Below are positions 1 through 64,000 of a stretch of DNA of 64,000 bases, one piece after another. The translations under genes were made by a program, and so were the position numbers. This DNA is from Longimicrobiales bacterium. GTDB taxonomy: Bacteria; Gemmatimonadota; Gemmatimonadetes; Longimicrobiales; Gaopeijiaceae. Each line of letters begins with the position of its first letter. The first letter of the stretch is position 1. The notes below the pieces were generated by a model. It had not been told where the DNA came from and ran no database searches. It saw nothing but the letters and a program-made list of their open reading frames with translations. The stretch covers positions 1,955,712-2,019,711 of the forward strand of contig CBDBJI010000004.1 in the NCBI GenBank assembly GCA_965206305.1, in the 5' to 3' direction.

Positions 1-39
1 TAAGAGAGGGTAATTTCTTCCCCTTTTCGGGTGGGTATT

Positions 40-600
40 CCGGTCATGCACGTAAGGCCATCGCGGCAGGAAGAGGTCGAGGCCGCTGAGGTGGAAGAGA
101 GTGGCGCGTTCGCGAAGCGTTGGCGGTTGCGAGAGCCGCGGCTGGCGCACGTTCACCGCCCTGATCCGGCTATTGGTGCCTTCGGCCGGTTCGTTGGTGG
201 CGTGGAGGATGATCGCATTGACGGATTCCCCAGAGGTGTAGTCGGATCATCCTGGCGGTCGCCACGACCACGCCAGGCCGCCCCCAGCGCGAGGCCGAGT
301 CGAGCCACCGGTGCAATCCGGCCAGTGCCCAACTCCGGCGCCGGTAGTGTCCAGAGGTTCGCGGTCGCTTCTTCGGCTCCCAAGGCTCCGGGCGGCCCTG
401 CGCGTGCCCGCGCGAAGCCTCGCGACGGCCAGCTTCTCGCGGCGCAACTTGCCGCCCCGGCTTTTCCGCCAACGCCACTTTGGTGCCGACCAGAATCTCG
501 TTGCCTTCCTTCACGAGCGCCTGGGGCTCAAGCACGGCGCACCTTGTCCACCGCGTCGCCGAAGGTTGCTTGGCAACGTTCCTCCCCGAGCTCACCCCCT
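40..600 (-). pseudogene. ISL3-family transposase C-terminal relic (5'-truncated, frameshifted)
   Basis: Minus-strand translation in two frames gives ...LHRWLDSASRWGRPGVVVATARMIRLHLWGI... and then ...NAIILHATNEPAEGTNSRIRAVN...LFHLSGLDLFLP. This resembles, from memory, the conserved C-terminal block of ISL3 (IS204/IS1001-type) transposases. No intact ORF. Confidence 0.35.
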
Positions 601-711
601 TTCCAACCGCACCACTCCCACTGCGGCCGGTGTTGCGACAGCCCGCCAGCCCACACCCATGATTCGACTTCAGCTGTTCCCTAACCCACCAAGACAGGTG
701 AAGAGCCAGCG

Positions 712-1989
712 ATGTTCGTGGCCTTGAACGCGGTTAGGCAGATCGGAACTCGGTGGTGCAAGGTCGTTGGCCTGTTGAGCCTCGTAAGCAGCTGCACGCC
801 ACCGGCAAAAAGGCAGTCCAACCAATCCCTGGAGGTGACCGACAGTGCGGGTGTGCGCATCGTGATAGCCTATGACTCTCTCCGAGCGGAGCATTTTCCC
901 GCCATGCGGCTACTGGCGAAGGTTGATACGATCGGCGTCGGCTTGGGCGACGGACCCTATCAGTTTTCGTACCTTCGGGGTGCCGTACTAACCAGTGAAG
1001 GGGTTCTGATCGCCGATCAGTTGTCGCGCGAGATTCGGTTTTTCGACAGGCAGGGGCGCTTTCTCACGTCGCTAGGAAGAGAAGGAGAGGGACCGGGAGA
1101 GTTTGCAAACCTGTCTTGGATACAGCAGGGGCCCGACGGAATCCTCTTCGCTTGGGATGGTAGGACATCGCGCCTTACGTCGATTGCTATCGGTGATTCC
1201 ACTCTCTCCTTCATGTCGAGCCGCCGACTGAACGTGGTCCCCTGGCATGCCGAGCCCAGGGGGATCGTGGGAGCCGACTGGGTCCTGTTGGTCGGACCGG
1301 GACCGGACAGTCCATCTCCCGTCCCGGGACGAGTCAACGGTGGCGAGATGGTAGTCGGCGTGGCCAACGGGGAGATGCTGCCCGAAATGCACCGACTGGC
1401 CACCGTGCCCAGTCAGGTGGCCTACCTCAGCAACGACATGCGGATCGTGCAGGTTCCCTTTACCGTGCTCCCGACCGTCGCGGTCGGCCCGGAGAGCTTT
1501 TGGCTTGGCAGCGGGGTAAACCGAGAGATTCGTAAGGTCGACTTGGCTGGGGAGGTGAGGATTATCCTGAGGCTCCCGTCCATGGGTCTCGTCACTGATC
1601 AAGATGTCACTAGGTTCATCGAATCGGATTTGCAGGACTACGAACAGGACGAGAGGCCGAGGCGGCGCCAACTGCTGAATGAGATCCCCGTGCCGAAGGA
1701 GCTTCCTGCCTTCAACCGCGTGATGCTCGACGGTCGCCAGCAGCTTTGGGTTGGCGGATTCAATTCCGGTGCGTCACCAATGACACCATGGCACGTGTTT
1801 GATCGAGACGGTTGCCCGGTTGGCCATGTGGCAATGCCCGTGGGCTTACAGGTTCTGGCGATCGGCCACGGGGCAATCGTCGGCGGGATACGCGATGACT
1901 TGGGTGTCCGGCGGGTGGTGATTTATCGTCTAGCTTCCAGTGATCTCCACGCGGAGAGACCCAAAGGTGTCTGTGATGAGCGGCGGTGA
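712..1989 (+). CDS. 6-bladed beta-propeller lipoprotein, paralog 1 (GEGPGEF family)
   Basis: 425-aa ORF with ATG at 712. Lipobox-like LVSSC. Motifs DSAGVRIV and GREGEGPGEF are shared with four other ORFs in the window; C-terminal VVIYRL. Confidence 0.75.
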   Translation: MFVALNAVRQIGTRWCKVVGLLSLVSSCTPPAKRQSNQSLEVTDSAGVRIVIAYDSLRAEHFPAMRLLAKVDTIGVGLGDGPYQFSYLRGAVLTSEGVLIADQLSREIRFFDRQGRFLTSLGREGEGPGEFANLSWIQQGPDGILFAWDGRTSRLTSIAIGDSTLSFMSSRRLNVVPWHAEPRGIVGADWVLLVGPGPDSPSPVPGRVNGGEMVVGVANGEMLPEMHRLATVPSQVAYLSNDMRIVQVPFTVLPTVAVGPESFWLGSGVNREIRKVDLAGEVRIILRLPSMGLVTDQDVTRFIESDLQDYEQDERPRRRQLLNEIPVPKELPAFNRVMLDGRQQLWVGGFNSGASPMTPWHVFDRDGCPVGHVAMPVGLQVLAIGHGAIVGGIRDDLGVRRVVIYRLASSDLHAERPKGVCDERR

Positions 1990-2440
1990 CCCCACTTCCC
2001 GAGAGACCGGGCGGCTCCCGCTCCTCCGATCCGGTCCTTACGGGACGGTCGGGTCATCGACGACCTTTTGGAGATCGGGGCAGATCAAGTTTCGGCGGGC
2101 TTCGTCCCCTCACCGACAGCGTGGAACGGTAGCACGATCGCACGAGGCAATTTGCCGGAGGAGGGGCACGTAGTCAGGTTGATCCACCCCGTGGCGGAAG
2201 TGATGCCCATGTCCATCGACAGGGGCGCTGGCGGGCTCAGTCGGCGCTCCGGTTTCGGGGGTACATGGGCGGCCCCGCATCGCTGGCCTTCATCCCGCTG
2301 GCGCCGGCGCTACGCGCGGGCCGTCTGAACGGGTTCCCCGGAGCGCTTGCGGTGGTGCCCCGCCACCGCATTGCCGGTCGCCGCCGACGGGTCTCCGACA
2401 CGTCTGCGACGCGCTCGTCGCACGCTGCTAAGGCGGTCAA

Positions 2441-2472
2441 GCCAGCAAGCCAGCAAGCCAGCAAGCCAGCAA
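2441..2472. repeat. Tandem 8-bp repeat (GCCAGCAA)x4
   Basis: Read directly: gccagcaa repeated four times, about 100 bp beyond the IS110 transposase stop. Confidence 0.9.
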
Positions 2473-2499
2473 GTATCCATGTCAAGCGGAAGCCGTTTT

Positions 2500-3830
2500 T
2501 CTTTGTAGAGACCTGCCTCGCGGCGTCTCTCGCGACGGCTCGGTTGCGGTGTCCGCTTCTCCCCGGCTCGATCATCCGTGAGCGCTCCCCGCGTGACAGG
2601 GGGTGGGGAAGACGGGGGTGGTGTACTCTCTCGGCGGATGCTCTGTCCAGATGCGGTCCTGCTGGACGAGCGTGTTGGCGAGGACGAGGAGCTTCCGCAT
2701 CACGGCCGTCAGGGCGACCTTCGGCGGCTTGCCCCGGGCCAGGAGCGCCTCGTACTTGCGCTTGAGGTCGGGATTGTACTGGACCGCGACCACCGCGGGC
2801 ATGTAGAGCATTCTGCGGACCCGGTGCCTGCCGCCCTGGATGAAGCTCCGTCCCTTCCAGTGTCCGGACTCCCGGCTAACCGGGGCGAGTCCGGCAAGGC
2901 TGGCGGCGCGCGACCGAGTGAGCATACCCAGTTCTGGCAAGTGGACGATCAGTCCCGCGGCGGTGATGTCCGAGATGCCCGGGATCGAGGTCAGGATCTC
3001 GGCCCGGCGCTCCATTGCCTTCTCCTCCCCGATCCGCTGCCGGATCTCGGTATCGATGAGCTTCAGCTGGCGGTCGATCTGCCGCAGCCTCTGCTTGGTG
3101 ACCCGCTTGCCCACGGGAGTGCGCAAGTTCTTGCCCCGGTTGGTGGTTGCGGTGCGATCCCTGACCAGCGCGTCGCGGATCTGGTGGAGCTCGGCAAGGT
3201 CGCGCTGCCGCTCCGACCGCGCCTGGGTCGGGCGCAGGTCTTCGACAGCGGCCGCCATGGTGGCCAGCATCCGGGCGTCCACCGCGTCGGTCTTGGCGCG
3301 CCGCCCGATGGAGCGGGCGAAGGACCGGACTTGGAAGGGGTTGATCGCGTACAGGGGGAGCCCGGCCTTCAGGAGGGTGTCCTCGAAGTCGCGGTGGAAG
3401 GCTCCGGTGGGTTCGTAAGCGATCCGGACGATCCCGGAGCCGATCCAGGCGATCAGCTTCCGGAAGCCGGCCCTGTCGTTCGGGAACCGGGACGCTCTCC
3501 CCTCGGGGGCGGCGAAGGCGTCGAGCCAGTCCTTGGAGATGTCGATCCCGACGGTGCGGAGGATGCTGCTCATGTGTTCTTCCCTTCTCCTGTGCTTGTC
3601 GTGCGAGCCTCGATGCTCGTGTATCCATTCAGGACATTGGGAAGGACGGTGGCGACCACACTTAGCCACGGCCCCTTACGGCCAGCCAGCCCATCGATCC
3701 GACCACCGTCCCTGTTGAGCGCCCGCTCCGGCTCGCTACGCTCGCCTCTGCGGGCGCTCAACAGCCCGGGCCTTCCCCGTGACCCGGTCATGCAAATCAC
3801 GCGGGAATCTGCATGATTGGTAGAGACAAG
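2500..3830 (-). mobile_element. IS110-family insertion sequence (boundaries approximate)
   Basis: Transposase gene plus about 250 nt of structured non-coding sequence 5' of it. IS110 elements lack classical terminal inverted repeats, so the ends cannot be fixed by eye. Confidence 0.4.
2572..3573 (-). CDS. IS110-family transposase (DEDD N-terminal domain + Transposase_20-like C-terminal domain)
   Basis: Starts MSSILRTVGIDISKDWLDAF, then ...YEPTGAFH...AKTDAVDARMLA...IPGISDITAAGLI...GLAPVSRESGHWKG...VALTAVMRKLL, a typical IS110 family layout. The ORF track's longer 365-aa version adds an unlikely N-terminal extension. Confidence 0.9.
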   Translation of the reverse strand: MSSILRTVGIDISKDWLDAFAAPEGRASRFPNDRAGFRKLIAWIGSGIVRIAYEPTGAFHRDFEDTLLKAGLPLYAINPFQVRSFARSIGRRAKTDAVDARMLATMAAAVEDLRPTQARSERQRDLAELHQIRDALVRDRTATTNRGKNLRTPVGKRVTKQRLRQIDRQLKLIDTEIRQRIGEEKAMERRAEILTSIPGISDITAAGLIVHLPELGMLTRSRAASLAGLAPVSRESGHWKGRSFIQGGRHRVRRMLYMPAVVAVQYNPDLKRKYEALLARGKPPKVALTAVMRKLLVLANTLVQQDRIWTEHPPREYTTPVFPTPCHAGSAHG

Positions 3831-3925
3831 CCAGCATACTCCCCGTGGCCACACTTCGTGCGTCCCCTGCGGAGGCTGGCGGGGGGCTGTGCCCCCTGTG
3901 ACCCCCCTAACGCCAACGGCGCGCC

Positions 3926-4597
3926 GTGAGCCCTGGACGCGCCGTCTGGGTGAAGGTTCGCGCCAGCGAGGCGGAGCGTGCCGAGTGGCACGCCAAGACG
4001 CGCTTCGCTGGCCTCACGCTGTCGGATCTGGTGCGCCGGGCGGTGGGCCGGACGCGCACCTGGACCGTGGCGCACGCAGAGGTCGAGCGCGAGCGCACCC
4101 AGCAGGTGGCGCGCGTTGGCAACAACCTCAACCAGATCGCTCGGTGGGCGAATACCCACAGGGAGGCGGTCGAGGCCGTCGAGGTGATCGGCCACCTCAT
4201 CGCCATCAGGCGGGCGCTCGCCGCGCTGGCCCCTCGTGACGACAGCATGGAGGACGATGCGCGAAGGCGATTCTCACCCTACCCGTACCCCTCGGAGACC
4301 GGCGTTCGTCGATCCTGGGCGATCCTAGAGCCCGTAGATGCCCCGAAACCACTCCCGGATCAGTCGTTTCTGCCCGATCTGCGTAGCGATGGCCGAAGAG
4401 ACAAGGCTCATCGCTCGAACCCTCCCCCGCCGCGCTCGGGGCCTCTGGGCCGGGGCGGCCGGGGAATGGGGATGATGATTCCCGGACCGCGCTCCAGCTC
4501 CCGCGTCTCTTGGCGCTCCCTCATCTCTTCGCGCTCCCTCATCGTCTCCCGCACTGCCCATGCGCGCCGCTCCGCGAACACCAGATCCATTCGATAG
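3926..4597 (+). CDS. MobC-like mobilization/relaxosome accessory protein (RHH); C-terminal half doubtful
   Basis: GTG start. The N-terminal ~105 aa carry the MobC signature ...RVGNNLNQIARWAN.... The frame then stays open for 190 nt antisense into the relaxase 3' end, so the true stop/extent is uncertain. Confidence 0.55.
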   Translation: MSPGRAVWVKVRASEAERAEWHAKTRFAGLTLSDLVRRAVGRTRTWTVAHAEVERERTQQVARVGNNLNQIARWANTHREAVEAVEVIGHLIAIRRALAALAPRDDSMEDDARRRFSPYPYPSETGVRRSWAILEPVDAPKPLPDQSFLPDLRSDGRRDKAHRSNPPPPRSGPLGRGGRGMGMMIPGPRSSSRVSWRSLISSRSLIVSRTAHARRSANTRSIR

Positions 4598-5628
4598 ACC
4601 TTGCGCACACCGTGCTCGATCTGCCGGGCTCTGTCGCCGTGTGCCTTGCCCAGCGCGGTCCGTTCGTCCTTGAGGTACCGGTCGAGATCCTCGCGCCAGC
4701 CCTCGACCAGATCCTTCCGTCCCCGGACCGCACCGACCAGTTCCCACAGCGAGCGCTCGATCCGCCAGACCCTGAGCCGCCCGAGCACGGTGCGGCTCTC
4801 CCGGTCGAGCCTCTGCCGCGTGTCCTCCTGCCGCTTGTGCAGTTCGGCCCATTCCTTCCGCGCCCGGCTCTCGAGCCGCCAGAACCCCAGCCAGCGCCCG
4901 TCCTCGACCTTCTCCCACGCCTCCGCCTCAAGGCGCCGCCATGCCTCCAGGTCGACCCGCTCCTCATCGCGCGGTGCCCTCGCCCGCCGCGCCCGCCCGG
5001 GCTGCATCCCCTCGCGGCGGACGCGCGCCCAGTGGCGCGGCCGGTCCCCCGTGGAGCGAGGCACCTGCTCGCCCGCCCGCCGCCGCTCGTTGTTCTCGAC
5101 CCGCCTCTCGCACCGGATCCGGCCCTGCTCCCGCTCGTAGCCCTCGGCCCAGCGCGACAGCCGGAGCTTGCTGTTGCCCAGCTTCGCCGCCTTTCCGGTC
5201 TCCGGATCGACCCGGTTGGCGATGACGTGGACATGCGGGTGCCGGGTGTCCTCGTGCGCGACGATCAGTGCCTCGTGGCCCTCCAGCCCCAGCGCCTCCA
5301 GACTCCGGTCCACCGCCCGGCTCATCTCGTGCTTGTCGGGCGTCTCGTCCTGCGCCCAGCTGAGCGAGTAGTGCAGGACCGGCTTCGCCAGCTTCCGGCC
5401 CCCTGGCGCACCGCCCGCCAGACGCTTGAGGTCGGGGGCCGCCGTCGCCGTCGCGGCCATCAGCGGCGCGGCGCGCTCCACCCGGATCGTCGCAAGGTTC
5501 CGGGTGTCGGTCCACCCGACCCGCTCCGAGGTCTCCGGACGGCGGTCGTCCGGCTTCGGGGCATCGTGCAGGCAGTACGCCGCGACTCCGGCGAACGAGC
5601 GCCCCAGTCCGTTGATCTTCGGGATCAC
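4408..5628 (-). CDS. MOB relaxase (MobA/VirD2 relaxase/mobilisation nuclease domain)
   Basis: GTG at 5628 gives VIPKINGLGRSFAGVAAYCLHD... and the histidine triad motif HEDTRHPHVHVIANRV. The C-terminal part is a coiled-coil/Arg-Glu-rich tail. The start overlaps the upstream mobC stop (GTGA). Confidence 0.85.
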   Translation of the reverse strand: MIPKINGLGRSFAGVAAYCLHDAPKPDDRRPETSERVGWTDTRNLATIRVERAAPLMAATATAAPDLKRLAGGAPGGRKLAKPVLHYSLSWAQDETPDKHEMSRAVDRSLEALGLEGHEALIVAHEDTRHPHVHVIANRVDPETGKAAKLGNSKLRLSRWAEGYEREQGRIRCERRVENNERRRAGEQVPRSTGDRPRHWARVRREGMQPGRARRARAPRDEERVDLEAWRRLEAEAWEKVEDGRWLGFWRLESRARKEWAELHKRQEDTRQRLDRESRTVLGRLRVWRIERSLWELVGAVRGRKDLVEGWREDLDRYLKDERTALGKAHGDRARQIEHGVRKVYRMDLVFAERRAWAVRETMREREEMRERQETRELERGPGIIIPIPRPPRPRGPERGGGGFER

Positions 5629-5969
5629 CGGTCCAGCGCCTCGCCGGTCAAAAGGCTCGCCGCGACTTCGCCCACCCGCTCGACGGCCTCCAGCGTCCCG
5701 TCCGGTGCCGAGGCCCCGGAGTTCAGGGCGCGGGCGATCTGGTTGAGGTTGACGCCGATCCGGTGGAGTTCGACCCGCTCCCTGGCGCCGAGACGGTGAA
5801 CGGTCGCCTCGCGGATGGGCTGGCCCAGCGCCCTGCAGCGCATGTAGCCGCCCCTCGTCATGCGGGCCGCTCCGGCCCGCTCGGCGATCTCCGCGGCCTC
5901 CGCGGTCGTGACGCGCACGCCGATCGTGCGGCTCCTGCGTTCGGCCTCGGGCTTCCGGGGACGGGCCAT
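5625..5969 (-). CDS. mobC: MobC family mobilization protein
   Basis: MARPRKPEAERRSRTIGVRVTTAEAAEI...RIGVNLNQIARALN; AGGAGG about 9 nt upstream of ATG 5969; stop overlaps the relaxase start. Confidence 0.8.
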   Translation of the reverse strand: MARPRKPEAERRSRTIGVRVTTAEAAEIAERAGAARMTRGGYMRCRALGQPIREATVHRLGARERVELHRIGVNLNQIARALNSGASAPDGTLEAVERVGEVAASLLTGEALDR

Positions 5970-6204
5970 GTCGGGCGGCCTCCTTTGGTGGCGCGCGGAA
6001 GTGTCGTTCGGGGGTCCGGGGGGTGTCCCCCGGCCAGAGGTTTTCGTGAAGCGAAAACACATCTGGCTCCTCCACAGACCGGAGAAACCAGCGCCCCCGT
6101 GGCGCGCCCGCGACCGGGCCGCCAACACTGGACGACGCGCCCGCCCTGCGCGAGGTTTCAAACGCGCAGATCGTGCAGTCCATCGAATCGAGAGGAATCG
6201 AACG
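5970..6204. promoter_or_regulatory. Divergent mobC/int intergenic region; candidate oriT and promoters
   Basis: Two perfect 7-bp-stem hairpins: CCGGGGG-gtgt-CCCCCGG (6016-6033) and GTTTTCG-tgaag-CGAAAAC (6040-6058). Position immediately upstream of mobC-relaxase is where oriT usually lies. No nick site identified. Confidence 0.3.
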
Positions 6205-7365
6205 ATGGCACGCACGAAACGAAGTCGGCGCTCCTACGGCGCCGGAGAGTGGGGCCGCAATCGGGTGAGGGTGTTCCCGGACCCGAAAACCGGCCTGTTC
6301 CAAGTCGAGTGGCGCGAGAACGGGCGCAGGCTCACCCGGTCGCTGGGGCACCGCGAATGGGTGAGGGCGAAGAAGCAGGCGGACGAGTTCGCCGCCGGAT
6401 TCGCCGGCCCGGAGCTGAACGGCAAGGCGGAAGCCGAGCCCGAGCCGCTCACGCTGGGGGGGCTGTTTGACATTTACGGTGAGGAGGTGACGCCCACCAA
6501 GGGCGAGCACACCCGGCAGCACGACCGGACCACGATTGCGATGTTCCTCGGGTTGTTCGGACGGAACCGCGACCCGGCGACCCTCTCCCAACGGGACTGG
6601 GACCGCTTCATCCGCGAGCGTCGGGCGGGAAGGATCGGTCCGAGCGGAAGGCCCGTGTCCGACCGGACGGTCGAATACGACCTCAAGTTCCTGATCGCGG
6701 TTCTGAATTGGGCCGCGAGATCGAGGGACGAGCGGGGCCACCCGCTTCTCGACAGGAATCCGCTCAAGGGCTTCAGAAAGCCCACGGAGAAGAACCCGAC
6801 CCGGGTGGTGCTCACCGAGGACGAGTACCGGGCGCTCCTGAAGGTGGCGGGCCGGTTGGACTGGCGGTTTCGCGTCGCACTCGTGCTCGCGCACGAGACG
6901 GGCCACCGGATCGGAGCCATACGTCAGCTTCGGTGGTGCGACATCGACTTCGAGGGCGGGACGATCCTCTGGCGTGCCGAGCACGACAAGTCGGGCCACG
7001 AACACGCCACGCCCGTCACGGGCGACGCGCTCGCCGCTCTCGACGATGCGCGGAGAAGGAACCCCGGAATCGGAGAAGCACCGGTGCTGCCCGCGCCCAG
7101 GAATCCGCTGGCGTGTCTCGGGGCTGCTCGGTTGCACGCTTGGTGGAGTAACGCCCAGATTCTTGCGGGTCTGGAGCCGAAGCCCGGCAGGGGCTGGCAC
7201 TCGTTGCGACGGAAGTTTGCCAGCGACCTGATGGACCAACCCCTCAAGGTTCTCTGCCAACTCGGCGGCTGGAAGACGGCCAAGACGGTGCTTCGGTGCT
7301 ATCAGAGAGCCGACGAGGGACAGCTTCGGAAGGCTCTGGAAGACCGCCGACGGGCTCGCGGCTGA
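6205..7365 (+). CDS. Tyrosine-type site-specific recombinase/integrase
   Basis: MARTKRSRRSYG...; catalytic-region motifs ...AHETGHRIGAIRQLRW..., HSLRRKFAS and GGWKTAKTVLRCYQ (R...HxxR...Y). Confidence 0.9.
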   Translation: MARTKRSRRSYGAGEWGRNRVRVFPDPKTGLFQVEWRENGRRLTRSLGHREWVRAKKQADEFAAGFAGPELNGKAEAEPEPLTLGGLFDIYGEEVTPTKGEHTRQHDRTTIAMFLGLFGRNRDPATLSQRDWDRFIRERRAGRIGPSGRPVSDRTVEYDLKFLIAVLNWAARSRDERGHPLLDRNPLKGFRKPTEKNPTRVVLTEDEYRALLKVAGRLDWRFRVALVLAHETGHRIGAIRQLRWCDIDFEGGTILWRAEHDKSGHEHATPVTGDALAALDDARRRNPGIGEAPVLPAPRNPLACLGAARLHAWWSNAQILAGLEPKPGRGWHSLRRKFASDLMDQPLKVLCQLGGWKTAKTVLRCYQRADEGQLRKALEDRRRARG

Positions 7366-7499
7366 AATCGAGAATGGCGGGAGTCAAACAGCGGGAATCC
7401 GGGCTGCCAAACATGCAACTACAAGCACCACAAGAAGATGCCGACCAAAACGCACATGCCAGCCCGGCGCCTCGCCGCTCTCGGTGCTCGGGCGGATTT

Positions 7500-7973
7500 A
7501 TCCACGGACTGCTGGGCCAGCACCGCCACCGCCGGGATCCCGTTCGGCTTGGTGCGCGCGAGGCGCCGCAGCGCCGGGTAGTCCTCGCCCATCACCTGCA
7601 GCACGCGCGGCCCCGCGAGAACCATCGCGCTCACCGTGGATACGAGCAGCACCGCCAGCGTGACGCCCATGATCGCGGCCAGCGCGGTCGGGGCCGCGAA
7701 GCCGACGGTGGCCGACACGCACCCCGAGACGAAACCGGCCCGCCGGGTGATAGACGCGCGTCAGGAAGGTTTACTCGCAGCGCCCAGTTCGGCGTAGGAG
7801 AGCGCGCCGCAGAACGCAGCCGCGCCGCCGACCACCCAGAGGAGGAGGAGCGGGAAGGTGGACTGGATGTCGAGGAGCTGGAAGCCGAGGCTCGTGAAGA
7901 CGCCGGTGCCGATCATGTTGGCGACGACGACCGAGGTGGCGGCGTAGGGCCCGTAGCGGCCCTTCCCGTTCAT
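7500..7973 (-). pseudogene. APC-family amino-acid permease, decayed and 3'-truncated
   Basis: [31 protein letters not shown]...YAELGAA then a stop. Continuation ...[10 protein letters not shown] / GFVSGCVSATVGFAAP...AGPRVLQVMGEDYPALRRLARTKPNGIPAVAVLAQ lies in other frames with most of the central TMs missing. Homology ends near 7500, about 135 bp from the integrase stop. Confidence 0.6.
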
Positions 7974-8067
7974 TGGCGCTGAACCTCCGGATTGGCGAAG
8001 ATGAGTGCCGACGATGAATGCCGATGATGAAGAAACTTCGCACCTCATACGTATTTCAAATGCCCCT

Positions 8068-8637
8068 GTGACTCCACTTCCGATCGTTGGCGTGATGGGC
8101 TCGGGTGTCCATGCCCACGGGGAACTTGCCGCGCCGCTCGGCCGGCGGCTCGCGCGGCTGGGGGTTCATCTGCTGACCGGGGGCGGGAGTGGGGTGATGG
8201 AATCCGTGTCGCGGGCGTTCGCGGCGGTGGAAGAGCGGGCGGGGCTGGTGATCGGGGTGCTGCCGTTCGACGAGGCGGATGCCGGGGAGAAAGTCGACCC
8301 CGGATACCCGAATCGGTGGGTGGAGATCACGATTCGCACCCACCTGGGTCAGGACGGGGCAGAGCCCGATTCGCGCAATCACGTCAACGTGCTCACCTCG
8401 GATGTGGTCGTGGCGCTTCCCGGCAGTGTAGGTACGGCTTCCGAGGTCGCGCTGTCGGTGCGCTATGGGCGCCCCGTCGTCCTCTTCGGCGACCTGGACC
8501 GGGCCCGCGGCCTCCCCTCGGAAGTGGCCACGGCGCGCACGGTGGAGGAGGTCATCGCGTTCGTCCGCGAGCGGCTGCGGGACGGCCTTGCGGGCCACGG
8601 TCCCGCCGCGGCCGGCTCCACCGCCAACGCACCGTGA
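8068..8637 (+). CDS. LOG/TIGR00725-like Rossmann-fold nucleotide-binding protein
   Basis: ...PIVGVMGSG...[17 protein letters not shown]...[16 protein letters not shown].... Start uncertain: the ORF opens at 8005, and GTG 8068 avoids the AT-rich presumed promoter. Confidence 0.65.
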
Positions 8638-9794
8638 CGAGCCAGCCCGGCCCCCGCCTGCACGGCATCGCCGGTTTCTCGATCGACCGCGTCGCCCACG
8701 CGGCCGGCGCCGACCCCGAGATCCTGCGCCTTGAGAACCTCGACACGGACATCCCGCCCCCCGCCGCGGCCATTGAGGCCACCCGGGCGGCGGTCGGCGA
8801 GGACGACGCCAACAGCTACCTGCCCTTCCTGGGGAGCGACGAGCTGCGCGCGGCCGCCGCCGCCCATGTGGCCCGGCTGAGCGGCGTCCCCTGCGACCCT
8901 GCCGCGCAGACGATCATCACCGCCGGGGGGACCGAAGGGCTCTTCAACGCGCTCCTGGCGCTGATCGAGCCGGGCGACGAGGTGGTGGTGACCGACCCGA
9001 CCTACGCTGGGATGCTCTACCGGGTGCGGCTGGCGGGGGGTGTGGTGCGCTTCGTGCCGTTCGTGCTGCGCGACGCGCGCTGGGCCCTCGATTTGGGACG
9101 CCTGCGCGATGCCGTCACCGACCGGACCCGGGTGGTGTTCCTCATGAACCCGTCGATCCCGTCGGGGGCGGTCATGACGCGGGACGACTGGGAGGAGGTG
9201 GCCCGGCTGTGCGAGCCGCGCGGCATCTGGCTCCTCTACAACGCCGCGATGGAGCGCATCCTGTACGGTGGCCGTCCTTACGTTCATCCCGCGAGCGTCC
9301 CGGGCCTGGAAGACCTCACGATCACGGTGGGGTCCGTGTCGAAGGAGTACCGCATGATCGGGTGGCGGGTGGGGTGGGTGGCGGGCCCGCGCCGCGCGAT
9401 GAACCGGATCGGGCTGGTCAGCATCTACAACGTGGTGACCCCGGTGGGGATCGCGCAGCCGGGCGCGCTTGCCGCGCTGACCGACCCGGAGGGCGGTGGC
9501 GTGATGGAGGCCGTGCGGGAGTGGGAGCGCCGGCGTGACGTGGTGCAGGCCGAGCTGGCCGGGCTGCCCTTCGTGCAGGGCGACGGCGGGTGGTCGCTCC
9601 TGGTGGATACTGGGCGGATGGGGCTGGACGGGGAAGCCGCGTCGGCGCGGCTATTGGAGCGTGGGAAGGTGGCCGCGACGCCGATGACGCACTGGGGACG
9701 GGAGAACGCCGGGCAGTTCGTGCGGGTCGTCTTCAGCAATGAGCCGGTGGGGCGGCTGCGAGGGCTGGGGGAGCGGTTCCGGCGGGCGATGTAA
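8634..9794 (+). CDS. PLP-dependent aminotransferase, class I/II
   Basis: GTG 8634 overlaps the upstream stop (GTGA). ...NSYLPFLGSDELR...TDPTYAGM...NPSIPSGAV...GSVSKEYRMIGWRVGW (PLP lysine context). Confidence 0.85.
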   Translation: MTSQPGPRLHGIAGFSIDRVAHAAGADPEILRLENLDTDIPPPAAAIEATRAAVGEDDANSYLPFLGSDELRAAAAAHVARLSGVPCDPAAQTIITAGGTEGLFNALLALIEPGDEVVVTDPTYAGMLYRVRLAGGVVRFVPFVLRDARWALDLGRLRDAVTDRTRVVFLMNPSIPSGAVMTRDDWEEVARLCEPRGIWLLYNAAMERILYGGRPYVHPASVPGLEDLTITVGSVSKEYRMIGWRVGWVAGPRRAMNRIGLVSIYNVVTPVGIAQPGALAALTDPEGGGVMEAVREWERRRDVVQAELAGLPFVQGDGGWSLLVDTGRMGLDGEAASARLLERGKVAATPMTHWGRENAGQFVRVVFSNEPVGRLRGLGERFRRAM

Positions 9795-9827
9795 GGAGGA
9801 CGATCGTGAGGATCGAATCGAGGTTGC

Positions 9828-10904
9828 TCAGGGTCGGGTTTCGGGCATCTCCCTGAACAGCAGGCGCGTCCCGTCGAGCTCCTGCCACCCCAGGAGGATG
9901 TGGTCACCGTCTACGATCATGACGGGGGCGGAGCGCACGGGCACCACGGTCTGCTCCCCGGTCGCCGATCGCCTGAGCAGCCGGGTTACCTTGCCGTCGG
10001 GCGCATTCGCCTCGTACACCAGCTCGCCGGCGCTCGTCACGGAGATCCGCAGGAACGGCGGCATGTGATCCGACAGTTCGAATTCGATGCCGTATTGCTG
10101 GGCGTATTCCTCAAGCGCTTCGAGTTCTTTCTTCTCGTCCTCCGTCATTTCCGGTACCGGGAGCCGTTCGATCCATTCGTGGCACTCTTCACCCACCTTG
10201 GCGCCGTCGTGCCCGAACAGCTCCATGCAATCGTCGTAGGGACGGCCGAAAAGAATGCCGTCCGGATGCGGACCCATCACCACCTGTCCCTCCATGACGT
10301 CTCCCTCCACCTGAGGAAGCGAGGCCAGTTCGGTGAGCGAGCCGTCATGCGCCTCGAGCAGGGCATGCAAGGTGATCTCTCCCAGGTTGCTGCACCTGAC
10401 CAGAAACACCAGGGCGCCCGACAGGGAAAGAGCGTCTTCGATGCTGCAGATAGGGTTGAAGCGAAGGACCCGGTCGGCGTAGTGCTGGCCCTCGGGCCCG
10501 AAAATGCGGAGTGTCAGGCGATCGGTTACCACGATCGAGTCGCCGTGCACCACGATGTTGCGGGGGAGCCCCTGGAACTCACCCGGTCCCTCGCCTCTGC
10601 GGCCGAACGTGCGCACCGAGCCGGTTGCAGGATCCAGACGGTGAACCTGGGGGCCGGCCACGTCGAGCAGGTACCACAAGCCATCGCGCACCGCGGCGTC
10701 GTATACCGACAGCACCTGGGGGAACAGCTCCGCCTCCGCGGGAGCCACCATTGCATCACTGTCCGCTTCCGCGAAAGCCTCCGGCGCGTCCCTGTCCGCC
10801 GGCGGGGTCGCCGCCGGTGCCGGGCCGGGCGACGGGCGATTCCAAACCATCACCACGACCAGCAGGGCGACGACCCCTGCGACGACGATGAACCGGGACC
10901 GCAT
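9828..10904 (-). CDS. 6-bladed beta-propeller protein, paralog 2 (N-terminal membrane anchor)
   Basis: MRSRFIVVAGVVALLVVVMVW...FGRRGEGPGEFQGL.... The ATG shares one nucleotide with the upstream stop (TGATG). Confidence 0.75.
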   Translation of the reverse strand: MRSRFIVVAGVVALLVVVMVWNRPSPGPAPAATPPADRDAPEAFAEADSDAMVAPAEAELFPQVLSVYDAAVRDGLWYLLDVAGPQVHRLDPATGSVRTFGRRGEGPGEFQGLPRNIVVHGDSIVVTDRLTLRIFGPEGQHYADRVLRFNPICSIEDALSLSGALVFLVRCSNLGEITLHALLEAHDGSLTELASLPQVEGDVMEGQVVMGPHPDGILFGRPYDDCMELFGHDGAKVGEECHEWIERLPVPEMTEDEKKELEALEEYAQQYGIEFELSDHMPPFLRISVTSAGELVYEANAPDGKVTRLLRRSATGEQTVVPVRSAPVMIVDGDHILLGWQELDGTRLLFREMPETRP

Positions 10905-11950
10905 CAGGGGCTCCCCGCCAACTCCCGCATCCAGGCCTCGATCGCGCGCTGGTAGTAGGCCGGGTTGAAGAGCGACCACTCGCCGAGTTCTTCGGGTACC
11001 TCGTACTCCTCTGCTGCCTCCTGGGCGGTCCTCCCACCCTCGATCGCGCCCCTGGCCGCCTCTTCCACCGAGTCGATCACCGTGGTGTACCTCGCCATGG
11101 CCTCGGCGTCGGCCAGCGGGCCGTGACCGGGGACGAAGGTTGTCGCGGGAAGACCCCGCAGCGCCCGCACGGAACGGGACAGCCGCGACGGGATCGCGTC
11201 CACGTAGTTGGGGAACATCGCGTTCCAGACGAGGTCTCCGCACCACACCGGCCCCTCCCCCCCGTCCACCTCCACGGTGAGGTCGCTCGCGGTATGGCCC
11301 CGGCGCGGCTGCACGGTGACCACGCGGTCCCCCAGGTCGAAGTTCACCGGCGCTCCCTCCGGCACCAGGATCGCGTCCGCCCAGGGGGCCAGCGCCCCCT
11401 CGTTGGTCGGCGAGGTCAGGACCAGGTTGCGGGTGATCTCGGTGGCATGGAGCGCCGGGGCGGCCTCGTCAGCGGAGCCCGCGAACCCCTCGACCCCCGC
11501 CGAGTGATCCGCGTGATGGTGGCTGACCACGACCTGGCCGGGCCAGCGACCGGTCAGCTCCCTGGCCTTCCCGGCCACCCACGCCGCGCCGCCCTCCGAA
11601 ATGAAGGCTTCCACCACAAGCGTCTCCGCGGACCCCCCGATGATGCCGCCGTTGCAAACGGTCGTGTAGTCCCCGCCGAGCGGCGTGGAGATGATCGCGT
11701 ACATCCCGGGGCCGACCTCCTCGATGCGCGCCCAGGGCTCCTGCGCGACGATACGCCCCACGCGCCCCGCGCCGGCGCCCTCACCGCGCCCCACGCCCGT
11801 CCCCACACCCGCCCGCCCCCACCTCGCCAGGGCTTCCGGCGGCAGAAACCGGCCCACGGCGGCCAGGTAGGACGCGCAGCTCGCAGCCGCGGCAAGACCG
11901 GACGCGCAGCCGGCAGAGGCGGCAACGAAGCGGCGGCGGCTGATGCTCAT
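10904..11950 (-). CDS. MBL-fold metallo-hydrolase with twin-arginine (Tat) signal
   Basis: MSISRRRFVAASAGC... and the HHHADH (HxHxDH) motif; ATGA overlap with the upstream gene. Confidence 0.85.
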   Translation of the reverse strand: MSISRRRFVAASAGCASGLAAAASCASYLAAVGRFLPPEALARWGRAGVGTGVGRGEGAGAGRVGRIVAQEPWARIEEVGPGMYAIISTPLGGDYTTVCNGGIIGGSAETLVVEAFISEGGAAWVAGKARELTGRWPGQVVVSHHHADHSAGVEGFAGSADEAAPALHATEITRNLVLTSPTNEGALAPWADAILVPEGAPVNFDLGDRVVTVQPRRGHTASDLTVEVDGGEGPVWCGDLVWNAMFPNYVDAIPSRLSRSVRALRGLPATTFVPGHGPLADAEAMARYTTVIDSVEEAARGAIEGGRTAQEAAEEYEVPEELGEWSLFNPAYYQRAIEAWMRELAGSP

Positions 11951-13251
11951 CTTGAATCGGTCCAGTGCAGGTACAGGTTCGACAGGAACCGCCCGCCCGC
12001 GAAGGCGGCGAACGCGGCCGTGGCGCCGATCCAGCCCAGGCCCCATGCCAGCACGGCGAAGATCGCGACGATGCCGGCTACCCCGAGCGACGTCGCCATC
12101 GTAATGGACTTGGTCCGGCGCTTCATCACCATAACGGCACTCTGGTACGCCAGCCAGACGGACAGCGCCGGAAGCGGGATGATCAGGGCGGTGGGGATCC
12201 TGGCGTACTCCTGCAGCTCGGGCGTGAGCGCCGACACCGTGCCGAACCAGAAGTCGAAGAGCGGCGTCACGGCGAAGAGCGCGTAGCCGGCCGAAGTGGC
12301 GATTGCCAGGCCGGCCGCGTATCGCGCGATGGTGCGGCGGTGTTCGAACTCCCGGCCCATCAGCGCGATCGCGGCCTCCTGGTAGCTGAGCCCGACCGCG
12401 CGGAAGAGGAACGACAGCGAGTGGACGACCGGCAGCACCGCCAGCGATTCGAGCGGCGCCCGTGCCCGGCCGACCAGGAAGGTCAGCACGGGGTGCGTTG
12501 CCAGCGCGACCAGGGACGTCAGCGCGAGTGGATAGTAGAATGACGCCATCCCGGACCAGGAGATTGGGGGCGCGCCGCTCTCGGCGGGTGTCGTGGCCAG
12601 GGTGCGCCGAATCGCGCCGGCCCCCATCAGCCGCGCAGCCACCGCCTCCGAGCAGACGCCCACCGTGAGGCTGGCCGCGCCGACCCACGCGCCGGGCAGA
12701 TCCGTGAACGCGGCGAGCGCGAGGGCCGTGCCCGCCATCGTCGCCAGCCTGAAGACGGTGCCCGCCGCGACCTGGCGCGTCTTCCCCGAGATGATCATCA
12801 CGCCGTGGATGAACCGGCGGTAGCCGATCGCCGCGGCCCAGGGCAGGTAGATCCAGAGCGACCCGTAGACCAGGGCCGCCACCTCGCGCGGCAGCGCCAG
12901 CACCCCCAGCATGAGCGGCTCGAAGACGGCAGGGATGAGGAGCACGCAAAGGAGCAGCGTCGCGAGACCGTTGAGACCGTGCGCGAAGAGGCGGAGCCTG
13001 CGGTAGCTGTGCGCGTCGCGGACCAGCGCCGTGGCTGCGGTCATGAGCATGATGACCGGAGCCTCGACGAGGATGGCGATCGCGAAGGCCACCCCGTGGG
13101 CCGCCAGGTTGAGCTTCGGGTCCGGCAGGCGCGCGATGGTGGCGGCGATCAGCGGGCCCTCCACCGCCATCATGACCCAGGTCGCTGCCAGAGGCGACCA
13201 GAAGCGGGTGATGTATCCGGCGGAGAGCGTCCCGCCGGGAACCGGATTCAT
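11947..13251 (-). CDS. Polytopic membrane protein, MOP/MATE-flippase-like
   Basis: 434 aa, roughly 12 hydrophobic segments. The N-terminal pattern (...RFWSPLAATWVMMAVEGPLIAATIARLPDPKLNLAAHGVAFAI...) resembles MATE/MurJ-type exporters. Family assignment is from memory. Confidence 0.6.
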   Translation of the reverse strand: MNPVPGGTLSAGYITRFWSPLAATWVMMAVEGPLIAATIARLPDPKLNLAAHGVAFAIAILVEAPVIMLMTAATALVRDAHSYRRLRLFAHGLNGLATLLLCVLLIPAVFEPLMLGVLALPREVAALVYGSLWIYLPWAAAIGYRRFIHGVMIISGKTRQVAAGTVFRLATMAGTALALAAFTDLPGAWVGAASLTVGVCSEAVAARLMGAGAIRRTLATTPAESGAPPISWSGMASFYYPLALTSLVALATHPVLTFLVGRARAPLESLAVLPVVHSLSFLFRAVGLSYQEAAIALMGREFEHRRTIARYAAGLAIATSAGYALFAVTPLFDFWFGTVSALTPELQEYARIPTALIIPLPALSVWLAYQSAVMVMKRRTKSITMATSLGVAGIVAIFAVLAWGLGWIGATAAFAAFAGGRFLSNLYLHWTDSR

Positions 13252-13318
13252 TTAGGATTCAGTCTCCGTGGAATTGCCAACAGGAACGATAACTTCGGCG
13301 CCAAGGGGGTGGACCCGG

Positions 13319-14170
13319 ATGCATCGCCGCTCGAACGCCATGAGGGCCTTGTCCACCGACCCGTGGGGAGCCCACCGGCCCCGCGGATGGGGCGGATTCT
13401 GGCTGAAGGTCGCGCGCTCCTTCCCGGGGGGATGGCCGTGGAGCCGCTTCGCTCTCCTCGCCCGCAGGGTCGCGCGGCGCCGGATGGGCGGACCGGTCGA
13501 CACGCGGGTGTGGGGGCAGAGACTCCGGCTGTTTCCGGATCGCTCCGTTTCCGAAGCCAGGATCCTGTTCCTGCCGCGCTCCTGGGATCGCGCGGAGCGG
13601 CGGTTGCTGGGGGAGTGGGCACTGGCCCCCGGGTTCACCTTCGTGGATGTCGGCGCAAACGTGGGCGGCTATTCCTTCTGGGTCGCGTCGCAGATGGCTC
13701 CCACGGGGCTGGTCCTCGCGGTGGAACCGAACCCGTCGCTCGCGCGGCAGTTGCGCTACAACGTGGGTGCCAATCGCGCGGGCGACCGCATTTGTGTGGT
13801 GGAGGCGGCGGTGGGGGCGGAAAGCGGGACGGGTAAGCTCACGGTGGGGGCGCGCAACTCGGGGGAGAATCGTCTGGTGGACGACGCCGGGAGCGCTGGC
13901 GAAGCCACGGTGCCGGTGCGCGTGGCCACCCTCGCCGATCTGGTGGAGGAGGCTGGGATCGACCGCATCGACTGCCTGAAGGTCGACGTGGAGGGGCGCG
14001 AAGCCGAGGTCATTCAGCCGTACCTGTCCACCGAGCCGCGCGCCGCGTGGCCGAGGTATCTGATCGTCGAGTTGAAGGGGCGCCGTGGAGAGCTCGAGCA
14101 ATGGATTACCGAGAGGGGCTACGTGCGGGTGCTGCGCACAAAGCTCAACGGGCTGTTTCGGCTGGTGTGA
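13319..14170 (+). CDS. FkbM-family SAM-dependent methyltransferase
   Basis: ...FVDVGANVGGYSFW...VLAVEPNP...IDCLKVDVEGREAEV.... ATG 13319 is preceded by AAGGGGG; the ORF opens at 13268. Confidence 0.8.
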   Translation: MHRRSNAMRALSTDPWGAHRPRGWGGFWLKVARSFPGGWPWSRFALLARRVARRRMGGPVDTRVWGQRLRLFPDRSVSEARILFLPRSWDRAERRLLGEWALAPGFTFVDVGANVGGYSFWVASQMAPTGLVLAVEPNPSLARQLRYNVGANRAGDRICVVEAAVGAESGTGKLTVGARNSGENRLVDDAGSAGEATVPVRVATLADLVEEAGIDRIDCLKVDVEGREAEVIQPYLSTEPRAAWPRYLIVELKGRRGELEQWITERGYVRVLRTKLNGLFRLV

Positions 14171-14181
14171 GGGGGGCAGAC

Positions 14182-15030
14182 GTGGAGACGGTGATCGTGC
14201 GCCACTCCGGACCACGCGCTTTCCTCGAACGCGCCGAACCCTGGCTGCTCCAGCGCGAGGCCGAGAACAACCTCGTGCTGGGCCTTGCGGCATCGTTGGC
14301 AGAGGGTGCATCCGGCTACTCGTCCCCCCTCTACTTCGCGACGGTTGAACGGGCTGGGCAGGTCGCCGGGTGTGCCTTCCGCACGCCGCCCTACAAGATC
14401 GGTCTCACGCGCATGCCGCTCGATGCGGCCCCGCTATTGGCTCGCGATGTCGCGGAAGTCTACGATCACCTGCCTGCCGCGCTTGGCCCGGTCGACGTGG
14501 TTCGGGCCTTCGGAGAAGCCTGGGCGGCCCTGCGCGGCGTGACGGCCACACCCGGGCCACGCCAGCGAATCCACTCGCTGGAACACGTCACCTTCCCCTC
14601 GCCGATGGCGCCCGGGACGATCCGTCCGGCCCGACCGGAGGACATCCCGCTCGTGGTCCCCTGGTTGAAGGCCTTCGCCGCGGCTACCGGACACCCGGAG
14701 ACCGATGCGGCCGCGCTCGCGCTCCGTCTCGCAGGAGATGGACACGACAGCCGCCTCGCCCTCTGGGAGGACGGCGTCCCCGTGTCGATGGCCGGATTCC
14801 CGGCGCGAACGCGGCACGGGGTGCGGATCGGCTACGTGTACACGCCCGAGAAGCACCGGCGCAAAGGCTACGCGAGCGCCCTGGTGGCCACCCTCAGCCG
14901 CCAGGTCCTCGACTCGGGGTTCGGGCACTGCGTCCTGTACACCGACCTCGCAAACCCCACCTCGAACAGGATCTACCGTGCGATCGGGTACCGGCCGGTG
15001 CAGGATGTGATGGATGTCGAGTTCGGGTAG
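14182..15030 (+). CDS. GNAT-family N-acetyltransferase (two-domain)
   Basis: C-terminal ...GYVYTPEKHRRKGYASALVATL...LYTDLANPTSNRIYRAIGY.... Start is either GTG 14167 (GTGA overlap with fkbM) or GTG 14182 (after GAGGGGGG). Confidence 0.75.
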   Translation: METVIVRHSGPRAFLERAEPWLLQREAENNLVLGLAASLAEGASGYSSPLYFATVERAGQVAGCAFRTPPYKIGLTRMPLDAAPLLARDVAEVYDHLPAALGPVDVVRAFGEAWAALRGVTATPGPRQRIHSLEHVTFPSPMAPGTIRPARPEDIPLVVPWLKAFAAATGHPETDAAALALRLAGDGHDSRLALWEDGVPVSMAGFPARTRHGVRIGYVYTPEKHRRKGYASALVATLSRQVLDSGFGHCVLYTDLANPTSNRIYRAIGYRPVQDVMDVEFG

Positions 15031-15076
15031 CAGTCCGTGGACAAACCCGAGTGAGCGCCGCGCGCCGGGTCAGTCG

Positions 15077-15973
15077 CTAATAACAAAGCCGGAACCACCT
15101 TACGGCAGCTTCGTCGAGCCCAGGCGGCAGCGGCGGGGTTCCCCCATCGTTCACTTCCCACAAGGGGACACCCCGCCTCCTGGCGTCTTCCTCGCGGGCG
15201 TCATGCACGATCCTCGCGTACACGGTACCGCCCGCGACGCACCAGGTGGAGTCCTTCCCCTCCCGGCACAGCGCGAGATTGGTTTGGTCTCCCTGAGGGA
15301 ACTCCAACCGCCGCTCCCCGTCGCGAATGACGCCGATCACCACCCCCCCGCGGCGCAGTCCACAGTAGTCCGGCGGCGGGTTGCTTCTCCCGTGGAGTTC
15401 GAGGACGTAGTCACGCCCGCGGCCTTCGCGATCCGCCCAATAGACGTCGGAAAGACTCATGCTCAGTAAGACCCCCTGGCTCCCTCGGGCCTCACGAAAC
15501 GGATCCTCTCCGCCGCTGGCGGCCAACACCTGGGCCGTACGGGTCTCGTACACCCGAACCAGGGCGTCAAACGACTTCGGGTGTGGTGTGCCCCCGTAGT
15601 CGGAGCCAGGCGAAGCTGCCGCCCTCAGTGCCCTCGCCGCGTTGCGCCGGACGCGCCCCTCCGGCGACCGATCGGCCAGAATCATGTCCGCAAGCGCGTC
15701 GGCCAGCCCGTCGAGGTCCGCTGCGGGGTCGTGCCCCCACAGCTGCCGCAGGATGGCTGTGATGGGCCTGTGAACTTCCTGCGTGCGCAGGGGGCGCCAT
15801 TCGCCCCGCCCAAGCGTCAGCACATGCAGCGCCTCTTCCACGGTCGGGTACCGCCACTCGCCACCGTCCAGCACCATACCATCGGCGGGGCGTGGACCTG
15901 CCTGCCCAGCGGCTGGAACCGCAGAGTACAGGATGGCAAGTGCCAGCGTCGTTGCGCTCATTCCGTAATTCAT
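15077..15973 (-). CDS. Hypothetical secreted protein
   Basis: 298-aa ORF with a signal-peptide-like N-terminus (MNYGMSATTLALAILYSAVPAAGQA). No family recognised. Confidence 0.5.
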   Translation of the reverse strand: MNYGMSATTLALAILYSAVPAAGQAGPRPADGMVLDGGEWRYPTVEEALHVLTLGRGEWRPLRTQEVHRPITAILRQLWGHDPAADLDGLADALADMILADRSPEGRVRRNAARALRAAASPGSDYGGTPHPKSFDALVRVYETRTAQVLAASGGEDPFREARGSQGVLLSMSLSDVYWADREGRGRDYVLELHGRSNPPPDYCGLRRGGVVIGVIRDGERRLEFPQGDQTNLALCREGKDSTWCVAGGTVYARIVHDAREEDARRRGVPLWEVNDGGTPPLPPGLDEAAVRWFRLCY

Positions 15974-16223
15974 GTCCGCCTTCCTTCGGTTGTCGGTTCA
16001 GCCGGCGACAAACCGCATCGCGCAGAATGGGAGAGTTGCCCCCGTCGTGCAATGCCTGTACGGGCAAGTCCGTGTGTCCCCCTTCGGGTTCCCTCCGTTC
16101 GGGTACGGGTCGGGCTTTGGGCGCTTTGCCGCGTTGGCGAGGCACCTTGAGAGGCAAATGGCAAGAAAATGTGTATATTACATGTGATCACCCATGCTCC
16201 AGACACATGCGACGAGGCGCCCG

Positions 16224-16499
16224 ATGCCCAGAATACACCTGATTGTCTCGGAGCCGGACCGGACGCGCTACGCCGCTGCCGCCCGCCGCGAAGGCCTGAC
16301 CGTGAGCGCCTGGTTGCGCGCCGCCGCCGCCGACCGCCTGGACCGGCTTGCGAGCTCCGAGCCGTTTCGCACGGACGATGACGTGTGGCGGTTTTTCGCG
16401 GACCGGGACGCCGGGATGGAATGCGGCACGGAGCCGGATTGGGAGCAGCATCTCGACGTCATCCGCGCGTCCCGGGGCCGGGGCGCACCCGGAACCTGA
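16224..16499 (+). CDS. vapB: Type II antitoxin, VapB/RHH (CopG-like)
   Basis: MPRIHLIVSEPDRTRYAAAARREGLTVSAWLRAAAADRL..., 11 nt upstream of the PIN toxin gene. Start uncertain (16194 or 16224). Confidence 0.6.
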   Translation: MPRIHLIVSEPDRTRYAAAARREGLTVSAWLRAAAADRLDRLASSEPFRTDDDVWRFFADRDAGMECGTEPDWEQHLDVIRASRGRGAPGT

Positions 16500-16510
16500 C
16501 GGGCCGGGCC

Positions 16511-16900
16511 ATGATCTTCGTTGACACAAGCGTCCTGATGTACGCGGTGGGAAGAGAGCACCCGCTCCGCCTGCCTGCCCGCCGCTTCTTCGCCAGGGTG
16601 ACGATGGACCGGCAACCGCTCACGACATCGTCCGAAGTCCTGCAGGAACTGGCCCACGCCTATCTGCCCGTGGACCGTGTGCAGGACCTGGCCGCTGCGC
16701 TGCGGGTCGTCGACCGGACCCGGATGGAGGTGTGGCCCCTCGAGCGTGACGACGTGATCCTCGGCATTGAGCTTGCCGCCCGCTATCCGGGGATCGGCGC
16801 GCGCGACCTGTGCCACCTCGCGAGCTGCCAGCGGCGCGGCGTCACCCGCATTCAGACATTCGACCGCGCGCTGAAGGCCGCCGCGGAAACGCTACGTTGA
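16511..16900 (+). CDS. vapC: PIN-domain toxin VapC
   Basis: MIFVDTSVLMYAV...SSEVLQEL...GARDLCHLASC...RIQTFDRAL; acidic PIN residues at canonical positions. Confidence 0.85.
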   Translation: MIFVDTSVLMYAVGREHPLRLPARRFFARVTMDRQPLTTSSEVLQELAHAYLPVDRVQDLAAALRVVDRTRMEVWPLERDDVILGIELAARYPGIGARDLCHLASCQRRGVTRIQTFDRALKAAAETLR

Positions 16901-16926
16901 CACCTTCACCAGGACCCTCATCGAAC

Positions 16927-17955
16927 ATGATCGATCTCCGCAGCGACACCGTCACCCGACCCACCCCGGCCATGCGCGAGGCGATGGCCCAGGCCGTCGT
17001 CGGCGACGATGTCTACGGCGACGACCCCACCGTCAAGCGCCTCGAGGCCCGGACCGCGGAGTTGCTCGGCAAGGAGGATGCCGTCTACATGCCTACCGGG
17101 TCGATGACGAACCAGGTGGCGATCCGCGCCCACACCGAGCCCGGCGACCGGGTCATCATGGACATCGGGTCGCACGTCGTGCGCTCCGAGGGCGGGGGGC
17201 CCGCGGCACTCTCCGGCGTCACCGTCCAGCCCCTCCTGGGGGACCGCGGCATATACACCACCTCGCAGCTTCGCGACGCCCTCGGCGTCACGCATCCGGG
17301 ATCGCCAACCACCCTGACGCCGCCCGCGACCCTGCTCACCCTGGAGAACACCCACAACGGAGGCGGGGGGAGCATCTGGCCGCTGGAACTCCTCGACGAA
17401 GTGGTCGCCACCGCCCGCGCGGCCGGGCTGCGCTGCCACCTCGACGGCGCCCGCGTCTGGAACGCCTCCGCGGCGACCGGCATCCCGCCGGCTCGTTACG
17501 CACGGGACTTCGACAGCGTCTCGGTGTGCTTCTCGAAGGCGCTGGGCGCGCCGGTAGGCTCGGCACTGGCCGGTTCGACCGACTTCGTGGCGCGGGCACG
17601 GCGCTTCAAGCAGCAATTCGGCGGAGGGTTCCGCCAGGCGGGGATCATCGCCGCGGGGGCGCTGCACGCGCTGGAGAACCATCGGGGCGACTTGGCCCAC
17701 GACCACGAGAAGGCGGGGCACCTCGCCGATGTGCTGGTGTCGATCCCGGGCGTCGAGCTCGTGCGCGAGCATGTGGAGACCAACATCCTGCGCTTCAACG
17801 TCCCGGGCACCGCCGCGGAATTCGTGGACGCGTGCTTGGCGCGGGGTGTCGCCATGCTGGTTTCGGGAAAGCGCGCCGTGCGTGCGGTGGCCCACCGGGA
17901 CGTGTCGATGGACGACGTCAGGGCAGCGGGCGAGGTCGTGCGGGACGTGTTGTAG
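16927..17955 (+). CDS. ltaE: Low-specificity L-threonine aldolase
   Basis: MIDLRSDTVTRPTPAMREAMA...VGDDVYGDDPT...YMPTGSMTNQ...SVCFSKALGAPVGS.... Confidence 0.9.
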   Translation: MIDLRSDTVTRPTPAMREAMAQAVVGDDVYGDDPTVKRLEARTAELLGKEDAVYMPTGSMTNQVAIRAHTEPGDRVIMDIGSHVVRSEGGGPAALSGVTVQPLLGDRGIYTTSQLRDALGVTHPGSPTTLTPPATLLTLENTHNGGGGSIWPLELLDEVVATARAAGLRCHLDGARVWNASAATGIPPARYARDFDSVSVCFSKALGAPVGSALAGSTDFVARARRFKQQFGGGFRQAGIIAAGALHALENHRGDLAHDHEKAGHLADVLVSIPGVELVREHVETNILRFNVPGTAAEFVDACLARGVAMLVSGKRAVRAVAHRDVSMDDVRAAGEVVRDVL

Positions 17956-18165
17956 CCGTCAGAATGTAAAGGCTACATTACGTTCTGTAATATCGACATT
18001 ACAGTTCTTGCTGACTTGCCGCCGAATTAGCGGCTTCCAGCAACTCCTCGATCTCCGCAATCCGCTCCTCCGCCTCGGGGAAGCCGGTCAGGTAGGCACC
18101 CCAAGGGGCCACGAGCTTGAAGAGCACTTACGGGATCCGTCGGGCGAGTTCCCGATGCTTCTAGA

Positions 18166-18360
18166 CTAGCTTTCTGGAGGCCGGGGCACCTGGAGGTCCT
18201 TGCAGATCTTTCTGGCGAGGTCCCGGTTGATCTCGTTGTGCCGGGGAATCGTCGACACCCTCTTGGCCGGCCGGTTGATGAAGAGCGTGTGATTCCCGCC
18301 CTCACGCAGGAAGGCGCACCCGTGTTGTGCCAAGTGCCGCAGCAAGACCCGGCGCTTCAC
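18166..18360 (-). CDS. hicA: HicA toxin (mRNA interferase, YcfA-like)
   Basis: MKRRVLLRHLAQHGCAFLREGGNHTLFINRPAKRVSTIPRHNEINRDLARKICKDLQV. Confidence 0.85.
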   Translation of the reverse strand: MKRRVLLRHLAQHGCAFLREGGNHTLFINRPAKRVSTIPRHNEINRDLARKICKDLQVPRPPES

Positions 18361-18578
18361 GCCGTGACGGTGATGGGCTCTCTGATGACCGCACCGTCGG
18401 CGGCGTCCTCGCGGGCCATTTCCCGATTGGCTTCGATCACCAAGGCGACGGCTTCGCGAAGGTTCGTCCGGGCTTCTTCGAGGGAAGCGCCTTGGGTGTT
18501 CGCACCGGGGAATTCCTCGATGAAGGCGATGTAGCCTTCAGGAACCCTCCGGAACACTGCCGTGCATTGCAGGTCCAC
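18357..18578 (-). CDS. hicB: HicB-family antitoxin
   Basis: ...FRRVPEGYIAFIEEFPGANTQGASLEEARTNLREAV...; 4-nt overlap with hicA. Confidence 0.8.
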   Translation of the reverse strand: MDLQCTAVFRRVPEGYIAFIEEFPGANTQGASLEEARTNLREAVALVIEANREMAREDAADGAVIREPITVTA

Positions 18579-18733
18579 GCCAGACCTCCTAGCGATTGAT
18601 GCTCATGGTCCATTGACGGTACCGGATAACCGGGTTCGGCGCCACTTGCGCGCCGGATCGAAGATAGACACTAGTGCCTTGTCCGACCGCAGCGTCTGTC
18701 CGGTCGGCCCCCGCAAGAGACGAAGCCAACGGA

Positions 18734-19176
18734 ATGTCCGAACAGATGACCAATATGATCACACCGAAAAGCTGGGCCGCATTCGTGGCACGGGTAATCC
18801 TGGGGCTGATCTTCCTGGCCGCCGGGTTCTGGAAGGTGTTCTTTCTCGGCGCCGTCGAACATGCCCGCGACCTGTTCGTGGTGCCGTACGCGGTGAGCTT
18901 CCTGCCCGAGTGGTTGCTCTGGATCGCCGGCACGACCATCCCCTTCGTGGAACTCGTGTGCGGCGCCCTCATGGTCGCCGGCTGGAAGCGTTTCCCGGCC
19001 GCGCTCGGCCTGGGTGGAGTGCTGGTGGGCACCTCGTCGTCGCCGACCCGCTGTACGCATTCAATACCCACGTCATCCCGCGCGTCGTGCTGCTGGTGCT
19101 TGCGATGGCGATGTTCCAGGAAGACAACCTGAGCATTGACGCGTGGCTGGTGCGAAGGCGACCAGGTCCTCCCTGA
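18734..19176 (+). pseudogene. DoxX-family membrane protein with an apparent -1 frameshift near 19015-19030
   Basis: Frame A: MSEQMTNMITPKSWAAFVARVILGLIFLAAGFWKVF...ALGLGGVLVG. Frame B continues HLVVADPLYAFNTHVIPRVVLLVLAMAMF.... The joined length of about 147 aa fits DoxX. Confidence 0.55.
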
Positions 19177-19253
19177 TTGCGGCGCCGGGCGGCCGGGAGC
19201 ATCATGCTACCTGCCGCGCCACCTGCCGACATGCACCGGAATCGAGGCCACGC

Positions 19254-22200
19254 ATGAGCCCTGTCACCAAAGCCGCCGCACTCGCACTGGCTGCCGTCTG
19301 CACCACCTTCGCCCCCCTCACCGCCCAGCCCCCACCCCCCGCCGTCACCACCGGCTTCCTCTCCGCGCTGGAGCTCCGCGGCATCGGCCCGGCCTTCATG
19401 TCCGGCAGAATCGCCGACATCGCCGTCGATCCCACCAACCGGAGCGTCTGGTACGTCGCCACCTCCTCGTCGAACGTCTGGAAGACCGAAAACCGCGGCA
19501 CCACCTGGACGCCCATCTTCGACAACCAACCCGCGTACTCGACCGGCGCGATCGCGATCGACCCCACCGACTCCAACGTGATCTGGCTCGGCACCGGCGA
19601 GAACACCAGCCAGCGCAGCGTGGGCTGGGGCGACGGCGTCTACAAGAGCCTGGACGGCGGGCGCAGCTGGAGGAACACCGGGCTGCACACCTCGGAGCAC
19701 ATCGGCAAGATCCTGATCGATCCCCGCGACCCGGATGTGGTGTATGCGGCGGCGATGGGCGGGCTGTGGGCGCCCGGCGGCGACCGCGGGCTCTTCAAGA
19801 CGACCGACGGCGGCGACAGCTGGTTCCCCGTGCTGGAACTCAGCGACGACACCGGCATCGCCGACGTGCACCTGGACCCGCGCGACCCGGACGTGCTCTA
19901 CGCGGTGTCCTACCAGCGCCGTCGTCACGTGGGCATCCTCGTCGCGGGCGGCCCCGAGTCCGGGGTGTGGAAGAGCACCGACGGCGGCGAGAGCTGGCGC
20001 GACATCACGGGCGGGCTGCCATCGGGCGACCTCGGGCGGATCGGCCTGGCCGTCTCCCCGATCGACCCCGACGTCCTCTACGCCAATGCCGCCGCCACCG
20101 AGGACCGCAGCGGCTTCTACCGTTCGCCGGACCGCGGCGAGACGTGGCGGCGCATGTCGGACTACATCGTCGTCGACCCGCAGTACTACGGGGAGCTCTA
20201 CCCCGATCCGCACCGGATGGACCGGGTCTACGCGGTGGACGTTTTCATCCACGTGACCGAGGACGGGGGACGCACCTTCGAGCGCGTCAACTCGCGCTTC
20301 AGGCACGTGGACAACCATGCGATCGTCTTCGACCCGGACGACCCCGACTACATGCTGGTCGGCACCGACGGGGGCCTCTACGAATCGTTCGACCGCACGC
20401 AGACCTGGCGCTACGTGTCGGGAAACATGCCGCTGATGCAGTTCTACCGCGTCGGCATCGACAACAAGGCGCCCTTCTACACGGTATACGGCGGAACGCA
20501 GGACAACTCGTCGGTGGGCGGGCCGTCGCGCACCGACAACGTTCACGGGATCCGCAACAGCGACTGGTTCATCACCCACGGGGGCGACGGCTTTCAGGCG
20601 CGCGTCGACCCGGAAGATCCGAACATCGTCTACACGCAGTCCCAGTACGCGGGGATCGTGCGCTACGACCGGGCGAGCGGCGAGGAGCTGGACATCCAGC
20701 CGCAGCCGGAGGCGGGGGAGGGGGCGCTGCGCTGGCACTGGGACTCGCCGCTGATCATCAGCCCGCACGACTCGCGGCGGATCTACTTCGCGGCCCAGAA
20801 GCTGTTTCGGTCGGACGACCGGGCGGAGACGTGGACGGCGGTGAGCGGGGATCTGAGTCGAGGGCTCGACCGCAACCAGCGGCCGGTGATGGGGCGGATC
20901 TGGCCGCCGGAAGCGGTGTGGAAGAACGTGTTTACGTCGCCGTACGGCACGATCGTGGCGCTCGACGAGTCGCCGCTGGCCGAGGGGCTGCTGTATGTGG
21001 GGACGGACGACGGGCTCGTGCAGGTGAGCGAGGACGGGGGAGGGGAGTGGCGCCGCGAGGAGGAGTTTGCGGGGGTGCCGGCGATGGCCTACGTGGCTGA
21101 CGTGGTGGCTTCGCGGCACGACCCGGACCGGGTCTACGCCGTCTTCAACAACCACAAGGAAGGGGACTTCCGGCCGTACGTGACGCGGAGCGACGACCGG
21201 GGTGCGAGCTGGACGAACATCACGGGCGACGTGCCGGACGGACAGTCGAGCTGGACGCTGGTCGAGGACCACGTCGACCCGGACCTGCTCTTCCTGGGCA
21301 CCGAGTTCGGGCTGTTCGTGACGCTGGATGGGGGCGGGGCGTGGGTGCGGCTGCGGGGCGGGCTGCCGACGATCGCGGTGCGCGACCTGGAGATTCAGCG
21401 CCGCGAGAACGACCTGGTGCTGGCGACGTTCGGGCGGGGCTTCTACATCCTGGACGACTACTCGCCGCTGCGTGGGATGGATGAGGCCGTGGCGGCGGGA
21501 GCGGCCCATCTGTTCCCCGTGAAGGACCCGTGGGCGTACATCCCGGCGCGGCCGCTGGGCGGGGCACAGAAGGGGACTTTTGGTGACGCCTTCTTCACCG
21601 CGTCCAACCCGCCCTTCGGGGCCGTCTTCACCTACTTCGTGCGCGATGGCTACGAGTCGCTGAAGGAGCGGCGGCAGCGGTTGGAACGGGAGGCCCTCGC
21701 CCGGGGAGATGACATCACCTACCCCGACCACACCACGCTGACTGCCGAAGACATGGAGCGGCCGCCGGAAGTGTTCCTGGTCGTGTCGGACGGCGCGGGC
21801 GACGTGGTGCGGCGCGTCCCCGCCCCCCGCCGCGCCGGCCTCCACCGCATCGCATGGGACCTGCGCTACGCCTCGCTGGAGCCCCCCTCCCCCGGCGGCG
21901 GCGAGGCCGACGGCCCGATGGTGGCGCCCGGCGAGTATTCGGCCCGCGTCATCCTCGTCACCGATGACGGCCACGAAGATCTCACGGCCCCCGGGTCCTT
22001 CACGGTGCGTCCCCTCGGCACGGCCACCCTCGCCGCCGCCGACCGGGACGCTCTGCTCGCCTTCCAGCGCGAAGTCGCCGCCCTGCAGCGGGTCGCCGTC
22101 GCCACCGATCGCGCCGCCCGCGAGACCTCCGAACGGCTGGCGCTCCTGCGCCGAGCGGTGCGCGCCTCCCCCGGGCTGGACGCCGCGCCCTACGAGGCCC

Positions 22201-22532
22201 GCATTTCGTCCTTCGAGGACCGCCTCTTCGAGATCGGGCGCGTGTTGTCCCGCGACCGCACCGCGCTCGACCGGGCCGAGCTCGCCCCGCCGTCGGTGAT
22301 GCAGCGCATTTCGCGCGTCGTGGGCGCGCAGTTCAGGTCGACCTCGGCGCCCACGACCACGCAGCGCGAGAGCTACGCGGTCGCGTCGGCGCAGCTGGCG
22401 GAGATGTCGGAAATGCTGCGGGTGCTCGTCGAGGCGGACCTTGCGGCGCTCGGGGCAGAACTGGAAGCCGCAGGGGTGCCGTGGACGCCGGGGCGGCCGA
22501 TTCCGCGGTGGCCGACAGAAGGAAATCAGTGA
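19254..22532 (+). CDS. BNR/Asp-box repeat, sortilin/VPS10-like secreted protein
   Basis: Signal peptide MSPVTKAAALALAAVCTTFAPLTAQ. Repeated S-x-D-x-G-x-x-W motifs (KSLDGGRSW, TTDGGDSW, STDGGESW, SPDRGETW, VTEDGGRTF ...). Confidence 0.85.
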   Translation: MSPVTKAAALALAAVCTTFAPLTAQPPPPAVTTGFLSALELRGIGPAFMSGRIADIAVDPTNRSVWYVATSSSNVWKTENRGTTWTPIFDNQPAYSTGAIAIDPTDSNVIWLGTGENTSQRSVGWGDGVYKSLDGGRSWRNTGLHTSEHIGKILIDPRDPDVVYAAAMGGLWAPGGDRGLFKTTDGGDSWFPVLELSDDTGIADVHLDPRDPDVLYAVSYQRRRHVGILVAGGPESGVWKSTDGGESWRDITGGLPSGDLGRIGLAVSPIDPDVLYANAAATEDRSGFYRSPDRGETWRRMSDYIVVDPQYYGELYPDPHRMDRVYAVDVFIHVTEDGGRTFERVNSRFRHVDNHAIVFDPDDPDYMLVGTDGGLYESFDRTQTWRYVSGNMPLMQFYRVGIDNKAPFYTVYGGTQDNSSVGGPSRTDNVHGIRNSDWFITHGGDGFQARVDPEDPNIVYTQSQYAGIVRYDRASGEELDIQPQPEAGEGALRWHWDSPLIISPHDSRRIYFAAQKLFRSDDRAETWTAVSGDLSRGLDRNQRPVMGRIWPPEAVWKNVFTSPYGTIVALDESPLAEGLLYVGTDDGLVQVSEDGGGEWRREEEFAGVPAMAYVADVVASRHDPDRVYAVFNNHKEGDFRPYVTRSDDRGASWTNITGDVPDGQSSWTLVEDHVDPDLLFLGTEFGLFVTLDGGGAWVRLRGGLPTIAVRDLEIQRRENDLVLATFGRGFYILDDYSPLRGMDEAVAAGAAHLFPVKDPWAYIPARPLGGAQKGTFGDAFFTASNPPFGAVFTYFVRDGYESLKERRQRLEREALARGDDITYPDHTTLTAEDMERPPEVFLVVSDGAGDVVRRVPAPRRAGLHRIAWDLRYASLEPPSPGGGEADGPMVAPGEYSARVILVTDDGHEDLTAPGSFTVRPLGTATLAAADRDALLAFQREVAALQRVAVATDRAARETSERLALLRRAVRASPGLDAAPYEARISSFEDRLFEIGRVLSRDRTALDRAELAPPSVMQRISRVVGAQFRSTSAPTTTQRESYAVASAQLAEMSEMLRVLVEADLAALGAELEAAGVPWTPGRPIPRWPTEGNQ

Positions 22533-22623
22533 TGCCGCTCGCTCGCTCGCTTCGGCTCCGATGGCTGGTCGGTGGCCACCCGGGTGGCCGGAAGCACTAA
22601 GAATGTAAAGAAAACATTACCAA

Positions 22624-23779
22624 ATGTCATGTCCACCATACTTTTCCTGTCTGTCGGCGACACTCCTATTGATCGCCGCGGGCTGCGACGCCCCGCCTAC
22701 CCCCACCGGTACCCTCCATACCGACTCCGCCGGAATCCAGATCGCGACCGCCGTCACCCCGCTGAGGAGCGCCGGCGAAGGATGGACCGTCGGCGAGCTT
22801 CTGGCCGAGATCGGCAACGTTGACGGCCCGCCCGAATACCAGTTTGCGGATGTCGTAGCCGCCGTCCGCCTCGACAACGGCGACATCGTGGTCGCGGACC
22901 GCGGCGCATCCGAACTGCGCAGCTACGACGCCGAGGGGAACTTCCAGTGGCGCGTCGGCAGGGAGGGGGAGGGGCCCGGCGAGTTCCAGCGCCTCGACTT
23001 TCTGGGCCGGATGGCCGGCGATTCGCTGATGACCTATGACCCCATACTGTTACGGATACAGGTCTTTGACCCGGGCGGCCGACTGTTCCGCACCTTTCGG
23101 GCCGAGCTCCCGCGCGACATCGGCTCGCCGGGTGGATCAGCCCCGGATCGCGCGGTGGGCGTGGTAGACGATCAACTGATCGTTCGGTTCGTCGAACTGG
23201 ACGACGAAGCGACGGCCGGCATCGCGAGATGGATCGACTATCGCCTCGTGGCGGTGGACCTGACGGATGGTTCCGCCACCTCGCTCATCGTGGTCGACGG
23301 GGAGGAGGTCGATTTGCGCGTTGGCGATGGGAACGGGTATTCCGAGAATCGCTACGTATTCGGCAACATGCCCGAGTTCGGAGCGGCGGCGGGAACTTTC
23401 GCGGTGATCGACACCGAGGCGTATCAAGTCCAACTCGTTTCCCCGCTGGACGGCGCGATCGAACGGATCAATGGTCAGGCGGATGTGGAGGGGCTACGCC
23501 AGAGCGCCGGTGCTGCCGGTCTTGCGCTCCGTCCATGTCGATGCGCAGGACAACGTCTGGGTGGCGCCGTTCCATCTGGCCGGGGCCGATCCGGTTCCGT
23601 TCGACGTTTTTGCACCCGATGGAACCTGGCTCGGCACCGTCTCGCTGCCGCCGAGGCTTGTGCGGGCCTATATCCACTACCGTTCCCCCTACCTTGAGAT
23701 CGGCGACGACTACATCCTCGGAGTCTGGAAAGACGAACTGGACGTGCAGTACGTGCGGATGTACCGGCTGAACCGGTAG
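22624..23779 (+). pseudogene. 6-bladed beta-propeller lipoprotein, paralog 3, frameshifted near 23470-23510
   Basis: LLLIAAGC lipobox, DSAGIQIA, VGREGEGPGEF. The C-terminal 100 aa (...VHVDAQDNVWV...YVRMYRLNR) are in another frame (ORF 23471-23779). Confidence 0.6.
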
Positions 23780-23806
23780 CGATTTCGGGCGCGCAGACGA
23801 GCTTGC

Positions 23807-24117
23807 CTAACGGCGATTCACCGGCCCGTCTGACACGCCCCCGGGCGTCCCCGTCCGGGTCGCCTTCCCCACATCCGTCCCCAGCCGGATGACCTGGCTG
23901 CGGATCTTCCAGTCCCTTCCCGGGCGGGTCACGCCAGCTTCGCCTGGATCGCTTCGTGCCCCCGCACGGGCTCATCCTGCTCGAAGATGATGACGGCGTC
24001 CTCGGCGTAGAGGTCCAGGAGCGCTTCGGTGTCGTCCGCCGCCCAGGCTTCACGCCACTTCTTCAGCAACTCGTCGGTGTGGAACATCACGTCCGCGAAG
24101 AACTCCGCCCGGTTCAA
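23807..24117 (-). pseudogene. SnoaL/NTF2-like (DUF4440-like) protein, possibly frameshifted at about 23929
   Basis: MNRAEFFADVMFHTDELLKKWREAWAADDTEALLDLYAEDAVIIFEQDEPVRGHEAIQAKLA then a stop. The next frame continues ...DWKIRSQVIRLGTDVGKATRTGT.... Weak call. Confidence 0.35.
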
Positions 24118-24220
24118 AGCGGCCGAGAATCCGTCGCCCCCCGGCGTTCCCGGGAGACGCTGGGCGAGGCCCTCCGCCGGCAGGAGCGCGATGGCCGTCG
24201 AGTCGTCGCTTGCGGTAAAG

Positions 24221-24236
24221 TTTAGGCTTGCCTAAA
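24221..24236. promoter_or_regulatory. Palindromic DtxR/IdeR-type operator candidate (TTTAGGC-TT-GCCTAAA)
   Basis: Perfect 7-2-7 palindrome 10 nt upstream of the regulator's ATG (24246). The half-site TTAGG(C) resembles the iron-box consensus TTAGGTTAGCCTAACCTAA. Confidence 0.5.
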
Positions 24237-24245
24237 TTCCCTGTC

Positions 24246-25280
24246 ATGTCCGATCCTGCGCTTGCTCTCCTGATCTTCGCCGCCCTGACGGCGCTCTCCA
24301 CGGCCGTCCTCTGGCCGGGGCGCGGGCTCGCCGCGCGAGTGCGCCGCCTGACCCGACTCACCGAGCGGGTCCGGATGGAAGACGTTCTGAAGCAGCTCTA
24401 CAAGCTGGAGTACGACCGGTTGCCCGCGACCGTGGAAAGCGTGGCTGGCGGGGTCCAGATCCCGCGCGGCCAGGCGGTGCGGCTCCTGCAGCAGCTGGAG
24501 GAGAAGCGGCTGGTGACGACGGGCGCCTCCCACTTCCGCCTCACCGACTCCGGGAGAACCCAGGCGCTGCACATCGTCCGCACGCACCGCCTCTGGGAAC
24601 GCTTCCTCGCGGACCGGACCGGGACGCGCCCCGAGGAGTGGCACGAGCGGGCCGAGGAGCACGAGCACCTCATCTCCGCCTCGGAGGCTGACGATCTCGC
24701 GAGCGCCCTGGGCCACCCGGTCTACGATCCGCACGGCGACCCGATCCCGACCGCCGCGGGCGAGATGCCGGCCCGCACGGGCGTGCCGCTGTCCTCCCTG
24801 GAACCCGGCGAGCGGGGGCTGATCACCCACCTCGAGGACGAACCCGAGGAGATCTATCGCGAACTCGTCAGTCTCGGGCTCGGACTGATGGCGCCGGTGG
24901 AGCGGCTCCGGGGAGAGGCGGGGCGGGTGCACTTCCGGACCGGGGCGAAGCGCTTCGAGGTCTCCGGCGCGCTCGCCCGCAACGTCACCGTGGAGCCGTC
25001 CAGCGACGTGGCCGATCCGCGCTGGTCCCGCACGCTCGCCGACGTGCCCCCGGGCGACTCCGCGACGGTGGCCGGGATCTCTCCCCAGTGCCGCGGACCG
25101 GCCCGTCGCCGCCTCCTCGACCTCGGGGTGGTTCCCGGCACGTTGATCCACGCCCGCATGAAGAGCGCCGCCGGGGACCCGGTCGCCTACGACATCCGCG
25201 GCGCCCTGATCGCGCTGCGCCGGGATCAGGCCCGGCACATCCGGGTCAGGGGCGTTCCGGTCGCCGGGCGGGCGTCGTGA
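24246..25280 (+). CDS. DtxR-family metal-dependent regulator with N-terminal TM helix and two FeoA domains
   Basis: [23 protein letters not shown] (hydrophobic helix); wHTH plus ...THRLWERFL...HEHLIS...[14 protein letters not shown] (DtxR dimerisation/metal site); then two FeoA/SH3-like modules. Confidence 0.8.
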
Positions 25281-27577
25281 GGGGGCGCGCGCGCGCCAGC
25301 GCCAGAGGGGCTGCGAGGTCCGGGACGGGGGCCACGGCCGCGCCGGGTGTTCCCCAACGCGCACGCAACCTGGTTCGCCTGGGGCTGAGTCCCCACCGCT
25401 GGGACCACCTGATCGCGCTGGCCGGTAACCCGAACGTCGGCAAGACCACGGTCTTCAACGCGCTGACCGGGCTGCGGCAACACACCGGGAACTGGCCCGG
25501 AAAGACGGTCGCGCGTGCCGAGGGGGCCTTCCTCCACGATGGCCGCAGGGTGAAGGTGGTGGACCTGCCGGGGACGTACTCCCTGCACGCGGGCAGCGCC
25601 GACGAGGAGGTGGCGCGTGACTTCATCCTCTTCGGGCAGCCAGACGTGACGGTGGTGGTGGTGGACGCCATGCGGCTGGAGCGCAACCTCAACCTCGTCC
25701 TGCAGATCCTGGAGATCACCGACCGGGTGGTGGTCTGCCTCAACCTGGTCGACGAGGCGCGGCGGCACGGGATATCCGTGGACGCCGGGCGGCTGGAACG
25801 CGAACTGGGCGTGCCCGTGGTGCCGACGGTGGCCCGCCAGGGCGAAGGGATCGATGCGCTGCTGCGGGCCGCGACCGACGTGGCGACAGGCGCGCGGAGG
25901 AACCGGCCCCACCGGATCCGTTCGCAGCCCGCGGCTGTCGAAGAAGCCGTGGACGCCATCGAGCCGCTGGTTGCAGCGGAGTTTCCGGAGCTGCCCAACG
26001 CGCGCTGGGTCGGGCTGCGGTTGCTGAACGCCGACGAGCGCGTCACCGAGGCGGTACGGTCCGGCGAGATCGGGCAACTGGGCGACAACGGGGAATCCGC
26101 GGGCCGCGACGCTGCCGCACACGAATCGGCCGCCGCATCCGCCGCCGACGCCCCGATCCCCGAGGGCCGTGCGCGAATCCTCCAGGCGGCCACCCGGCAC
26201 CGCTGGACGCTCCGCCCCGGCTTTCACGACGCCCTCGCCGAGAACCTCTACCGCGAGGCTGAGCGCATTGCCGGGGCGAGCGTTCGCAAGGGGATGAGCG
26301 AAACGGGAGCGCAGCTGGACCGTGGGCTGGACCGATGGCTGACCAGCCGCGTATTCGGCTTCCCCCTCATGCTGGCCATCCTGGCGGGCGTCTTCTGGCT
26401 CACGATCGCCGGCGCGAACGTCCCTTCCGGGATGCTGGCGGCATTTTTCATCGACCGCGTTCACCCCGCGCTGCACGGCTTCGGCTCCTGGGCGGGACTC
26501 CCCTGGTGGCTGAGCGGCTTCCTCTTCGACGGGGTGTACCTCGCGACCGCCTGGGTGGTCAGCGTCATGCTGCCACCCATGGCCATCTTCTTCCCCCTCT
26601 TCACCCTCCTCGAGGACTTCGGCTACCTGCCCCGCGTCGCCTTCAACCTCGATTCGCTCTTCCGGCGCGCGGGTGCGCACGGCAAGCAGGCGTTGACCAT
26701 GAGCATGGGCTTCGGCTGCAACGCGGCCGGGGTGGTCGCCACGCGCGTGATCGACAGCCCCCGCGAGCGGCTGATCGCGGTCATCACCAACAACTTCTCC
26801 CTGTGCAACGGGCGCTGGCCGACCCAGATCCTGATCGCGACCATCTTCATCGGCGCGCTGGTGCCGCCGCACCTGGCGGGAGTCGTGTCGGCAGGCGCCG
26901 TGGTGTCGATCGCGCTGCTGGGCATCCTCTTCATGTTCCTCACCTCCTGGGGCCTCTCGCGCACCGTACTGAAGGGCGAAGCCACGACCTTTTCGCTGGA
27001 ACTCCCGCCGTACCGCCCCCCGCGCGTCCTGCAGACGCTCTACACCTCGGTCATCGACCGCACCCTGATCATCCTGTGGCGGGCGGTCCTCTTCGCGGTG
27101 CCCGCCGGCGCGGTCATCTGGCTCATCTCCAACATCTCCGTCGGCGGGACTTCGCTCGCCGAGCACGGGGTCGCGCTGCTGAACCCCTTCGGCGTGCTGC
27201 TCGGCCTGAACGGGGTGATTCTGCTCGCCTACGTGATCGCGATCCCCGCCAACGAGATCGTGATTCCGACCGTGCTCATGCTGACGGTGACGGCGCTGGG
27301 CAACCCCGAGCTGGGCGCCGGCGCGGGCGTCATGTTCGAGAGCGACTCGGCCGGGGAGGTGGAAGGGCTCCTGCGCGCCGGTGGCTGGACGCTGCTGACG
27401 GGCGTGAACCTCATGCTCTTCAGCCTCCTTCATAATCCGTGCTCGACGACCATCTACACGATCTACAAGGAGACGCGGAGCGGCCGCTGGACGACCCTGT
27501 CCGCGCTGCTGCCGCTCGTCATGGGCTTCGTGGTCTGCTTCCTGGTCGCGCAGGTGTGGCGGCTGGTGGGGGGCTGA
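25277..27577 (+). CDS. feoB: Ferrous iron transporter FeoB
   Basis: GTG 25277 overlaps the upstream stop (GTGA). G-domain [20 protein letters not shown]...[10 protein letters not shown]..., followed by a polytopic permease domain. Confidence 0.9.
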
Positions 27578-28960
27578 TCAGCCGGGCCGGCCCGCCACCT
27601 CCAGCATCTCCGCCACGCTGCACAGTTTGACGCGGGGCCTGTCCTGGGCCTTGCCGCGGGCGGTCTCGTGGGCGTCCAGGCGATTCCAGCCTTCGTGGTC
27701 GACCCGGCACACCCCGCGCTCTCGGAGAAGGTCGGCGAGATCGCCCCGCCCGCCCCGCCCCCCCGCCACCAACCCCGCCCCCAGATCCTCGCGCATCAGC
27801 GCCACCGTGGCCGCGGCGTCCGCCTTGTTCGTCCCGATCACGCCCGACGGCCCCCGCTTGGCCCAACCGACCACGTATTCGCCCCGCACCACCCCCCCCG
27901 CCCCCCTCACCACCCGGCCCCCCTCGTTCGGCACGATCCCGCGCCGCTCGTCGAAGGGAACGCCCGGCAGCGGCTTGCCCCGGTACCCCACCGAGCGGAC
28001 CACCATCCCGCACGGCACCACCTCGGTCTCGCCCGTGCCCACGGCGCGCATGTAGCCGTCGTCCCGGGCCACCAGGCGGTTCCGCACGATCCGCACCCCG
28101 GCGACGCGCCCTCCCTCGCCGACGATCTCGAGCGGCGAGACCAGGAAGCGGAACCGCACCACGCGGTCGCCATCGCCGGGCGCGCTGTCCGCATAGCCGC
28201 GCAGCGTGGCCATGTTGCGCGTCTTCACGGCGTCGCCCGCGATTGCGGCCTCGCTCGTCGCCTCCAGCTCGAGCTCGCGCCCGTCCACCTCAGCCGAAAC
28301 CTCATCCAGGCGGCCGAACTCGCGCAGCTCCGGGTTGGTGAACGACGCCTGCGCCGGCCCCCTCCTGCCCAGCAGCGTGACCCGTCCCACACGGCTGTCG
28401 CGCAGCCCGGCCAGCGCGTGATCGGCGATGTCGGTCCGGGCCAGCCGATCGGGCGAAAGCACCAGGATCCGCGCCACGTCGATGGCCACGTTGCCGTTGC
28501 CGATCACCACGACGTGCTCGCACCCCAGATCGAAGCGCGCCCCGCGGAAGTCGGGGTGCCCGTTGTACCAGCCCACGAAGTCGAAAGCCGCGTGGCTGCC
28601 CTCGAGGTCCTCGCCGGGGATGCCCAGGCGGCGGTCGCTCTGCGCCCCCACGGCGTAGACGATCTGGTCGTAGCGCGCCCTCAGCTCCTCCACGCTGACG
28701 TCTTCGCCCAGCGTGACGTTGCCGAAGTAGCGCACCTCGTCCCGGGCCAGGATGCGGCTGTACACCCGAGCCACCGACTTGATGGCCTGGTGGTCGGGGG
28801 CCACGCCGTCGCGCACGAGCCCATAGGGTGCCGGGAGCCGGTTGATCAGGTCGATCGCGACCGGATCCCCGCCCTTGAGAAGTGCCTCGGCGGCGAAGAA
28901 GCCGGCCGGTCCGGCACCCACGATCGCGATCCGAGGCCGGTTGACCGCCCCGAGGTTCAT
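27578..28960 (-). CDS. fprA: NADPH:ferredoxin reductase, FprA/adrenodoxin-reductase type
   Basis: RIAIVGAGPAGFFAAEALL...LPAPYGLVRDGVAPDHQAIKSV...VYAVGAQSDRRLGIPGEDL...VVVIGNGNVAIDVARIL...LARTDIADHAL.... Confidence 0.85.
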   Translation of the reverse strand: MNLGAVNRPRIAIVGAGPAGFFAAEALLKGGDPVAIDLINRLPAPYGLVRDGVAPDHQAIKSVARVYSRILARDEVRYFGNVTLGEDVSVEELRARYDQIVYAVGAQSDRRLGIPGEDLEGSHAAFDFVGWYNGHPDFRGARFDLGCEHVVVIGNGNVAIDVARILVLSPDRLARTDIADHALAGLRDSRVGRVTLLGRRGPAQASFTNPELREFGRLDEVSAEVDGRELELEATSEAAIAGDAVKTRNMATLRGYADSAPGDGDRVVRFRFLVSPLEIVGEGGRVAGVRIVRNRLVARDDGYMRAVGTGETEVVPCGMVVRSVGYRGKPLPGVPFDERRGIVPNEGGRVVRGAGGVVRGEYVVGWAKRGPSGVIGTNKADAAATVALMREDLGAGLVAGGRGGRGDLADLLRERGVCRVDHEGWNRLDAHETARGKAQDRPRVKLCSVAEMLEVAGRPG

Positions 28961-29019
28961 TGGCGAGCTTCCGTGAATCGAAGTTTGAAGGGATGGGTTG
29001 AAGGGGCTACAACACGGGA

Positions 29020-29529
29020 ATGAAGATAATGACGACGAAAGAAAAGCGGACCGGCGGACGCGGTGCGAACCGGGCCCGGACCGCCTCGCTGGGCGTTCTG
29101 ACACTGCTCGCGGCCTGCGGCGGAGGCGACTCCGGCGGCTCCGCGGAGGCGGATGTGCCGATGGCCGAAGCTGCGGAGCCTGCCGTGGCGGACGCATCCA
29201 CGGTAGAACTGAACATCGACCCGGCGCTCCTCCCGGAGGGCGTCACCGCGGAGATGGTCGAGGATGGCAGGGAACTCTTCTTCGGCGGCGGCATCTGCTA
29301 CACCTGCCACTTGATGGACGCGAAGGGAGGCCCGCTGGCCCCCGACCTGACCGACGATGTCTGGCTCAACGTGGACGGCGAGTATCAGTCGATCGTCGAG
29401 GTGATCAAGACGGGGGTGTCGCAACCCGTTGAGCACCTGGGCTCCATGCTTCCGCGTGCCGGCATGCCCCTGACCGACGAGCAGGTCGACGCGCTCGCCG
29501 CGTATGCCTACATGCTGAGCCGGATGTAG
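29020..29529 (+). CDS. Monoheme c-type cytochrome lipoprotein
   Basis: LLAAC lipobox and a single CYTCH heme motif with a distal Met region (LGSMLPRAGM). Confidence 0.8.
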   Translation: MKIMTTKEKRTGGRGANRARTASLGVLTLLAACGGGDSGGSAEADVPMAEAAEPAVADASTVELNIDPALLPEGVTAEMVEDGRELFFGGGICYTCHLMDAKGGPLAPDLTDDVWLNVDGEYQSIVEVIKTGVSQPVEHLGSMLPRAGMPLTDEQVDALAAYAYMLSRM

Positions 29530-29532
29530 GCG

Positions 29533-30591
29533 CTAGAACAGATCCCCCTGCATCCCTCCACCACGCCGGAAGGCCGTGGTCGACAGCGGCGGCGGCTCCC
29601 CATCGAGCCCCGCCTTCCTCGCCGCGGCCCTGAAGAGCGCCCGGATCTGGGCCGCGTACTCCCCTTCGCCCCGGAAGCGGTCGTGGAAGGATGGGTCGTT
29701 GAGCTTGCCGCCGCGCGCCTCGCGGATCCGGGCCAGCACCTTGTCCTTCCGGTCGGGGAAGTGCGCCTCCAGCCAGCGCACGAAGTGGTCGGCCACCGCC
29801 CCCGGCAGCCTGAGGAGCATGAACGAGGCGTAGCGCGCGCCCGCCTCCGCGGCGGCATTCAGGATCGCGGGGATCTCCTCGTCGTTCAGCGCGGGGATCA
29901 CCGGTGCGACGAACACACCGACCGGGATCCCGGCCTCGGACAGCCTGCGCACCGCGTCGAGGCGGCGGGCGGGGATGGAGGTGCGCGGCTCCATCACCCG
30001 GCGCAGGCCGCTCCGCAGGGTGGTCACCGAGACGGTGACGTGCGCGCAGTCGTGAAAGGCCATCTCGCGCAGGATGTCCACGTCCCGGGTGACGAGGTGG
30101 TTCTTGGTGATGATCGTGACCGGGTTCATGAAGTCGCGCAGCACCTCGAGGCAGCGGCGCGTGAGCGCGAGCCTCCGTTCGACCGGCTGGTAGGCGTCGG
30201 TGACGCCGGAGACGGCCAGCACCCGCGGCAGCCAGGAGGGCCGGTTGAGCGCGGCGCGCAGCAGTTCGGGCGCGCGGTGCTTCACGAGGATCCTGCGCTC
30301 GAAGTCGAGGCCCGAGGAGAACCCCAGGTACTCGTGGGTCGGTCGCGCGTAGCAATAGACGCAGCCGTGCTCGCAGCCGCGGTACGGATTGAGCGAGGCG
30401 TCGAAGCCAAGGTCCGGGCTCCGGTTCCGGGCGACGATCGACCGGGTGCCGTCTGCGATGAATTCGGTCCGGGGCCTTTCTCCACCCTCGTGCCCGGGTT
30501 CCATTTCGACGTGGACCGTTTCGAAACGGTTCGGCGGGTCGTAAGGTACTCCACGGCCCTTGAGCGGGAGGTGCATGGGTAGATCGCGCAT
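29533..30591 (-). CDS. Radical SAM protein, PA0069 family
   Basis: ...KGRGVPYDPPNRFE...NPYRGCEHGCVYCYARP... (CxxxCxxC cluster). Confidence 0.85.
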   Translation of the reverse strand: MRDLPMHLPLKGRGVPYDPPNRFETVHVEMEPGHEGGERPRTEFIADGTRSIVARNRSPDLGFDASLNPYRGCEHGCVYCYARPTHEYLGFSSGLDFERRILVKHRAPELLRAALNRPSWLPRVLAVSGVTDAYQPVERRLALTRRCLEVLRDFMNPVTIITKNHLVTRDVDILREMAFHDCAHVTVSVTTLRSGLRRVMEPRTSIPARRLDAVRRLSEAGIPVGVFVAPVIPALNDEEIPAILNAAAEAGARYASFMLLRLPGAVADHFVRWLEAHFPDRKDKVLARIREARGGKLNDPSFHDRFRGEGEYAAQIRALFRAAARKAGLDGEPPPLSTTAFRRGGGMQGDLF

Positions 30592-30641
30592 CCCCCAATT
30601 TCGGCTTTTATTCGGTTCCGCGCAAGAGGAAGCACAACAAG

Positions 30642-31052
30642 GTGACCATCGAACAGCTGGAAAAGAGGCTCAATACGCTGGCGGACCGCACCCTGCGCTA
30701 CCACTACATCATCCAGCTGGGACGGCGGCTTCCGCCCATGGACCCCGCGCTCAAGACGGAAGAGACGCAGGTGCGCGGGTGCATGAGCCCGGCCTGGCTG
30801 GCCGGCTGGCTGGAAGACGGCGAGCCGCCCACGCTCAGGTTCGTGGGAGACTCGGAGTCGGTCATCGTGAAGGGACTCTTCGCGATCCTCGCGGAGGTCT
30901 ACAACGGACAGCCCCCGGACGACGCGCTGGCCGTGGACCTGTCGGATATCTTCGAGCGCCTCCAACTGGGGGAAGCGCTCAGCCCGAACCGCCGCAACGG
31001 CTTCTACTCGATGGTTAAGAAGATCCGCCGCGTCGCGGCCTCGCTGGCCTGA
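30642..31052 (+). CDS. sufE: SufE-like cysteine desulfuration protein
   Basis: ...RYHYIIQLGRRLPPM...VRGCMSPAWL...GDSESVIVKGL...LSPNRRNGFYSM.... Confidence 0.85.
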   Translation: MTIEQLEKRLNTLADRTLRYHYIIQLGRRLPPMDPALKTEETQVRGCMSPAWLAGWLEDGEPPTLRFVGDSESVIVKGLFAILAEVYNGQPPDDALAVDLSDIFERLQLGEALSPNRRNGFYSMVKKIRRVAASLA

Positions 31053-31096
31053 CGCGGCGGATCGCCGGACGTGATCCGGCCAGCCATTTCAACCGG

Positions 31097-31537
31097 CTAG
31101 ACGGCCTCGATCTCGTAGCCGATCCGCCAGTTGGACATGTTCTCGGGGTCGTCCGAGCCCTCGTCCCCCGGCTGGATGAACTGGATGTGGCTCTGGATCG
31201 GCCCGTTGAAGGTGCGGTGGTAGAACTCCAGCTCATCGTTCGCGGAGAACTGGTCGAGCTCCTCGCCGCGCAGCTGGATTTCCAGGTGATCGCTCACCTC
31301 GCCCTCGAATAGCACCTTGTCCAGATCGTTCAGCCGGTTCCAGCGCGGATGGTCCGAGATCGGGTAGTGTCCCTTCCGGGGCATGCGGGTTTCCTGGACC
31401 TTCCCCCCGCCGTTGTTCGTCCAGACCTTGGCCCAGAAGACGAATTCCCCCTTGTCCTTGAAAAACGGCTCAAGGTCATCGAGGATCTGCAACCAGCGCA
31501 AGGTGACCCTGATCCGTGTTCCGCCCTGTCCAGTCAT
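31097..31537 (-). CDS. Hypothetical protein (orphan, predicted all-beta)
   Basis: 146-aa ORF with clean coding-like composition (IRVTLRWLQILDDLEPFFKDKGEFVFWAKVW...WRIGYEIEAV). No family recognised. Confidence 0.5.
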   Translation of the reverse strand: MTGQGGTRIRVTLRWLQILDDLEPFFKDKGEFVFWAKVWTNNGGGKVQETRMPRKGHYPISDHPRWNRLNDLDKVLFEGEVSDHLEIQLRGEELDQFSANDELEFYHRTFNGPIQSHIQFIQPGDEGSDDPENMSNWRIGYEIEAV

Positions 31538-31659
31538 TCACTCAGCTCCTTGGGTGATTTGCCTGCCCGGATGGCTCCGGCCACCGGCTCGCCGCAAAGT
31601 ACCGTCAAGCGACACCCTTGTCCAGTGGCGCGCGGGGGCTGGCCGGGTGGCGCGCGCCG

Positions 31660-32430
31660 TCACCCTTTGTAGAGGATCACGAAGAAGCTGTCGCGGCGGT
31701 CGTCCTCGGCGACCAGCACCGTCATTCTGCGCTCTTCCTGAGCCAACATGACGCTGCCGTGACCGGGCGCGTCGGCGCTCGTGGCGTTCAACGAAATGCT
31801 GGACGAAGCCCGGAGCGACCAGCCGTCCGGGTCACCCGCGGACTCCTTGTACCACTCCAGGACCTCCTCGGCGCCGGCATCGGCCAGCAGCACCTCGACG
31901 CCGAAGGAGAACTCGTCGAACTCCGTCAGCACGCCTGCGCTGTGACGTGCACCCGGGAAGATGGACACCCACTCCGGCGCCGCGCTTTCCGTCGCGGCGC
32001 CGGCGCCGTCCCCCGCATCCTCGCGGCCGACGTCGGCGAAGTACATCTCGCCACGTCCGACCCTGTCCAGGTATTCGCTGACGCTGACCAGGTCGAACCC
32101 GATGGTTTCCCCGTCCATCGTCTCCAGGTTGAATGTGAATCCCGAACCTTCCTCGGCCGGCTCGACTGCCATCCCCTCCCTCAGCAGCATGAGGGTTCCC
32201 GCTTCGGAGACGACCCGGGCGAAACTGGTGCTGACGTCGCCGAGACTCGCCACGGCGACGGTCTCCAGCTGTTCGCCCAACTCCTCGAGCAGTTCCGGCG
32301 CGTTCTCCACCAGGTTTCGGACGGCGAAGATCCCCACCACGACCATCGCCAACACCAGCGTGCCGAGCGCCGCCCCCCCGATCAGCAGGACCTTTGCAAG
32401 TGTGGACATCCCTTTGCGCTCGTCTGACAT
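31660..32430 (-). CDS. Single-pass membrane-anchored hypothetical protein (paralog A of 33988-34860)
   Basis: MSDERKGMSTLAKVLLIGGAALGTLVLAMVVVGIF...; GGAGG 6 nt upstream of ATG 32430. Shares N-terminal, PEWVSIFPGARH and C-terminal ...FFVILYK blocks with paralog B. Confidence 0.6.
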   Translation of the reverse strand: MSDERKGMSTLAKVLLIGGAALGTLVLAMVVVGIFAVRNLVENAPELLEELGEQLETVAVASLGDVSTSFARVVSEAGTLMLLREGMAVEPAEEGSGFTFNLETMDGETIGFDLVSVSEYLDRVGRGEMYFADVGREDAGDGAGAATESAAPEWVSIFPGARHSAGVLTEFDEFSFGVEVLLADAGAEEVLEWYKESAGDPDGWSLRASSSISLNATSADAPGHGSVMLAQEERRMTVLVAEDDRRDSFFVILYKG

Positions 32431-32517
32431 GTTCATCCTCCTGTCCCGTGGTCGGCCTGAGCCGAACATTGTGCGTGACCGGAGCGCCCCGCCGCAAGCG
32501 GGCATCGGCGCCGGATC

Positions 32518-33000
32518 CTACCCCGCGCCCCACTCCTCGATGAAATCTTCCGGCTCCACGCCCAGGCCGTCGGCGATCCGCGTGATGTAGTTGAAGAAGC
32601 CGATCACCTGCGCCGCGTCGTGAATGGCCCGGTCGGTCAGGCCATGGGCACGGAGCGCCTCGAGGTCGCGCGGGGTCATATGCTCTTCCTTACGTGAAAT
32701 CTTTACCGCGTATTCACAGAGCGCCCGATCCGCGGGGGGCAGCGCCGCCCTGCGCCAGTCACGGACGACCTGGTGTACGAAGGCGTCGCCCTGTGCCCCG
32801 TCCCATCCTTCGGTCGTGACCTCGGCTCGGAGGTCGTGCGCGTGCGCCTGCGTTCAGTAGAAGCAGTCGAGCTCGGCGGACACGACGGTGGCGAGCAGCA
32901 CGATCTTCCAGACGCGCCCCGAACGCGCCACCGCGGCGTCGAGTTCGCGCCGCAGCGCCCCGGTGGCTTCCTCGCGGGGGATCTCGGTGATCCAGGCCAT
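32518..33000 (-). CDS. AhpD/carboxymuconolactone-decarboxylase (CMD)-like peroxidase-related protein with in-frame TGA (candidate selenocysteine, C-F-Y-U-T-Q-A-H)
   Basis: Hand translation: MAWITEIPREEATGALRRELDAAVARSGRVWKIVLLATVVSAELDCFY-TGA-TQAHAHDLRAEV...LCEYAVKISRKEEHMTPRDLEALRAHGLTDRAIHDAAQVIGFFNYITRIADGLGVEPEDFIEEWGAG*. TGA (32854-32856) sits at the second Cys of the AhpD CxxCxxxH motif. Absent from the ORF track because the TGA splits it. Confidence 0.55.
32818..32835 (-). other. SECIS-like hairpin downstream of the AhpD-like TGA
   Basis: mRNA sense GACCUC-CGAGCC-GAGGUC (6-bp stem, 6-nt loop containing G) begins 18 nt after the UGA. Confidence 0.4.
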
Positions 33001-33013
33001 CTTTCGCTCCTCG

Positions 33014-33862
33014 TCACCCGTCCACCGGTTCGAAATGTCGCAGCATCTCGTTCCGCAGCGCCATCGCCAGGCCCTTGCGGTCGCGGGACCGCATCGGTGC
33101 GCCGCCGAAACGCACCGTGCAGTCGATGCGCTTCAGCGCGAGGAGCCCGGCGCAGTGCCTGGGGAATGTGACATCGCTCCACCAGCAGACCCGGTCGCGG
33201 GCCGAGGGCGCCCCGTCCGGCGTGCGGTAGGTCACCGTGAGCCAGTGTATCGGAGCTCGGCGCGCGGCCGCGGTGGCGAGCAGCGACGGCTTGAAGGACA
33301 GCATGGAGGAGCCGTCGCTGGTGGTGGCTTCCGGGAAGACCACTACCCCGTCGCCCCGCTCGAGCGCGCGCTCGATGCCGGCCAGCGCGCCGACCACGTC
33401 CCGCTTTTTGGAGCGGTCGACGTAGACGGTCCCGCCCACCGTCGATACAAACCCCCAGTACGGCCAGCGCCTCAGTCCGGCCCGCGCGACGAACACCACC
33501 GGGAGGAGCGACGACAGGACCAGGATGTCCAGGTAGCTCACGTGGTTGGAGACGACCAGGAAGCCGGGGGGAGGGGGCGTGCCCCGCGTCTCCACCCGCA
33601 CCCCGATCGCGCGAAGGATCCCCCGCCCCCACAGCCGGGAGTACCACCGCCGGATCCGCGCCCTCGAGGTTGCGCCGGTGCGGGGCCGCAGCAGCGCAGG
33701 CAGCCAGGAGACGACCAGCAGCGCGACAAGCAGAGTGGTCCAGGCGCCGATGGCCAGCACCTTGAGGCCAACGCGGAGCCCTTCGGCGATTCCGGGCCGG
33801 GCAGGGGGGTCGATTGCGGTCAAGGGCTGGCGCGCTCGCTGTTCGGGACTAAACGTGGGCAT
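33014..33862 (-). CDS. plsC: 1-acyl-sn-glycerol-3-phosphate acyltransferase
   Basis: ...FLVVSNHVSYLDILVL... (NHxxxxD) and ...VVVFPEATTSDG...; N-terminal TM segment. Confidence 0.85.
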   Translation of the reverse strand: MPTFSPEQRARQPLTAIDPPARPGIAEGLRVGLKVLAIGAWTTLLVALLVVSWLPALLRPRTGATSRARIRRWYSRLWGRGILRAIGVRVETRGTPPPPGFLVVSNHVSYLDILVLSSLLPVVFVARAGLRRWPYWGFVSTVGGTVYVDRSKKRDVVGALAGIERALERGDGVVVFPEATTSDGSSMLSFKPSLLATAAARRAPIHWLTVTYRTPDGAPSARDRVCWWSDVTFPRHCAGLLALKRIDCTVRFGGAPMRSRDRKGLAMALRNEMLRHFEPVDG

Positions 33863-33987
33863 GAAACAATCATGCCACCGATTCGTAGGCGGGTGTGCGG
33901 GTGGCCGTGCGGCGGTGCGCGAGCGGACCCGGGCGAGCCGAGGGCAGACCGTCAGAATATCCGGCAAACAACACAGGGGGAAGAGCG

Positions 33988-34860
33988 ATGTCCGATCCTT
34001 ACTACGAGGCCACGCGGAAAACCAGGAAGGGCATGCCGACCTGGGGCAAGGTTCTGTTGGCGTTGGGCGTGCTGTCCGCCGCCGGCTTTGCCGTCCTGGT
34101 GCTGGTGGGCCTCAGGGCCGTGGACGGACTGGGCGACAGGCTGGATTCGAAACTCACCGGCTCCCCCGCCGAGGTCTTTGCGGACATGGCGAAGAACGTC
34201 CTGGGGGACGATGTGACCATCGTCACCGATGATCTGCCCGAAGGCCAGGTGGCGCTCCGCCTCGGGGAGGAGGGACAGGAGGTTCCGGTCGACCTTTCGG
34301 ATGTCGGCGATCTTGTCGAAGAGGGCCTCGCCCTGGTTCAGGAAGGCGTCAGCGAGGGCATGCGCTTCGAAGGGAAGGCGGACGAGTCCGGCGTGTCGAT
34401 TACGGTCCGCGGCCCGGACGGCCGGGCCTTCTTCGAACTGGAGGGCGACGAAGAAGGCGGATTCATGAGGGTTTCCGGGGAGGACCGCGAGATGTTCTTC
34501 GGTCTGGGCGACGAAGCCGCCCGGGCGCCGGGCTGGCTTCCCGTATACCGGGGCGCTCGCCTCCACAAGCAGCTTTTCTCCTACGACTCCGGTGACGCGA
34601 GGAGCGGGGGCCTGGTCATGGTCGTGGATGGCGACCCCGAAGAGATCCGCGACTGGTACGTGGAGCGGTTGCGCGAAGAGGGTCCCGTCCGTGTGCGGAT
34701 GTCGTCGCATGCCACCGTCTTCAATCGCTACCGCGCACGGATCGAGGCTGACGACGGGCGTCCCGGAGGCGCCGGGACGGCGATTCTCATCTCGCGGGAA
34801 GACGGCAACGCCGAGACGACGATCATGGTCGTCTACAAGGAGATGCTCGAGACGCGCTAG
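33988..34860 (+). CDS. Single-pass membrane-anchored hypothetical protein (paralog B of 31660-32430)
   Basis: MSDPYYEATRKTRKGMPTWGKVLLALGVLSAAGFAVLVLVGL...PGWLPVYRGARL...EEIRDWYVE...TIMVVYKE. Confidence 0.6.
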   Translation: MSDPYYEATRKTRKGMPTWGKVLLALGVLSAAGFAVLVLVGLRAVDGLGDRLDSKLTGSPAEVFADMAKNVLGDDVTIVTDDLPEGQVALRLGEEGQEVPVDLSDVGDLVEEGLALVQEGVSEGMRFEGKADESGVSITVRGPDGRAFFELEGDEEGGFMRVSGEDREMFFGLGDEAARAPGWLPVYRGARLHKQLFSYDSGDARSGGLVMVVDGDPEEIRDWYVERLREEGPVRVRMSSHATVFNRYRARIEADDGRPGGAGTAILISREDGNAETTIMVVYKEMLETR

Positions 34861-34879
34861 CGGCGCGCGTGGAGCGCTC

Positions 34880-36367
34880 TCACCGGCGCCCCTCCCGCTC
34901 CGCCTCGAACAGCCGGTCCAGCTCCCCGGATTCGTAGCCCGGGGTGAGCCTCGCGACCAGCCAGTAGACCGCGAACGAGAGCGCCATCGCCGGGAAGACC
35001 TGGTGGAGCGCCCCGCTCCAGGGCAGGCGGTTCCACACCAGGAGGACCAGCAGGCCGGTGACGAAGGACGCGATCGTGGCTCTGCCGTTGCCCCGGCGCC
35101 AGTAGAGCCCCATGAGCAGCGCCGGCCCGAAGCAGGCGCCGTAGATCGCGCCGGAGAGCGCGGTGAGAGCCACGATGCCCTCGGGCGGGTTGAGCGAGAT
35201 GATCGCGGTGATGAGCGCGAAGAGCGCCACATAGAGCCGTGTGGCGGTGAGGGCGGACCGCTCCGACCCGGTGGGGCGAGCCATCCCCACGATGTCGCGC
35301 TGTGCGGTCGAGGCCATCACGAGGAGCACGCTGTCCAGCGACGACATGGCGGCCGCGACCATGGCCAGGAGCAGGAAGGCGCTCACTCCCGCCGAGAAGA
35401 CCCCCGGTGTGGTGAGGAGCTGCGGTACCACGAGGTCGGTGTCGGCGAGTCCCCCCGGGATGATATTGCGTGCGTAAAGTCCGACAGGGATCAGCAGGCT
35501 GTACACGACCACGAACGCGACGGTGGACACCCACACGCCCTTGCGGATCGCCCTGCGGCTCTCCAGCGCGTAGAAGCGCGACAGCTGGCGGGGCTCCACC
35601 GCGAACTTCACGGTGCCGGCGAAGACGACGCCCAGCGCCAGCGGCACCGACACGCCCCCGCCCCAGCGCAGCAGCGGCTCGGTGAGGGGATCGTCCGCCA
35701 GCAGCGCGGCCGAGTCCAGCCCCCCGGCCGCCGCCACCGCCCCCCGGAAGAGCAGCACCGCCGCGACGACCATCACCAGTCCCTGCACGGCATCCGTCTT
35801 CACCACCGAGATGAAGCCGCCCAGGACCGTGTAGAGCATCACGATGAAGAAGACGATGATGATGGCCGCGCGGTACGGGATGTCCAGGAACACCTCCAGG
35901 AGATTGCCGATCCCCTTGAAGACCGCGGTCATGTAGAAGAAGGACGCGAAGATCACGATCACCGCCGCCATCACCCGCGCGGCGGGGCTGCCGAAGCGGA
36001 AGCCGATCAAGTCGGGGATCGTCAGCGAACCCAGCGACTCGGTGAACGTGCGCAGCCGCGGGGCCACCCCGACCCAGGCGAAGAGCGACAGCGCCACGAC
36101 GAAGGGCACGAGCAGGAACCAGGTCACGCCCCAGTCGTAGGCCTGTCCGGAGAAGCCGACGAAGGAGTTGGTGCTGGAATAGGTGGCGAAGAAGGAAAGA
36201 CCGATCGCGACCGGTCCCATGGCGCGTCCCCCGACGAAGTAGTCGGCGACCCCCTTCGTCTCCCGGTTGCCCGACCACGCGTGGTACGCGAGGAGCACGG
36301 TGTACAGGAGCAGGAGGAGGTGGACGATCCAGTAGGTGCGCAGGTTTTCGAGGATGGCTTGTATCAA
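34880..36367 (-). CDS. Sodium:solute symporter (SSS) family transporter
   Basis: ...DYFVGGRAMGPVAIGLSFFATYSSTNSFVGFSG...; about 13 TMs. Proposed TTG start at 36367 overlaps the upstream stop; start uncertain. Confidence 0.8.
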   Translation of the reverse strand: MIQAILENLRTYWIVHLLLLLYTVLLAYHAWSGNRETKGVADYFVGGRAMGPVAIGLSFFATYSSTNSFVGFSGQAYDWGVTWFLLVPFVVALSLFAWVGVAPRLRTFTESLGSLTIPDLIGFRFGSPAARVMAAVIVIFASFFYMTAVFKGIGNLLEVFLDIPYRAAIIIVFFIVMLYTVLGGFISVVKTDAVQGLVMVVAAVLLFRGAVAAAGGLDSAALLADDPLTEPLLRWGGGVSVPLALGVVFAGTVKFAVEPRQLSRFYALESRRAIRKGVWVSTVAFVVVYSLLIPVGLYARNIIPGGLADTDLVVPQLLTTPGVFSAGVSAFLLLAMVAAAMSSLDSVLLVMASTAQRDIVGMARPTGSERSALTATRLYVALFALITAIISLNPPEGIVALTALSGAIYGACFGPALLMGLYWRRGNGRATIASFVTGLLVLLVWNRLPWSGALHQVFPAMALSFAVYWLVARLTPGYESGELDRLFEAEREGRR

Positions 36368-38070
36368 TGGGGGTCTCCCGGGTTCACCAACATGCGGCGC
36401 ACGGCCGCCTTCTGCACCTTTCCCATGGCGTTGCGGGGCAGGGCGGTGACGGCAGTGAATTCGTGCGGGATCTTGTAGGGCGCCAGCCGCTCCTTCCCCC
36501 ATGCGCGCAGTTCCGCGCCGTCCGGTGCAGCCGCGTCGTCCACCGCCCCGCCGGCCCCCGCCGGAACCCAGGCCGCGCGCAGCTGCTCGCCCCATTCGGG
36601 GTGCGGCACGCCCACCACCGCGACGTCGCGGACCGCGGGGTGGGCGCGGTACAGCTCCTCCACCTCCAGCGCCGAGACCTTGTACCCCCCGGTCTTGACG
36701 ATGTCGATGTCGCGCCGCCCCAGGATGCGGTAGTAGCCGCCCTCGCCGACGCACCCCTCGTCGCCGGTGCGGAACCAGCCGTCCCGGAAGGCCGCCGCGG
36801 TTTCGGCGGGGCGCCGCCAGTACTCCCGGAAGACCTGGGGGCCGCGCGCCTCGATCTCGCCGTCGACGATGCGGAGCTCGACGCCGGGGAGGGGGAGGCC
36901 GACGTGTCCGGGGCGGCGCTCGCCGCGTAGCGGATTGGAGAGCGCCATGCCGATCTCGGTCATGCCGTAGCGTTCGAGGAGGGTGTGGCCCGTGATCTCG
37001 CGCCACCGCTCGAGCGTCGGGGCCGGGAGCGCGGCCGAGCCGGAGACCATGAGGCGCAGGCCGCCGACTCCCCGCGACCAGCGTTCCCGCGCCGCCGGGG
37101 CCGCCTCCTCCCAGGCGCGGATCAGCCGCGTGTAGACGGTGGGGACCGACATGAAGAGCGTGATCTCGCCGGACGCGAGGCGGTCCCAGGTGGAGGCCGG
37201 CGCGCCGGAGCCGAACTCGACGGCCGCGCCGGACCAGAGCGCGCATGCCAGGGCGTTGACGACGCCGTGTATGTGGTGGAGGGGAAGCGTGTGGAGGATG
37301 CGGTCGCGCTCCGTCCACGCCCAGGCTTCCGTGAGCGCGGTGATCTGGGCGGTGAGGTTCGCGTGGGTGGTGAGGACTCCCTTGGGCCGTCCGGTGGTGC
37401 CGCTCGTATGGATGAGCAGCGCCGGGTGGTGGGGGAGGGTGGGGTGGGGCGTGGGGGCGTCCCGGGCGGGGGTGGCAGCCGGGTGCGTGGGGTGGTGGGC
37501 GTCCAGGGTGAGGAGGGTGGCGGAGCGCGCGGAGGGGGAGGCCGCGAGGGGGTGGGTGGCGGGGTGGGCGGGGTCCGCGACCAGGGTGCCGGGCCGGGCG
37601 TCGTCCAGGATGTATTCCAATTCGCGCAGCGGATGCGAAATCGCGAGCGGCACCGCGATGCCGCCAGCCAGCCAGATACCGAGCTGCACGGCCACATGGT
37701 CCCGCCCCGGGGGGATCAGGTAAGCGACGCGGTCCCTGGGCGATATGGCCGCTCGCGTACAGGCGCCGGCAGTCTCCGTGGGTGCCGCACAGCCCGTCAG
37801 CAGGGAGTCCCGCCAGGCCATCGCCTCGCCCAGCAGGTCGGCGTAGCTCCAGCTGCCGGATGAGTCCGAGAGCGCGATCCGTCCGGGAAAAGGCGGCCGT
37901 GCGATTCGGGACGGGAGAGTGTCGGGTCGGTTTTCGATCTCTTGGGCATCCGTTGGAGGGTCGGGCCGGAAAGTGCAGCGTCGCCGCCGCGCTCGACAAG
38001 GTGGAGTTGGCGCGTGGCCCGGAGCGGGGCATCTTTTGGGTACTGTTGCCGCAAGCTCTGGAGTCGTCAT
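36364..38070 (-). CDS. AMP-forming acyl-CoA synthetase (MatB/ACSF3-like)
   Basis: ...LIHTSGTTGRPKGV...LPLHHIHG...ERYGMTEIG...WFRTGDEG...DIVKTGGYKVSALEVE...PRNAMGKVQK. Start uncertain; ATG 38070 is the first plausible in-frame start after the repeat array. Confidence 0.8.
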   Translation of the reverse strand: MTTPELAATVPKRCPAPGHAPTPPCRARRRRCTFRPDPPTDAQEIENRPDTLPSRIARPPFPGRIALSDSSGSWSYADLLGEAMAWRDSLLTGCAAPTETAGACTRAAISPRDRVAYLIPPGRDHVAVQLGIWLAGGIAVPLAISHPLRELEYILDDARPGTLVADPAHPATHPLAASPSARSATLLTLDAHHPTHPAATPARDAPTPHPTLPHHPALLIHTSGTTGRPKGVLTTHANLTAQITALTEAWAWTERDRILHTLPLHHIHGVVNALACALWSGAAVEFGSGAPASTWDRLASGEITLFMSVPTVYTRLIRAWEEAAPAARERWSRGVGGLRLMVSGSAALPAPTLERWREITGHTLLERYGMTEIGMALSNPLRGERRPGHVGLPLPGVELRIVDGEIEARGPQVFREYWRRPAETAAAFRDGWFRTGDEGCVGEGGYYRILGRRDIDIVKTGGYKVSALEVEELYRAHPAVRDVAVVGVPHPEWGEQLRAAWVPAGAGGAVDDAAAPDGAELRAWGKERLAPYKIPHEFTAVTALPRNAMGKVQKAAVRRMLVNPGDPH

Positions 38071-38077
38071 TGACCGA

Positions 38078-38192
38078 GTGTTCGCAAGGGGGATCTCAGT
38101 GCCAAATAGTGTTCGCAAGGGGGATCTCAGTGTTCGCAAGGGGGATCTCAGTGTTCGCAAGGGGGATCTCAGTGTTCGCAAGGGGGATCTCC
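38078..38192. repeat. Five copies of a 21-bp direct repeat GTGTTCGCAAGGGGGATCTCA
   Basis: Copies at 38078-38098, 38109-38129, 38130-38150, 38151-38171 and 38172-38192 (last base differs). A 10-nt insert (gtgccaaata) follows copy 1. Lies between the divergent acyl-CoA synthetase and Yip1-like genes. Confidence 0.95.
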
Positions 38193-38197
38193 GGCGT

Positions 38198-38662
38198 ATG
38201 CCGGCCCGGATGCTCGGTGCCGCGATCCTGAGGGGGAGTGGGTATCGGGAGCTGGGCGGCGCCCGGAGCGCGACCGGCCAGGCCGCCGCGGTCGTCGTGC
38301 TGGTCTCCGCAATCGCAACGTTTCTGGACTACGGACTCGGATGGTTGCCGATGCTGTCGACGGGAGCGGCGAACCTGTTGCAGTGGCCCGTCTGGGCGGG
38401 GGTCGCGTACCTGGTCGGTGGGGGGGGACGCGGGGACTGGGTTCGGTTGTTGCGTGTTCTCGGTTTCGCCAGGACGCCCGGGCTCCTTGTCGCTCTCGTT
38501 CCCGTGATCGGGGGGATCCAGTTCGCGGCGCACGCCTGGGTGCTGATCGCCGGTGCGTTCGGGATTCGCCAGGCGCTCGGGATCGGTATCGTTCGGGCCA
38601 TCGCGGCGGCACTTCTGGGTATGGTCCCCTACTGGCTCGTCGCCGCGGTATACCTCCTGTGA
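38198..38662 (+). CDS. Yip1-domain family membrane protein
   Basis: 154 aa, 4-5 TMs (...AAAVVVLVSAIATFLDYG...WVRLLRVLGFARTPGLLVAL...). Family call from memory. Confidence 0.6.
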   Translation: MPARMLGAAILRGSGYRELGGARSATGQAAAVVVLVSAIATFLDYGLGWLPMLSTGAANLLQWPVWAGVAYLVGGGGRGDWVRLLRVLGFARTPGLLVALVPVIGGIQFAAHAWVLIAGAFGIRQALGIGIVRAIAAALLGMVPYWLVAAVYLL

Positions 38663-38667
38663 AGGAC

Positions 38668-40100
38668 ATGGCGAACGAAATGCGACCGGGTTTCGGGTGG
38701 AAGTCCGCGTTGGGAGCGCTGCCGTTGCTGGCAGCCGCCGTCTTCGCCGTTGCGGCTTCCGCCGGGGCCGGGCAGCAGGTCCCCGACGGCGCAGTGCTGA
38801 CCAGGGCGCTGGGGTGCGGTGCCTGCCATGCGGGGGTGCCCGGGGGCGACGCGATCCGGGAGTTGGCTCCCCCCTTTGGGGAGGGGGCGGCCCCGCTCGC
38901 GCCCGCCTACATCTTCCACTACCTGGCCGATCCCCAAACGGTGCGGCCCGAGATCGCACCGGCAAGGATGCCGCGCTACGACCTGGGCGAGCGCGAGCGC
39001 GTCGCGCTCGCCCTCTTCGTGACCGATGAACGGGAACTGCGCGGCGTGGACGACGCCTTCCGCGCGGCGATGGCCCGCCACCCGGACGCAGACCGCGCGG
39101 AAGGCGCCGTCCTCTTCGAGACGCTGAATTGCGGCGGCTGCCATCTCCACCCGGACATCCCGCCCCGCGTCACCGCGCCCGACCTGGGCGCCACGGGGTT
39201 GCGCGTCGGGGAGGACTGGCTCGAGGCCTACCTGGCCAGCCCGGTCACCATCCGCCCGGCCGGCCCCTCACCCGGACGGGGAGGCCGCATGCCCGACTTC
39301 CGCCTCAGCCCGGCGGAGATCACCGCGATCAGCGGCTTCCTCCTCACCCTGGAGACCCCGTCGCCCGGCGACCCCCCGGCACGCACGCCCGATCAGCCCC
39401 CGGCGCACATCCCTCCCTGGGAGCCCCTCGCGCTGTCCCCCTTCTCGATGCAGAAGGCGGAGACGCTCCTCGAGGACCGGTGGAGCTGCCTCGGCTGCCA
39501 CCAGCTCGGCGAGGACGGCGGGCGGATCGGTCCGCGCCTCGACGGGATCGCGCAGCGGCTGCGCCCCGAGTACGTCCGCCATCTCATCGAGGATCCCGCG
39601 CATCTGGCTCCCGGCACGATCATGCCCGGGTCGCTGGAGCAGCCCGACCGGATGGACCTCATCGCGTCCTATCTGCTGCTGCGCGACGCCCCCTGGACCG
39701 GGAGCGAGCGGCTTGCGGGCATGCCGGCCCTGCCCGGCCCCGGCGATCCCGCCGCCAGCCCCGCCTCCGCCTCCGACGCCTCCGCCTCCGGCGCCGCCCT
39801 CTACGAAGCGCAGTGCGCTGCCTGTCACGGCGTCCGCGGCGAGGGGGACGGCTTCAACGCCGCCTTCATGCCCGTCGCGCCCACGGTGCACGCCGATTCG
39901 GCGGCGATGTCGCTGCGCACCGACGACACCCTCTACGACGGCATCCACGCCGGCGGCTGGATCCTCGGCAAGAGCCACCGCATGCCCGCCTTCGGCGCCT
40001 CGCTCGACGACGCCCGGAAGCGGGCCTGGTCGCCCACATCCGCACACTGTGCCGCTGCCAGGGCCCCTACTGGTCCCGCGACGGACGCCGGGGCCGATGA
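38668..40100 (+). CDS. Tetraheme c-type cytochrome (apparent -1 frameshift near 40010-40020)
   Basis: Signal peptide plus four CxxCH motifs (CGACH, CGGCH, CLGCH, CAACH). After ...MPAFGASLDDA the conserved tail EAGLVAHIRTLCRCQGPYW... is in another frame, whose stop forms an ATGA overlap with the next gene. Confidence 0.7.
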
Positions 40101-42460
40101 TGCGCGCCGCGGCAGGGGCGACGGTCCTTCTCATCCTCGCCGCCTGTGGCGATGGCGCGGGCTCGTCCGCTGATCAAGGGGCGGAATCGTCCGCTTCGGC
40201 GCCGATCAGCGCGGACGATTTCGTCGGCTCGGCGGCGTGCGCCGGCTGTCACGACGCCCAGTACGGGCGGTGGGCCGCGTCCACCCACGGGCGGGCGGGG
40301 GGCGAACCCGGTCCCGAGACGTTGATTGCACCCTTCGACGGCACCCCCATCGTCTTCCGCGACGGGACGGTGCTGCCGCGGGTCGATTCCGCCGGGCGGC
40401 ACCTCTTCGTGGTTCGCCAGGAGGGGCGTCCGGAGCGGGAGATCACCGTGGACGGGGTGATCGGCGGCGGTCACATGCTGGGTGGCGGCACCCAGGGATT
40501 CGTGACCCGCCTGGCCGACGGGACCGTCCGCTTCCTTCCCTTCGACTACTCGCGGCATCTGGATGCGTGGTTCTGCAACACGGCAAGCCGAGCGGAGCGG
40601 GGCTGGGAGCCGGTCACGCCCGATCTGGCGCTCGGGGACTGCGGGGACTGGCCGCCGGTGCGGATCCTGGGGACGATGTCGCGCTTCGCGAACTGCCAGT
40701 CCTGCCACGGCAGCCAGATCACCGCCACCTTCGAGCCCGGCGCGGGCGTGACGACCAACTGGACCTCGCTGGACATCAACTGCGAGTCCTGCCACGGTCC
40801 GGCCCGGCGCCACGTGGAGCTGATGGCCGCCGCCGGAGCGGGAGGCGGTTCCTCGCCGGCCGGGGCCTCGCTGGCGGGGGACATCCCGGTCGCCGCCACC
40901 CCCGCCGACATCGGCCTCGACAGCCGCGTACTCGACGGCGTGGACAAATCCCTCGAGGTGTGCTTCCGCTGTCATTCGCTCGGCGACGTGGTCCGGGAGG
41001 ACTACCTCTCGGGCGCCCCGCTGGCCGACTACTACGCGCTTCTGCTGCCCGCCCTGGGCGACGAGCCCCACCTCGCGGACGGGCGCGTCCGGACCTTCGC
41101 CTACCAGGGGTCGCACCTGTCCTCCTCCTGCTACGTGGACGGCAGCATGACCTGCGTGAGCTGTCACGAGCCCCACGGGCTGGGCTACTGGGACGTGAAC
41201 CGCGCGCCGCTGGCCAGCGAGACCGACGACCGCCAGTGCACGGCGTGCCACGCATCCAAGGCCGCGGACCCGGAGTCCCACACCTTCCACCCCGCCGGAT
41301 CGCCGGGAGCCCGGTGCGTGTCGTGTCACATGCCCTACCTGCAGCACCCCGTCGTCGGCGACGCGGTGCCCTTCGCGCGCTCCGACCACACGATCCCGAT
41401 TCCGCGGCCGCAGCTCGATGGCCGCCTCGGCCTCGTGAGCGCCTGCCGCGGGTGTCACACCGACCAGAGCGAGCTGCGGCTGCAGGCATGGGTGGACGAG
41501 CGGTGGGGCGAGACCCGGCCGCAGGATCCGGTGACGGCGGGGCTGCTGAACGTGACCGATGGAATGGGGAGCGACCTGGCCGCGCGGCTGCTACTCCGCC
41601 CGGGGGAGGGGGGCGACATGGACCAGGCCCGGGGGCTGGCGCGCTACCTGATGGGGTGGGTTCGGCTCGGCGAGGGGCTGGGCCGGGATGGCGCGGAACG
41701 GATCGCCAGCCTCGCCGAATCCGAGGACCCCGACCTGCGGGCGATGGCGCTGGTGGCCCGGCACGTCGCTGCCCCGGCGCCGGGGATGGCCGCTGCCGAC
41801 GGCGCCCCCGACGCCGACGCCATGGCCGCCGCCGCCCGGCGCGAGCCCCCCCCGGTACGCCGCCGCTGGGTCATGCTTCTGGGCTTCCTCGCCGACGAGG
41901 CGCGCGCGCGCCAGGACTGGGAGACTGCCACGGAACTGTTGAACCGCGCGCTGTCCGTGGCGCCGGAGGATCCCGGCGCGCTTCTCACGCTGGGGCTGGT
42001 GCGCAGCGGCGCGGGCGATCCCGATGGCGCGATCGACGCTCTTACGCGCAGCCTCGCCGCCGACCCGGACCAGCCCGTCGCGCGGGTGAACCTGGGGATC
42101 GTGCGGGCCGCCGTCGGCGACGAGGAAGGCGCGGTGCGCGAGTACGAGGCCGCGATCGCGCTGAACCCGTACGAGGCCATGGCCTACGTGAATCTGGGCA
42201 ACATCTACCTGCGAGGCGGCAGCACCGCCCAGGCGATCAGCGTCTACGAGCGGGCGGTGGCCGTTGGCCCCGAGATCGGCGCCGCCCACCGCAACCTCGC
42301 CGTGGCGCTTGGGCGGGCCGGCCGCTTCGACGAGGCCATTCCCCACGCCCGCCGCGCCGTCGAGTTCGCTCCTGACGACCAGTCGGCCCGGGACGTCCTG
42401 CGGCAGTTGGAGGCGCAGGCCGGGGGCGGGAGATCACCGCAGGGAGGGCTGCGCCCATGA
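40097..42460 (+). CDS. Octaheme c-type cytochrome lipoprotein fused to a C-terminal TPR domain
   Basis: MMRAAAGATVLLILAACG lipobox. Eight CxxCH motifs (CAGCH, CQSCH, CESCH, CFRCH, CVSCH, CTACH, CVSCH, CRGCH). The C-terminal ~250 aa are TPR repeats. Confidence 0.8.
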   Translation: MMRAAAGATVLLILAACGDGAGSSADQGAESSASAPISADDFVGSAACAGCHDAQYGRWAASTHGRAGGEPGPETLIAPFDGTPIVFRDGTVLPRVDSAGRHLFVVRQEGRPEREITVDGVIGGGHMLGGGTQGFVTRLADGTVRFLPFDYSRHLDAWFCNTASRAERGWEPVTPDLALGDCGDWPPVRILGTMSRFANCQSCHGSQITATFEPGAGVTTNWTSLDINCESCHGPARRHVELMAAAGAGGGSSPAGASLAGDIPVAATPADIGLDSRVLDGVDKSLEVCFRCHSLGDVVREDYLSGAPLADYYALLLPALGDEPHLADGRVRTFAYQGSHLSSSCYVDGSMTCVSCHEPHGLGYWDVNRAPLASETDDRQCTACHASKAADPESHTFHPAGSPGARCVSCHMPYLQHPVVGDAVPFARSDHTIPIPRPQLDGRLGLVSACRGCHTDQSELRLQAWVDERWGETRPQDPVTAGLLNVTDGMGSDLAARLLLRPGEGGDMDQARGLARYLMGWVRLGEGLGRDGAERIASLAESEDPDLRAMALVARHVAAPAPGMAAADGAPDADAMAAAARREPPPVRRRWVMLLGFLADEARARQDWETATELLNRALSVAPEDPGALLTLGLVRSGAGDPDGAIDALTRSLAADPDQPVARVNLGIVRAAVGDEEGAVREYEAAIALNPYEAMAYVNLGNIYLRGGSTAQAISVYERAVAVGPEIGAAHRNLAVALGRAGRFDEAIPHARRAVEFAPDDQSARDVLRQLEAQAGGGRSPQGGLRP

Positions 42461-43749
42461 GCGAAATGAAGCGTGTGCTGCGCGTGCGCGACGGGCTGGC
42501 GATCACCGTGGGAATCGTGATCGGGGCGGGGATCCTGCGCACGCCGGGTCTGATCGCCGAGTATCTCGGGAACGGGTGGCTGATCCTGGCCGTGTGGGTG
42601 GTGGGCGGGGTGGTGGCCGCGCTGAGCACGCTGGTGCTCGCGGAGATGGCGGCCGCGCTGCCCCATGCCGGCGGCAAGTACGTGTACGCGCGCGAAGCCT
42701 ACGGGCCCGTCGCGGGGTTCGTGGCCGGGTGGTCGGAGCTGCTGGTCAGCCGCGCGTTTTCCGGCGCGATCAAGGCGGTGGCCATCGCCGAGTACCTGAT
42801 CATCCTGATCGGGAGCGGATCGGTGCGGCTTCTCGCCGTGGGGGTCGTGGTCGGGTACGTGATCATCCACATGGGTGGCCTCAAGGTGGGCACGACCTTC
42901 CAGAACATCACGACCGCGATCAAGGTGGTCGTGCTGGTGGCGATCGCCGCCGCCGGGATCGCCGCGGGGGACGGGAGCGGGCTGATCGCGCCCATCACGG
43001 TGGAGCGCGCGTCGCTGCTCGGCTTCGCGCTGGCGTACCAGTCGGTCGCCTTCGCCTACTACGGCTGGGAGGACGCGGCCAAGATGGCCGAGGAGATTCG
43101 CGACCCGGGACGGTCGCTTCCCAGGATCCTCATCGGGGGCGCGATCACGGTTGCGGTCCTCTACCTGATGGTCAACACGGCCTATCTCGCGGCGCTCACC
43201 CCGGACGAGATGGCGGGCTCCGAGCTCGTCGCGCGGGACGCCGTGCAGGGCGTCTTTGGTGACACCGCCGCGACCTTCGTGGTCGTCGCCAGCCTGCTGA
43301 TCCTGATCAGCTCGGGGAACGTGAACTTCCTGGGGATGCCGCGGGTGGCCTTTGCGCTGGCCCGCTCGGGTCTCGCGCCGAAGGTCTTCCAGTACATTTC
43401 GCCCAAGGGCACGCCGGTTGCGGGCCTGTTCCTGATCGGCGTGGTGATCCTGGCCCTGGCCTCGACCGGCGCGCTCGAGTTTCTCATCCAGTTCATGATG
43501 CTGGTCGCGATCTCGGTGGACCTGATGGTGCTGTCGGCGTTCTTCCGTCTGCGCCGCACCCGCCCCGAACTGGAGCGGCCGCTGCGGGTGCCGGGCGGGG
43601 TGTGGACCGCCGGGGTGACGATGGTCCTGTACGTGGTTATCCTGGGAGTCATCGTGGGGACCCAGCCGTGGCTGGCGGTGGGGGCGGCGGTGATCCTGGG
43701 TGGGCTGGGGGTGGCGGGGGTGGTGACGGCGAGGTATTCGAGGGCTTAG
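42457..43749 (+). CDS. APC-family amino-acid permease
   Basis: ...ITVGIVIGAGILRTPG...LAEMAAALPHAGGKYVYAREAYGPVAGFVAGW...; 12 TMs; ATGA overlap with the upstream cytochrome gene. Confidence 0.9.
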   Translation: MSEMKRVLRVRDGLAITVGIVIGAGILRTPGLIAEYLGNGWLILAVWVVGGVVAALSTLVLAEMAAALPHAGGKYVYAREAYGPVAGFVAGWSELLVSRAFSGAIKAVAIAEYLIILIGSGSVRLLAVGVVVGYVIIHMGGLKVGTTFQNITTAIKVVVLVAIAAAGIAAGDGSGLIAPITVERASLLGFALAYQSVAFAYYGWEDAAKMAEEIRDPGRSLPRILIGGAITVAVLYLMVNTAYLAALTPDEMAGSELVARDAVQGVFGDTAATFVVVASLLILISSGNVNFLGMPRVAFALARSGLAPKVFQYISPKGTPVAGLFLIGVVILALASTGALEFLIQFMMLVAISVDLMVLSAFFRLRRTRPELERPLRVPGGVWTAGVTMVLYVVILGVIVGTQPWLAVGAAVILGGLGVAGVVTARYSRA

Positions 43750-43763
43750 AGGCGAGGGTTACG

Positions 43764-44054
43764 ATGGTTCCAATCATGTTTCTCGTGCTGGTGTTTTTTG
43801 GCGGCTTCGCGGTTGCGGGCTCGATCATGTGGCTGCTCGCCCAGAAGTCACTGGGAGGCCGGGACTGGGAGAAGCGGTTCAGCCGGCTCGAAGCCGAGGT
43901 TAAGCGGCTGGCGGGCGGGCAGATGCCGCAGGATCTCGAAGACGAAGTGCGGCACCTCGACGAGAAGGTGGAGTTCCTCGAGAATCTGTTGGCCGAGCGT
44001 CCCGGGGCTGGGGTGCTTCCGCCGGGCGACCGGGATGCGTCCGGCGCAGACTAA
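43764..44054 (+). CDS. Small single-pass membrane protein with coiled-coil tail (PspB-like architecture)
   Basis: MVPIMFLVLVFFGGFAVAGSIMWLL...RLEAEVKRL...LDEKVEFLENLLAE. The resemblance to PspB is architectural only. Confidence 0.4.
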   Translation: MVPIMFLVLVFFGGFAVAGSIMWLLAQKSLGGRDWEKRFSRLEAEVKRLAGGQMPQDLEDEVRHLDEKVEFLENLLAERPGAGVLPPGDRDASGAD

Positions 44055-45298
44055 TGGAGTGTTGTCCGGGCGCACGATCTGCCATGGCTGCGTCGCTGAC
44101 ACCGGCCCAGGTGGAGGCAGCGGAAGTTCCCTCACACGCAGTCGGTACTGCCGCAGCTGTCGCCGCACCGAGCCCGTTCAATGCCGAAGCTGGTGTGGCC
44201 GACGAGGAAGTCAACCGCCGTCCTACAGCTCGGAAAGCTGGGCCACGTAAGTCGGCGCTGACCGAAGGTCTGCCTTTACGGTGTATCGACTTCACCCGTA
44301 CAGCGTTGGGTGCGACCCCCGTCATCTTGCTTGGGTTGTCGCCTTGGACACAGCTCGCTGCGCAAGACCGCGGTTTTGTCGCTTGCGACCTCGACCGTCT
44401 CCCGCTCAGACTTGAGGTGCTCGCACACAATCCGGAGGTGTACCCAACCCTTGTGACGCCTCCGTCGCGGGTACCAGGCGGGTGGCTGGTTTATGAGGGG
44501 TATGAGCGACAGCTGATCGAGCTGGACGACGATCTCAACGAGATTGCGCGCTGGGGCCGCTCAGGCCCAGGCCCGATGGAGTATTCGCAGCCCGTTGCCG
44601 TCTGGGGAAGCGAAGACCAGGTCGTTGTCGTGGACCGGGATCCTCCATCTGTCATGGTGTTCGGCACGGATCCGAATGAACGAGTTCTCGTGGTGTCGAT
44701 GCCAATAGGCGACGCGGCTTTCCTACCCGCGGAAGATCGGCAAGTGCTGGCGATCATGGGTGTGGGCCTGTACGAGACCTCGCTGTTCAGTCCTGGCGAG
44801 ATGCAACTGGAATGGACATACGCTGACCTGGGCATTGAGGCTCCGCCAGGAGCTTTCGTCCCGTATGGGGGCTCTCCGGTGCTACTGCATGCGAGCCCAT
44901 CCCGGGATTTGTACGCCGGCTCACAGTGGGGTTCCAGGATATGGCATCTGGAGCCGCCTGGGCCGCGGCTGGTCCTGGAAAGATGCATCCCCGAACGCTT
45001 GCGCAACCAACACGTCACACCCGTCCGCCCCGGCTACGCACGCACCACCCTCCAGAACTTCCAGGTACTGCGCGATGGTCGTATTCTGACCCACGGGGCA
45101 CTCCCGGTAGGGACGGCCGATACCGAGGAACGCTCTGTAGAGCTGTACGGCGCGGACGGTACACTCCACGGGGCCTGGTCGATACCGTTCATCTCCGCCG
45201 CATTCGATCCGACGAATGCCAGCCGGCTGCTTGTCTGGTCAGAGGAGGTTGGGCTGCAGCTCGTGAAAGTCTCGGGTCCGGAGTATCCGTCTGGTTAG
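44054..45298 (+). CDS. 6-bladed beta-propeller protein, divergent paralog 4 (start uncertain)
   Basis: ...IARWGRSGPGPMEYSQPVAVWG... aligns with the GEGPGEF block of the family. Signal-like segment ALGATPVILLGLSPWTQLAAQ. Confidence 0.6.
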   Translation: MECCPGARSAMAASLTPAQVEAAEVPSHAVGTAAAVAAPSPFNAEAGVADEEVNRRPTARKAGPRKSALTEGLPLRCIDFTRTALGATPVILLGLSPWTQLAAQDRGFVACDLDRLPLRLEVLAHNPEVYPTLVTPPSRVPGGWLVYEGYERQLIELDDDLNEIARWGRSGPGPMEYSQPVAVWGSEDQVVVVDRDPPSVMVFGTDPNERVLVVSMPIGDAAFLPAEDRQVLAIMGVGLYETSLFSPGEMQLEWTYADLGIEAPPGAFVPYGGSPVLLHASPSRDLYAGSQWGSRIWHLEPPGPRLVLERCIPERLRNQHVTPVRPGYARTTLQNFQVLRDGRILTHGALPVGTADTEERSVELYGADGTLHGAWSIPFISAAFDPTNASRLLVWSEEVGLQLVKVSGPEYPSG

Positions 45299-45304
45299 CC
45301 TGGT

Positions 45305-46516
45305 ATGGACACCCTCGAAAGGAACGGCAAAGGAATGAGCCACTCGACCACCTCGGGATCTCTACCGACCACAATCCTGGCTTTGTCCCTTCTCGCGATC
45401 GGGTGCGCGGACACGGCCGAGATCGCCGGGACCGGGCTCCACGCGGTCATTGAGGACAGCGCCGGCATCACCATCGTCGAGAACGCCCGCCCCGCGCCCG
45501 ATTCCCGGCTTCCGTGGGAGTTCGGCGCACAACCGTCCCTTTCGATCGGTTCCGTCGAAAGCGGCGGGGCGGACGAATTGTTCCAGGTTTCGGATGCCAC
45601 CCGGCTCGGGGACGGCCGGATCGTGATCGCCAACTCCGGTAGCGCCGAACTCAGGGTTTTCAACGCGGACGGTTCTCACGAGAGAACCTGGGGAAGCCGG
45701 GGCGAGGGGCCCGGTGAATTCAGCGCCCGCGGTCCGGCCACCGTCGCACCCTGGCCCGGCGACTCGATTGCCGCTTCCGATGCCGTTGTCAGACCCCGGA
45801 TGTCGATTTTCGACATGAACGGCAACCACGGTCGCGACGTGGCCCTTGACGCCACCCGGGGCAACATCCTCGACTTGCTGCCAAACGGCAGGATTGTCTC
45901 GCAGGGCAGTCTGGTATTCAACCGGGAGGCCGTTTTTGAGACCAGGGACCTCGTTCGCCTGGAAACGGAATGGTCGGTTCTGGACGTGGACGGAACGCTG
46001 TACGCCTCACTTGGGAGGCTTCCCCGCGGCGAGGCGTACTTCAGCCAATTGTGGGGAGGAGACATGCAGCACCCGTTCGAGCGCAGCACCGTGGGAGCCG
46101 TGTGGGGGAACCTCGTGGCGGTCGGGGTACCGGACAGCTACGAGATCAAGGCCTTCGCCGCGGATGGGTCGCTGGTCAGGATCGTCCGCCGCGACTGGGA
46201 CCCGCGAACCCCCACCCAGGCCGAGTACGACGAGCGGGCGCCCTGGGGCGTGCCCCCGGTGGACGCCTACCCCGCCTTCGACGAGATTCTCTCGGACCGG
46301 GCCGGGTATCTCTGGGTCCGCGAGTACCGGATGTCCGGCGAGGGCGCCATGGTATGGACCGTGTTCGATCCGGAGGGGCGGGTTCAGGGGCTGGTCGAGA
46401 CTCCGGGAGGGCTGAACGTATTCGAAATCGGCGCCGACTACGTTTTGGGGTTGGCGGAAGATGAACTGGGGGTGGAATACGTGCAGTTGTGGGCGTTGTC
46501 GCGGGAGGCGGAGTGA
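45305..46516 (+). CDS. 6-bladed beta-propeller lipoprotein, paralog 5
   Basis: LLAIGC lipobox, EDSAGITIVEN, WGSRGEGPGEF, C-terminal ...GVEYVQLWALSR. In tandem with paralog 4. Confidence 0.8.
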   Translation: MDTLERNGKGMSHSTTSGSLPTTILALSLLAIGCADTAEIAGTGLHAVIEDSAGITIVENARPAPDSRLPWEFGAQPSLSIGSVESGGADELFQVSDATRLGDGRIVIANSGSAELRVFNADGSHERTWGSRGEGPGEFSARGPATVAPWPGDSIAASDAVVRPRMSIFDMNGNHGRDVALDATRGNILDLLPNGRIVSQGSLVFNREAVFETRDLVRLETEWSVLDVDGTLYASLGRLPRGEAYFSQLWGGDMQHPFERSTVGAVWGNLVAVGVPDSYEIKAFAADGSLVRIVRRDWDPRTPTQAEYDERAPWGVPPVDAYPAFDEILSDRAGYLWVREYRMSGEGAMVWTVFDPEGRVQGLVETPGGLNVFEIGADYVLGLAEDELGVEYVQLWALSREAE

Positions 46517-46950
46517 GGCTTCAAGGCAGTCACCTGCGGATGCCTGGCACGGGAACGGGTGTTATCACGTGACGTAATAGTGTTATCACCGTCCAAGCCC
46601 GCCGGCCCGGGCGCCGACTCCCTGACCACCTCCATCCCCCCAGAGGCACGCCATGGCCCAGCCCCAGTCGATGCGTTCGCCAGGGCCGTCTCCCCGCCCG
46701 ACGTCGAGCACCGAGCGGTCCCTTCCCCGCGTGATGGGCACGACCTCCGCATCGCAGGAGAGGCGCGAAGACGTTTCAGCTGAAACGCGCGAGCCGTCTT
46801 CCGTGACCAGGCAGGGCGTTGCCGTGACCAGGGAGGGCGCTGCCATGACCGTGGGGGACGGTAAATGTTCGGGTATGAGTTGCGACTGGACTGAGGAGCT
46901 GAAGGGGCGGATGTAATCGTCGGCCGATTGCGGCGGGGTTTTACCAGGAG

Positions 46951-47790
46951 CTAGAACTCCCACACCCCCAGCAGTTGAACCACGCTCTCCGTGACCTCCG
47001 TCCCCAGCTTGTTGCTCCAGTACTGGTACTCGATGCCGACGTGCACGTTGCCGTGACCGATGTTCCACCTGAGCTGCGGCTGCGCCAGGATTGAAGAGGG
47101 GACATCGTTGCCCACCTCGTCGGAGGTGGCGGTCGAGTATTCCGCGTGGCCCGCGATCGAAAAGGACTGACCGCCGATGTCGAACGGCAGCAGCCCATTC
47201 ACGTCAAATACGAACCGGCTGTCGAGTTCCGGGGGACTTCCGCCGGCCTGGCCCTTGCCCCCGTCGATTCCGAGCATCAGCTCGGTGTTCAGGAAGATGA
47301 ACCCCCGCAGATCCCACGATACGCGGGCCGCCGGCAGCCACTGCAGATGGTTGGCGTCGGTGCCGATCGCGACTCCCGCGATGAGTCCGAAGTCGGCGAT
47401 GGGGCCGAAACCGAGGTCCTGCCCCGTCAGCTTCCCCAGGCTGAAGTTCGAGTACCACTCCCCGTAGGCGTCCTTGTCGTTGAAGCCGTCGCTGCCTCCG
47501 TCGTCGAGGAAGTCCACGAAGAAGAAGTTGTCGCCGTACTTCCAGAGCGAGGCGTGCTGCAGGGTCAGGACGACCGTGCCGTGCGACGCTTCGCTGAACG
47601 GGTTGGCGAGGCTGCCGTACTGGAAATGGACCTCGGTCTGGGCGATCGCGGGGGAGGACGCCGCCGTCAGGAAAACGGTCGTCAGGCCGACAGCCAGGCA
47701 CAGGCTGGTCGCCGAGCGCGCCGCCCTGCACAGGCCCGCCGCCGGGAGGAACGCGGATCTCCGTGGTTTCATTGGGGGCCTCCGGTTCAA
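46951..47790 (-). CDS. Outer-membrane beta-barrel channel (Tsx/OmpK-like)
   Basis: Signal peptide, alternating beta-strand pattern, ...EYQYWSNKLG... and a terminal ...GVWEF (aromatic C-terminus). 4-nt overlap with the upstream symporter gene. Confidence 0.6.
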   Translation of the reverse strand: MNRRPPMKPRRSAFLPAAGLCRAARSATSLCLAVGLTTVFLTAASSPAIAQTEVHFQYGSLANPFSEASHGTVVLTLQHASLWKYGDNFFFVDFLDDGGSDGFNDKDAYGEWYSNFSLGKLTGQDLGFGPIADFGLIAGVAIGTDANHLQWLPAARVSWDLRGFIFLNTELMLGIDGGKGQAGGSPPELDSRFVFDVNGLLPFDIGGQSFSIAGHAEYSTATSDEVGNDVPSSILAQPQLRWNIGHGNVHVGIEYQYWSNKLGTEVTESVVQLLGVWEF

Positions 47791-49478
47791 CGGGCGCTTC
47801 CCTGCCCGTCACCCCCGGGCACCCTGATGCGATCGACGAGTTCACGCACGCTGGCCGGGGGCGCCGGAGTGAACTTCGACACGACCAGCGCGACGGTGAA
47901 GTTGAGCAGCATCCCCAGCGTGCCGATCCCCTCGGGCGAAATCCCGAACCACCAGTTCTCGGGCGAATCCGCCGCGGGGTTCACGAAGCGGAAGTAGATG
48001 ATGTACGCCGCTGTAAAGGTGATCCCCGACAGCATCCCGGCGATCGCCCCTTCGCGGTTCATCGTGCGCGTGAACGTCCCGAGGATGATCACGGGGAAGA
48101 ACGACGAGGCCGCCAATCCGAAGGCGAAGGCCACCACCTGGGCCACGAACCCCGGGTCGCTGATCCCGAGCAGACCCGCGGCAACCACGGCGAGGGCCGC
48201 GCTGATCCGGGCGGCCACCAGTTCGCCCTTTTCCGAGATGTCGGGCTTGAAGGCCCGTTTCAGCAGGTCATGGCTGATTGCCGACGACACCACCAGCAGC
48301 AGTCCGGCGGCCGTCGAAAGCGCTGCGGCCAGTCCCCCCGCCGCCACCAGCCCCACCACCCAGTTCGGCAGGCGCGAGATCTCCGGGTTGGCGAGCACCA
48401 TGATGTCGGGGTTGACGGTGAGTTCGTTGCGCTCGGGGTCGCCCACGTACAGGATGTTGCCGTCCTGGTCGTGATCTTCGAAGGTGATCAGCCCCGTGTC
48501 TTCCCATTTGTTGAACCACTCGGGCATGGCGTCGTAGGGCTGCCCGGCGACCGTGTCCAGCAGGTTGGCACGCGCGAAGACCGCGATGGCCGGGGCGGTC
48601 GTGTACAGGATCGCGATGAAGAGCAGCGCCCAGCCCACCGAGATGCGTGCGTCCCGCACCTTGGGCACGGTGTAGAAGCGGATGATGACGTGGGGGAGGC
48701 CGGCCGTCCCCACCATGAGCGCCGCGGTGATGAAGAACACGTCGATCATCGACTTGGTGCCGTCCGTGTACGCCGCAAAGCCGAGTTCCTCGTGGAGCCC
48801 GTCGAGCTTGTCCAGCAGGAAGACGCCGGTCTCGGGGTCCGCGCCTCCGAAGCCGAACTGCGGGATGGGCGTCCCTGACAGCATGACCGCCAGGAAGATC
48901 GCGGGGACCATGTAGGCGAAGATCAGAACGCAGTACTGGGCGACCTGCGTGTAGGTGATCCCCTTCATCCCCCCCAGCACGGCGTAGAAAAAGACGACCG
49001 CCATCCCGATGATCACCCCCACGGTGACGTCCACCTCGAGGAAGCGGCTGAAGACGATGCCCACGCCCCGCATCTGGCCGCTCACATAGGTGAACGAGAC
49101 GAAGATCGCGCACGCCACCGCCACGATCCGCGCCACCTGCGAGTAGTACCGCTGCCCCACGAACTCCGGCACCGTGTACGCCCCGAACTTGCGCAGATAG
49201 GGCGCCAGGAGCAGCGCGAGCAGAACGTAGCCGCCGGTCCATCCCATCAGGTACACCGACCCGTCGTACCCCATGAACGAGATCAGCCCCGCCATCGAAA
49301 TGAACGACGCCGCCGACATCCAGTCCGCTGCCGTGGCCATCCCGTTGGCGAGGGGCGACACGCCGGTGCCGGCCACGTAGAACTCCCTGGTGGAGCTTGC
49401 CCGCGACCAGATCGCGACCCCGATGTAGAGCGCGAACGAGAGCCCCACCAGCACGAAGGTCCAGAGGCGCACGTCCAT
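47787..49478 (-). CDS. Cation/acetate-type solute:sodium symporter large subunit (ActP-like, VC_2705-type)
   Basis: ...REFYVAGTGVSPLANGMATAADWMSAASFISMAGLISFMGYDG...GGMKGITYTQVAQY.... Confidence 0.9.
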   Translation of the reverse strand: MDVRLWTFVLVGLSFALYIGVAIWSRASSTREFYVAGTGVSPLANGMATAADWMSAASFISMAGLISFMGYDGSVYLMGWTGGYVLLALLLAPYLRKFGAYTVPEFVGQRYYSQVARIVAVACAIFVSFTYVSGQMRGVGIVFSRFLEVDVTVGVIIGMAVVFFYAVLGGMKGITYTQVAQYCVLIFAYMVPAIFLAVMLSGTPIPQFGFGGADPETGVFLLDKLDGLHEELGFAAYTDGTKSMIDVFFITAALMVGTAGLPHVIIRFYTVPKVRDARISVGWALLFIAILYTTAPAIAVFARANLLDTVAGQPYDAMPEWFNKWEDTGLITFEDHDQDGNILYVGDPERNELTVNPDIMVLANPEISRLPNWVVGLVAAGGLAAALSTAAGLLLVVSSAISHDLLKRAFKPDISEKGELVAARISAALAVVAAGLLGISDPGFVAQVVAFAFGLAASSFFPVIILGTFTRTMNREGAIAGMLSGITFTAAYIIYFRFVNPAADSPENWWFGISPEGIGTLGMLLNFTVALVVSKFTPAPPASVRELVDRIRVPGGDGQGSAR

Positions 49479-49513
49479 GGGTCAGCGGCGCCTGGGCACT
49501 GCCGGGCGCCCCC

Positions 49514-49771
49514 TCATTCCTCGGCCACTCCGTACTCCCTGTCCAGCCGGTTCATCAGGCGCGCGTACACGAAGATCAGCACCACGAACACGTATATCGA
49601 CCCCTGCTGAGCGAACCAGAAGCCCAGCTTGAAGCCGGTGCCGGGGATGCGAATCGCGTTGAGGGCGTCAGCGAAGAGGATCCCGCACCCGAAGGACACG
49701 ACGAACCAGATCGCGAGCAGGATCGAGAGGTAGCGGAGGTTGCGGGCCCAATAGGCGTTGGGGTCGGGCAT
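49514..49771 (-). CDS. DUF4212 small subunit of solute:sodium symporter
   Basis: MPDPNAYWARNLRYLSILLAIWFVVSFGCGILFADALN...GFKLGFWFAQQGSIYVFVVLIFVY.... Confidence 0.8.
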   Translation of the reverse strand: MPDPNAYWARNLRYLSILLAIWFVVSFGCGILFADALNAIRIPGTGFKLGFWFAQQGSIYVFVVLIFVYARLMNRLDREYGVAEE

Positions 49772-49920
49772 GGGGGAGGGGTTGGGGACGAAAAGGGTGG
49801 AATCGGTGCCGCCCCAACTTGGGCCGGTGCCGTGCCGTTCGCCAGTCCTGCGTGGTCGGTGTGGGTTCGTCATGCCCTGCTATATTGCCACATTGGATTC
49901 CTATTCACAGCGGAGCGGAC

Positions 49921-50676
49921 ATGAACCAGGAGTCCCGGAACGTCACCGTGGGTCACCCCTGGCGGCCCATCGAAGATCTGCCGGACGATTGGCGACGACT
50001 GGCCGACTCCGATCTCCACCAGCTGGCCGACAACTGGCGTGAGCGCCGGGAAGATCTCGGCGCACAGGGAGTCATCGCCGATTTCAACGAACGCCTGAAG
50101 CGCGAGTGGGCCATCGAGACGGGCCTGATCGAACGCGTCTACACCCTGACGCGGGGAATCACGGAGATCCTGATCGAGCGCGGTCTGCGCGAGGAATTCA
50201 TCCCCTCTTCAGCCACCGACCGGGATCCGGCCCTCGTCTTCGACATGATTCGGGACCATGCCGCCGCGGTGGACGGGCTGTTCGATTTTGTGAAGCAGGA
50301 GCGTCAGCTCTCGACGAGCTACATCAAGGAACTCCACTCGGCGCTTCTGGCCCACCAGGTGACCGCAAGCGCACGGGACATCTTCGGGCGGCGCGTGGAG
50401 ATGCCGTTGGCGACGTTGGTGATGATTCGGGCGGGGTGGTTCCCGCTGGTGGTGACGGATGCCGGGCGGGCGGACTACATCGACGCGCTGGAGGCAGCGG
50501 ATGCCGGGGATCTTCGACCGTTGGTGCGCTTGTTTTCCGACATTCAGAGACGAGCGTTCGAGGGCGCGATGAGTGCCGTGCGCGATGCCCCTACATCAGC
50601 CCGCCGATCACCCCGTCCTCGTCGATCGTCATCGCCAGCGCCGCCGGCTTCGCCGCCAGGCCCGGCATCGTCATGA
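49921..50676 (+). CDS. Fic-family-like protein lacking the HPFxxGNGR active-site segment
   Basis: The N-terminal Fic_N-like block (...REWAIETGLIERVYTLTRG...IKELHSALL...) joins directly to the post-motif helix (...ATLVMIRAGWFPLVVT...YIDALEAADAGDLRPLVRLF). The 3' 85 nt overlap the fhs 3' end. Confidence 0.5.
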   Translation: MNQESRNVTVGHPWRPIEDLPDDWRRLADSDLHQLADNWRERREDLGAQGVIADFNERLKREWAIETGLIERVYTLTRGITEILIERGLREEFIPSSATDRDPALVFDMIRDHAAAVDGLFDFVKQERQLSTSYIKELHSALLAHQVTASARDIFGRRVEMPLATLVMIRAGWFPLVVTDAGRADYIDALEAADAGDLRPLVRLFSDIQRRAFEGAMSAVRDAPTSARRSPRPRRSSSPAPPASPPGPASS

Positions 50677-52257
50677 TCGACCCGGTCTTGACGACCACGA
50701 ACCCCGCGCCCGCAGACGGCGTGACCTCCCGCACCGCGATCCTGAAGCCGCGCGGGCGCCCCAGCAGCGTCGGATCGTCCGAGAACGAGTACTGCGTCTT
50801 GGCGATGCACACCGGCGCGCCCGCCAGCCCGAAGGACTCGAGCCGCTCCAGTTCGGCGGTGACGCCGCGCTGGAAGTCCACGCCGTCCGCGCCGTAGATC
50901 TGCGTCGCCACGGTCTCGATCTTCTCCTTGAGGGAGATGTGGTCGGGATAGAGTGGCCGGAAGGCGGCCTCGCCGCTGTTTGCGATCTCCCAGACCGCGT
51001 CGGCGAGATCCAGGCAGCCCGCCCCCCCGCCCCCGTGCGGGTCCGCCTCGACGGCACGAAAACCGCGCGCCGCGCAGCCGTCGAGCACGGTGGCGACCTC
51101 CGCGGCGGTGTCGTTCGCGAATCGGTTCAGCGCCACCACCGCGGGGACGCCGAACCGGGCCACGTTCTCGACATGCCCGTAGAGGTTCTCCATGCCGCGC
51201 CCGAGCGCCTCCAGATCCTCGGTCGCGAGCGAATCCTTCGACGCGCCGCCGTTCATCTTGAGCGCGCGGATCGTCGCGACGATCGCCACCGCGTCGGGGC
51301 TCAGCCCGCCCAGCCGGCACTTGATGTCGAAGAACTTCTCGGCCCCCAGATCGGCGCCGAACCCCGCCTCGGTCACCACGATGTCGCCCAGCTTGAGCCC
51401 CGCCCGGGTCGCGATCAGCGAATTGCAGCCGTGCGCGATGTTGGCGAAGGGGCCGCCGTGGATGAAGGCGGGGGTCCCGCCCAGCGTTTGCACCAGGTTC
51501 GGGTCGAGCGCGTCACGCATCAGGATCGTCATCGCCTTCTCGGCGCCGATGTCGCGGCAGCGCACCGGCTCGCGGCTGCGCGTGTACCCGATGACGATGT
51601 TGCCGAGCCGTTGCTCCAGGTCCGCCAGGTCGCGCGCCAGGCAGAAGATCGCCATTACCTCGGATGCGGCGGTGATCATGAACCCCTCTTCCCGCGGGAT
51701 CCCCCGAAGGGCCCGCCCAACCCCACGATTACGTTGCGGAGCGCCCGGTCGTTCATGTCCACGGCCCGTCCCCACGTGATCCGCCGGTGGTCCAGCCCGG
51801 TCGAGTTCGGCCGGAAGAGATGGTTGTCGAGCATCGCGGACAGCAGCGCGTGCGCCGACGTGATCGCGTGGAAGTCGCCTGTGAAGTGGAGGTTGATGTC
51901 CTCCATCGGCACGACCTGCGAGTGGCCCCCGCCGGCCGCCCCGCCCTTGATCCCGAAGACGGGACCCAGCGACGCCTCCCGGATGCACAGCACCGGATTG
52001 CGCTCGCGAAGATTGAGCGCGTCGGCGAGCCCGACCGAAGTGGTCGACTTGCCCTCCCCGGCGGCGGTGGGACTGCACCCGGTGACCAGCACGAGCCTGG
52101 CTGCCCGGTGCGGACGGGCCTTCACCACATCCAGCGGGACCTTCGCCTTGTAGTGGCCGTACTGCAGAATCTCGTCCTCGCCGAGGCCGACCCTGGCGGC
52201 GATGTCGGCGATCGGCTTCATCTCGTGGGCTTGCGCGATTTCGATGTCGGAGAGCAT
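50591..52257 (-). CDS. fhs: Formate--tetrahydrofolate ligase (one frameshift in a C5/G5 homopolymer at 51701-51705)
   Basis: N-terminal frame [16 protein letters not shown]...[15 protein letters not shown]...[11 protein letters not shown]-terminal frame [23 protein letters not shown]...[10 protein letters not shown]...TMPGL.... The total of 1667 nt is one short of a multiple of 3. Confidence 0.85.
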
Positions 52258-52362
52258 GGGTGTCCTGTGGGGGGAAGCGGGGTGGCAGGCAAAACGGCGC
52301 CCGAAGTCTGGCGCGAAACCGGCCCGCGGGGCAAGACGGGCCCGCGGCAAAGGGGGATCACC

Positions 52363-53133
52363 ATGTGGGGCGCAATCATCGGCGACATCGTCGGTTCGGT
52401 CTACGAATGGGACCGGATCAAGAAGAAGGACTTCGAGTTCTTCAGCCCGAGGGGGCACTTCACGGACGACTCCGTCTGCACCGCGGCGGTGGCGGACGTG
52501 CTGCTGCACGACCTGCCTGAAGCCACGACGCTGCAGACGTGGTGCCGCCGCTACCCCGGCGTGTCCTACGGCGGATGGTTCAGGGAGTGGATCCGGCAGG
52601 AGTCCCCCGAGCCGTACAACAGCTACGGCAACGGGGCGGCCATGCGGGTCTCGCCCGCCGCGTTCCTCAACCGGGGCGACCTCGCCGCTGCCCTCGCCGC
52701 CTCCGACCGGGTGACCGCGATCACCCACGATCACCCCAAAGGGATGAAGGGCGCGCGGGCCACCGTTCACGCGATCTGGCTGGCGTGCAACGGCGCCGAT
52801 CCCGCCACCATCCGCACGACCGTCACCACCGAATACGCCTACGACCTCTCCCGCACCGTCGACGAGATCCGGCCCGGCTACGCCTTCAACGAGACCTGCC
52901 AGGAGACCGTCCCCGAGTCGATCACCTGCGCGCTGGAGTCGGCCTCCTTCGAGGACGCGATCCGCAACGCGGTCTCGCTCGGCGGCGATTCCGACACGGT
53001 GGCCGCCATCGCGGGGCCCATCGCGGAGGCGCTGCACGGGATACCGGGCGACATCAAGGCGCATGCCCGGGAGCGGTACCTGGGCGACGCGCCGGATATC
53101 GCAGGCGTGATGGGGGAGATGTACGGGGGGTGA
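52363..53133 (+). CDS. ADP-ribosylglycohydrolase family protein
   Basis: [16 protein letters not shown]...FTDDSVCT...[10 protein letters not shown]...THDHP...[14 protein letters not shown]...; AAGGGGGA upstream. Confidence 0.85.
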
Positions 53134-53284
53134 GGGGGGCGGTCCGCGCTCGCCATTCTCCGTCGCTGAAGTGTAATGTAAAGTTTACAAAATGTGATCT
53201 TGACATGACGTCCGTTCCCTCAGCCGCTCGAATGCCGCGGGGGTTTTGTCCACGGGCTGCCAGCCCCCCGACCTCCCCGACGCC

Positions 53285-56086
53285 CTACAACCGGCCCGAC
53301 CCCACCCCCGACCCCACCCCCACCGCCCCCACCGCCGGCGCCTGCCCCACCGCCTTCAGCGCCACCGGACACGCCTTCAGCGCCGCTGTTTGCGTGACCG
53401 GGTCGTACCCACCCCCCGTCAACACGTTCACCGGTACGTCCTCGAACGCGAACGACGCGAAGACCGTCCCCTTCGGCGACTTGGTCGTGCCGCGCACCTT
53501 CACGTGCAGGCACCCGCGCGGGCTGCTCAACTCGGCCCAGCCGCCGTCCTCGAGCCCCAGGCGCGCGATGTCGGCGGGGTGGACCTCCAGCGTCTCCTCC
53601 GAGAGCAGGTAGTCGATCCCCCCCGACCGCCCCGTCTGTGTGCGCGTGTGGTACTGGGGCAGCCGGCGTCCGGTGGTCAGCCACATGGGGTACTCGTCGG
53701 AAATCGTCTCCTCCGGATCCCGGTATTTGAGCATCTTGAAGATTCCGCGACCGTTTTCGAACACGTGCTCGTGGAGCATCGGCGTTCCCGGGTGCCCTTC
53801 CTCCGGCACGGGCCACTGGTATTCACCCTTGTCGATCCGGTCCCAATCCAGTCCCGCGTACATGGGTGACAGGGAGCAGAGCTCGTTGAAGACCTCCTTG
53901 GCGGACTCGAACTCGAACCCCTTCCAGCCCATCCGCTGGGCGAGCCGCGACAGGATCCACCAATCGGGCTTCGCCTCACCCACCGCCGGCACCGCGGCGC
54001 GCAGGCGCTGGACGCGGCGCTCGGTGTTGGTGCAGACGCCGTCGGTCTCGGCCCACGCGGTGGCCGGGAAGACCACATCGGCCACCTTGGCGGTCTCGGT
54101 CATGAAGATGTCGATCACGACCAGGCAGTCGAGGCTGCCCAGCGCGTGCTCGCAGTGGTGGCGGTCCGGGTCGGTGACCAGCGTGTTCTCGCCGTCGATG
54201 ATCATCGCGTGGATGCCGTCGCCGCACAGGTCCAGCGCGGTGACCTTGGTCATTCCCGTCTCCAGGTCGACCTTGCGCCCGTAGGCCTTGTGGAATTTCT
54301 CCTGGTGCGCCGGATCGGTGACGGCCTGGAAGCCCGCGTAGTTGTTCGGCAGCGCGCCCGCGTCGCCCGCCCCCTGGATGTTGTTCTGGCCGCGCATGGG
54401 GTTCACCCCCGTGCCCTCGCGGCCCAGGTTGCCGGTCATCAGCGCCAGGTTGCACAGGCTCTGCACGTTGTCCACGCCGCAGACGTGCTCGGTGATGCCG
54501 ACCGTGTAGTAGATCGCGCCGCGGTCGGCCCCGCCGTACAACAGCGCCGCCTGCTCGATGTCCTCTGGCGCGCACTCGCAGATCTCGGACGCCCACTCGG
54601 GGGTGTAGCGCTCGACGTGCTTGAAGAAGTCCTCGCCGTGGGCGGTGCGCTCGTCGACGAAGGCCTGGTTCACCAGCCCCTCGCGGGCGATCACATGCGC
54701 CATGGCCAGCAGCAGCGACACGTCGGAACCGACGCGAAGGGGCAGATGAACGTCCGCGATCTCCGCGAGCCCGATCCGCCGGGGGTCCGCCACGATCATC
54801 TTCGCGCCCCTGGCCAGCGCCCGCTTCAGCCGCGTGGCCGCGACCGGGTGGCACTCGGTCATGTTGGTGCCGATGCAGAAGATCACATCCGGCTTGTCCA
54901 TGTCCGCGAGCGGGTTCGACATCGCCCCTCTTCCGATTGTTGCCGCCAGACCGGCGACTGTGGGAGCGTGTCAGGCACGGCTGCAGTTGTCGATGTGATT
55001 CGTCCCCAATCCCGCCCGGATGAAGCGCTGCATCATGTAGGCGGCCTCATGCGGGGCGCGTCCGGAGGCGATCCCGTAGACGGCGCGGCGCCCGTGGTCC
55101 TTCACCACCTTGCGCAGCTTGCCCGCGGCCCGGTCCAGCGCCTCGTCCCACGACGCGGGGCGGAGCTCGCCCGACTCCTCGTCGCGCACGAACGGCGTGG
55201 CCAGCCGGTCCGGGTGCCCCACGAAGTCGAAGGCGAACTGGCCCTTCACGCAGAGCGCGCCCTCGTTGGCGGGGCCGTCCATCGCGGGGAGCACCCCCAC
55301 CAGCTTGTCCCCACGAGTCATGACGTCCACCGAGCAGCCCACCCCGCAGTACGGGCACACCGTGCGGGTGGTCTTCGTTTCGCCGGGGACCTCCCGGTTG
55401 GCCAGCGCCTTGAGGTCGCCCAGCGCGCCGGTGGGACACGTCTGGATGCACTGCCCGCAGAAGGTGCACGCCGAGTCCTTCAGCAGGCCGCCGAACTCCG
55501 TGGTGATCTGCGTGTCGAAACCCCGGTTCATGATCGAGATCGCGTAGTCGCCCTCCTGCTCGGCGCACACGCGCACGCAGCGGTAGCAGGAGATGCAGTT
55601 GTCGTAGTCGCGCTTGATGAAGGGGTTGTCGTCGTCGTCGCGGCTTGCGCCCGACAGCGCGCCCTCGAAGCGGCCGGTGCGCGCGTCGTAGCGGTCGAGC
55701 AGCTCGGCCATCTCCTGCGAGGCGTACCCGTGCATGGGGTCGACATCGGTGTCGCGGTTCTCCGACGCCACCATCTCCATGAGGATGCGCCGCTGTACCT
55801 CGAGGCTCGCCGAGCGGGTGCGCACTCGCATCCCGGGCTCGGCTTTCGTGGTGCACGAGGCCACCGGGTTGCGCGCGCCCTCCAGCTCGACCACGCAGAG
55901 GCGGCAGCCCCCGAAGGGATCGAGGCGGGGGTCGTAGCACAGCGTCGGGATCTCTCTGCGGTGCCGCTCCGCGACCTCGTAGATGGTCTCGCCGCGGCTG
56001 AAAGTGACCTTCTCGCCGTCCAGCGTCATGCTGAGCCGGACACCCTTGCCGTTCGTCGATGGGGTGCCGTTCCTCTTCATCGTCAT
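53285..56086 (-). CDS. fdhA: Formate dehydrogenase alpha subunit (NuoG-like Fe-S N-terminus + Mo/W-bis-PGD domain), selenocysteine-containing (in-frame TGA 54971-54973)
   Basis: ORFs 54971-56086 and 53285-54922 are one frame (2802 nt = 934 codons). The junction reads ...NHIDNCSRA-TGA-HAPTVAGLAATIGRGAMSNP.... From memory this aligns with E. coli FdhF ...CARV-U-HGPSVAGLHQSVGNGAMSN.... Confidence 0.9.
54942..54958 (-). other. fdhA SECIS hairpin
   Basis: mRNA sense GUCGCC-GGUCU-GGCGGC starts 12 nt after the UGA. The GGUCUG apical segment matches, from memory, the E. coli fdhF SECIS apex. Confidence 0.6.
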
Positions 56087-57762
56087 CAGCCTTTCTCAAC
56101 ATGCGCCCGGACCCGGTCCGGAAAGTACCGGATCAGGCTCTCCGTCAATAGTGGGGCCGCCTGGCCCAACCCGCACGCGCTCGTCTTCTTCATGACTTCA
56201 TTAAGGTCGACCACTTCATCCACCCACGCGTCCACGGTGCCGGGTCCCTTTCCTTCCAACCGCTCCACCAGGCGCTGGGTCCCGATCCGGCAGGGGAAGC
56301 ACTTCCCGCACGACTCCTCCGCGAAGAACTCCATCGACTCGCGGGTCACCGCGATCATGTCGCGGGAGTCGTCGAAGACCATGATCCCGCCCGCGCCCAG
56401 GAAGCTGCCCTTCGATCGGATCGAGGGCTCGTCGAGGGTGACGTCGAGGTCCGCGCCGGCCAGGAAGCCGCCGGAAAGCCCCGCCATCGTGACCGCCTGG
56501 ACGGTGCGGCCGGGCGGCGGTCCTCCTCCCCACCCGTGCAGCAGTTCACCCAGGGGCAGCCCGAGGGGGACTTCGTAGTTGCCCGGCCGCGCGATGTCGC
56601 CCGAGAGGCTGATCACCTTGGTGCCGGCGTGGTCGCCGCGCCCCAGGCCGCGGTACCAGTCGGCGCCGTGCACGAGGACGGGGGGTGCCGAGGCCAGCGT
56701 CTCGACGTTGTTCACGACGGTGGGCAGGTTCTCGTAGCCGTGCGTGACGGGGAAGGGGGGGCGGTTGCGGGGGAAGGGGTGCTGCCCTTCGAGCGAATTG
56801 AGGAGCGAGGTCTCCTCGCCGCAGATGTAGGCGCCGGCGCCGCGCCTGACCATCAGTCGGAACGAAAAGTCCGTGCCCAGGACGCCGGCCCCCAGCAGCC
56901 CCGCCGCCTCCGCCTCCGCGATCGCGCCCTCGAGGATGTCGAACGTCTCCGGATACTCGTAGCGCAGGTAGATGAACCCGCGCACCGATCCCGTCGCGTA
57001 GGCGGCGAGCGCCATCCCCTCGATCGTCCCGTGGGGGTCGTGGTCCATCAGCACCCGGTCCTTGAAGCACCCGGGCTCGCCCTCGTCGGCGTTGCAGACG
57101 ATCGTCTTGGGCCCGCCCGGCGCGTCGGCCACCGCCCGCCACTTCCGCCCGGTGGGAAACCCCGCCCCCCCCCTCCCCGCCAGCCCGCTCTGGTCGATCA
57201 CGTCGATCACCTCCCCCGGCGACATCCCGGTGACCGCCCGCGTCAGCGCCTCATAGCCGCCCTGGCTCCGGTACCCTTCCAGCGTGGCCTGCCCGGGGCG
57301 CCGGATCCCCGCGAACACGCACTCCTCGATCCCGTCCGGGGGCGGCAGCGGCAGCGGCGACGGCCCGCTGACGAGCGTCCCGGCGGTCCGGCCGGTGAGC
57401 ACCGTCCCCCCATGGATCACGGGCACGGGCTGGTCGCAGCGGCCCGGACACGGCATCGTCATCGGGTCGTGTCCGGCCGCGCGAAGGCTCGCCAGGAGCA
57501 CATCGGCGCCCCGCATGGTGCAAACGGGGCCGTTGCAGACGCGCGGCCGGTCGAGGCCGGCGGCGTCCCGCGAGAAGTGGTGGTAGAAGGTGACCGTGCC
57601 GAAGAGGTCGGCGATCGGGATGCGGAGTCCGGCCGAGACGGCGCGGAGCGCATCTTCCGACAGGTACCCGTCGCGCGCGTGCAGGTCGTGCAGGAGGGGA
57701 AGGAGGGGCGCAGGCTCGCCCTTCCAGCGCAGCACGAGTTCGTCGTTGGTCGGCCTTGGCAT
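56086..57762 (-). CDS. NAD-dependent formate dehydrogenase diaphorase subunit (NuoE-like + NuoF-like fusion)
   Basis: NuoE-like ...VCNGPVC...PCPGRC. NuoF-like ...GLAGRGGAGFPTGRKW...VCNADEGEPG...ESCGKCFPCR.... Start is either 57762 or 57819; stop overlaps the fdhA start by 1 nt. Confidence 0.85.
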   Translation of the reverse strand: MPRPTNDELVLRWKGEPAPLLPLLHDLHARDGYLSEDALRAVSAGLRIPIADLFGTVTFYHHFSRDAAGLDRPRVCNGPVCTMRGADVLLASLRAAGHDPMTMPCPGRCDQPVPVIHGGTVLTGRTAGTLVSGPSPLPLPPPDGIEECVFAGIRRPGQATLEGYRSQGGYEALTRAVTGMSPGEVIDVIDQSGLAGRGGAGFPTGRKWRAVADAPGGPKTIVCNADEGEPGCFKDRVLMDHDPHGTIEGMALAAYATGSVRGFIYLRYEYPETFDILEGAIAEAEAAGLLGAGVLGTDFSFRLMVRRGAGAYICGEETSLLNSLEGQHPFPRNRPPFPVTHGYENLPTVVNNVETLASAPPVLVHGADWYRGLGRGDHAGTKVISLSGDIARPGNYEVPLGLPLGELLHGWGGGPPPGRTVQAVTMAGLSGGFLAGADLDVTLDEPSIRSKGSFLGAGGIMVFDDSRDMIAVTRESMEFFAEESCGKCFPCRIGTQRLVERLEGKGPGTVDAWVDEVVDLNEVMKKTSACGLGQAAPLLTESLIRYFPDRVRAHVEKG

Positions 57763-57879
57763 CGGCGGTGGGGTTTGAGGTGGAAGCGGGGGGACAATAG
57801 ATATAGTCATCGTAAACATTTGGCGAGTGCGGCACGCTCAGCGAACGAGTGCCGCACGCTCGACGGGAGGACCCCAAGG

Positions 57880-58749
57880 TTGGCAACGACACCCCGGCGC
57901 AGGGCCGCCCGGATCCGGGTGGGACGCATGCGCGATGGCTGGTACCGGGCGCGGAGCGACAGCGTCGCCGTCGAGGAGCCCATGGAGGTGCGCCTGGAGG
58001 TGCCGGGCGAGGACGGAGTGCGCGAACACCCCGTGTCGGTGACGATGAGGACGCCGGGTGACGACTTCGAGCTCGCCGCGGGCTTCCTCTTCACCGAGGG
58101 CGTGGTGACCGACCCGCGCGCCCTGGGCGACGTGAGGTACTGCCGTAGCGTGGATCCCCAGGAGTACAACGTCGTCACCGCGTCGCTCCGGGATCCGGCC
58201 GCCTTCGACCCGGCCAGCCTCGCCCGCAACTTCTACGTGACGTCGTCGTGCGGCGTGTGCGGAAAGGCGTCGCTCGAGTCGGTCGAGATCATGGGATGCC
58301 AGGCTGTGCCCGACGGTACCCTGGCGGTGGCCGACGCGGACGTGCGGGCGCTCCCGGACCGGTTGCGGTCGGCCCAGCGCGTCTTCGACCGGACGGGGGG
58401 CATCCATGCCGCTGGGGTCTTCGACGCGGATGGTAGGGTCACACTGGTGCGCGAGGACGTGGGGCGGCACAATGCGGTGGACAAGATCATCGGAGCACTG
58501 ATCCTGTCCGGTGGGCTCCCCGGGTCGGCGCTGGGCCTGGTCGTCTCCGGCCGCTCGTCCTTCGAGATCCTGCAGAAGGCCGCGATGGCGGGCTTCCCCG
58601 TAGTCGTTGCGGTGGGCGCGCCCTCGAGCCTGGCGGTGACCTTCGCCCGGCGGTTCAACATGACGCTCGTGGGCTTCGCGAAGTCCGACGGCTATAACGT
58701 CTACTCCGGTGACGAGCGGGTCACCGGGCTCGGAAGTGAAACGGAATGA
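57880..58749 (+). CDS. fdhD: Formate dehydrogenase accessory sulfurtransferase FdhD
   Basis: ...VAVEEPMEVRL...SSCGVCGKASLE...GGIHAAG...EDVGRHNAVDK...SGRSSFEILQKA.... TTG 57880 follows GGGAGG; start uncertain (alternative ATG 57928). Confidence 0.85.
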   Translation: MATTPRRRAARIRVGRMRDGWYRARSDSVAVEEPMEVRLEVPGEDGVREHPVSVTMRTPGDDFELAAGFLFTEGVVTDPRALGDVRYCRSVDPQEYNVVTASLRDPAAFDPASLARNFYVTSSCGVCGKASLESVEIMGCQAVPDGTLAVADADVRALPDRLRSAQRVFDRTGGIHAAGVFDADGRVTLVREDVGRHNAVDKIIGALILSGGLPGSALGLVVSGRSSFEILQKAAMAGFPVVVAVGAPSSLAVTFARRFNMTLVGFAKSDGYNVYSGDERVTGLGSETE

Positions 58750-59822
58750 GTCTTCTCGGCGCCGTACTTGCCGGGGGCGGCAGCCGCCGCTTCCGTTCGC
58801 CCAAAACGCTCGCCCGGCTCCATGGCACGCCCCTCTGGCAGGTCGTGGCCGACCGGCTGCGGGAGGTGTGCGACGAGGTGGTCGCGGTCGTCAACCACCC
58901 CCAGGTCGCGCACGAAATGGAGCTGGAGACGCTCCCCGACCGCCGCCCGCTGATCGGCCCGCTGGGGGGGATCGACGCCGCTCTGGCCCGTGCCGTGCGC
59001 GGTGGCCATGACGCGGTGCTGGTGCTTGCGGTGGACATGCCCTGGGTGGGAACCGAGGCGCTTCGCCTGCTGGTGGATGTGTGGCGGCAGCACGGCCGGA
59101 CGACGCTTCCGCGGGCGGGGGGGCCGTGGGGATTCCACCCCCTCTGCGGGATCTATCCGCTCGGGGCGCTCACACCGCTCAACGGCGCGCTCGCCGAGAG
59201 GAAGCTGGAATCCGGAGCCTTCGCCCGCTCCCTTGATCCCGTTGTCGTGGACACCGGCCTCTCGCCGTGGGACTTCCGCAGCGTGAATCAAACCGTGGAC
59301 CTGCCGCCTCCGGCGTTCTCCATCGTGGGGAACAAGAAGTCGGGGAAGACGACGCTGTCCGTCGCCGTGATCGGGGAGCTCGCAGCGCGCGGCCGCCGCG
59401 TAATGTCGGTGAAGCACGGCCATCACTTCCGGCTGGACACCCCCGGGACCGACTCCTGGCGCCACCGGCACGAAGGCGGCGCCGAACGCGTGCTCCTCGC
59501 GGGGCCCGACGAGTTCGCGCTTCTGGCGGGCTGGGGCCCGGAGGGAGAGCCGCCCCTGGACCTGCTTCTGAGCCGTCACCTGGCGGACGCCGAGATCGTC
59601 GTGGTGGAGGGGTTCCGCCAGACCCGCCTTCCCAAGATCGAGATCTACCGCGCCGCCGCGCAGGCCGAACCGGTGTTCCCGCCTGACGAAGCGTGTGACC
59701 GGCGCGTCCTGGCCGTAGCGACGGACCGCCCCGATCTGCCATGGTCCGTCCCCGTCCTGGATGCGGATGCGCCGGATACCGCCGCCCGCATCGCCGACCT
59801 GGTCGAGGGACACCTGTTGTGA
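58746..59822 (+). CDS. mobA: Molybdenum cofactor guanylyltransferase MobA fused to MobB
   Basis: MSLLGAVLAGGGSRRF... (MobA) then ...FSIVGNKKSGKTTL... P-loop (MobB). ATGA overlap with fdhD. Confidence 0.85.
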   Translation: MSLLGAVLAGGGSRRFRSPKTLARLHGTPLWQVVADRLREVCDEVVAVVNHPQVAHEMELETLPDRRPLIGPLGGIDAALARAVRGGHDAVLVLAVDMPWVGTEALRLLVDVWRQHGRTTLPRAGGPWGFHPLCGIYPLGALTPLNGALAERKLESGAFARSLDPVVVDTGLSPWDFRSVNQTVDLPPPAFSIVGNKKSGKTTLSVAVIGELAARGRRVMSVKHGHHFRLDTPGTDSWRHRHEGGAERVLLAGPDEFALLAGWGPEGEPPLDLLLSRHLADAEIVVVEGFRQTRLPKIEIYRAAAQAEPVFPPDEACDRRVLAVATDRPDLPWSVPVLDADAPDTAARIADLVEGHLL

Positions 59823-59948
59823 CGAGCCCCGCGCGGCTCGGACGGCTCCGGGGAGACCACTTCGGCCTACAATCTCGTCTACGAGACCGGTTTCGCCTCC
59901 TGGGTCGGGCCCCTCAACTCGCGCCGAATATTTATAAGGGTGTGAATC

Positions 59949-60518
59949 CTACCGCCGCATGACCGGGATCTCGACCCGATAGCCCTCCCAGCGGAGGACC
60001 AGGGTAGCCGAGCTGGCCGACGCGTTCTCGAACGACATCGTGAGCCGCTCCGTGTGCTCGTTGCCGAAGGAGGGAGCCGACCCCGACCCCACGTTCTCGG
60101 CGGCAACGTCGTCGTTCATGGGGATCCCCCAGCGCTCCACCGTCCCGTTGACGAAGATCTCCCACGAGTCCTCGCCGGGCACCGTGTAGAGCGAATAGGA
60201 TCCGGCCGCCACCTCCACCCCGGCGATCGTCGCCGCGAAGGGCAGATGAATCGAGGTCGCTTCGTTGGCACCGGTCCGCCAGGGCGCCCCAAAGGGATGT
60301 TCGCCGCCGCCCCCGACCATCGTCCTTTCCCTGGCCGAAGGCGCGCCGTAGCACACCTTCACCATGTCGCCGCCCATGTCGACGACCGCGGAGTCCAGCG
60401 GGCTGGGCCGCTCGGCCGGGTTGCCACTCCTGACCCAGCAGTTCTGCGCGTCCAGCGCCGCGGGGCTCATCACCATCATCGAAGCCAGCGCGGCCGCGCT
60501 CAGGATCCATTTCCTCAT
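59949..60518 (-). CDS. DUF2911 domain-containing secreted protein
   Basis: Signal peptide; ...[48 protein letters not shown].... Confidence 0.7.
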
Positions 60519-60824
60519 GTTGCCTTCCTCACCTTCCGTGTAGGTTGCGCCTGTCGCACCGGCCCGCCCATCGGGTCCGGCGCGGGTTCCGAAGGGAACT
60601 TTATTCTCTTACCATGGTAATGTGTTACCAGGAGGGTCTTCGGTCCAGATTATTGACCTGCGGGCGGTGCGCTTCATAAATTACACAGCTTCCCGCCATT
60701 AGTCTGCGGAATCGACGGCGCGCGGCGACGGCAACCTCACTGGCGGATGCTCTCCCGGCCGCCCAGGTTCCGTGGGGTTGAAAGAGACGAGTCCGCGAAG
60801 TCCTACAACGGAGAAGACAGCAAA

Positions 60825-62591
60825 ATGAGGAGTTGGAATCGCATCGCAATCGCCGGGTTGGGGGTGCTCGCGCTGTTGGGCAGTTTCCTCGTGCCGCAGC
60901 GCTCGAGCGCGCAGGTTGGCGAGGCCCACCGGGTCATGATCCTGAACCTGCAGCCCAGCGAAGACGGAAGCGACCGTTTCGGCCGCGACGTGGCCAGGGA
61001 GCTGCGCAGACTGCTCAGCCAGTTCCCGACTCACAACCCGATCGAAGAGAGCGAGGTGCGCGACATCGCCCGGGAGTACGACGTGGACGAGCGCAGGCTC
61101 GACTGTGTCGGGGGCCAGCAGATGTCCCGCTTCGTCGACGCCCAGGTCATCTTCTGCGGGTTCACCGTCGAGAACAGGGACGACGGGACCTTCACGACGA
61201 CCGGCGTCCGTTTCGCCGCGCCCGGGGGCACCGCCCTCAACGTCGAAGACAGGACCTGGGACAGGCGGGACGCCAGAGGGGCGGCGACCTTCTTCTCCGA
61301 GCAGCTCGACGCCTTCACGGAGCAACAGAACCGGGCGATGTGGTGCGGCCAGTACTACGAGGCCAATGACTACGCCAGCGCGGAGGACAACTGCCGCAAG
61401 GCGCTGGAGCTGGATCCGGGGAACATCCCGGCGCGGTACGTTCTTTCGCACGTGCTGGAAGACACCGAGCGGCTCCAGGAGGCCTACGCCGAGGTGTTGC
61501 ATGTCCTGGAGCTTGACGGTCTCCACGAGGACGCACTCAGCTTCGCGGGCTTCCTGGCCGCCACGCTGGATGACAAGCCCGCGGCCCGGGCGCACTACGA
61601 GGAGTTGTTGCAGCTCAACCCCGGAAACGCGGCGGTTCGCATGCAGGTGGGCTACGATCTCGCCCAGGCGGGCGACGCCGCGGGCGCCAAGGACCTGATC
61701 AAGGCGGGGTTGGATCTGGAGCCGGAAAACGTGGAGCTGCTCGAGCGGTACGCGGCCTACGCGACCGTGGCGGCCCAGGAGGTAATGGCCGCGCTGGGAC
61801 CGGGCGCGCCGCTGAACATGGAAGCCGGGGAGTACTTCTCGGAGGCGCTCGAAGGCTACCGCAGGACCTACGCGATCAAGGGCATGGAGATGGAATGGAG
61901 CCACCTCCGCAACATGCTCGCGACGCTGAACCGGCTCGACCAGCTGGAAGAGGCCATCGAACTCGCGGAGAACGTTCGGCAGACGCACGGCGAGGAGCCG
62001 CAGTTCTGGTCGGACTACGCGAACATCCTCAACAAGACCGGCGACGGCGACCGTGCCCTGGAGGCACTGGAAACATTGGCTTCGCTCGATCCGGAATACG
62101 AGAACATCAAGGCGCGCCGGGGAGCCTGGCTCCTGGAGGCGGGCAGGCACGAGGAAGCGATCCCCTACCTCGAGGAAGCGATCGCGGCCGGGGAGCTGGA
62201 CCCCCAACAGGTGGTCAACATCATCTTCAACAATGGGTACCAGCAGGGCGTCCTGACGGAAGACTGGGACTACGCTCTGCGGATCCTCGGAATGGCCCGG
62301 GCCTTCGGGGACCTGGTTCCGGAGGGGTTGTCGGGCCGGACCGACTTCTTCTACGGCTATTCGCTCTTCAAGCAGGCCGAGGTTCTGGAGAAGCCCGAAA
62401 CGGTGGAGAGCGCCCGGTTGACGCTGCCCAAGTTCCAGGAGGTCCAGCGTGTCCTGAACCAGGCAAACGTGGCGGTCTTCGCCGAGACGCAGGAGACATT
62501 CAAGTCCAACCTGACCGATGTCCTCGGCTCGACCGAGCAGTTCATCGTCCGCCAGGAGCGGGTGATCGAGAGGGGGCGGCGGCGCGGCTAG
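60825..62591 (+). CDS. Secreted TPR-repeat protein
   Basis: MRSWNRIAIAGLGVLALLGSFLVPQRSSAQ signal; multiple TPR-like helices (...YEANDYASAEDNCRKALELDPGN...). Confidence 0.7.
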   Translation: MRSWNRIAIAGLGVLALLGSFLVPQRSSAQVGEAHRVMILNLQPSEDGSDRFGRDVARELRRLLSQFPTHNPIEESEVRDIAREYDVDERRLDCVGGQQMSRFVDAQVIFCGFTVENRDDGTFTTTGVRFAAPGGTALNVEDRTWDRRDARGAATFFSEQLDAFTEQQNRAMWCGQYYEANDYASAEDNCRKALELDPGNIPARYVLSHVLEDTERLQEAYAEVLHVLELDGLHEDALSFAGFLAATLDDKPAARAHYEELLQLNPGNAAVRMQVGYDLAQAGDAAGAKDLIKAGLDLEPENVELLERYAAYATVAAQEVMAALGPGAPLNMEAGEYFSEALEGYRRTYAIKGMEMEWSHLRNMLATLNRLDQLEEAIELAENVRQTHGEEPQFWSDYANILNKTGDGDRALEALETLASLDPEYENIKARRGAWLLEAGRHEEAIPYLEEAIAAGELDPQQVVNIIFNNGYQQGVLTEDWDYALRILGMARAFGDLVPEGLSGRTDFFYGYSLFKQAEVLEKPETVESARLTLPKFQEVQRVLNQANVAVFAETQETFKSNLTDVLGSTEQFIVRQERVIERGRRRG

Positions 62592-62610
62592 ACGCCTGAC
62601 CTCCCCTTCG

Positions 62611-62654
62611 GGGCGCCGCGGGCCGCAGACGAGCCCGCGGCGCCCTTTTTTTTT
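62611..62654 (+). terminator. Rho-independent terminator
   Basis: GGGCGCCGCGGGC-cgcagacga-GCCCGCGGCGCCC followed by T9, 20 nt after the TPR gene stop. Confidence 0.85.
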
Positions 62655-62701
62655 GCCCGGACGGAACTTTGTGGTTGCGGTGGGGGTCCTTGTGTATTAG
62701 A

Positions 62702-62728
62702 GTGGGATACTGTGGGATAAAATGGGAT
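62702..62728 (+). promoter_or_regulatory. Three direct (G/A)TGGGAT repeats at 10-bp spacing (MraZ-box-like)
   Basis: aGTGGGATac tGTGGGATaa aATGGGATgc immediately upstream of mraZ. MraZ is known to bind arrays of GTGGG-type repeats in its own promoter. Confidence 0.55.
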
Positions 62729-62736
62729 GCGAAACC

Positions 62737-63168
62737 ATGTCCGGACTTCTTGGCCGTCACGAATTCCAGATCGACGCGAAGGGGCGAGTCAGCTTGCCCT
62801 CCGCGTTCCGCCGAGCTGTGTCCGCGAATCCGCTGGTTCTGCTGCAGTGGCAGCCCACGCACCTCGACCTCTTCCCCCGTGAGACCTGGACGGAGATCCG
62901 CAGGAATCTGCTGGCCCACCGGAAGGCCCGGAGGGACGGGGGTGCGTACCTGAGACGCATCACGGCCAGCGCCGTCGAGATCGAACCGGACGCGCACGGC
63001 CGCATCCGGATCCCGGGGTGGCTCCTCAAGCAGGCCGGACTCGAAGACACGGTGCTCTTCGTTGGGGCGCTGGACCGGATCGAGCTCTGGGAGCCCCGGC
63101 GCTTCGAGGCGCACCTCGACGAGCGGGAGGGGGACGATGACGGCTTCGCGGCGCAGATCTTCGGATAG
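62737..63168 (+). CDS. mraZ: Division/cell-wall cluster transcriptional regulator MraZ
   Basis: MSGLLGRHEFQIDAKGRVSLPSAFRR...DAHGRIRIPGWL... (two DxxxR/SpoVT-AbrB-like repeats). Confidence 0.9.
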   Translation: MSGLLGRHEFQIDAKGRVSLPSAFRRAVSANPLVLLQWQPTHLDLFPRETWTEIRRNLLAHRKARRDGGAYLRRITASAVEIEPDAHGRIRIPGWLLKQAGLEDTVLFVGALDRIELWEPRRFEAHLDEREGDDDGFAAQIFG

Positions 63169-63180
63169 GGGAGGACCCGT

Positions 63181-64000
63181 GTGCACGCTTCCGACTACCA
63201 TGCCCCCGTGCTCGTGGACGAGGTCATGAGGTACCTGAACGCGGCCGACGGCCTCTACCTGGACGGGACGGCCGGGGGAGGAGGGCACGCGGAGGCGCTG
63301 CTGCAGCGGTGCCCGGGTTGCCGCCTGTTGGCCGTCGATCGTGATCCGGAGGCGCTGGAGACAGCCCGGGAGCGGCTGGCCGGCCACGCGGGCCGGGTGA
63401 CGTTCGCCCGCATGTCGTTTCGGGACGCCCCGGGCCACCCGCGCCTCTGCGGGGAAGGGCTGGCCGGAGCGCTTCTGGACCTCGGCGTGAGCTCGCACCA
63501 GCTGGACCGCCGGCGCCGCGGGTTCACCTTCCGGCGGGGGGCCGCCCTCGACATGCGGATGGACCAGGGGTCGCGGGAAACCGCCGCGGACCTGCTGGCC
63601 GGGGCGTCCAGGGGGGAACTGCACCGGGTGCTTCGGGCCGGGGACGCACCCCGCCCGGGGGCGCTGGCGGCGCGGATCGTACAGCGCCGCGCCACGGGGC
63701 CGCTGCGGACGAGCGACGACCTGGTCGCGGCGCTGGAGTCGGTGCTGGCGCGCCGGGCCGGCCACGCCGAGAAGGCCCGGCTCTTCCAGGCGCTCCGGAT
63801 GCGCGTGAACGACGAGATCGCCGCGCTCGAGGAGGGGCTGCCCGCGATCCGGGACGCGCTGCGCCCCGGGGGCGTCCTGGTCGTGATCTCCTACCACTCG
63901 GTGGAGGACAGGGTCGTGAAGCGGGCGTTCCGCGACTGGAGCGACCCGTCGCGCGGGCTGCCTCGCCGCCTCCCCGTGCGAGCCGCCGAACTGGCTGCCC
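63181..64000 (+). CDS. rsmH: 16S rRNA (cytosine1402-N4)-methyltransferase RsmH (3'-partial at window end)
   Basis: Hand translation: VHASDYHAPVLVDEVMRYLN...YLDGTAGGGGHAEALL...DLGVSSHQLD...RGFTFR...LDMRMD...ISYHSVEDRVVK.... GGGGAGG upstream. Not in the ORF track because no stop lies within the window. Confidence 0.9.
   Translation, partial: MHASDYHAPVLVDEVMRYLNAADGLYLDGTAGGGGHAEALLQRCPGCRLLAVDRDPEALETARERLAGHAGRVTFARMSFRDAPGHPRLCGEGLAGALLDLGVSSHQLDRRRRGFTFRRGAALDMRMDQGSRETAADLLAGASRGELHRVLRAGDAPRPGALAARIVQRRATGPLRTSDDLVAALESVLARRAGHAEKARLFQALRMRVNDEIAALEEGLPAIRDALRPGGVLVVISYHSVEDRVVKRAFRDWSDPSRGLPRRLPVRAAELAA

What the first reader, a model, noticed from the sequence alone, without database searches (positions are those of the whole stretch)
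32518..33000. Hidden AhpD/CMD-like gene with TGA at the CxxC cysteine: candidate selenoprotein (C-F-Y-U-T-Q-A-H)
No ORF is listed here, yet the minus strand translates cleanly from ATG 33000 to TAG 32518 (161 codons) with a single in-frame TGA at 32854-32856. That TGA falls exactly on the second cysteine of the AhpD-type C-x-x-C-x-x-x-H redox motif. A 6-bp-stem hairpin (GACCUC-CGAGCC-GAGGUC) starts 18 nt downstream, which puts loop G residues 26-28 nt from the UGA, within the range described for bacterial SECIS elements. The same window has a formate dehydrogenase with a textbook Sec codon, so the organism very likely has the Sec machinery. AhpD-like/CMD selenoproteins have been reported from comparative genomics. 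Even so, this one would be missed or called a pseudogene by standard pipelines. It sits in an operon-like arrangement with plsC.
Basis: partly seen in the sequence, partly recalled or inferred. Interest (0 to 1): 0.7.

Follow-up and report, generated by a model that had tools for sequence, protein, structure and literature searches.

The report
Known AhpD-like selenoprotein gene, deleted allele
The hidden gene is real and its TGA is a genuine selenocysteine codon of a well-catalogued redox-protein family, but this strain's copy has lost 33 amino acids next to the active site and is probably crippled.

Summary
Minus strand 33000..32518 reads as one 161-codon frame with a single TGA (32856..32854) at the second Cys of C-F-Y-U-T-Q-A-H. 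A 6-bp hairpin starts 18 nt downstream.

The TGA is not a nonsense mutation. All 80 species-level orthologous loci retrieved carry TGA at this codon; they come from Gemmatimonadota, Chloroflexota, Acidobacteriota, Actinomycetota and others. The hairpin is held by synonymous-site constraint: Leu is CTC in 77/77 loci against a 37% background, and Val is GTC in 69/71 against 34%. It also shows a compensatory GAC/GTC to GAT/ATC switch in 6 loci. The same window has a Sec-type formate dehydrogenase.

The family is already known: "AhpD-like protein", TIGR01926/COG2128, CxxU, reported in 2005, abundant in the 2008 GOS survey and listed in 2026 reviews.

The new point is that the window's copy carries a clean 99-nt in-frame deletion. 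It removes residues 35-67: one whole helix and the start of the catalytic helix hairpin, including the invariant proton-relay Glu. A genome 99.2-99.8% identical keeps the intact 194-codon gene. The deleted allele occurs on 14 public contigs in at least 7 complete-gene haplotypes, so it is a real within-species polymorphism. It is most likely an early loss-of-function allele. Overall this is an ordinary, known kind of gene and of low interest.

The parts
32518..33000 (-). AhpD-like (TIGR01926) selenoprotein gene, deleted allele: 160 sense codons including one Sec codon, plus the TAG stop
   Evidence: Identical or near-identical copies occur on 14 public contigs. The intact 194-codon ortholog is in L008.
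33007..33012 (-). GAGGAG Shine-Dalgarno, 6 nt upstream of ATG 33000
   Evidence: Read directly from the sequence. Also conserved in L001-L012.
32854..32856 (-). UGA selenocysteine codon (U49 of this allele, U82 of the intact protein) in C-F-Y-U-T-Q-A-H
   Evidence: TGA is present at this column in 80/80 species-level loci and in all close relatives. It aligns to Cys2 of CxYC in 6K40 and 2PFX.
32818..32835 (-). SECIS-type hairpin GACCUC-CGAGCC-GAGGUC, starting 18 nt after the UGA. The loop base A at 32827 is an outlier: every other species has G or U there.
   Evidence: 99.8% of cells pair, against 25-50% in slid controls. There are 6 compensatory C-G to U-A cells. Leu is CTC 77/77, Glu GAG 77/77, Val GTC 69/71, and the loop Arg codon is only CGG or CGT.
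32898..32901 (-). Junction of the 99-nt in-frame deletion, between codons V34 and L35, with 2-bp microhomology GC. The missing part is QVMSLNAPVLRATMAQYAAIMFGPSPLTRLQRE.
   Evidence: Alignments A2 and A3 against L001-L006 and L008. All 80 genome loci cover residues 1-193.
33014..33967 (-). Upstream acyltransferase (PlsC-like, PF01553). Its stop lies 13 nt before the AhpD-like start.
   Evidence: The adjacency is conserved in only 7/80 loci.
54971..54973 (-). Supporting feature: Sec codon of the formate dehydrogenase alpha subunit (gene about 53285..56095), followed by hairpin GUCGCC-GGUCU-GGCGGC
   Evidence: 60-nt fold, z = -2.2.

Best explanation
The locus is a genuine selenocysteine-encoding gene of the known AhpD-like / peroxidase-related family (TIGR01926, COG2128, CxxU motif).

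In the intact form (194 codons) the ribosome reaches UGA-82. SelB with Sec-tRNA(Sec), recruited by the hairpin 18 nt downstream, inserts Sec at the position of the second, nucleophilic Cys of the C-x-x-C-x3-H redox centre. The product is an all-helical thiol/selenol oxidoreductase. By analogy with AhpD proteins it would reduce a peroxiredoxin partner or peroxide.

In the strain sampled by this window the gene carries a 99-nt in-frame deletion. It removes helix 41-56 and the first turn of the first helix of the catalytic helix hairpin, including eight invariant residues and the proton-relay Glu (E67 of E-x11-C-x2-U-x3-H). This allele segregates within the species alongside the intact one. Most likely it encodes a misfolded or catalytically impaired protein, which would make it an early stage of selenoprotein loss.

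What is shown: the frame, the conserved TGA, the conserved hairpin, family and fold membership, the deletion and its population distribution. What is inferred: actual Sec insertion, the redox function, and loss of activity of the deleted allele.

Confidence that this is a true Sec gene of the known family is about 0.95. Confidence that the deleted allele is functionally impaired is about 0.65.
For: - TGA is present at the same codon in 80/80 species-level loci from at least six phyla, and in the syntenic relatives L001-L012.
- Both sides of the TGA evolve as coding sequence in one frame. Third-position diversity is about 0.50, against 0.19-0.28 at positions 1 and 2.
- The hairpin is supported by comparison: 99.8% pairing, six compensatory GAU...AUC cases that cost a Val-to-Ile change, CTC 77/77 against a 37% background, GTC 69/71 against 34%, and a loop Arg codon that is never CGC (38% background).
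- Gene callers truncate the homologs just after the TGA, or translate it as W or G.
- Family and fold: TIGR01926 scores 116.4 and 85.3 bits; PDB relatives are 6K40, 2PFX, 2OYO, 3C1L and 2PRR.
- A Sec-type FDH with its own hairpin is in the window.
- Literature: AhpD-like CxxU selenoproteins are described in PMC1088965, PMC2398784 and PMC13188914.
- Deletion: alignments A2 and A3. The intact allele is in L008, which is 99.2-99.8% identical in the flanks.
- The deleted allele is on 14 contigs, in at least 7 complete-gene haplotypes among the 10 copies read.
- The deleted residues map to helix 41-56 and the start of helix 63-76. The relay Glu is defined in PMC3141380.
Against: - No direct evidence of Sec insertion exists.
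- The sel genes and tRNA-Sec were not found in the window, and the rest of the genome could not be searched.
- As a single sequence the hairpin folds no better than shuffled controls (z = +0.6).
- Against 'impaired': the deleted allele keeps its start, frame, TGA, stem and stop in all haplotypes read (at least 7 over the complete gene), and it appears to be the commoner allele. Sec is largely ionised at physiological pH (general knowledge), so the relay Glu could matter less than in Cys enzymes.
Confidence: 0.7

Rival explanations
1. The 33-residue-shorter allele is still a working selenoprotein. In this reading a compact AhpD-like variant tolerates loss of one helix and of the relay Glu because the selenol is already deprotonated.
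For: Start, frame, UGA, SECIS stem and stop are intact in at least 7 complete-gene haplotypes on 14 contigs. The allele is more often seen than the intact one. The window allele still passes the TIGR01926 cutoff at 85.3 bits against 81.8.
Against: The deletion removes eight invariant residues (M37, N40, Y51, M55, R63, Q65, R66, E67) and a full helix. None of the 80 species-level orthologs, nor any full-length database hit, has such a deletion. At about 99.7% strain identity no secondary lesions would be expected yet, so an intact frame says little. A conserved SECIS loop position (G or U in 77/77 loci) is A in this haplotype.
Confidence: 0.25
2. The TGA is an ordinary nonsense mutation in a decaying Cys-type CMD gene and the hairpin is a chance feature of GC-rich DNA.
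For: TGC to TGA is a single step. The single-sequence folding energy is unremarkable. This copy also carries a deletion.
Against: TGA is present in 80/80 orthologs across phyla, with coding-type conservation on both sides. The stem is under synonymous-site constraint and shows compensatory change. The family is a catalogued selenoprotein family.
Confidence: 0.02
3. The 99-nt gap is an assembly or sequencing artefact of this window.
For: Only one intact near-identical copy (L008) was seen for comparison.
Against: The same junction appears in independent assemblies from many samples and two assembly styles. These include three contigs longer than 1 Mb and short-read scaffolds that differ by SNPs.
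Confidence: 0.01

Closest known systems
AhpD-like protein selenoprotein family (TIGR01926 peroxidase-related enzyme; COG2128; 'AhpD-like 1' of the GOS survey)
   Same: It has the same HMM family, the same CxxU motif with Sec at the second Cys, and a SECIS hairpin with G in a small apical loop. The family is widespread in environmental bacteria.
   Different: This allele lacks residues 35-67, including the relay Glu. Such a deletion was seen in no other member examined.
Solved Cys-type relatives: D. radiodurans AhpD 6K40; peroxidase-related proteins 2PFX, 2OYO, 3C1L, 2PRR
   Same: The intact ortholog shares 28-33% identity with them over the whole length, has the same all-helical fold, and has the same ERE...C-x-Y-C-x3-H active-site hairpin.
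   Different: They use Cys where this family uses Sec. They are full length.
NCBIfam NF041238 AhpD_rel_CFYUT, alkylhydroperoxidase-related (seleno)protein ('hypothetical protein 1' of the Sargasso Sea)
   Same: It has an identical local motif, C-F-Y-U-T, and a related C-terminal domain.
   Different: That family is about 357 residues long. The gene here matches only the C-terminal part of the profile (positions 151-339 for the intact ortholog, 223-339 for the window allele), at 60-74 bits against a cutoff of 175. It is not a member.
Mycobacterium tuberculosis AhpD (1GU9/1KNC)
   Same: It has the same proton-relay logic of Glu, Cys, x, Cys, His on a two-helix hairpin (PMC3141380).
   Different: The similarity is only remote (Foldseek E = 0.02, TM about 0.44). 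The catalytic hairpin sits at a different place in the chain. No ahpC lies next to the gene here.

Membership tests
AhpD-like selenoprotein (TIGR01926 / COG2128, CxxU) | Scores at or above the curated TIGR01926 cutoff (81.8 bits) | tested here: met
   The window allele scores 85.3 bits but covers only profile positions 68-177 of 178. The intact ortholog L008 scores 116.4 bits over positions 6-177.
AhpD-like selenoprotein (TIGR01926 / COG2128, CxxU) | C-x-x-C/U-x3-H redox motif with UGA at the second Cys | tested here: met
   C46-F-Y-U49-T-Q-A-H53. It aligns to CVYCAVSH in 6K40 and CFYCLVAH in 2PFX.
AhpD-like selenoprotein (TIGR01926 / COG2128, CxxU) | Proton-relay Glu 12 residues before the first Cys (E-x11-C) | tested here: not met
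   The window allele has Val34 at that position because the deletion removes ...LQRE. The intact ortholog has E67, which is invariant in alignment A4. The role of this Glu is described in PMC3141380.
AhpD-like selenoprotein (TIGR01926 / COG2128, CxxU) | In-frame UGA conserved among orthologs, with coding conservation on both sides | tested here: met
   TGA in 80/80 species loci. Codon-position diversity shows the same coding pattern on both sides.
AhpD-like selenoprotein (TIGR01926 / COG2128, CxxU) | Bacterial SECIS: stem-loop just downstream of the UGA with G in a small apical loop | tested here: met
   6-bp stem, 6-nt loop C-G-R/U-..., with 99.8% pairing, compensatory change and synonymous-site constraint. 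The criterion is from PMC1088965. No dedicated SECIS predictor was available.
AhpD-like selenoprotein (TIGR01926 / COG2128, CxxU) | All-helical AhpD-like fold | tested here: inconclusive
   Met for the full-length family member P0003 (pLDDT 81; Foldseek probability 1.0 to 6K40, 2PFX, 2OYO, 3C1L and 2PRR). The deleted window protein could not be modelled.
AhpD-like selenoprotein (TIGR01926 / COG2128, CxxU) | Host has the Sec-decoding trait (selA, selB, selC, selD) | not testable with these tools
   Only the window could be read. It holds no tRNA and no sel genes among the scanned ORFs. Indirect support comes from the Sec-type FDH with its hairpin in the window.
AhpD-like selenoprotein (TIGR01926 / COG2128, CxxU) | Selenium actually incorporated into the protein | not testable with these tools
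   This needs 75Se labelling or mass spectrometry.
NF041238 AhpD_rel_CFYUT | Scores at or above the curated cutoff (175 bits) over the 357-position profile | tested here: not met
   60.3 bits for the window allele and 74 bits for the intact ortholog. Only the C-terminal part of the profile is matched.
Carboxymuconolactone decarboxylase (PF02627 CMD domain) | Pfam gathering score of 23 bits | tested here: met
   25 bits. This is domain-level membership only. True gamma-CMD enzymes lack the CxxC site (PMC3141380), so a decarboxylase function is not implied.

The most novel reading that the evidence does not exclude
The 33-residue-deleted allele is not a dying gene. In this reading it is a functional, selectively maintained 'mini' Sec-AhpD. 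That would show that a selenol active site makes the Glu proton relay and one helix of the AhpD fold dispensable. It would be a natural experiment on why Sec replaces Cys.
Probability: 0.12. Interest if true: 0.45.

Novelty: already known. Interest (0 to 1): 0.2.

Why it matters
The practical value is for annotation. Here a standard gene caller splits a real gene into 48-aa and 53-aa fragments. In public protein databases the same family appears as hundreds of C-terminal stubs, or as 'W' or 'G' read-throughs under the wrong genetic code. Recognising it corrects the selenoproteome of an uncultured Gemmatimonadota lineage.

The deletion allele is a small bonus. It is a within-species polymorphism, with genomes more than 99% identical, in which a selenoprotein gene has lost its catalytic Glu while the UGA and SECIS remain. 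Selenoprotein loss has so far been inferred mostly from comparisons between sister species (PMC1794560). This case may show an early step of such a loss. It does not change any concept.

Tried and rejected
1. Single-sequence thermodynamics of the hairpin gave z = +0.6, which is uninformative in 69% GC DNA. I replaced it with comparative analysis.
2. The Rfam gathering scan of the window gave no hit, and no match to any Rfam family covered this hairpin.
The U-to-C sequence is not an exact window sequence, and the direct reference contains a stop.
4. An exact 24-mer across the deletion junction gave 0 hits in JGI metagenomes. The allele was found instead through ENA assemblies.
6. The window was searched for sel genes, tRNA-Sec and a second AhpD copy; none was found. 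Two ORFs with SelB-like and SelA-like lengths turned out to be a cytochrome c and a protein with no hit.
7. The idea of a conserved plsC-ahpD operon is rejected as a family feature. The adjacency occurs in 7/80 loci, and sometimes on the other side of the gene.
8. Membership of NF041238, the 'CFYUT' model, is rejected on score and coverage.
9. Alternative genetic codes (TGA as Trp or Gly) are rejected. The adjacent acyltransferase terminates at TGA, and the FDH uses TGA at the canonical Sec site.

Full report
**Observation**

The minus strand from ATG 33000 to TAG 32518 translates as one 161-codon frame. It has a single internal stop, TGA at 32856..32854, in the context ...SAELDCFY*TQAHAHDLRAEV.... 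The mechanical ORF list shows only two pieces, of 48 and 53 aa.

- 5' stem GACCUC at 32835..32830
- loop CGAGCC at 32829..32824
- 3' stem GAGGUC at 32823..32818

It starts 18 nt after the codon. A GAGGAG Shine-Dalgarno sits 6 nt before the ATG. The upstream acyltransferase (PF01553) stops 13 nt before the ATG.

**Family**

With Cys in place of the stop, the protein passes Pfam CMD (25 bits against 23). It also passes NCBIfam TIGR01926 'peroxidase-related enzyme' (85.3 bits against 81.8), but it matches only profile positions 68-177. NCBIfam has a model literally named AhpD_rel_CFYUT (NF041238). The gene here scores 60-74 bits against its cutoff of 175 and covers only the C-terminal part of that longer profile. 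It shares the motif but is not a member.

The intact ortholog (see below) scores 116.4 bits over the whole TIGR01926 profile. It is 28-33% identical to solved Cys-type proteins 6K40 (D. radiodurans AhpD), 2PFX, 2OYO, 3C1L and 2PRR, and the TGA aligns to the second Cys of C-x-Y-C-x3-H. An AlphaFold model of a full-length family member (pLDDT 81) retrieves the same PDB entries with probability 1.0.

**Is the TGA a Sec codon or a lesion?**

A protein search gave 802 hits. Most of the best are 95-115-aa fragments that begin just after the TGA column (MQAHAHDLR...). The few 'full-length' ones carry W or G exactly at that column, which is the signature of gene callers using codes 4 or 25.

At the DNA level, syntenic orthologs L001-L006 have TGA at the same codon. 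A scan of one genome per GTDB species returned 80 loci, from Gemmatimonadota (Longimicrobiales, Gemmatimonadales), Chloroflexota, Acidobacteriota, Actinomycetota, Planctomycetota and others. All 80 have TGA at this column. Across them, third-codon-position diversity is about 0.50, against 0.19-0.28 for positions 1 and 2, both upstream and downstream of the TGA. The two halves are therefore one coding frame under purifying selection. A nonsense mutation is excluded.

**The hairpin**

Taken alone it folds no better than shuffled sequence (z = +0.6). The stem is built from the Asp-Leu and Glu-Val codons, so protein conservation could mimic structure. The synonymous positions settle the question:

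| Position | In the hairpin | Background in the same genes |
|---|---|---|
| Leu codon | CTC 77/77 | 37% |
| Val codon | GTC 69/71 | 34% |
| Glu codon | GAG 77/77 | 71% |
| Loop Arg codon | CGG or CGT only; never CGC | CGC 38% |

In six loci Asp GAC becomes GAT together with GTC becoming ATC. This is a C-G to U-A compensatory change, accepted at the price of Val-to-Ile. Formal counting gives 99.8% paired cells against 25-50% for slid controls, and no shuffle out of 500 reaches the observed covariation.

A small loop with a conserved G fits the published description of bacterial SECIS elements (PMC1088965). The same window contains a formate dehydrogenase alpha subunit with TGA in NCSRA-U-HAPTVAGL and its own strong hairpin. 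The organism therefore very probably decodes Sec. No sel genes or tRNA-Sec lie in the window, and the rest of the genome could not be read.

**What is different here: a deletion**

Every full-length homolog has 33 residues between ...VW.IV and LLATVVS... that the window lacks. DNA alignment shows a clean 99-nt in-frame deletion with a 2-bp (GC) microhomology at the junction, 32898..32901.

Looking up contigs that carry the identical 146-aa neighbour gene found both forms:

- L007, L009, L010 and L012 have the deletion.
- L008, which is 99.2-99.8% identical over the flanks, has the intact 194-codon gene with the same TGA and hairpin.

The window differs from L007 by 13 SNPs in 8.4 kb, none of them in the gene. 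The exact 48-aa N-terminal piece is on 14 public contigs. The ten copies read give eight distinct sequences, seven of them over the complete gene, and all keep start, frame, TGA, stem and stop. The deletion is therefore real. It is polymorphic within one species and seems to be the more frequently sampled allele.

**Consequence of the deletion**

In the model the missing residues 35-67 comprise the loop after helix 15-30, the whole helix 41-56, the next loop, and the first five residues of helix 63-76. Helix 63-76 and helix 80-97 form the two-helix catalytic hairpin that defines AhpD-like proteins. According to PMC3141380, this hairpin carries the proton relay Glu / Cys / Tyr-or-His / Cys / His. 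Here that is E67, C79, Y81, U82 and H86.

The deletion removes E67, leaving Val34 in its place, along with seven other invariant residues. None of the 80 species-level orthologs has a comparable gap. In addition, the window's haplotype has A at a SECIS loop position that is G or U in all 77 other sequences. This variant occurs on several deleted haplotypes.

I infer that the allele is probably misfolded or catalytically impaired, an early step of gene loss. I hold this at about 0.65. At this level of strain divergence no secondary lesions are expected yet, and a selenol needs less help to ionise than a thiol.

**Mechanism proposed for the intact gene**

1. SelB with Sec-tRNA binds the hairpin 18 nt past the UGA and inserts Sec-82. 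This step is inferred from the conserved anatomy.
2. The C79-x-x-U82 pair cycles between selenol/thiol and selenenylsulfide.
3. It thereby reduces a peroxiredoxin-type partner or peroxide, as shown for Cys-type AhpD proteins. This rests on established knowledge of M. tuberculosis AhpD and PA0269.

The physiological partner is unknown. No ahpC is adjacent. The plsC linkage is seen in only 7 of 80 loci. A 146-aa protein / SufE / radical-SAM neighbourhood is kept in 17 of 80 loci, all in the closest clade.

**Comparison with what is known**

'AhpD-like protein' (COG2128, CxxU) was reported as a new selenoprotein family in the Sargasso Sea data in 2005, with 27 sequences and a predicted SECIS shown. 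In the 2008 GOS survey it was the fourth most abundant prokaryotic selenoprotein family, with 299 Sec and 902 Cys forms. It is listed as 'AhpD-like protein, TIGR01926, CxxU' in a 2026 review and is used as the browsing example in the 2026 BSepDB paper. The kind of element is therefore already known.

**Verdict**

The feature is a real member of a known selenoprotein family that pipelines miss. The only new element is the segregating in-frame deletion that probably disables this strain's copy. Interest is 0.2.

Noticed in passing
window 31097-31537 (-); also L017-L037: A 146-aa protein with no Pfam hit is very conserved, at 80-95% aa identity in 17 Longimicrobiales-type loci. It always lies next to a divergently oriented SufE and a radical-SAM gene, downstream of the AhpD-like gene. 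Its function is unknown.
   Followed up: partly
window 32827 (-), SECIS loop position 3: The window, L097 (= L007), L098, L101 and L105 have CGA (A) where all 77 other sequences have G or U. This synonymous change falls at a constrained loop base and was seen only on deletion-bearing haplotypes. It may be a first sign of relaxed constraint on the SECIS.
   Followed up: partly
window 53285-57837 (-) and 58740-59819 (+): An NAD-type formate dehydrogenase module: a Sec-containing alpha subunit (TGA 54971-54973), preceded by a NuoF-like subunit with FMN, 4Fe-4S and 2Fe-2S domains. A MobA-MobB fusion for molybdopterin guanine dinucleotide synthesis lies nearby.
   Followed up: partly
window 2575-3675 (-) and 5848-7362 (+): An IS110-family transposase (DEDD_Tnp_IS110 + Transposase_20) and a phage-integrase-family recombinase lie near the start of the window. 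This suggests a mobile-element insertion region.
   Followed up: no
protein database hits P0001-P0006, P0016, P0118: Public gene calls for this family include TGA translated as W or G (wrong genetic code on short contigs). They also include 'spliced' products that skip the TGA region. These annotation artefacts inflate apparent sequence diversity.
   Followed up: partly
L007 6008-8343 vs L008 6079-8441: The flank beyond the radical-SAM gene drops to 95.8% identity with 12 gaps, while the rest of the locus is 99.2-99.8% identical. The cytochrome c and radical-SAM gene calls differ in length (166 vs 175 aa, 347 vs 361 aa). This is probably a recombination tract between strains.
   Followed up: no
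L010 about 3389-3390 (homolog of window gene 31660-32505): In one deletion-bearing sample the 256/281-aa gene downstream of the AhpD-like gene is called as two fragments, and the blastn alignment breaks there. This suggests a frameshift or an assembly error in that sample.
   Followed up: no
window codons 107-126 of the gene (about 32621-32680): Seven of the 12 differences between the window allele and the intact L008 allele cluster within 60 nt. They are shared by some deleted haplotypes (L009, L099, L100, L104). This indicates recombination between deleted and intact alleles.
   Followed up: partly
window 19140-22529 (+) and 8005-8634 (+): A 1130-aa protein with Sortilin-Vps10 (BNR/Asp-box type) repeats, and a SLOG cluster4 family protein. 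Both are unrelated to the finding.
   Followed up: no
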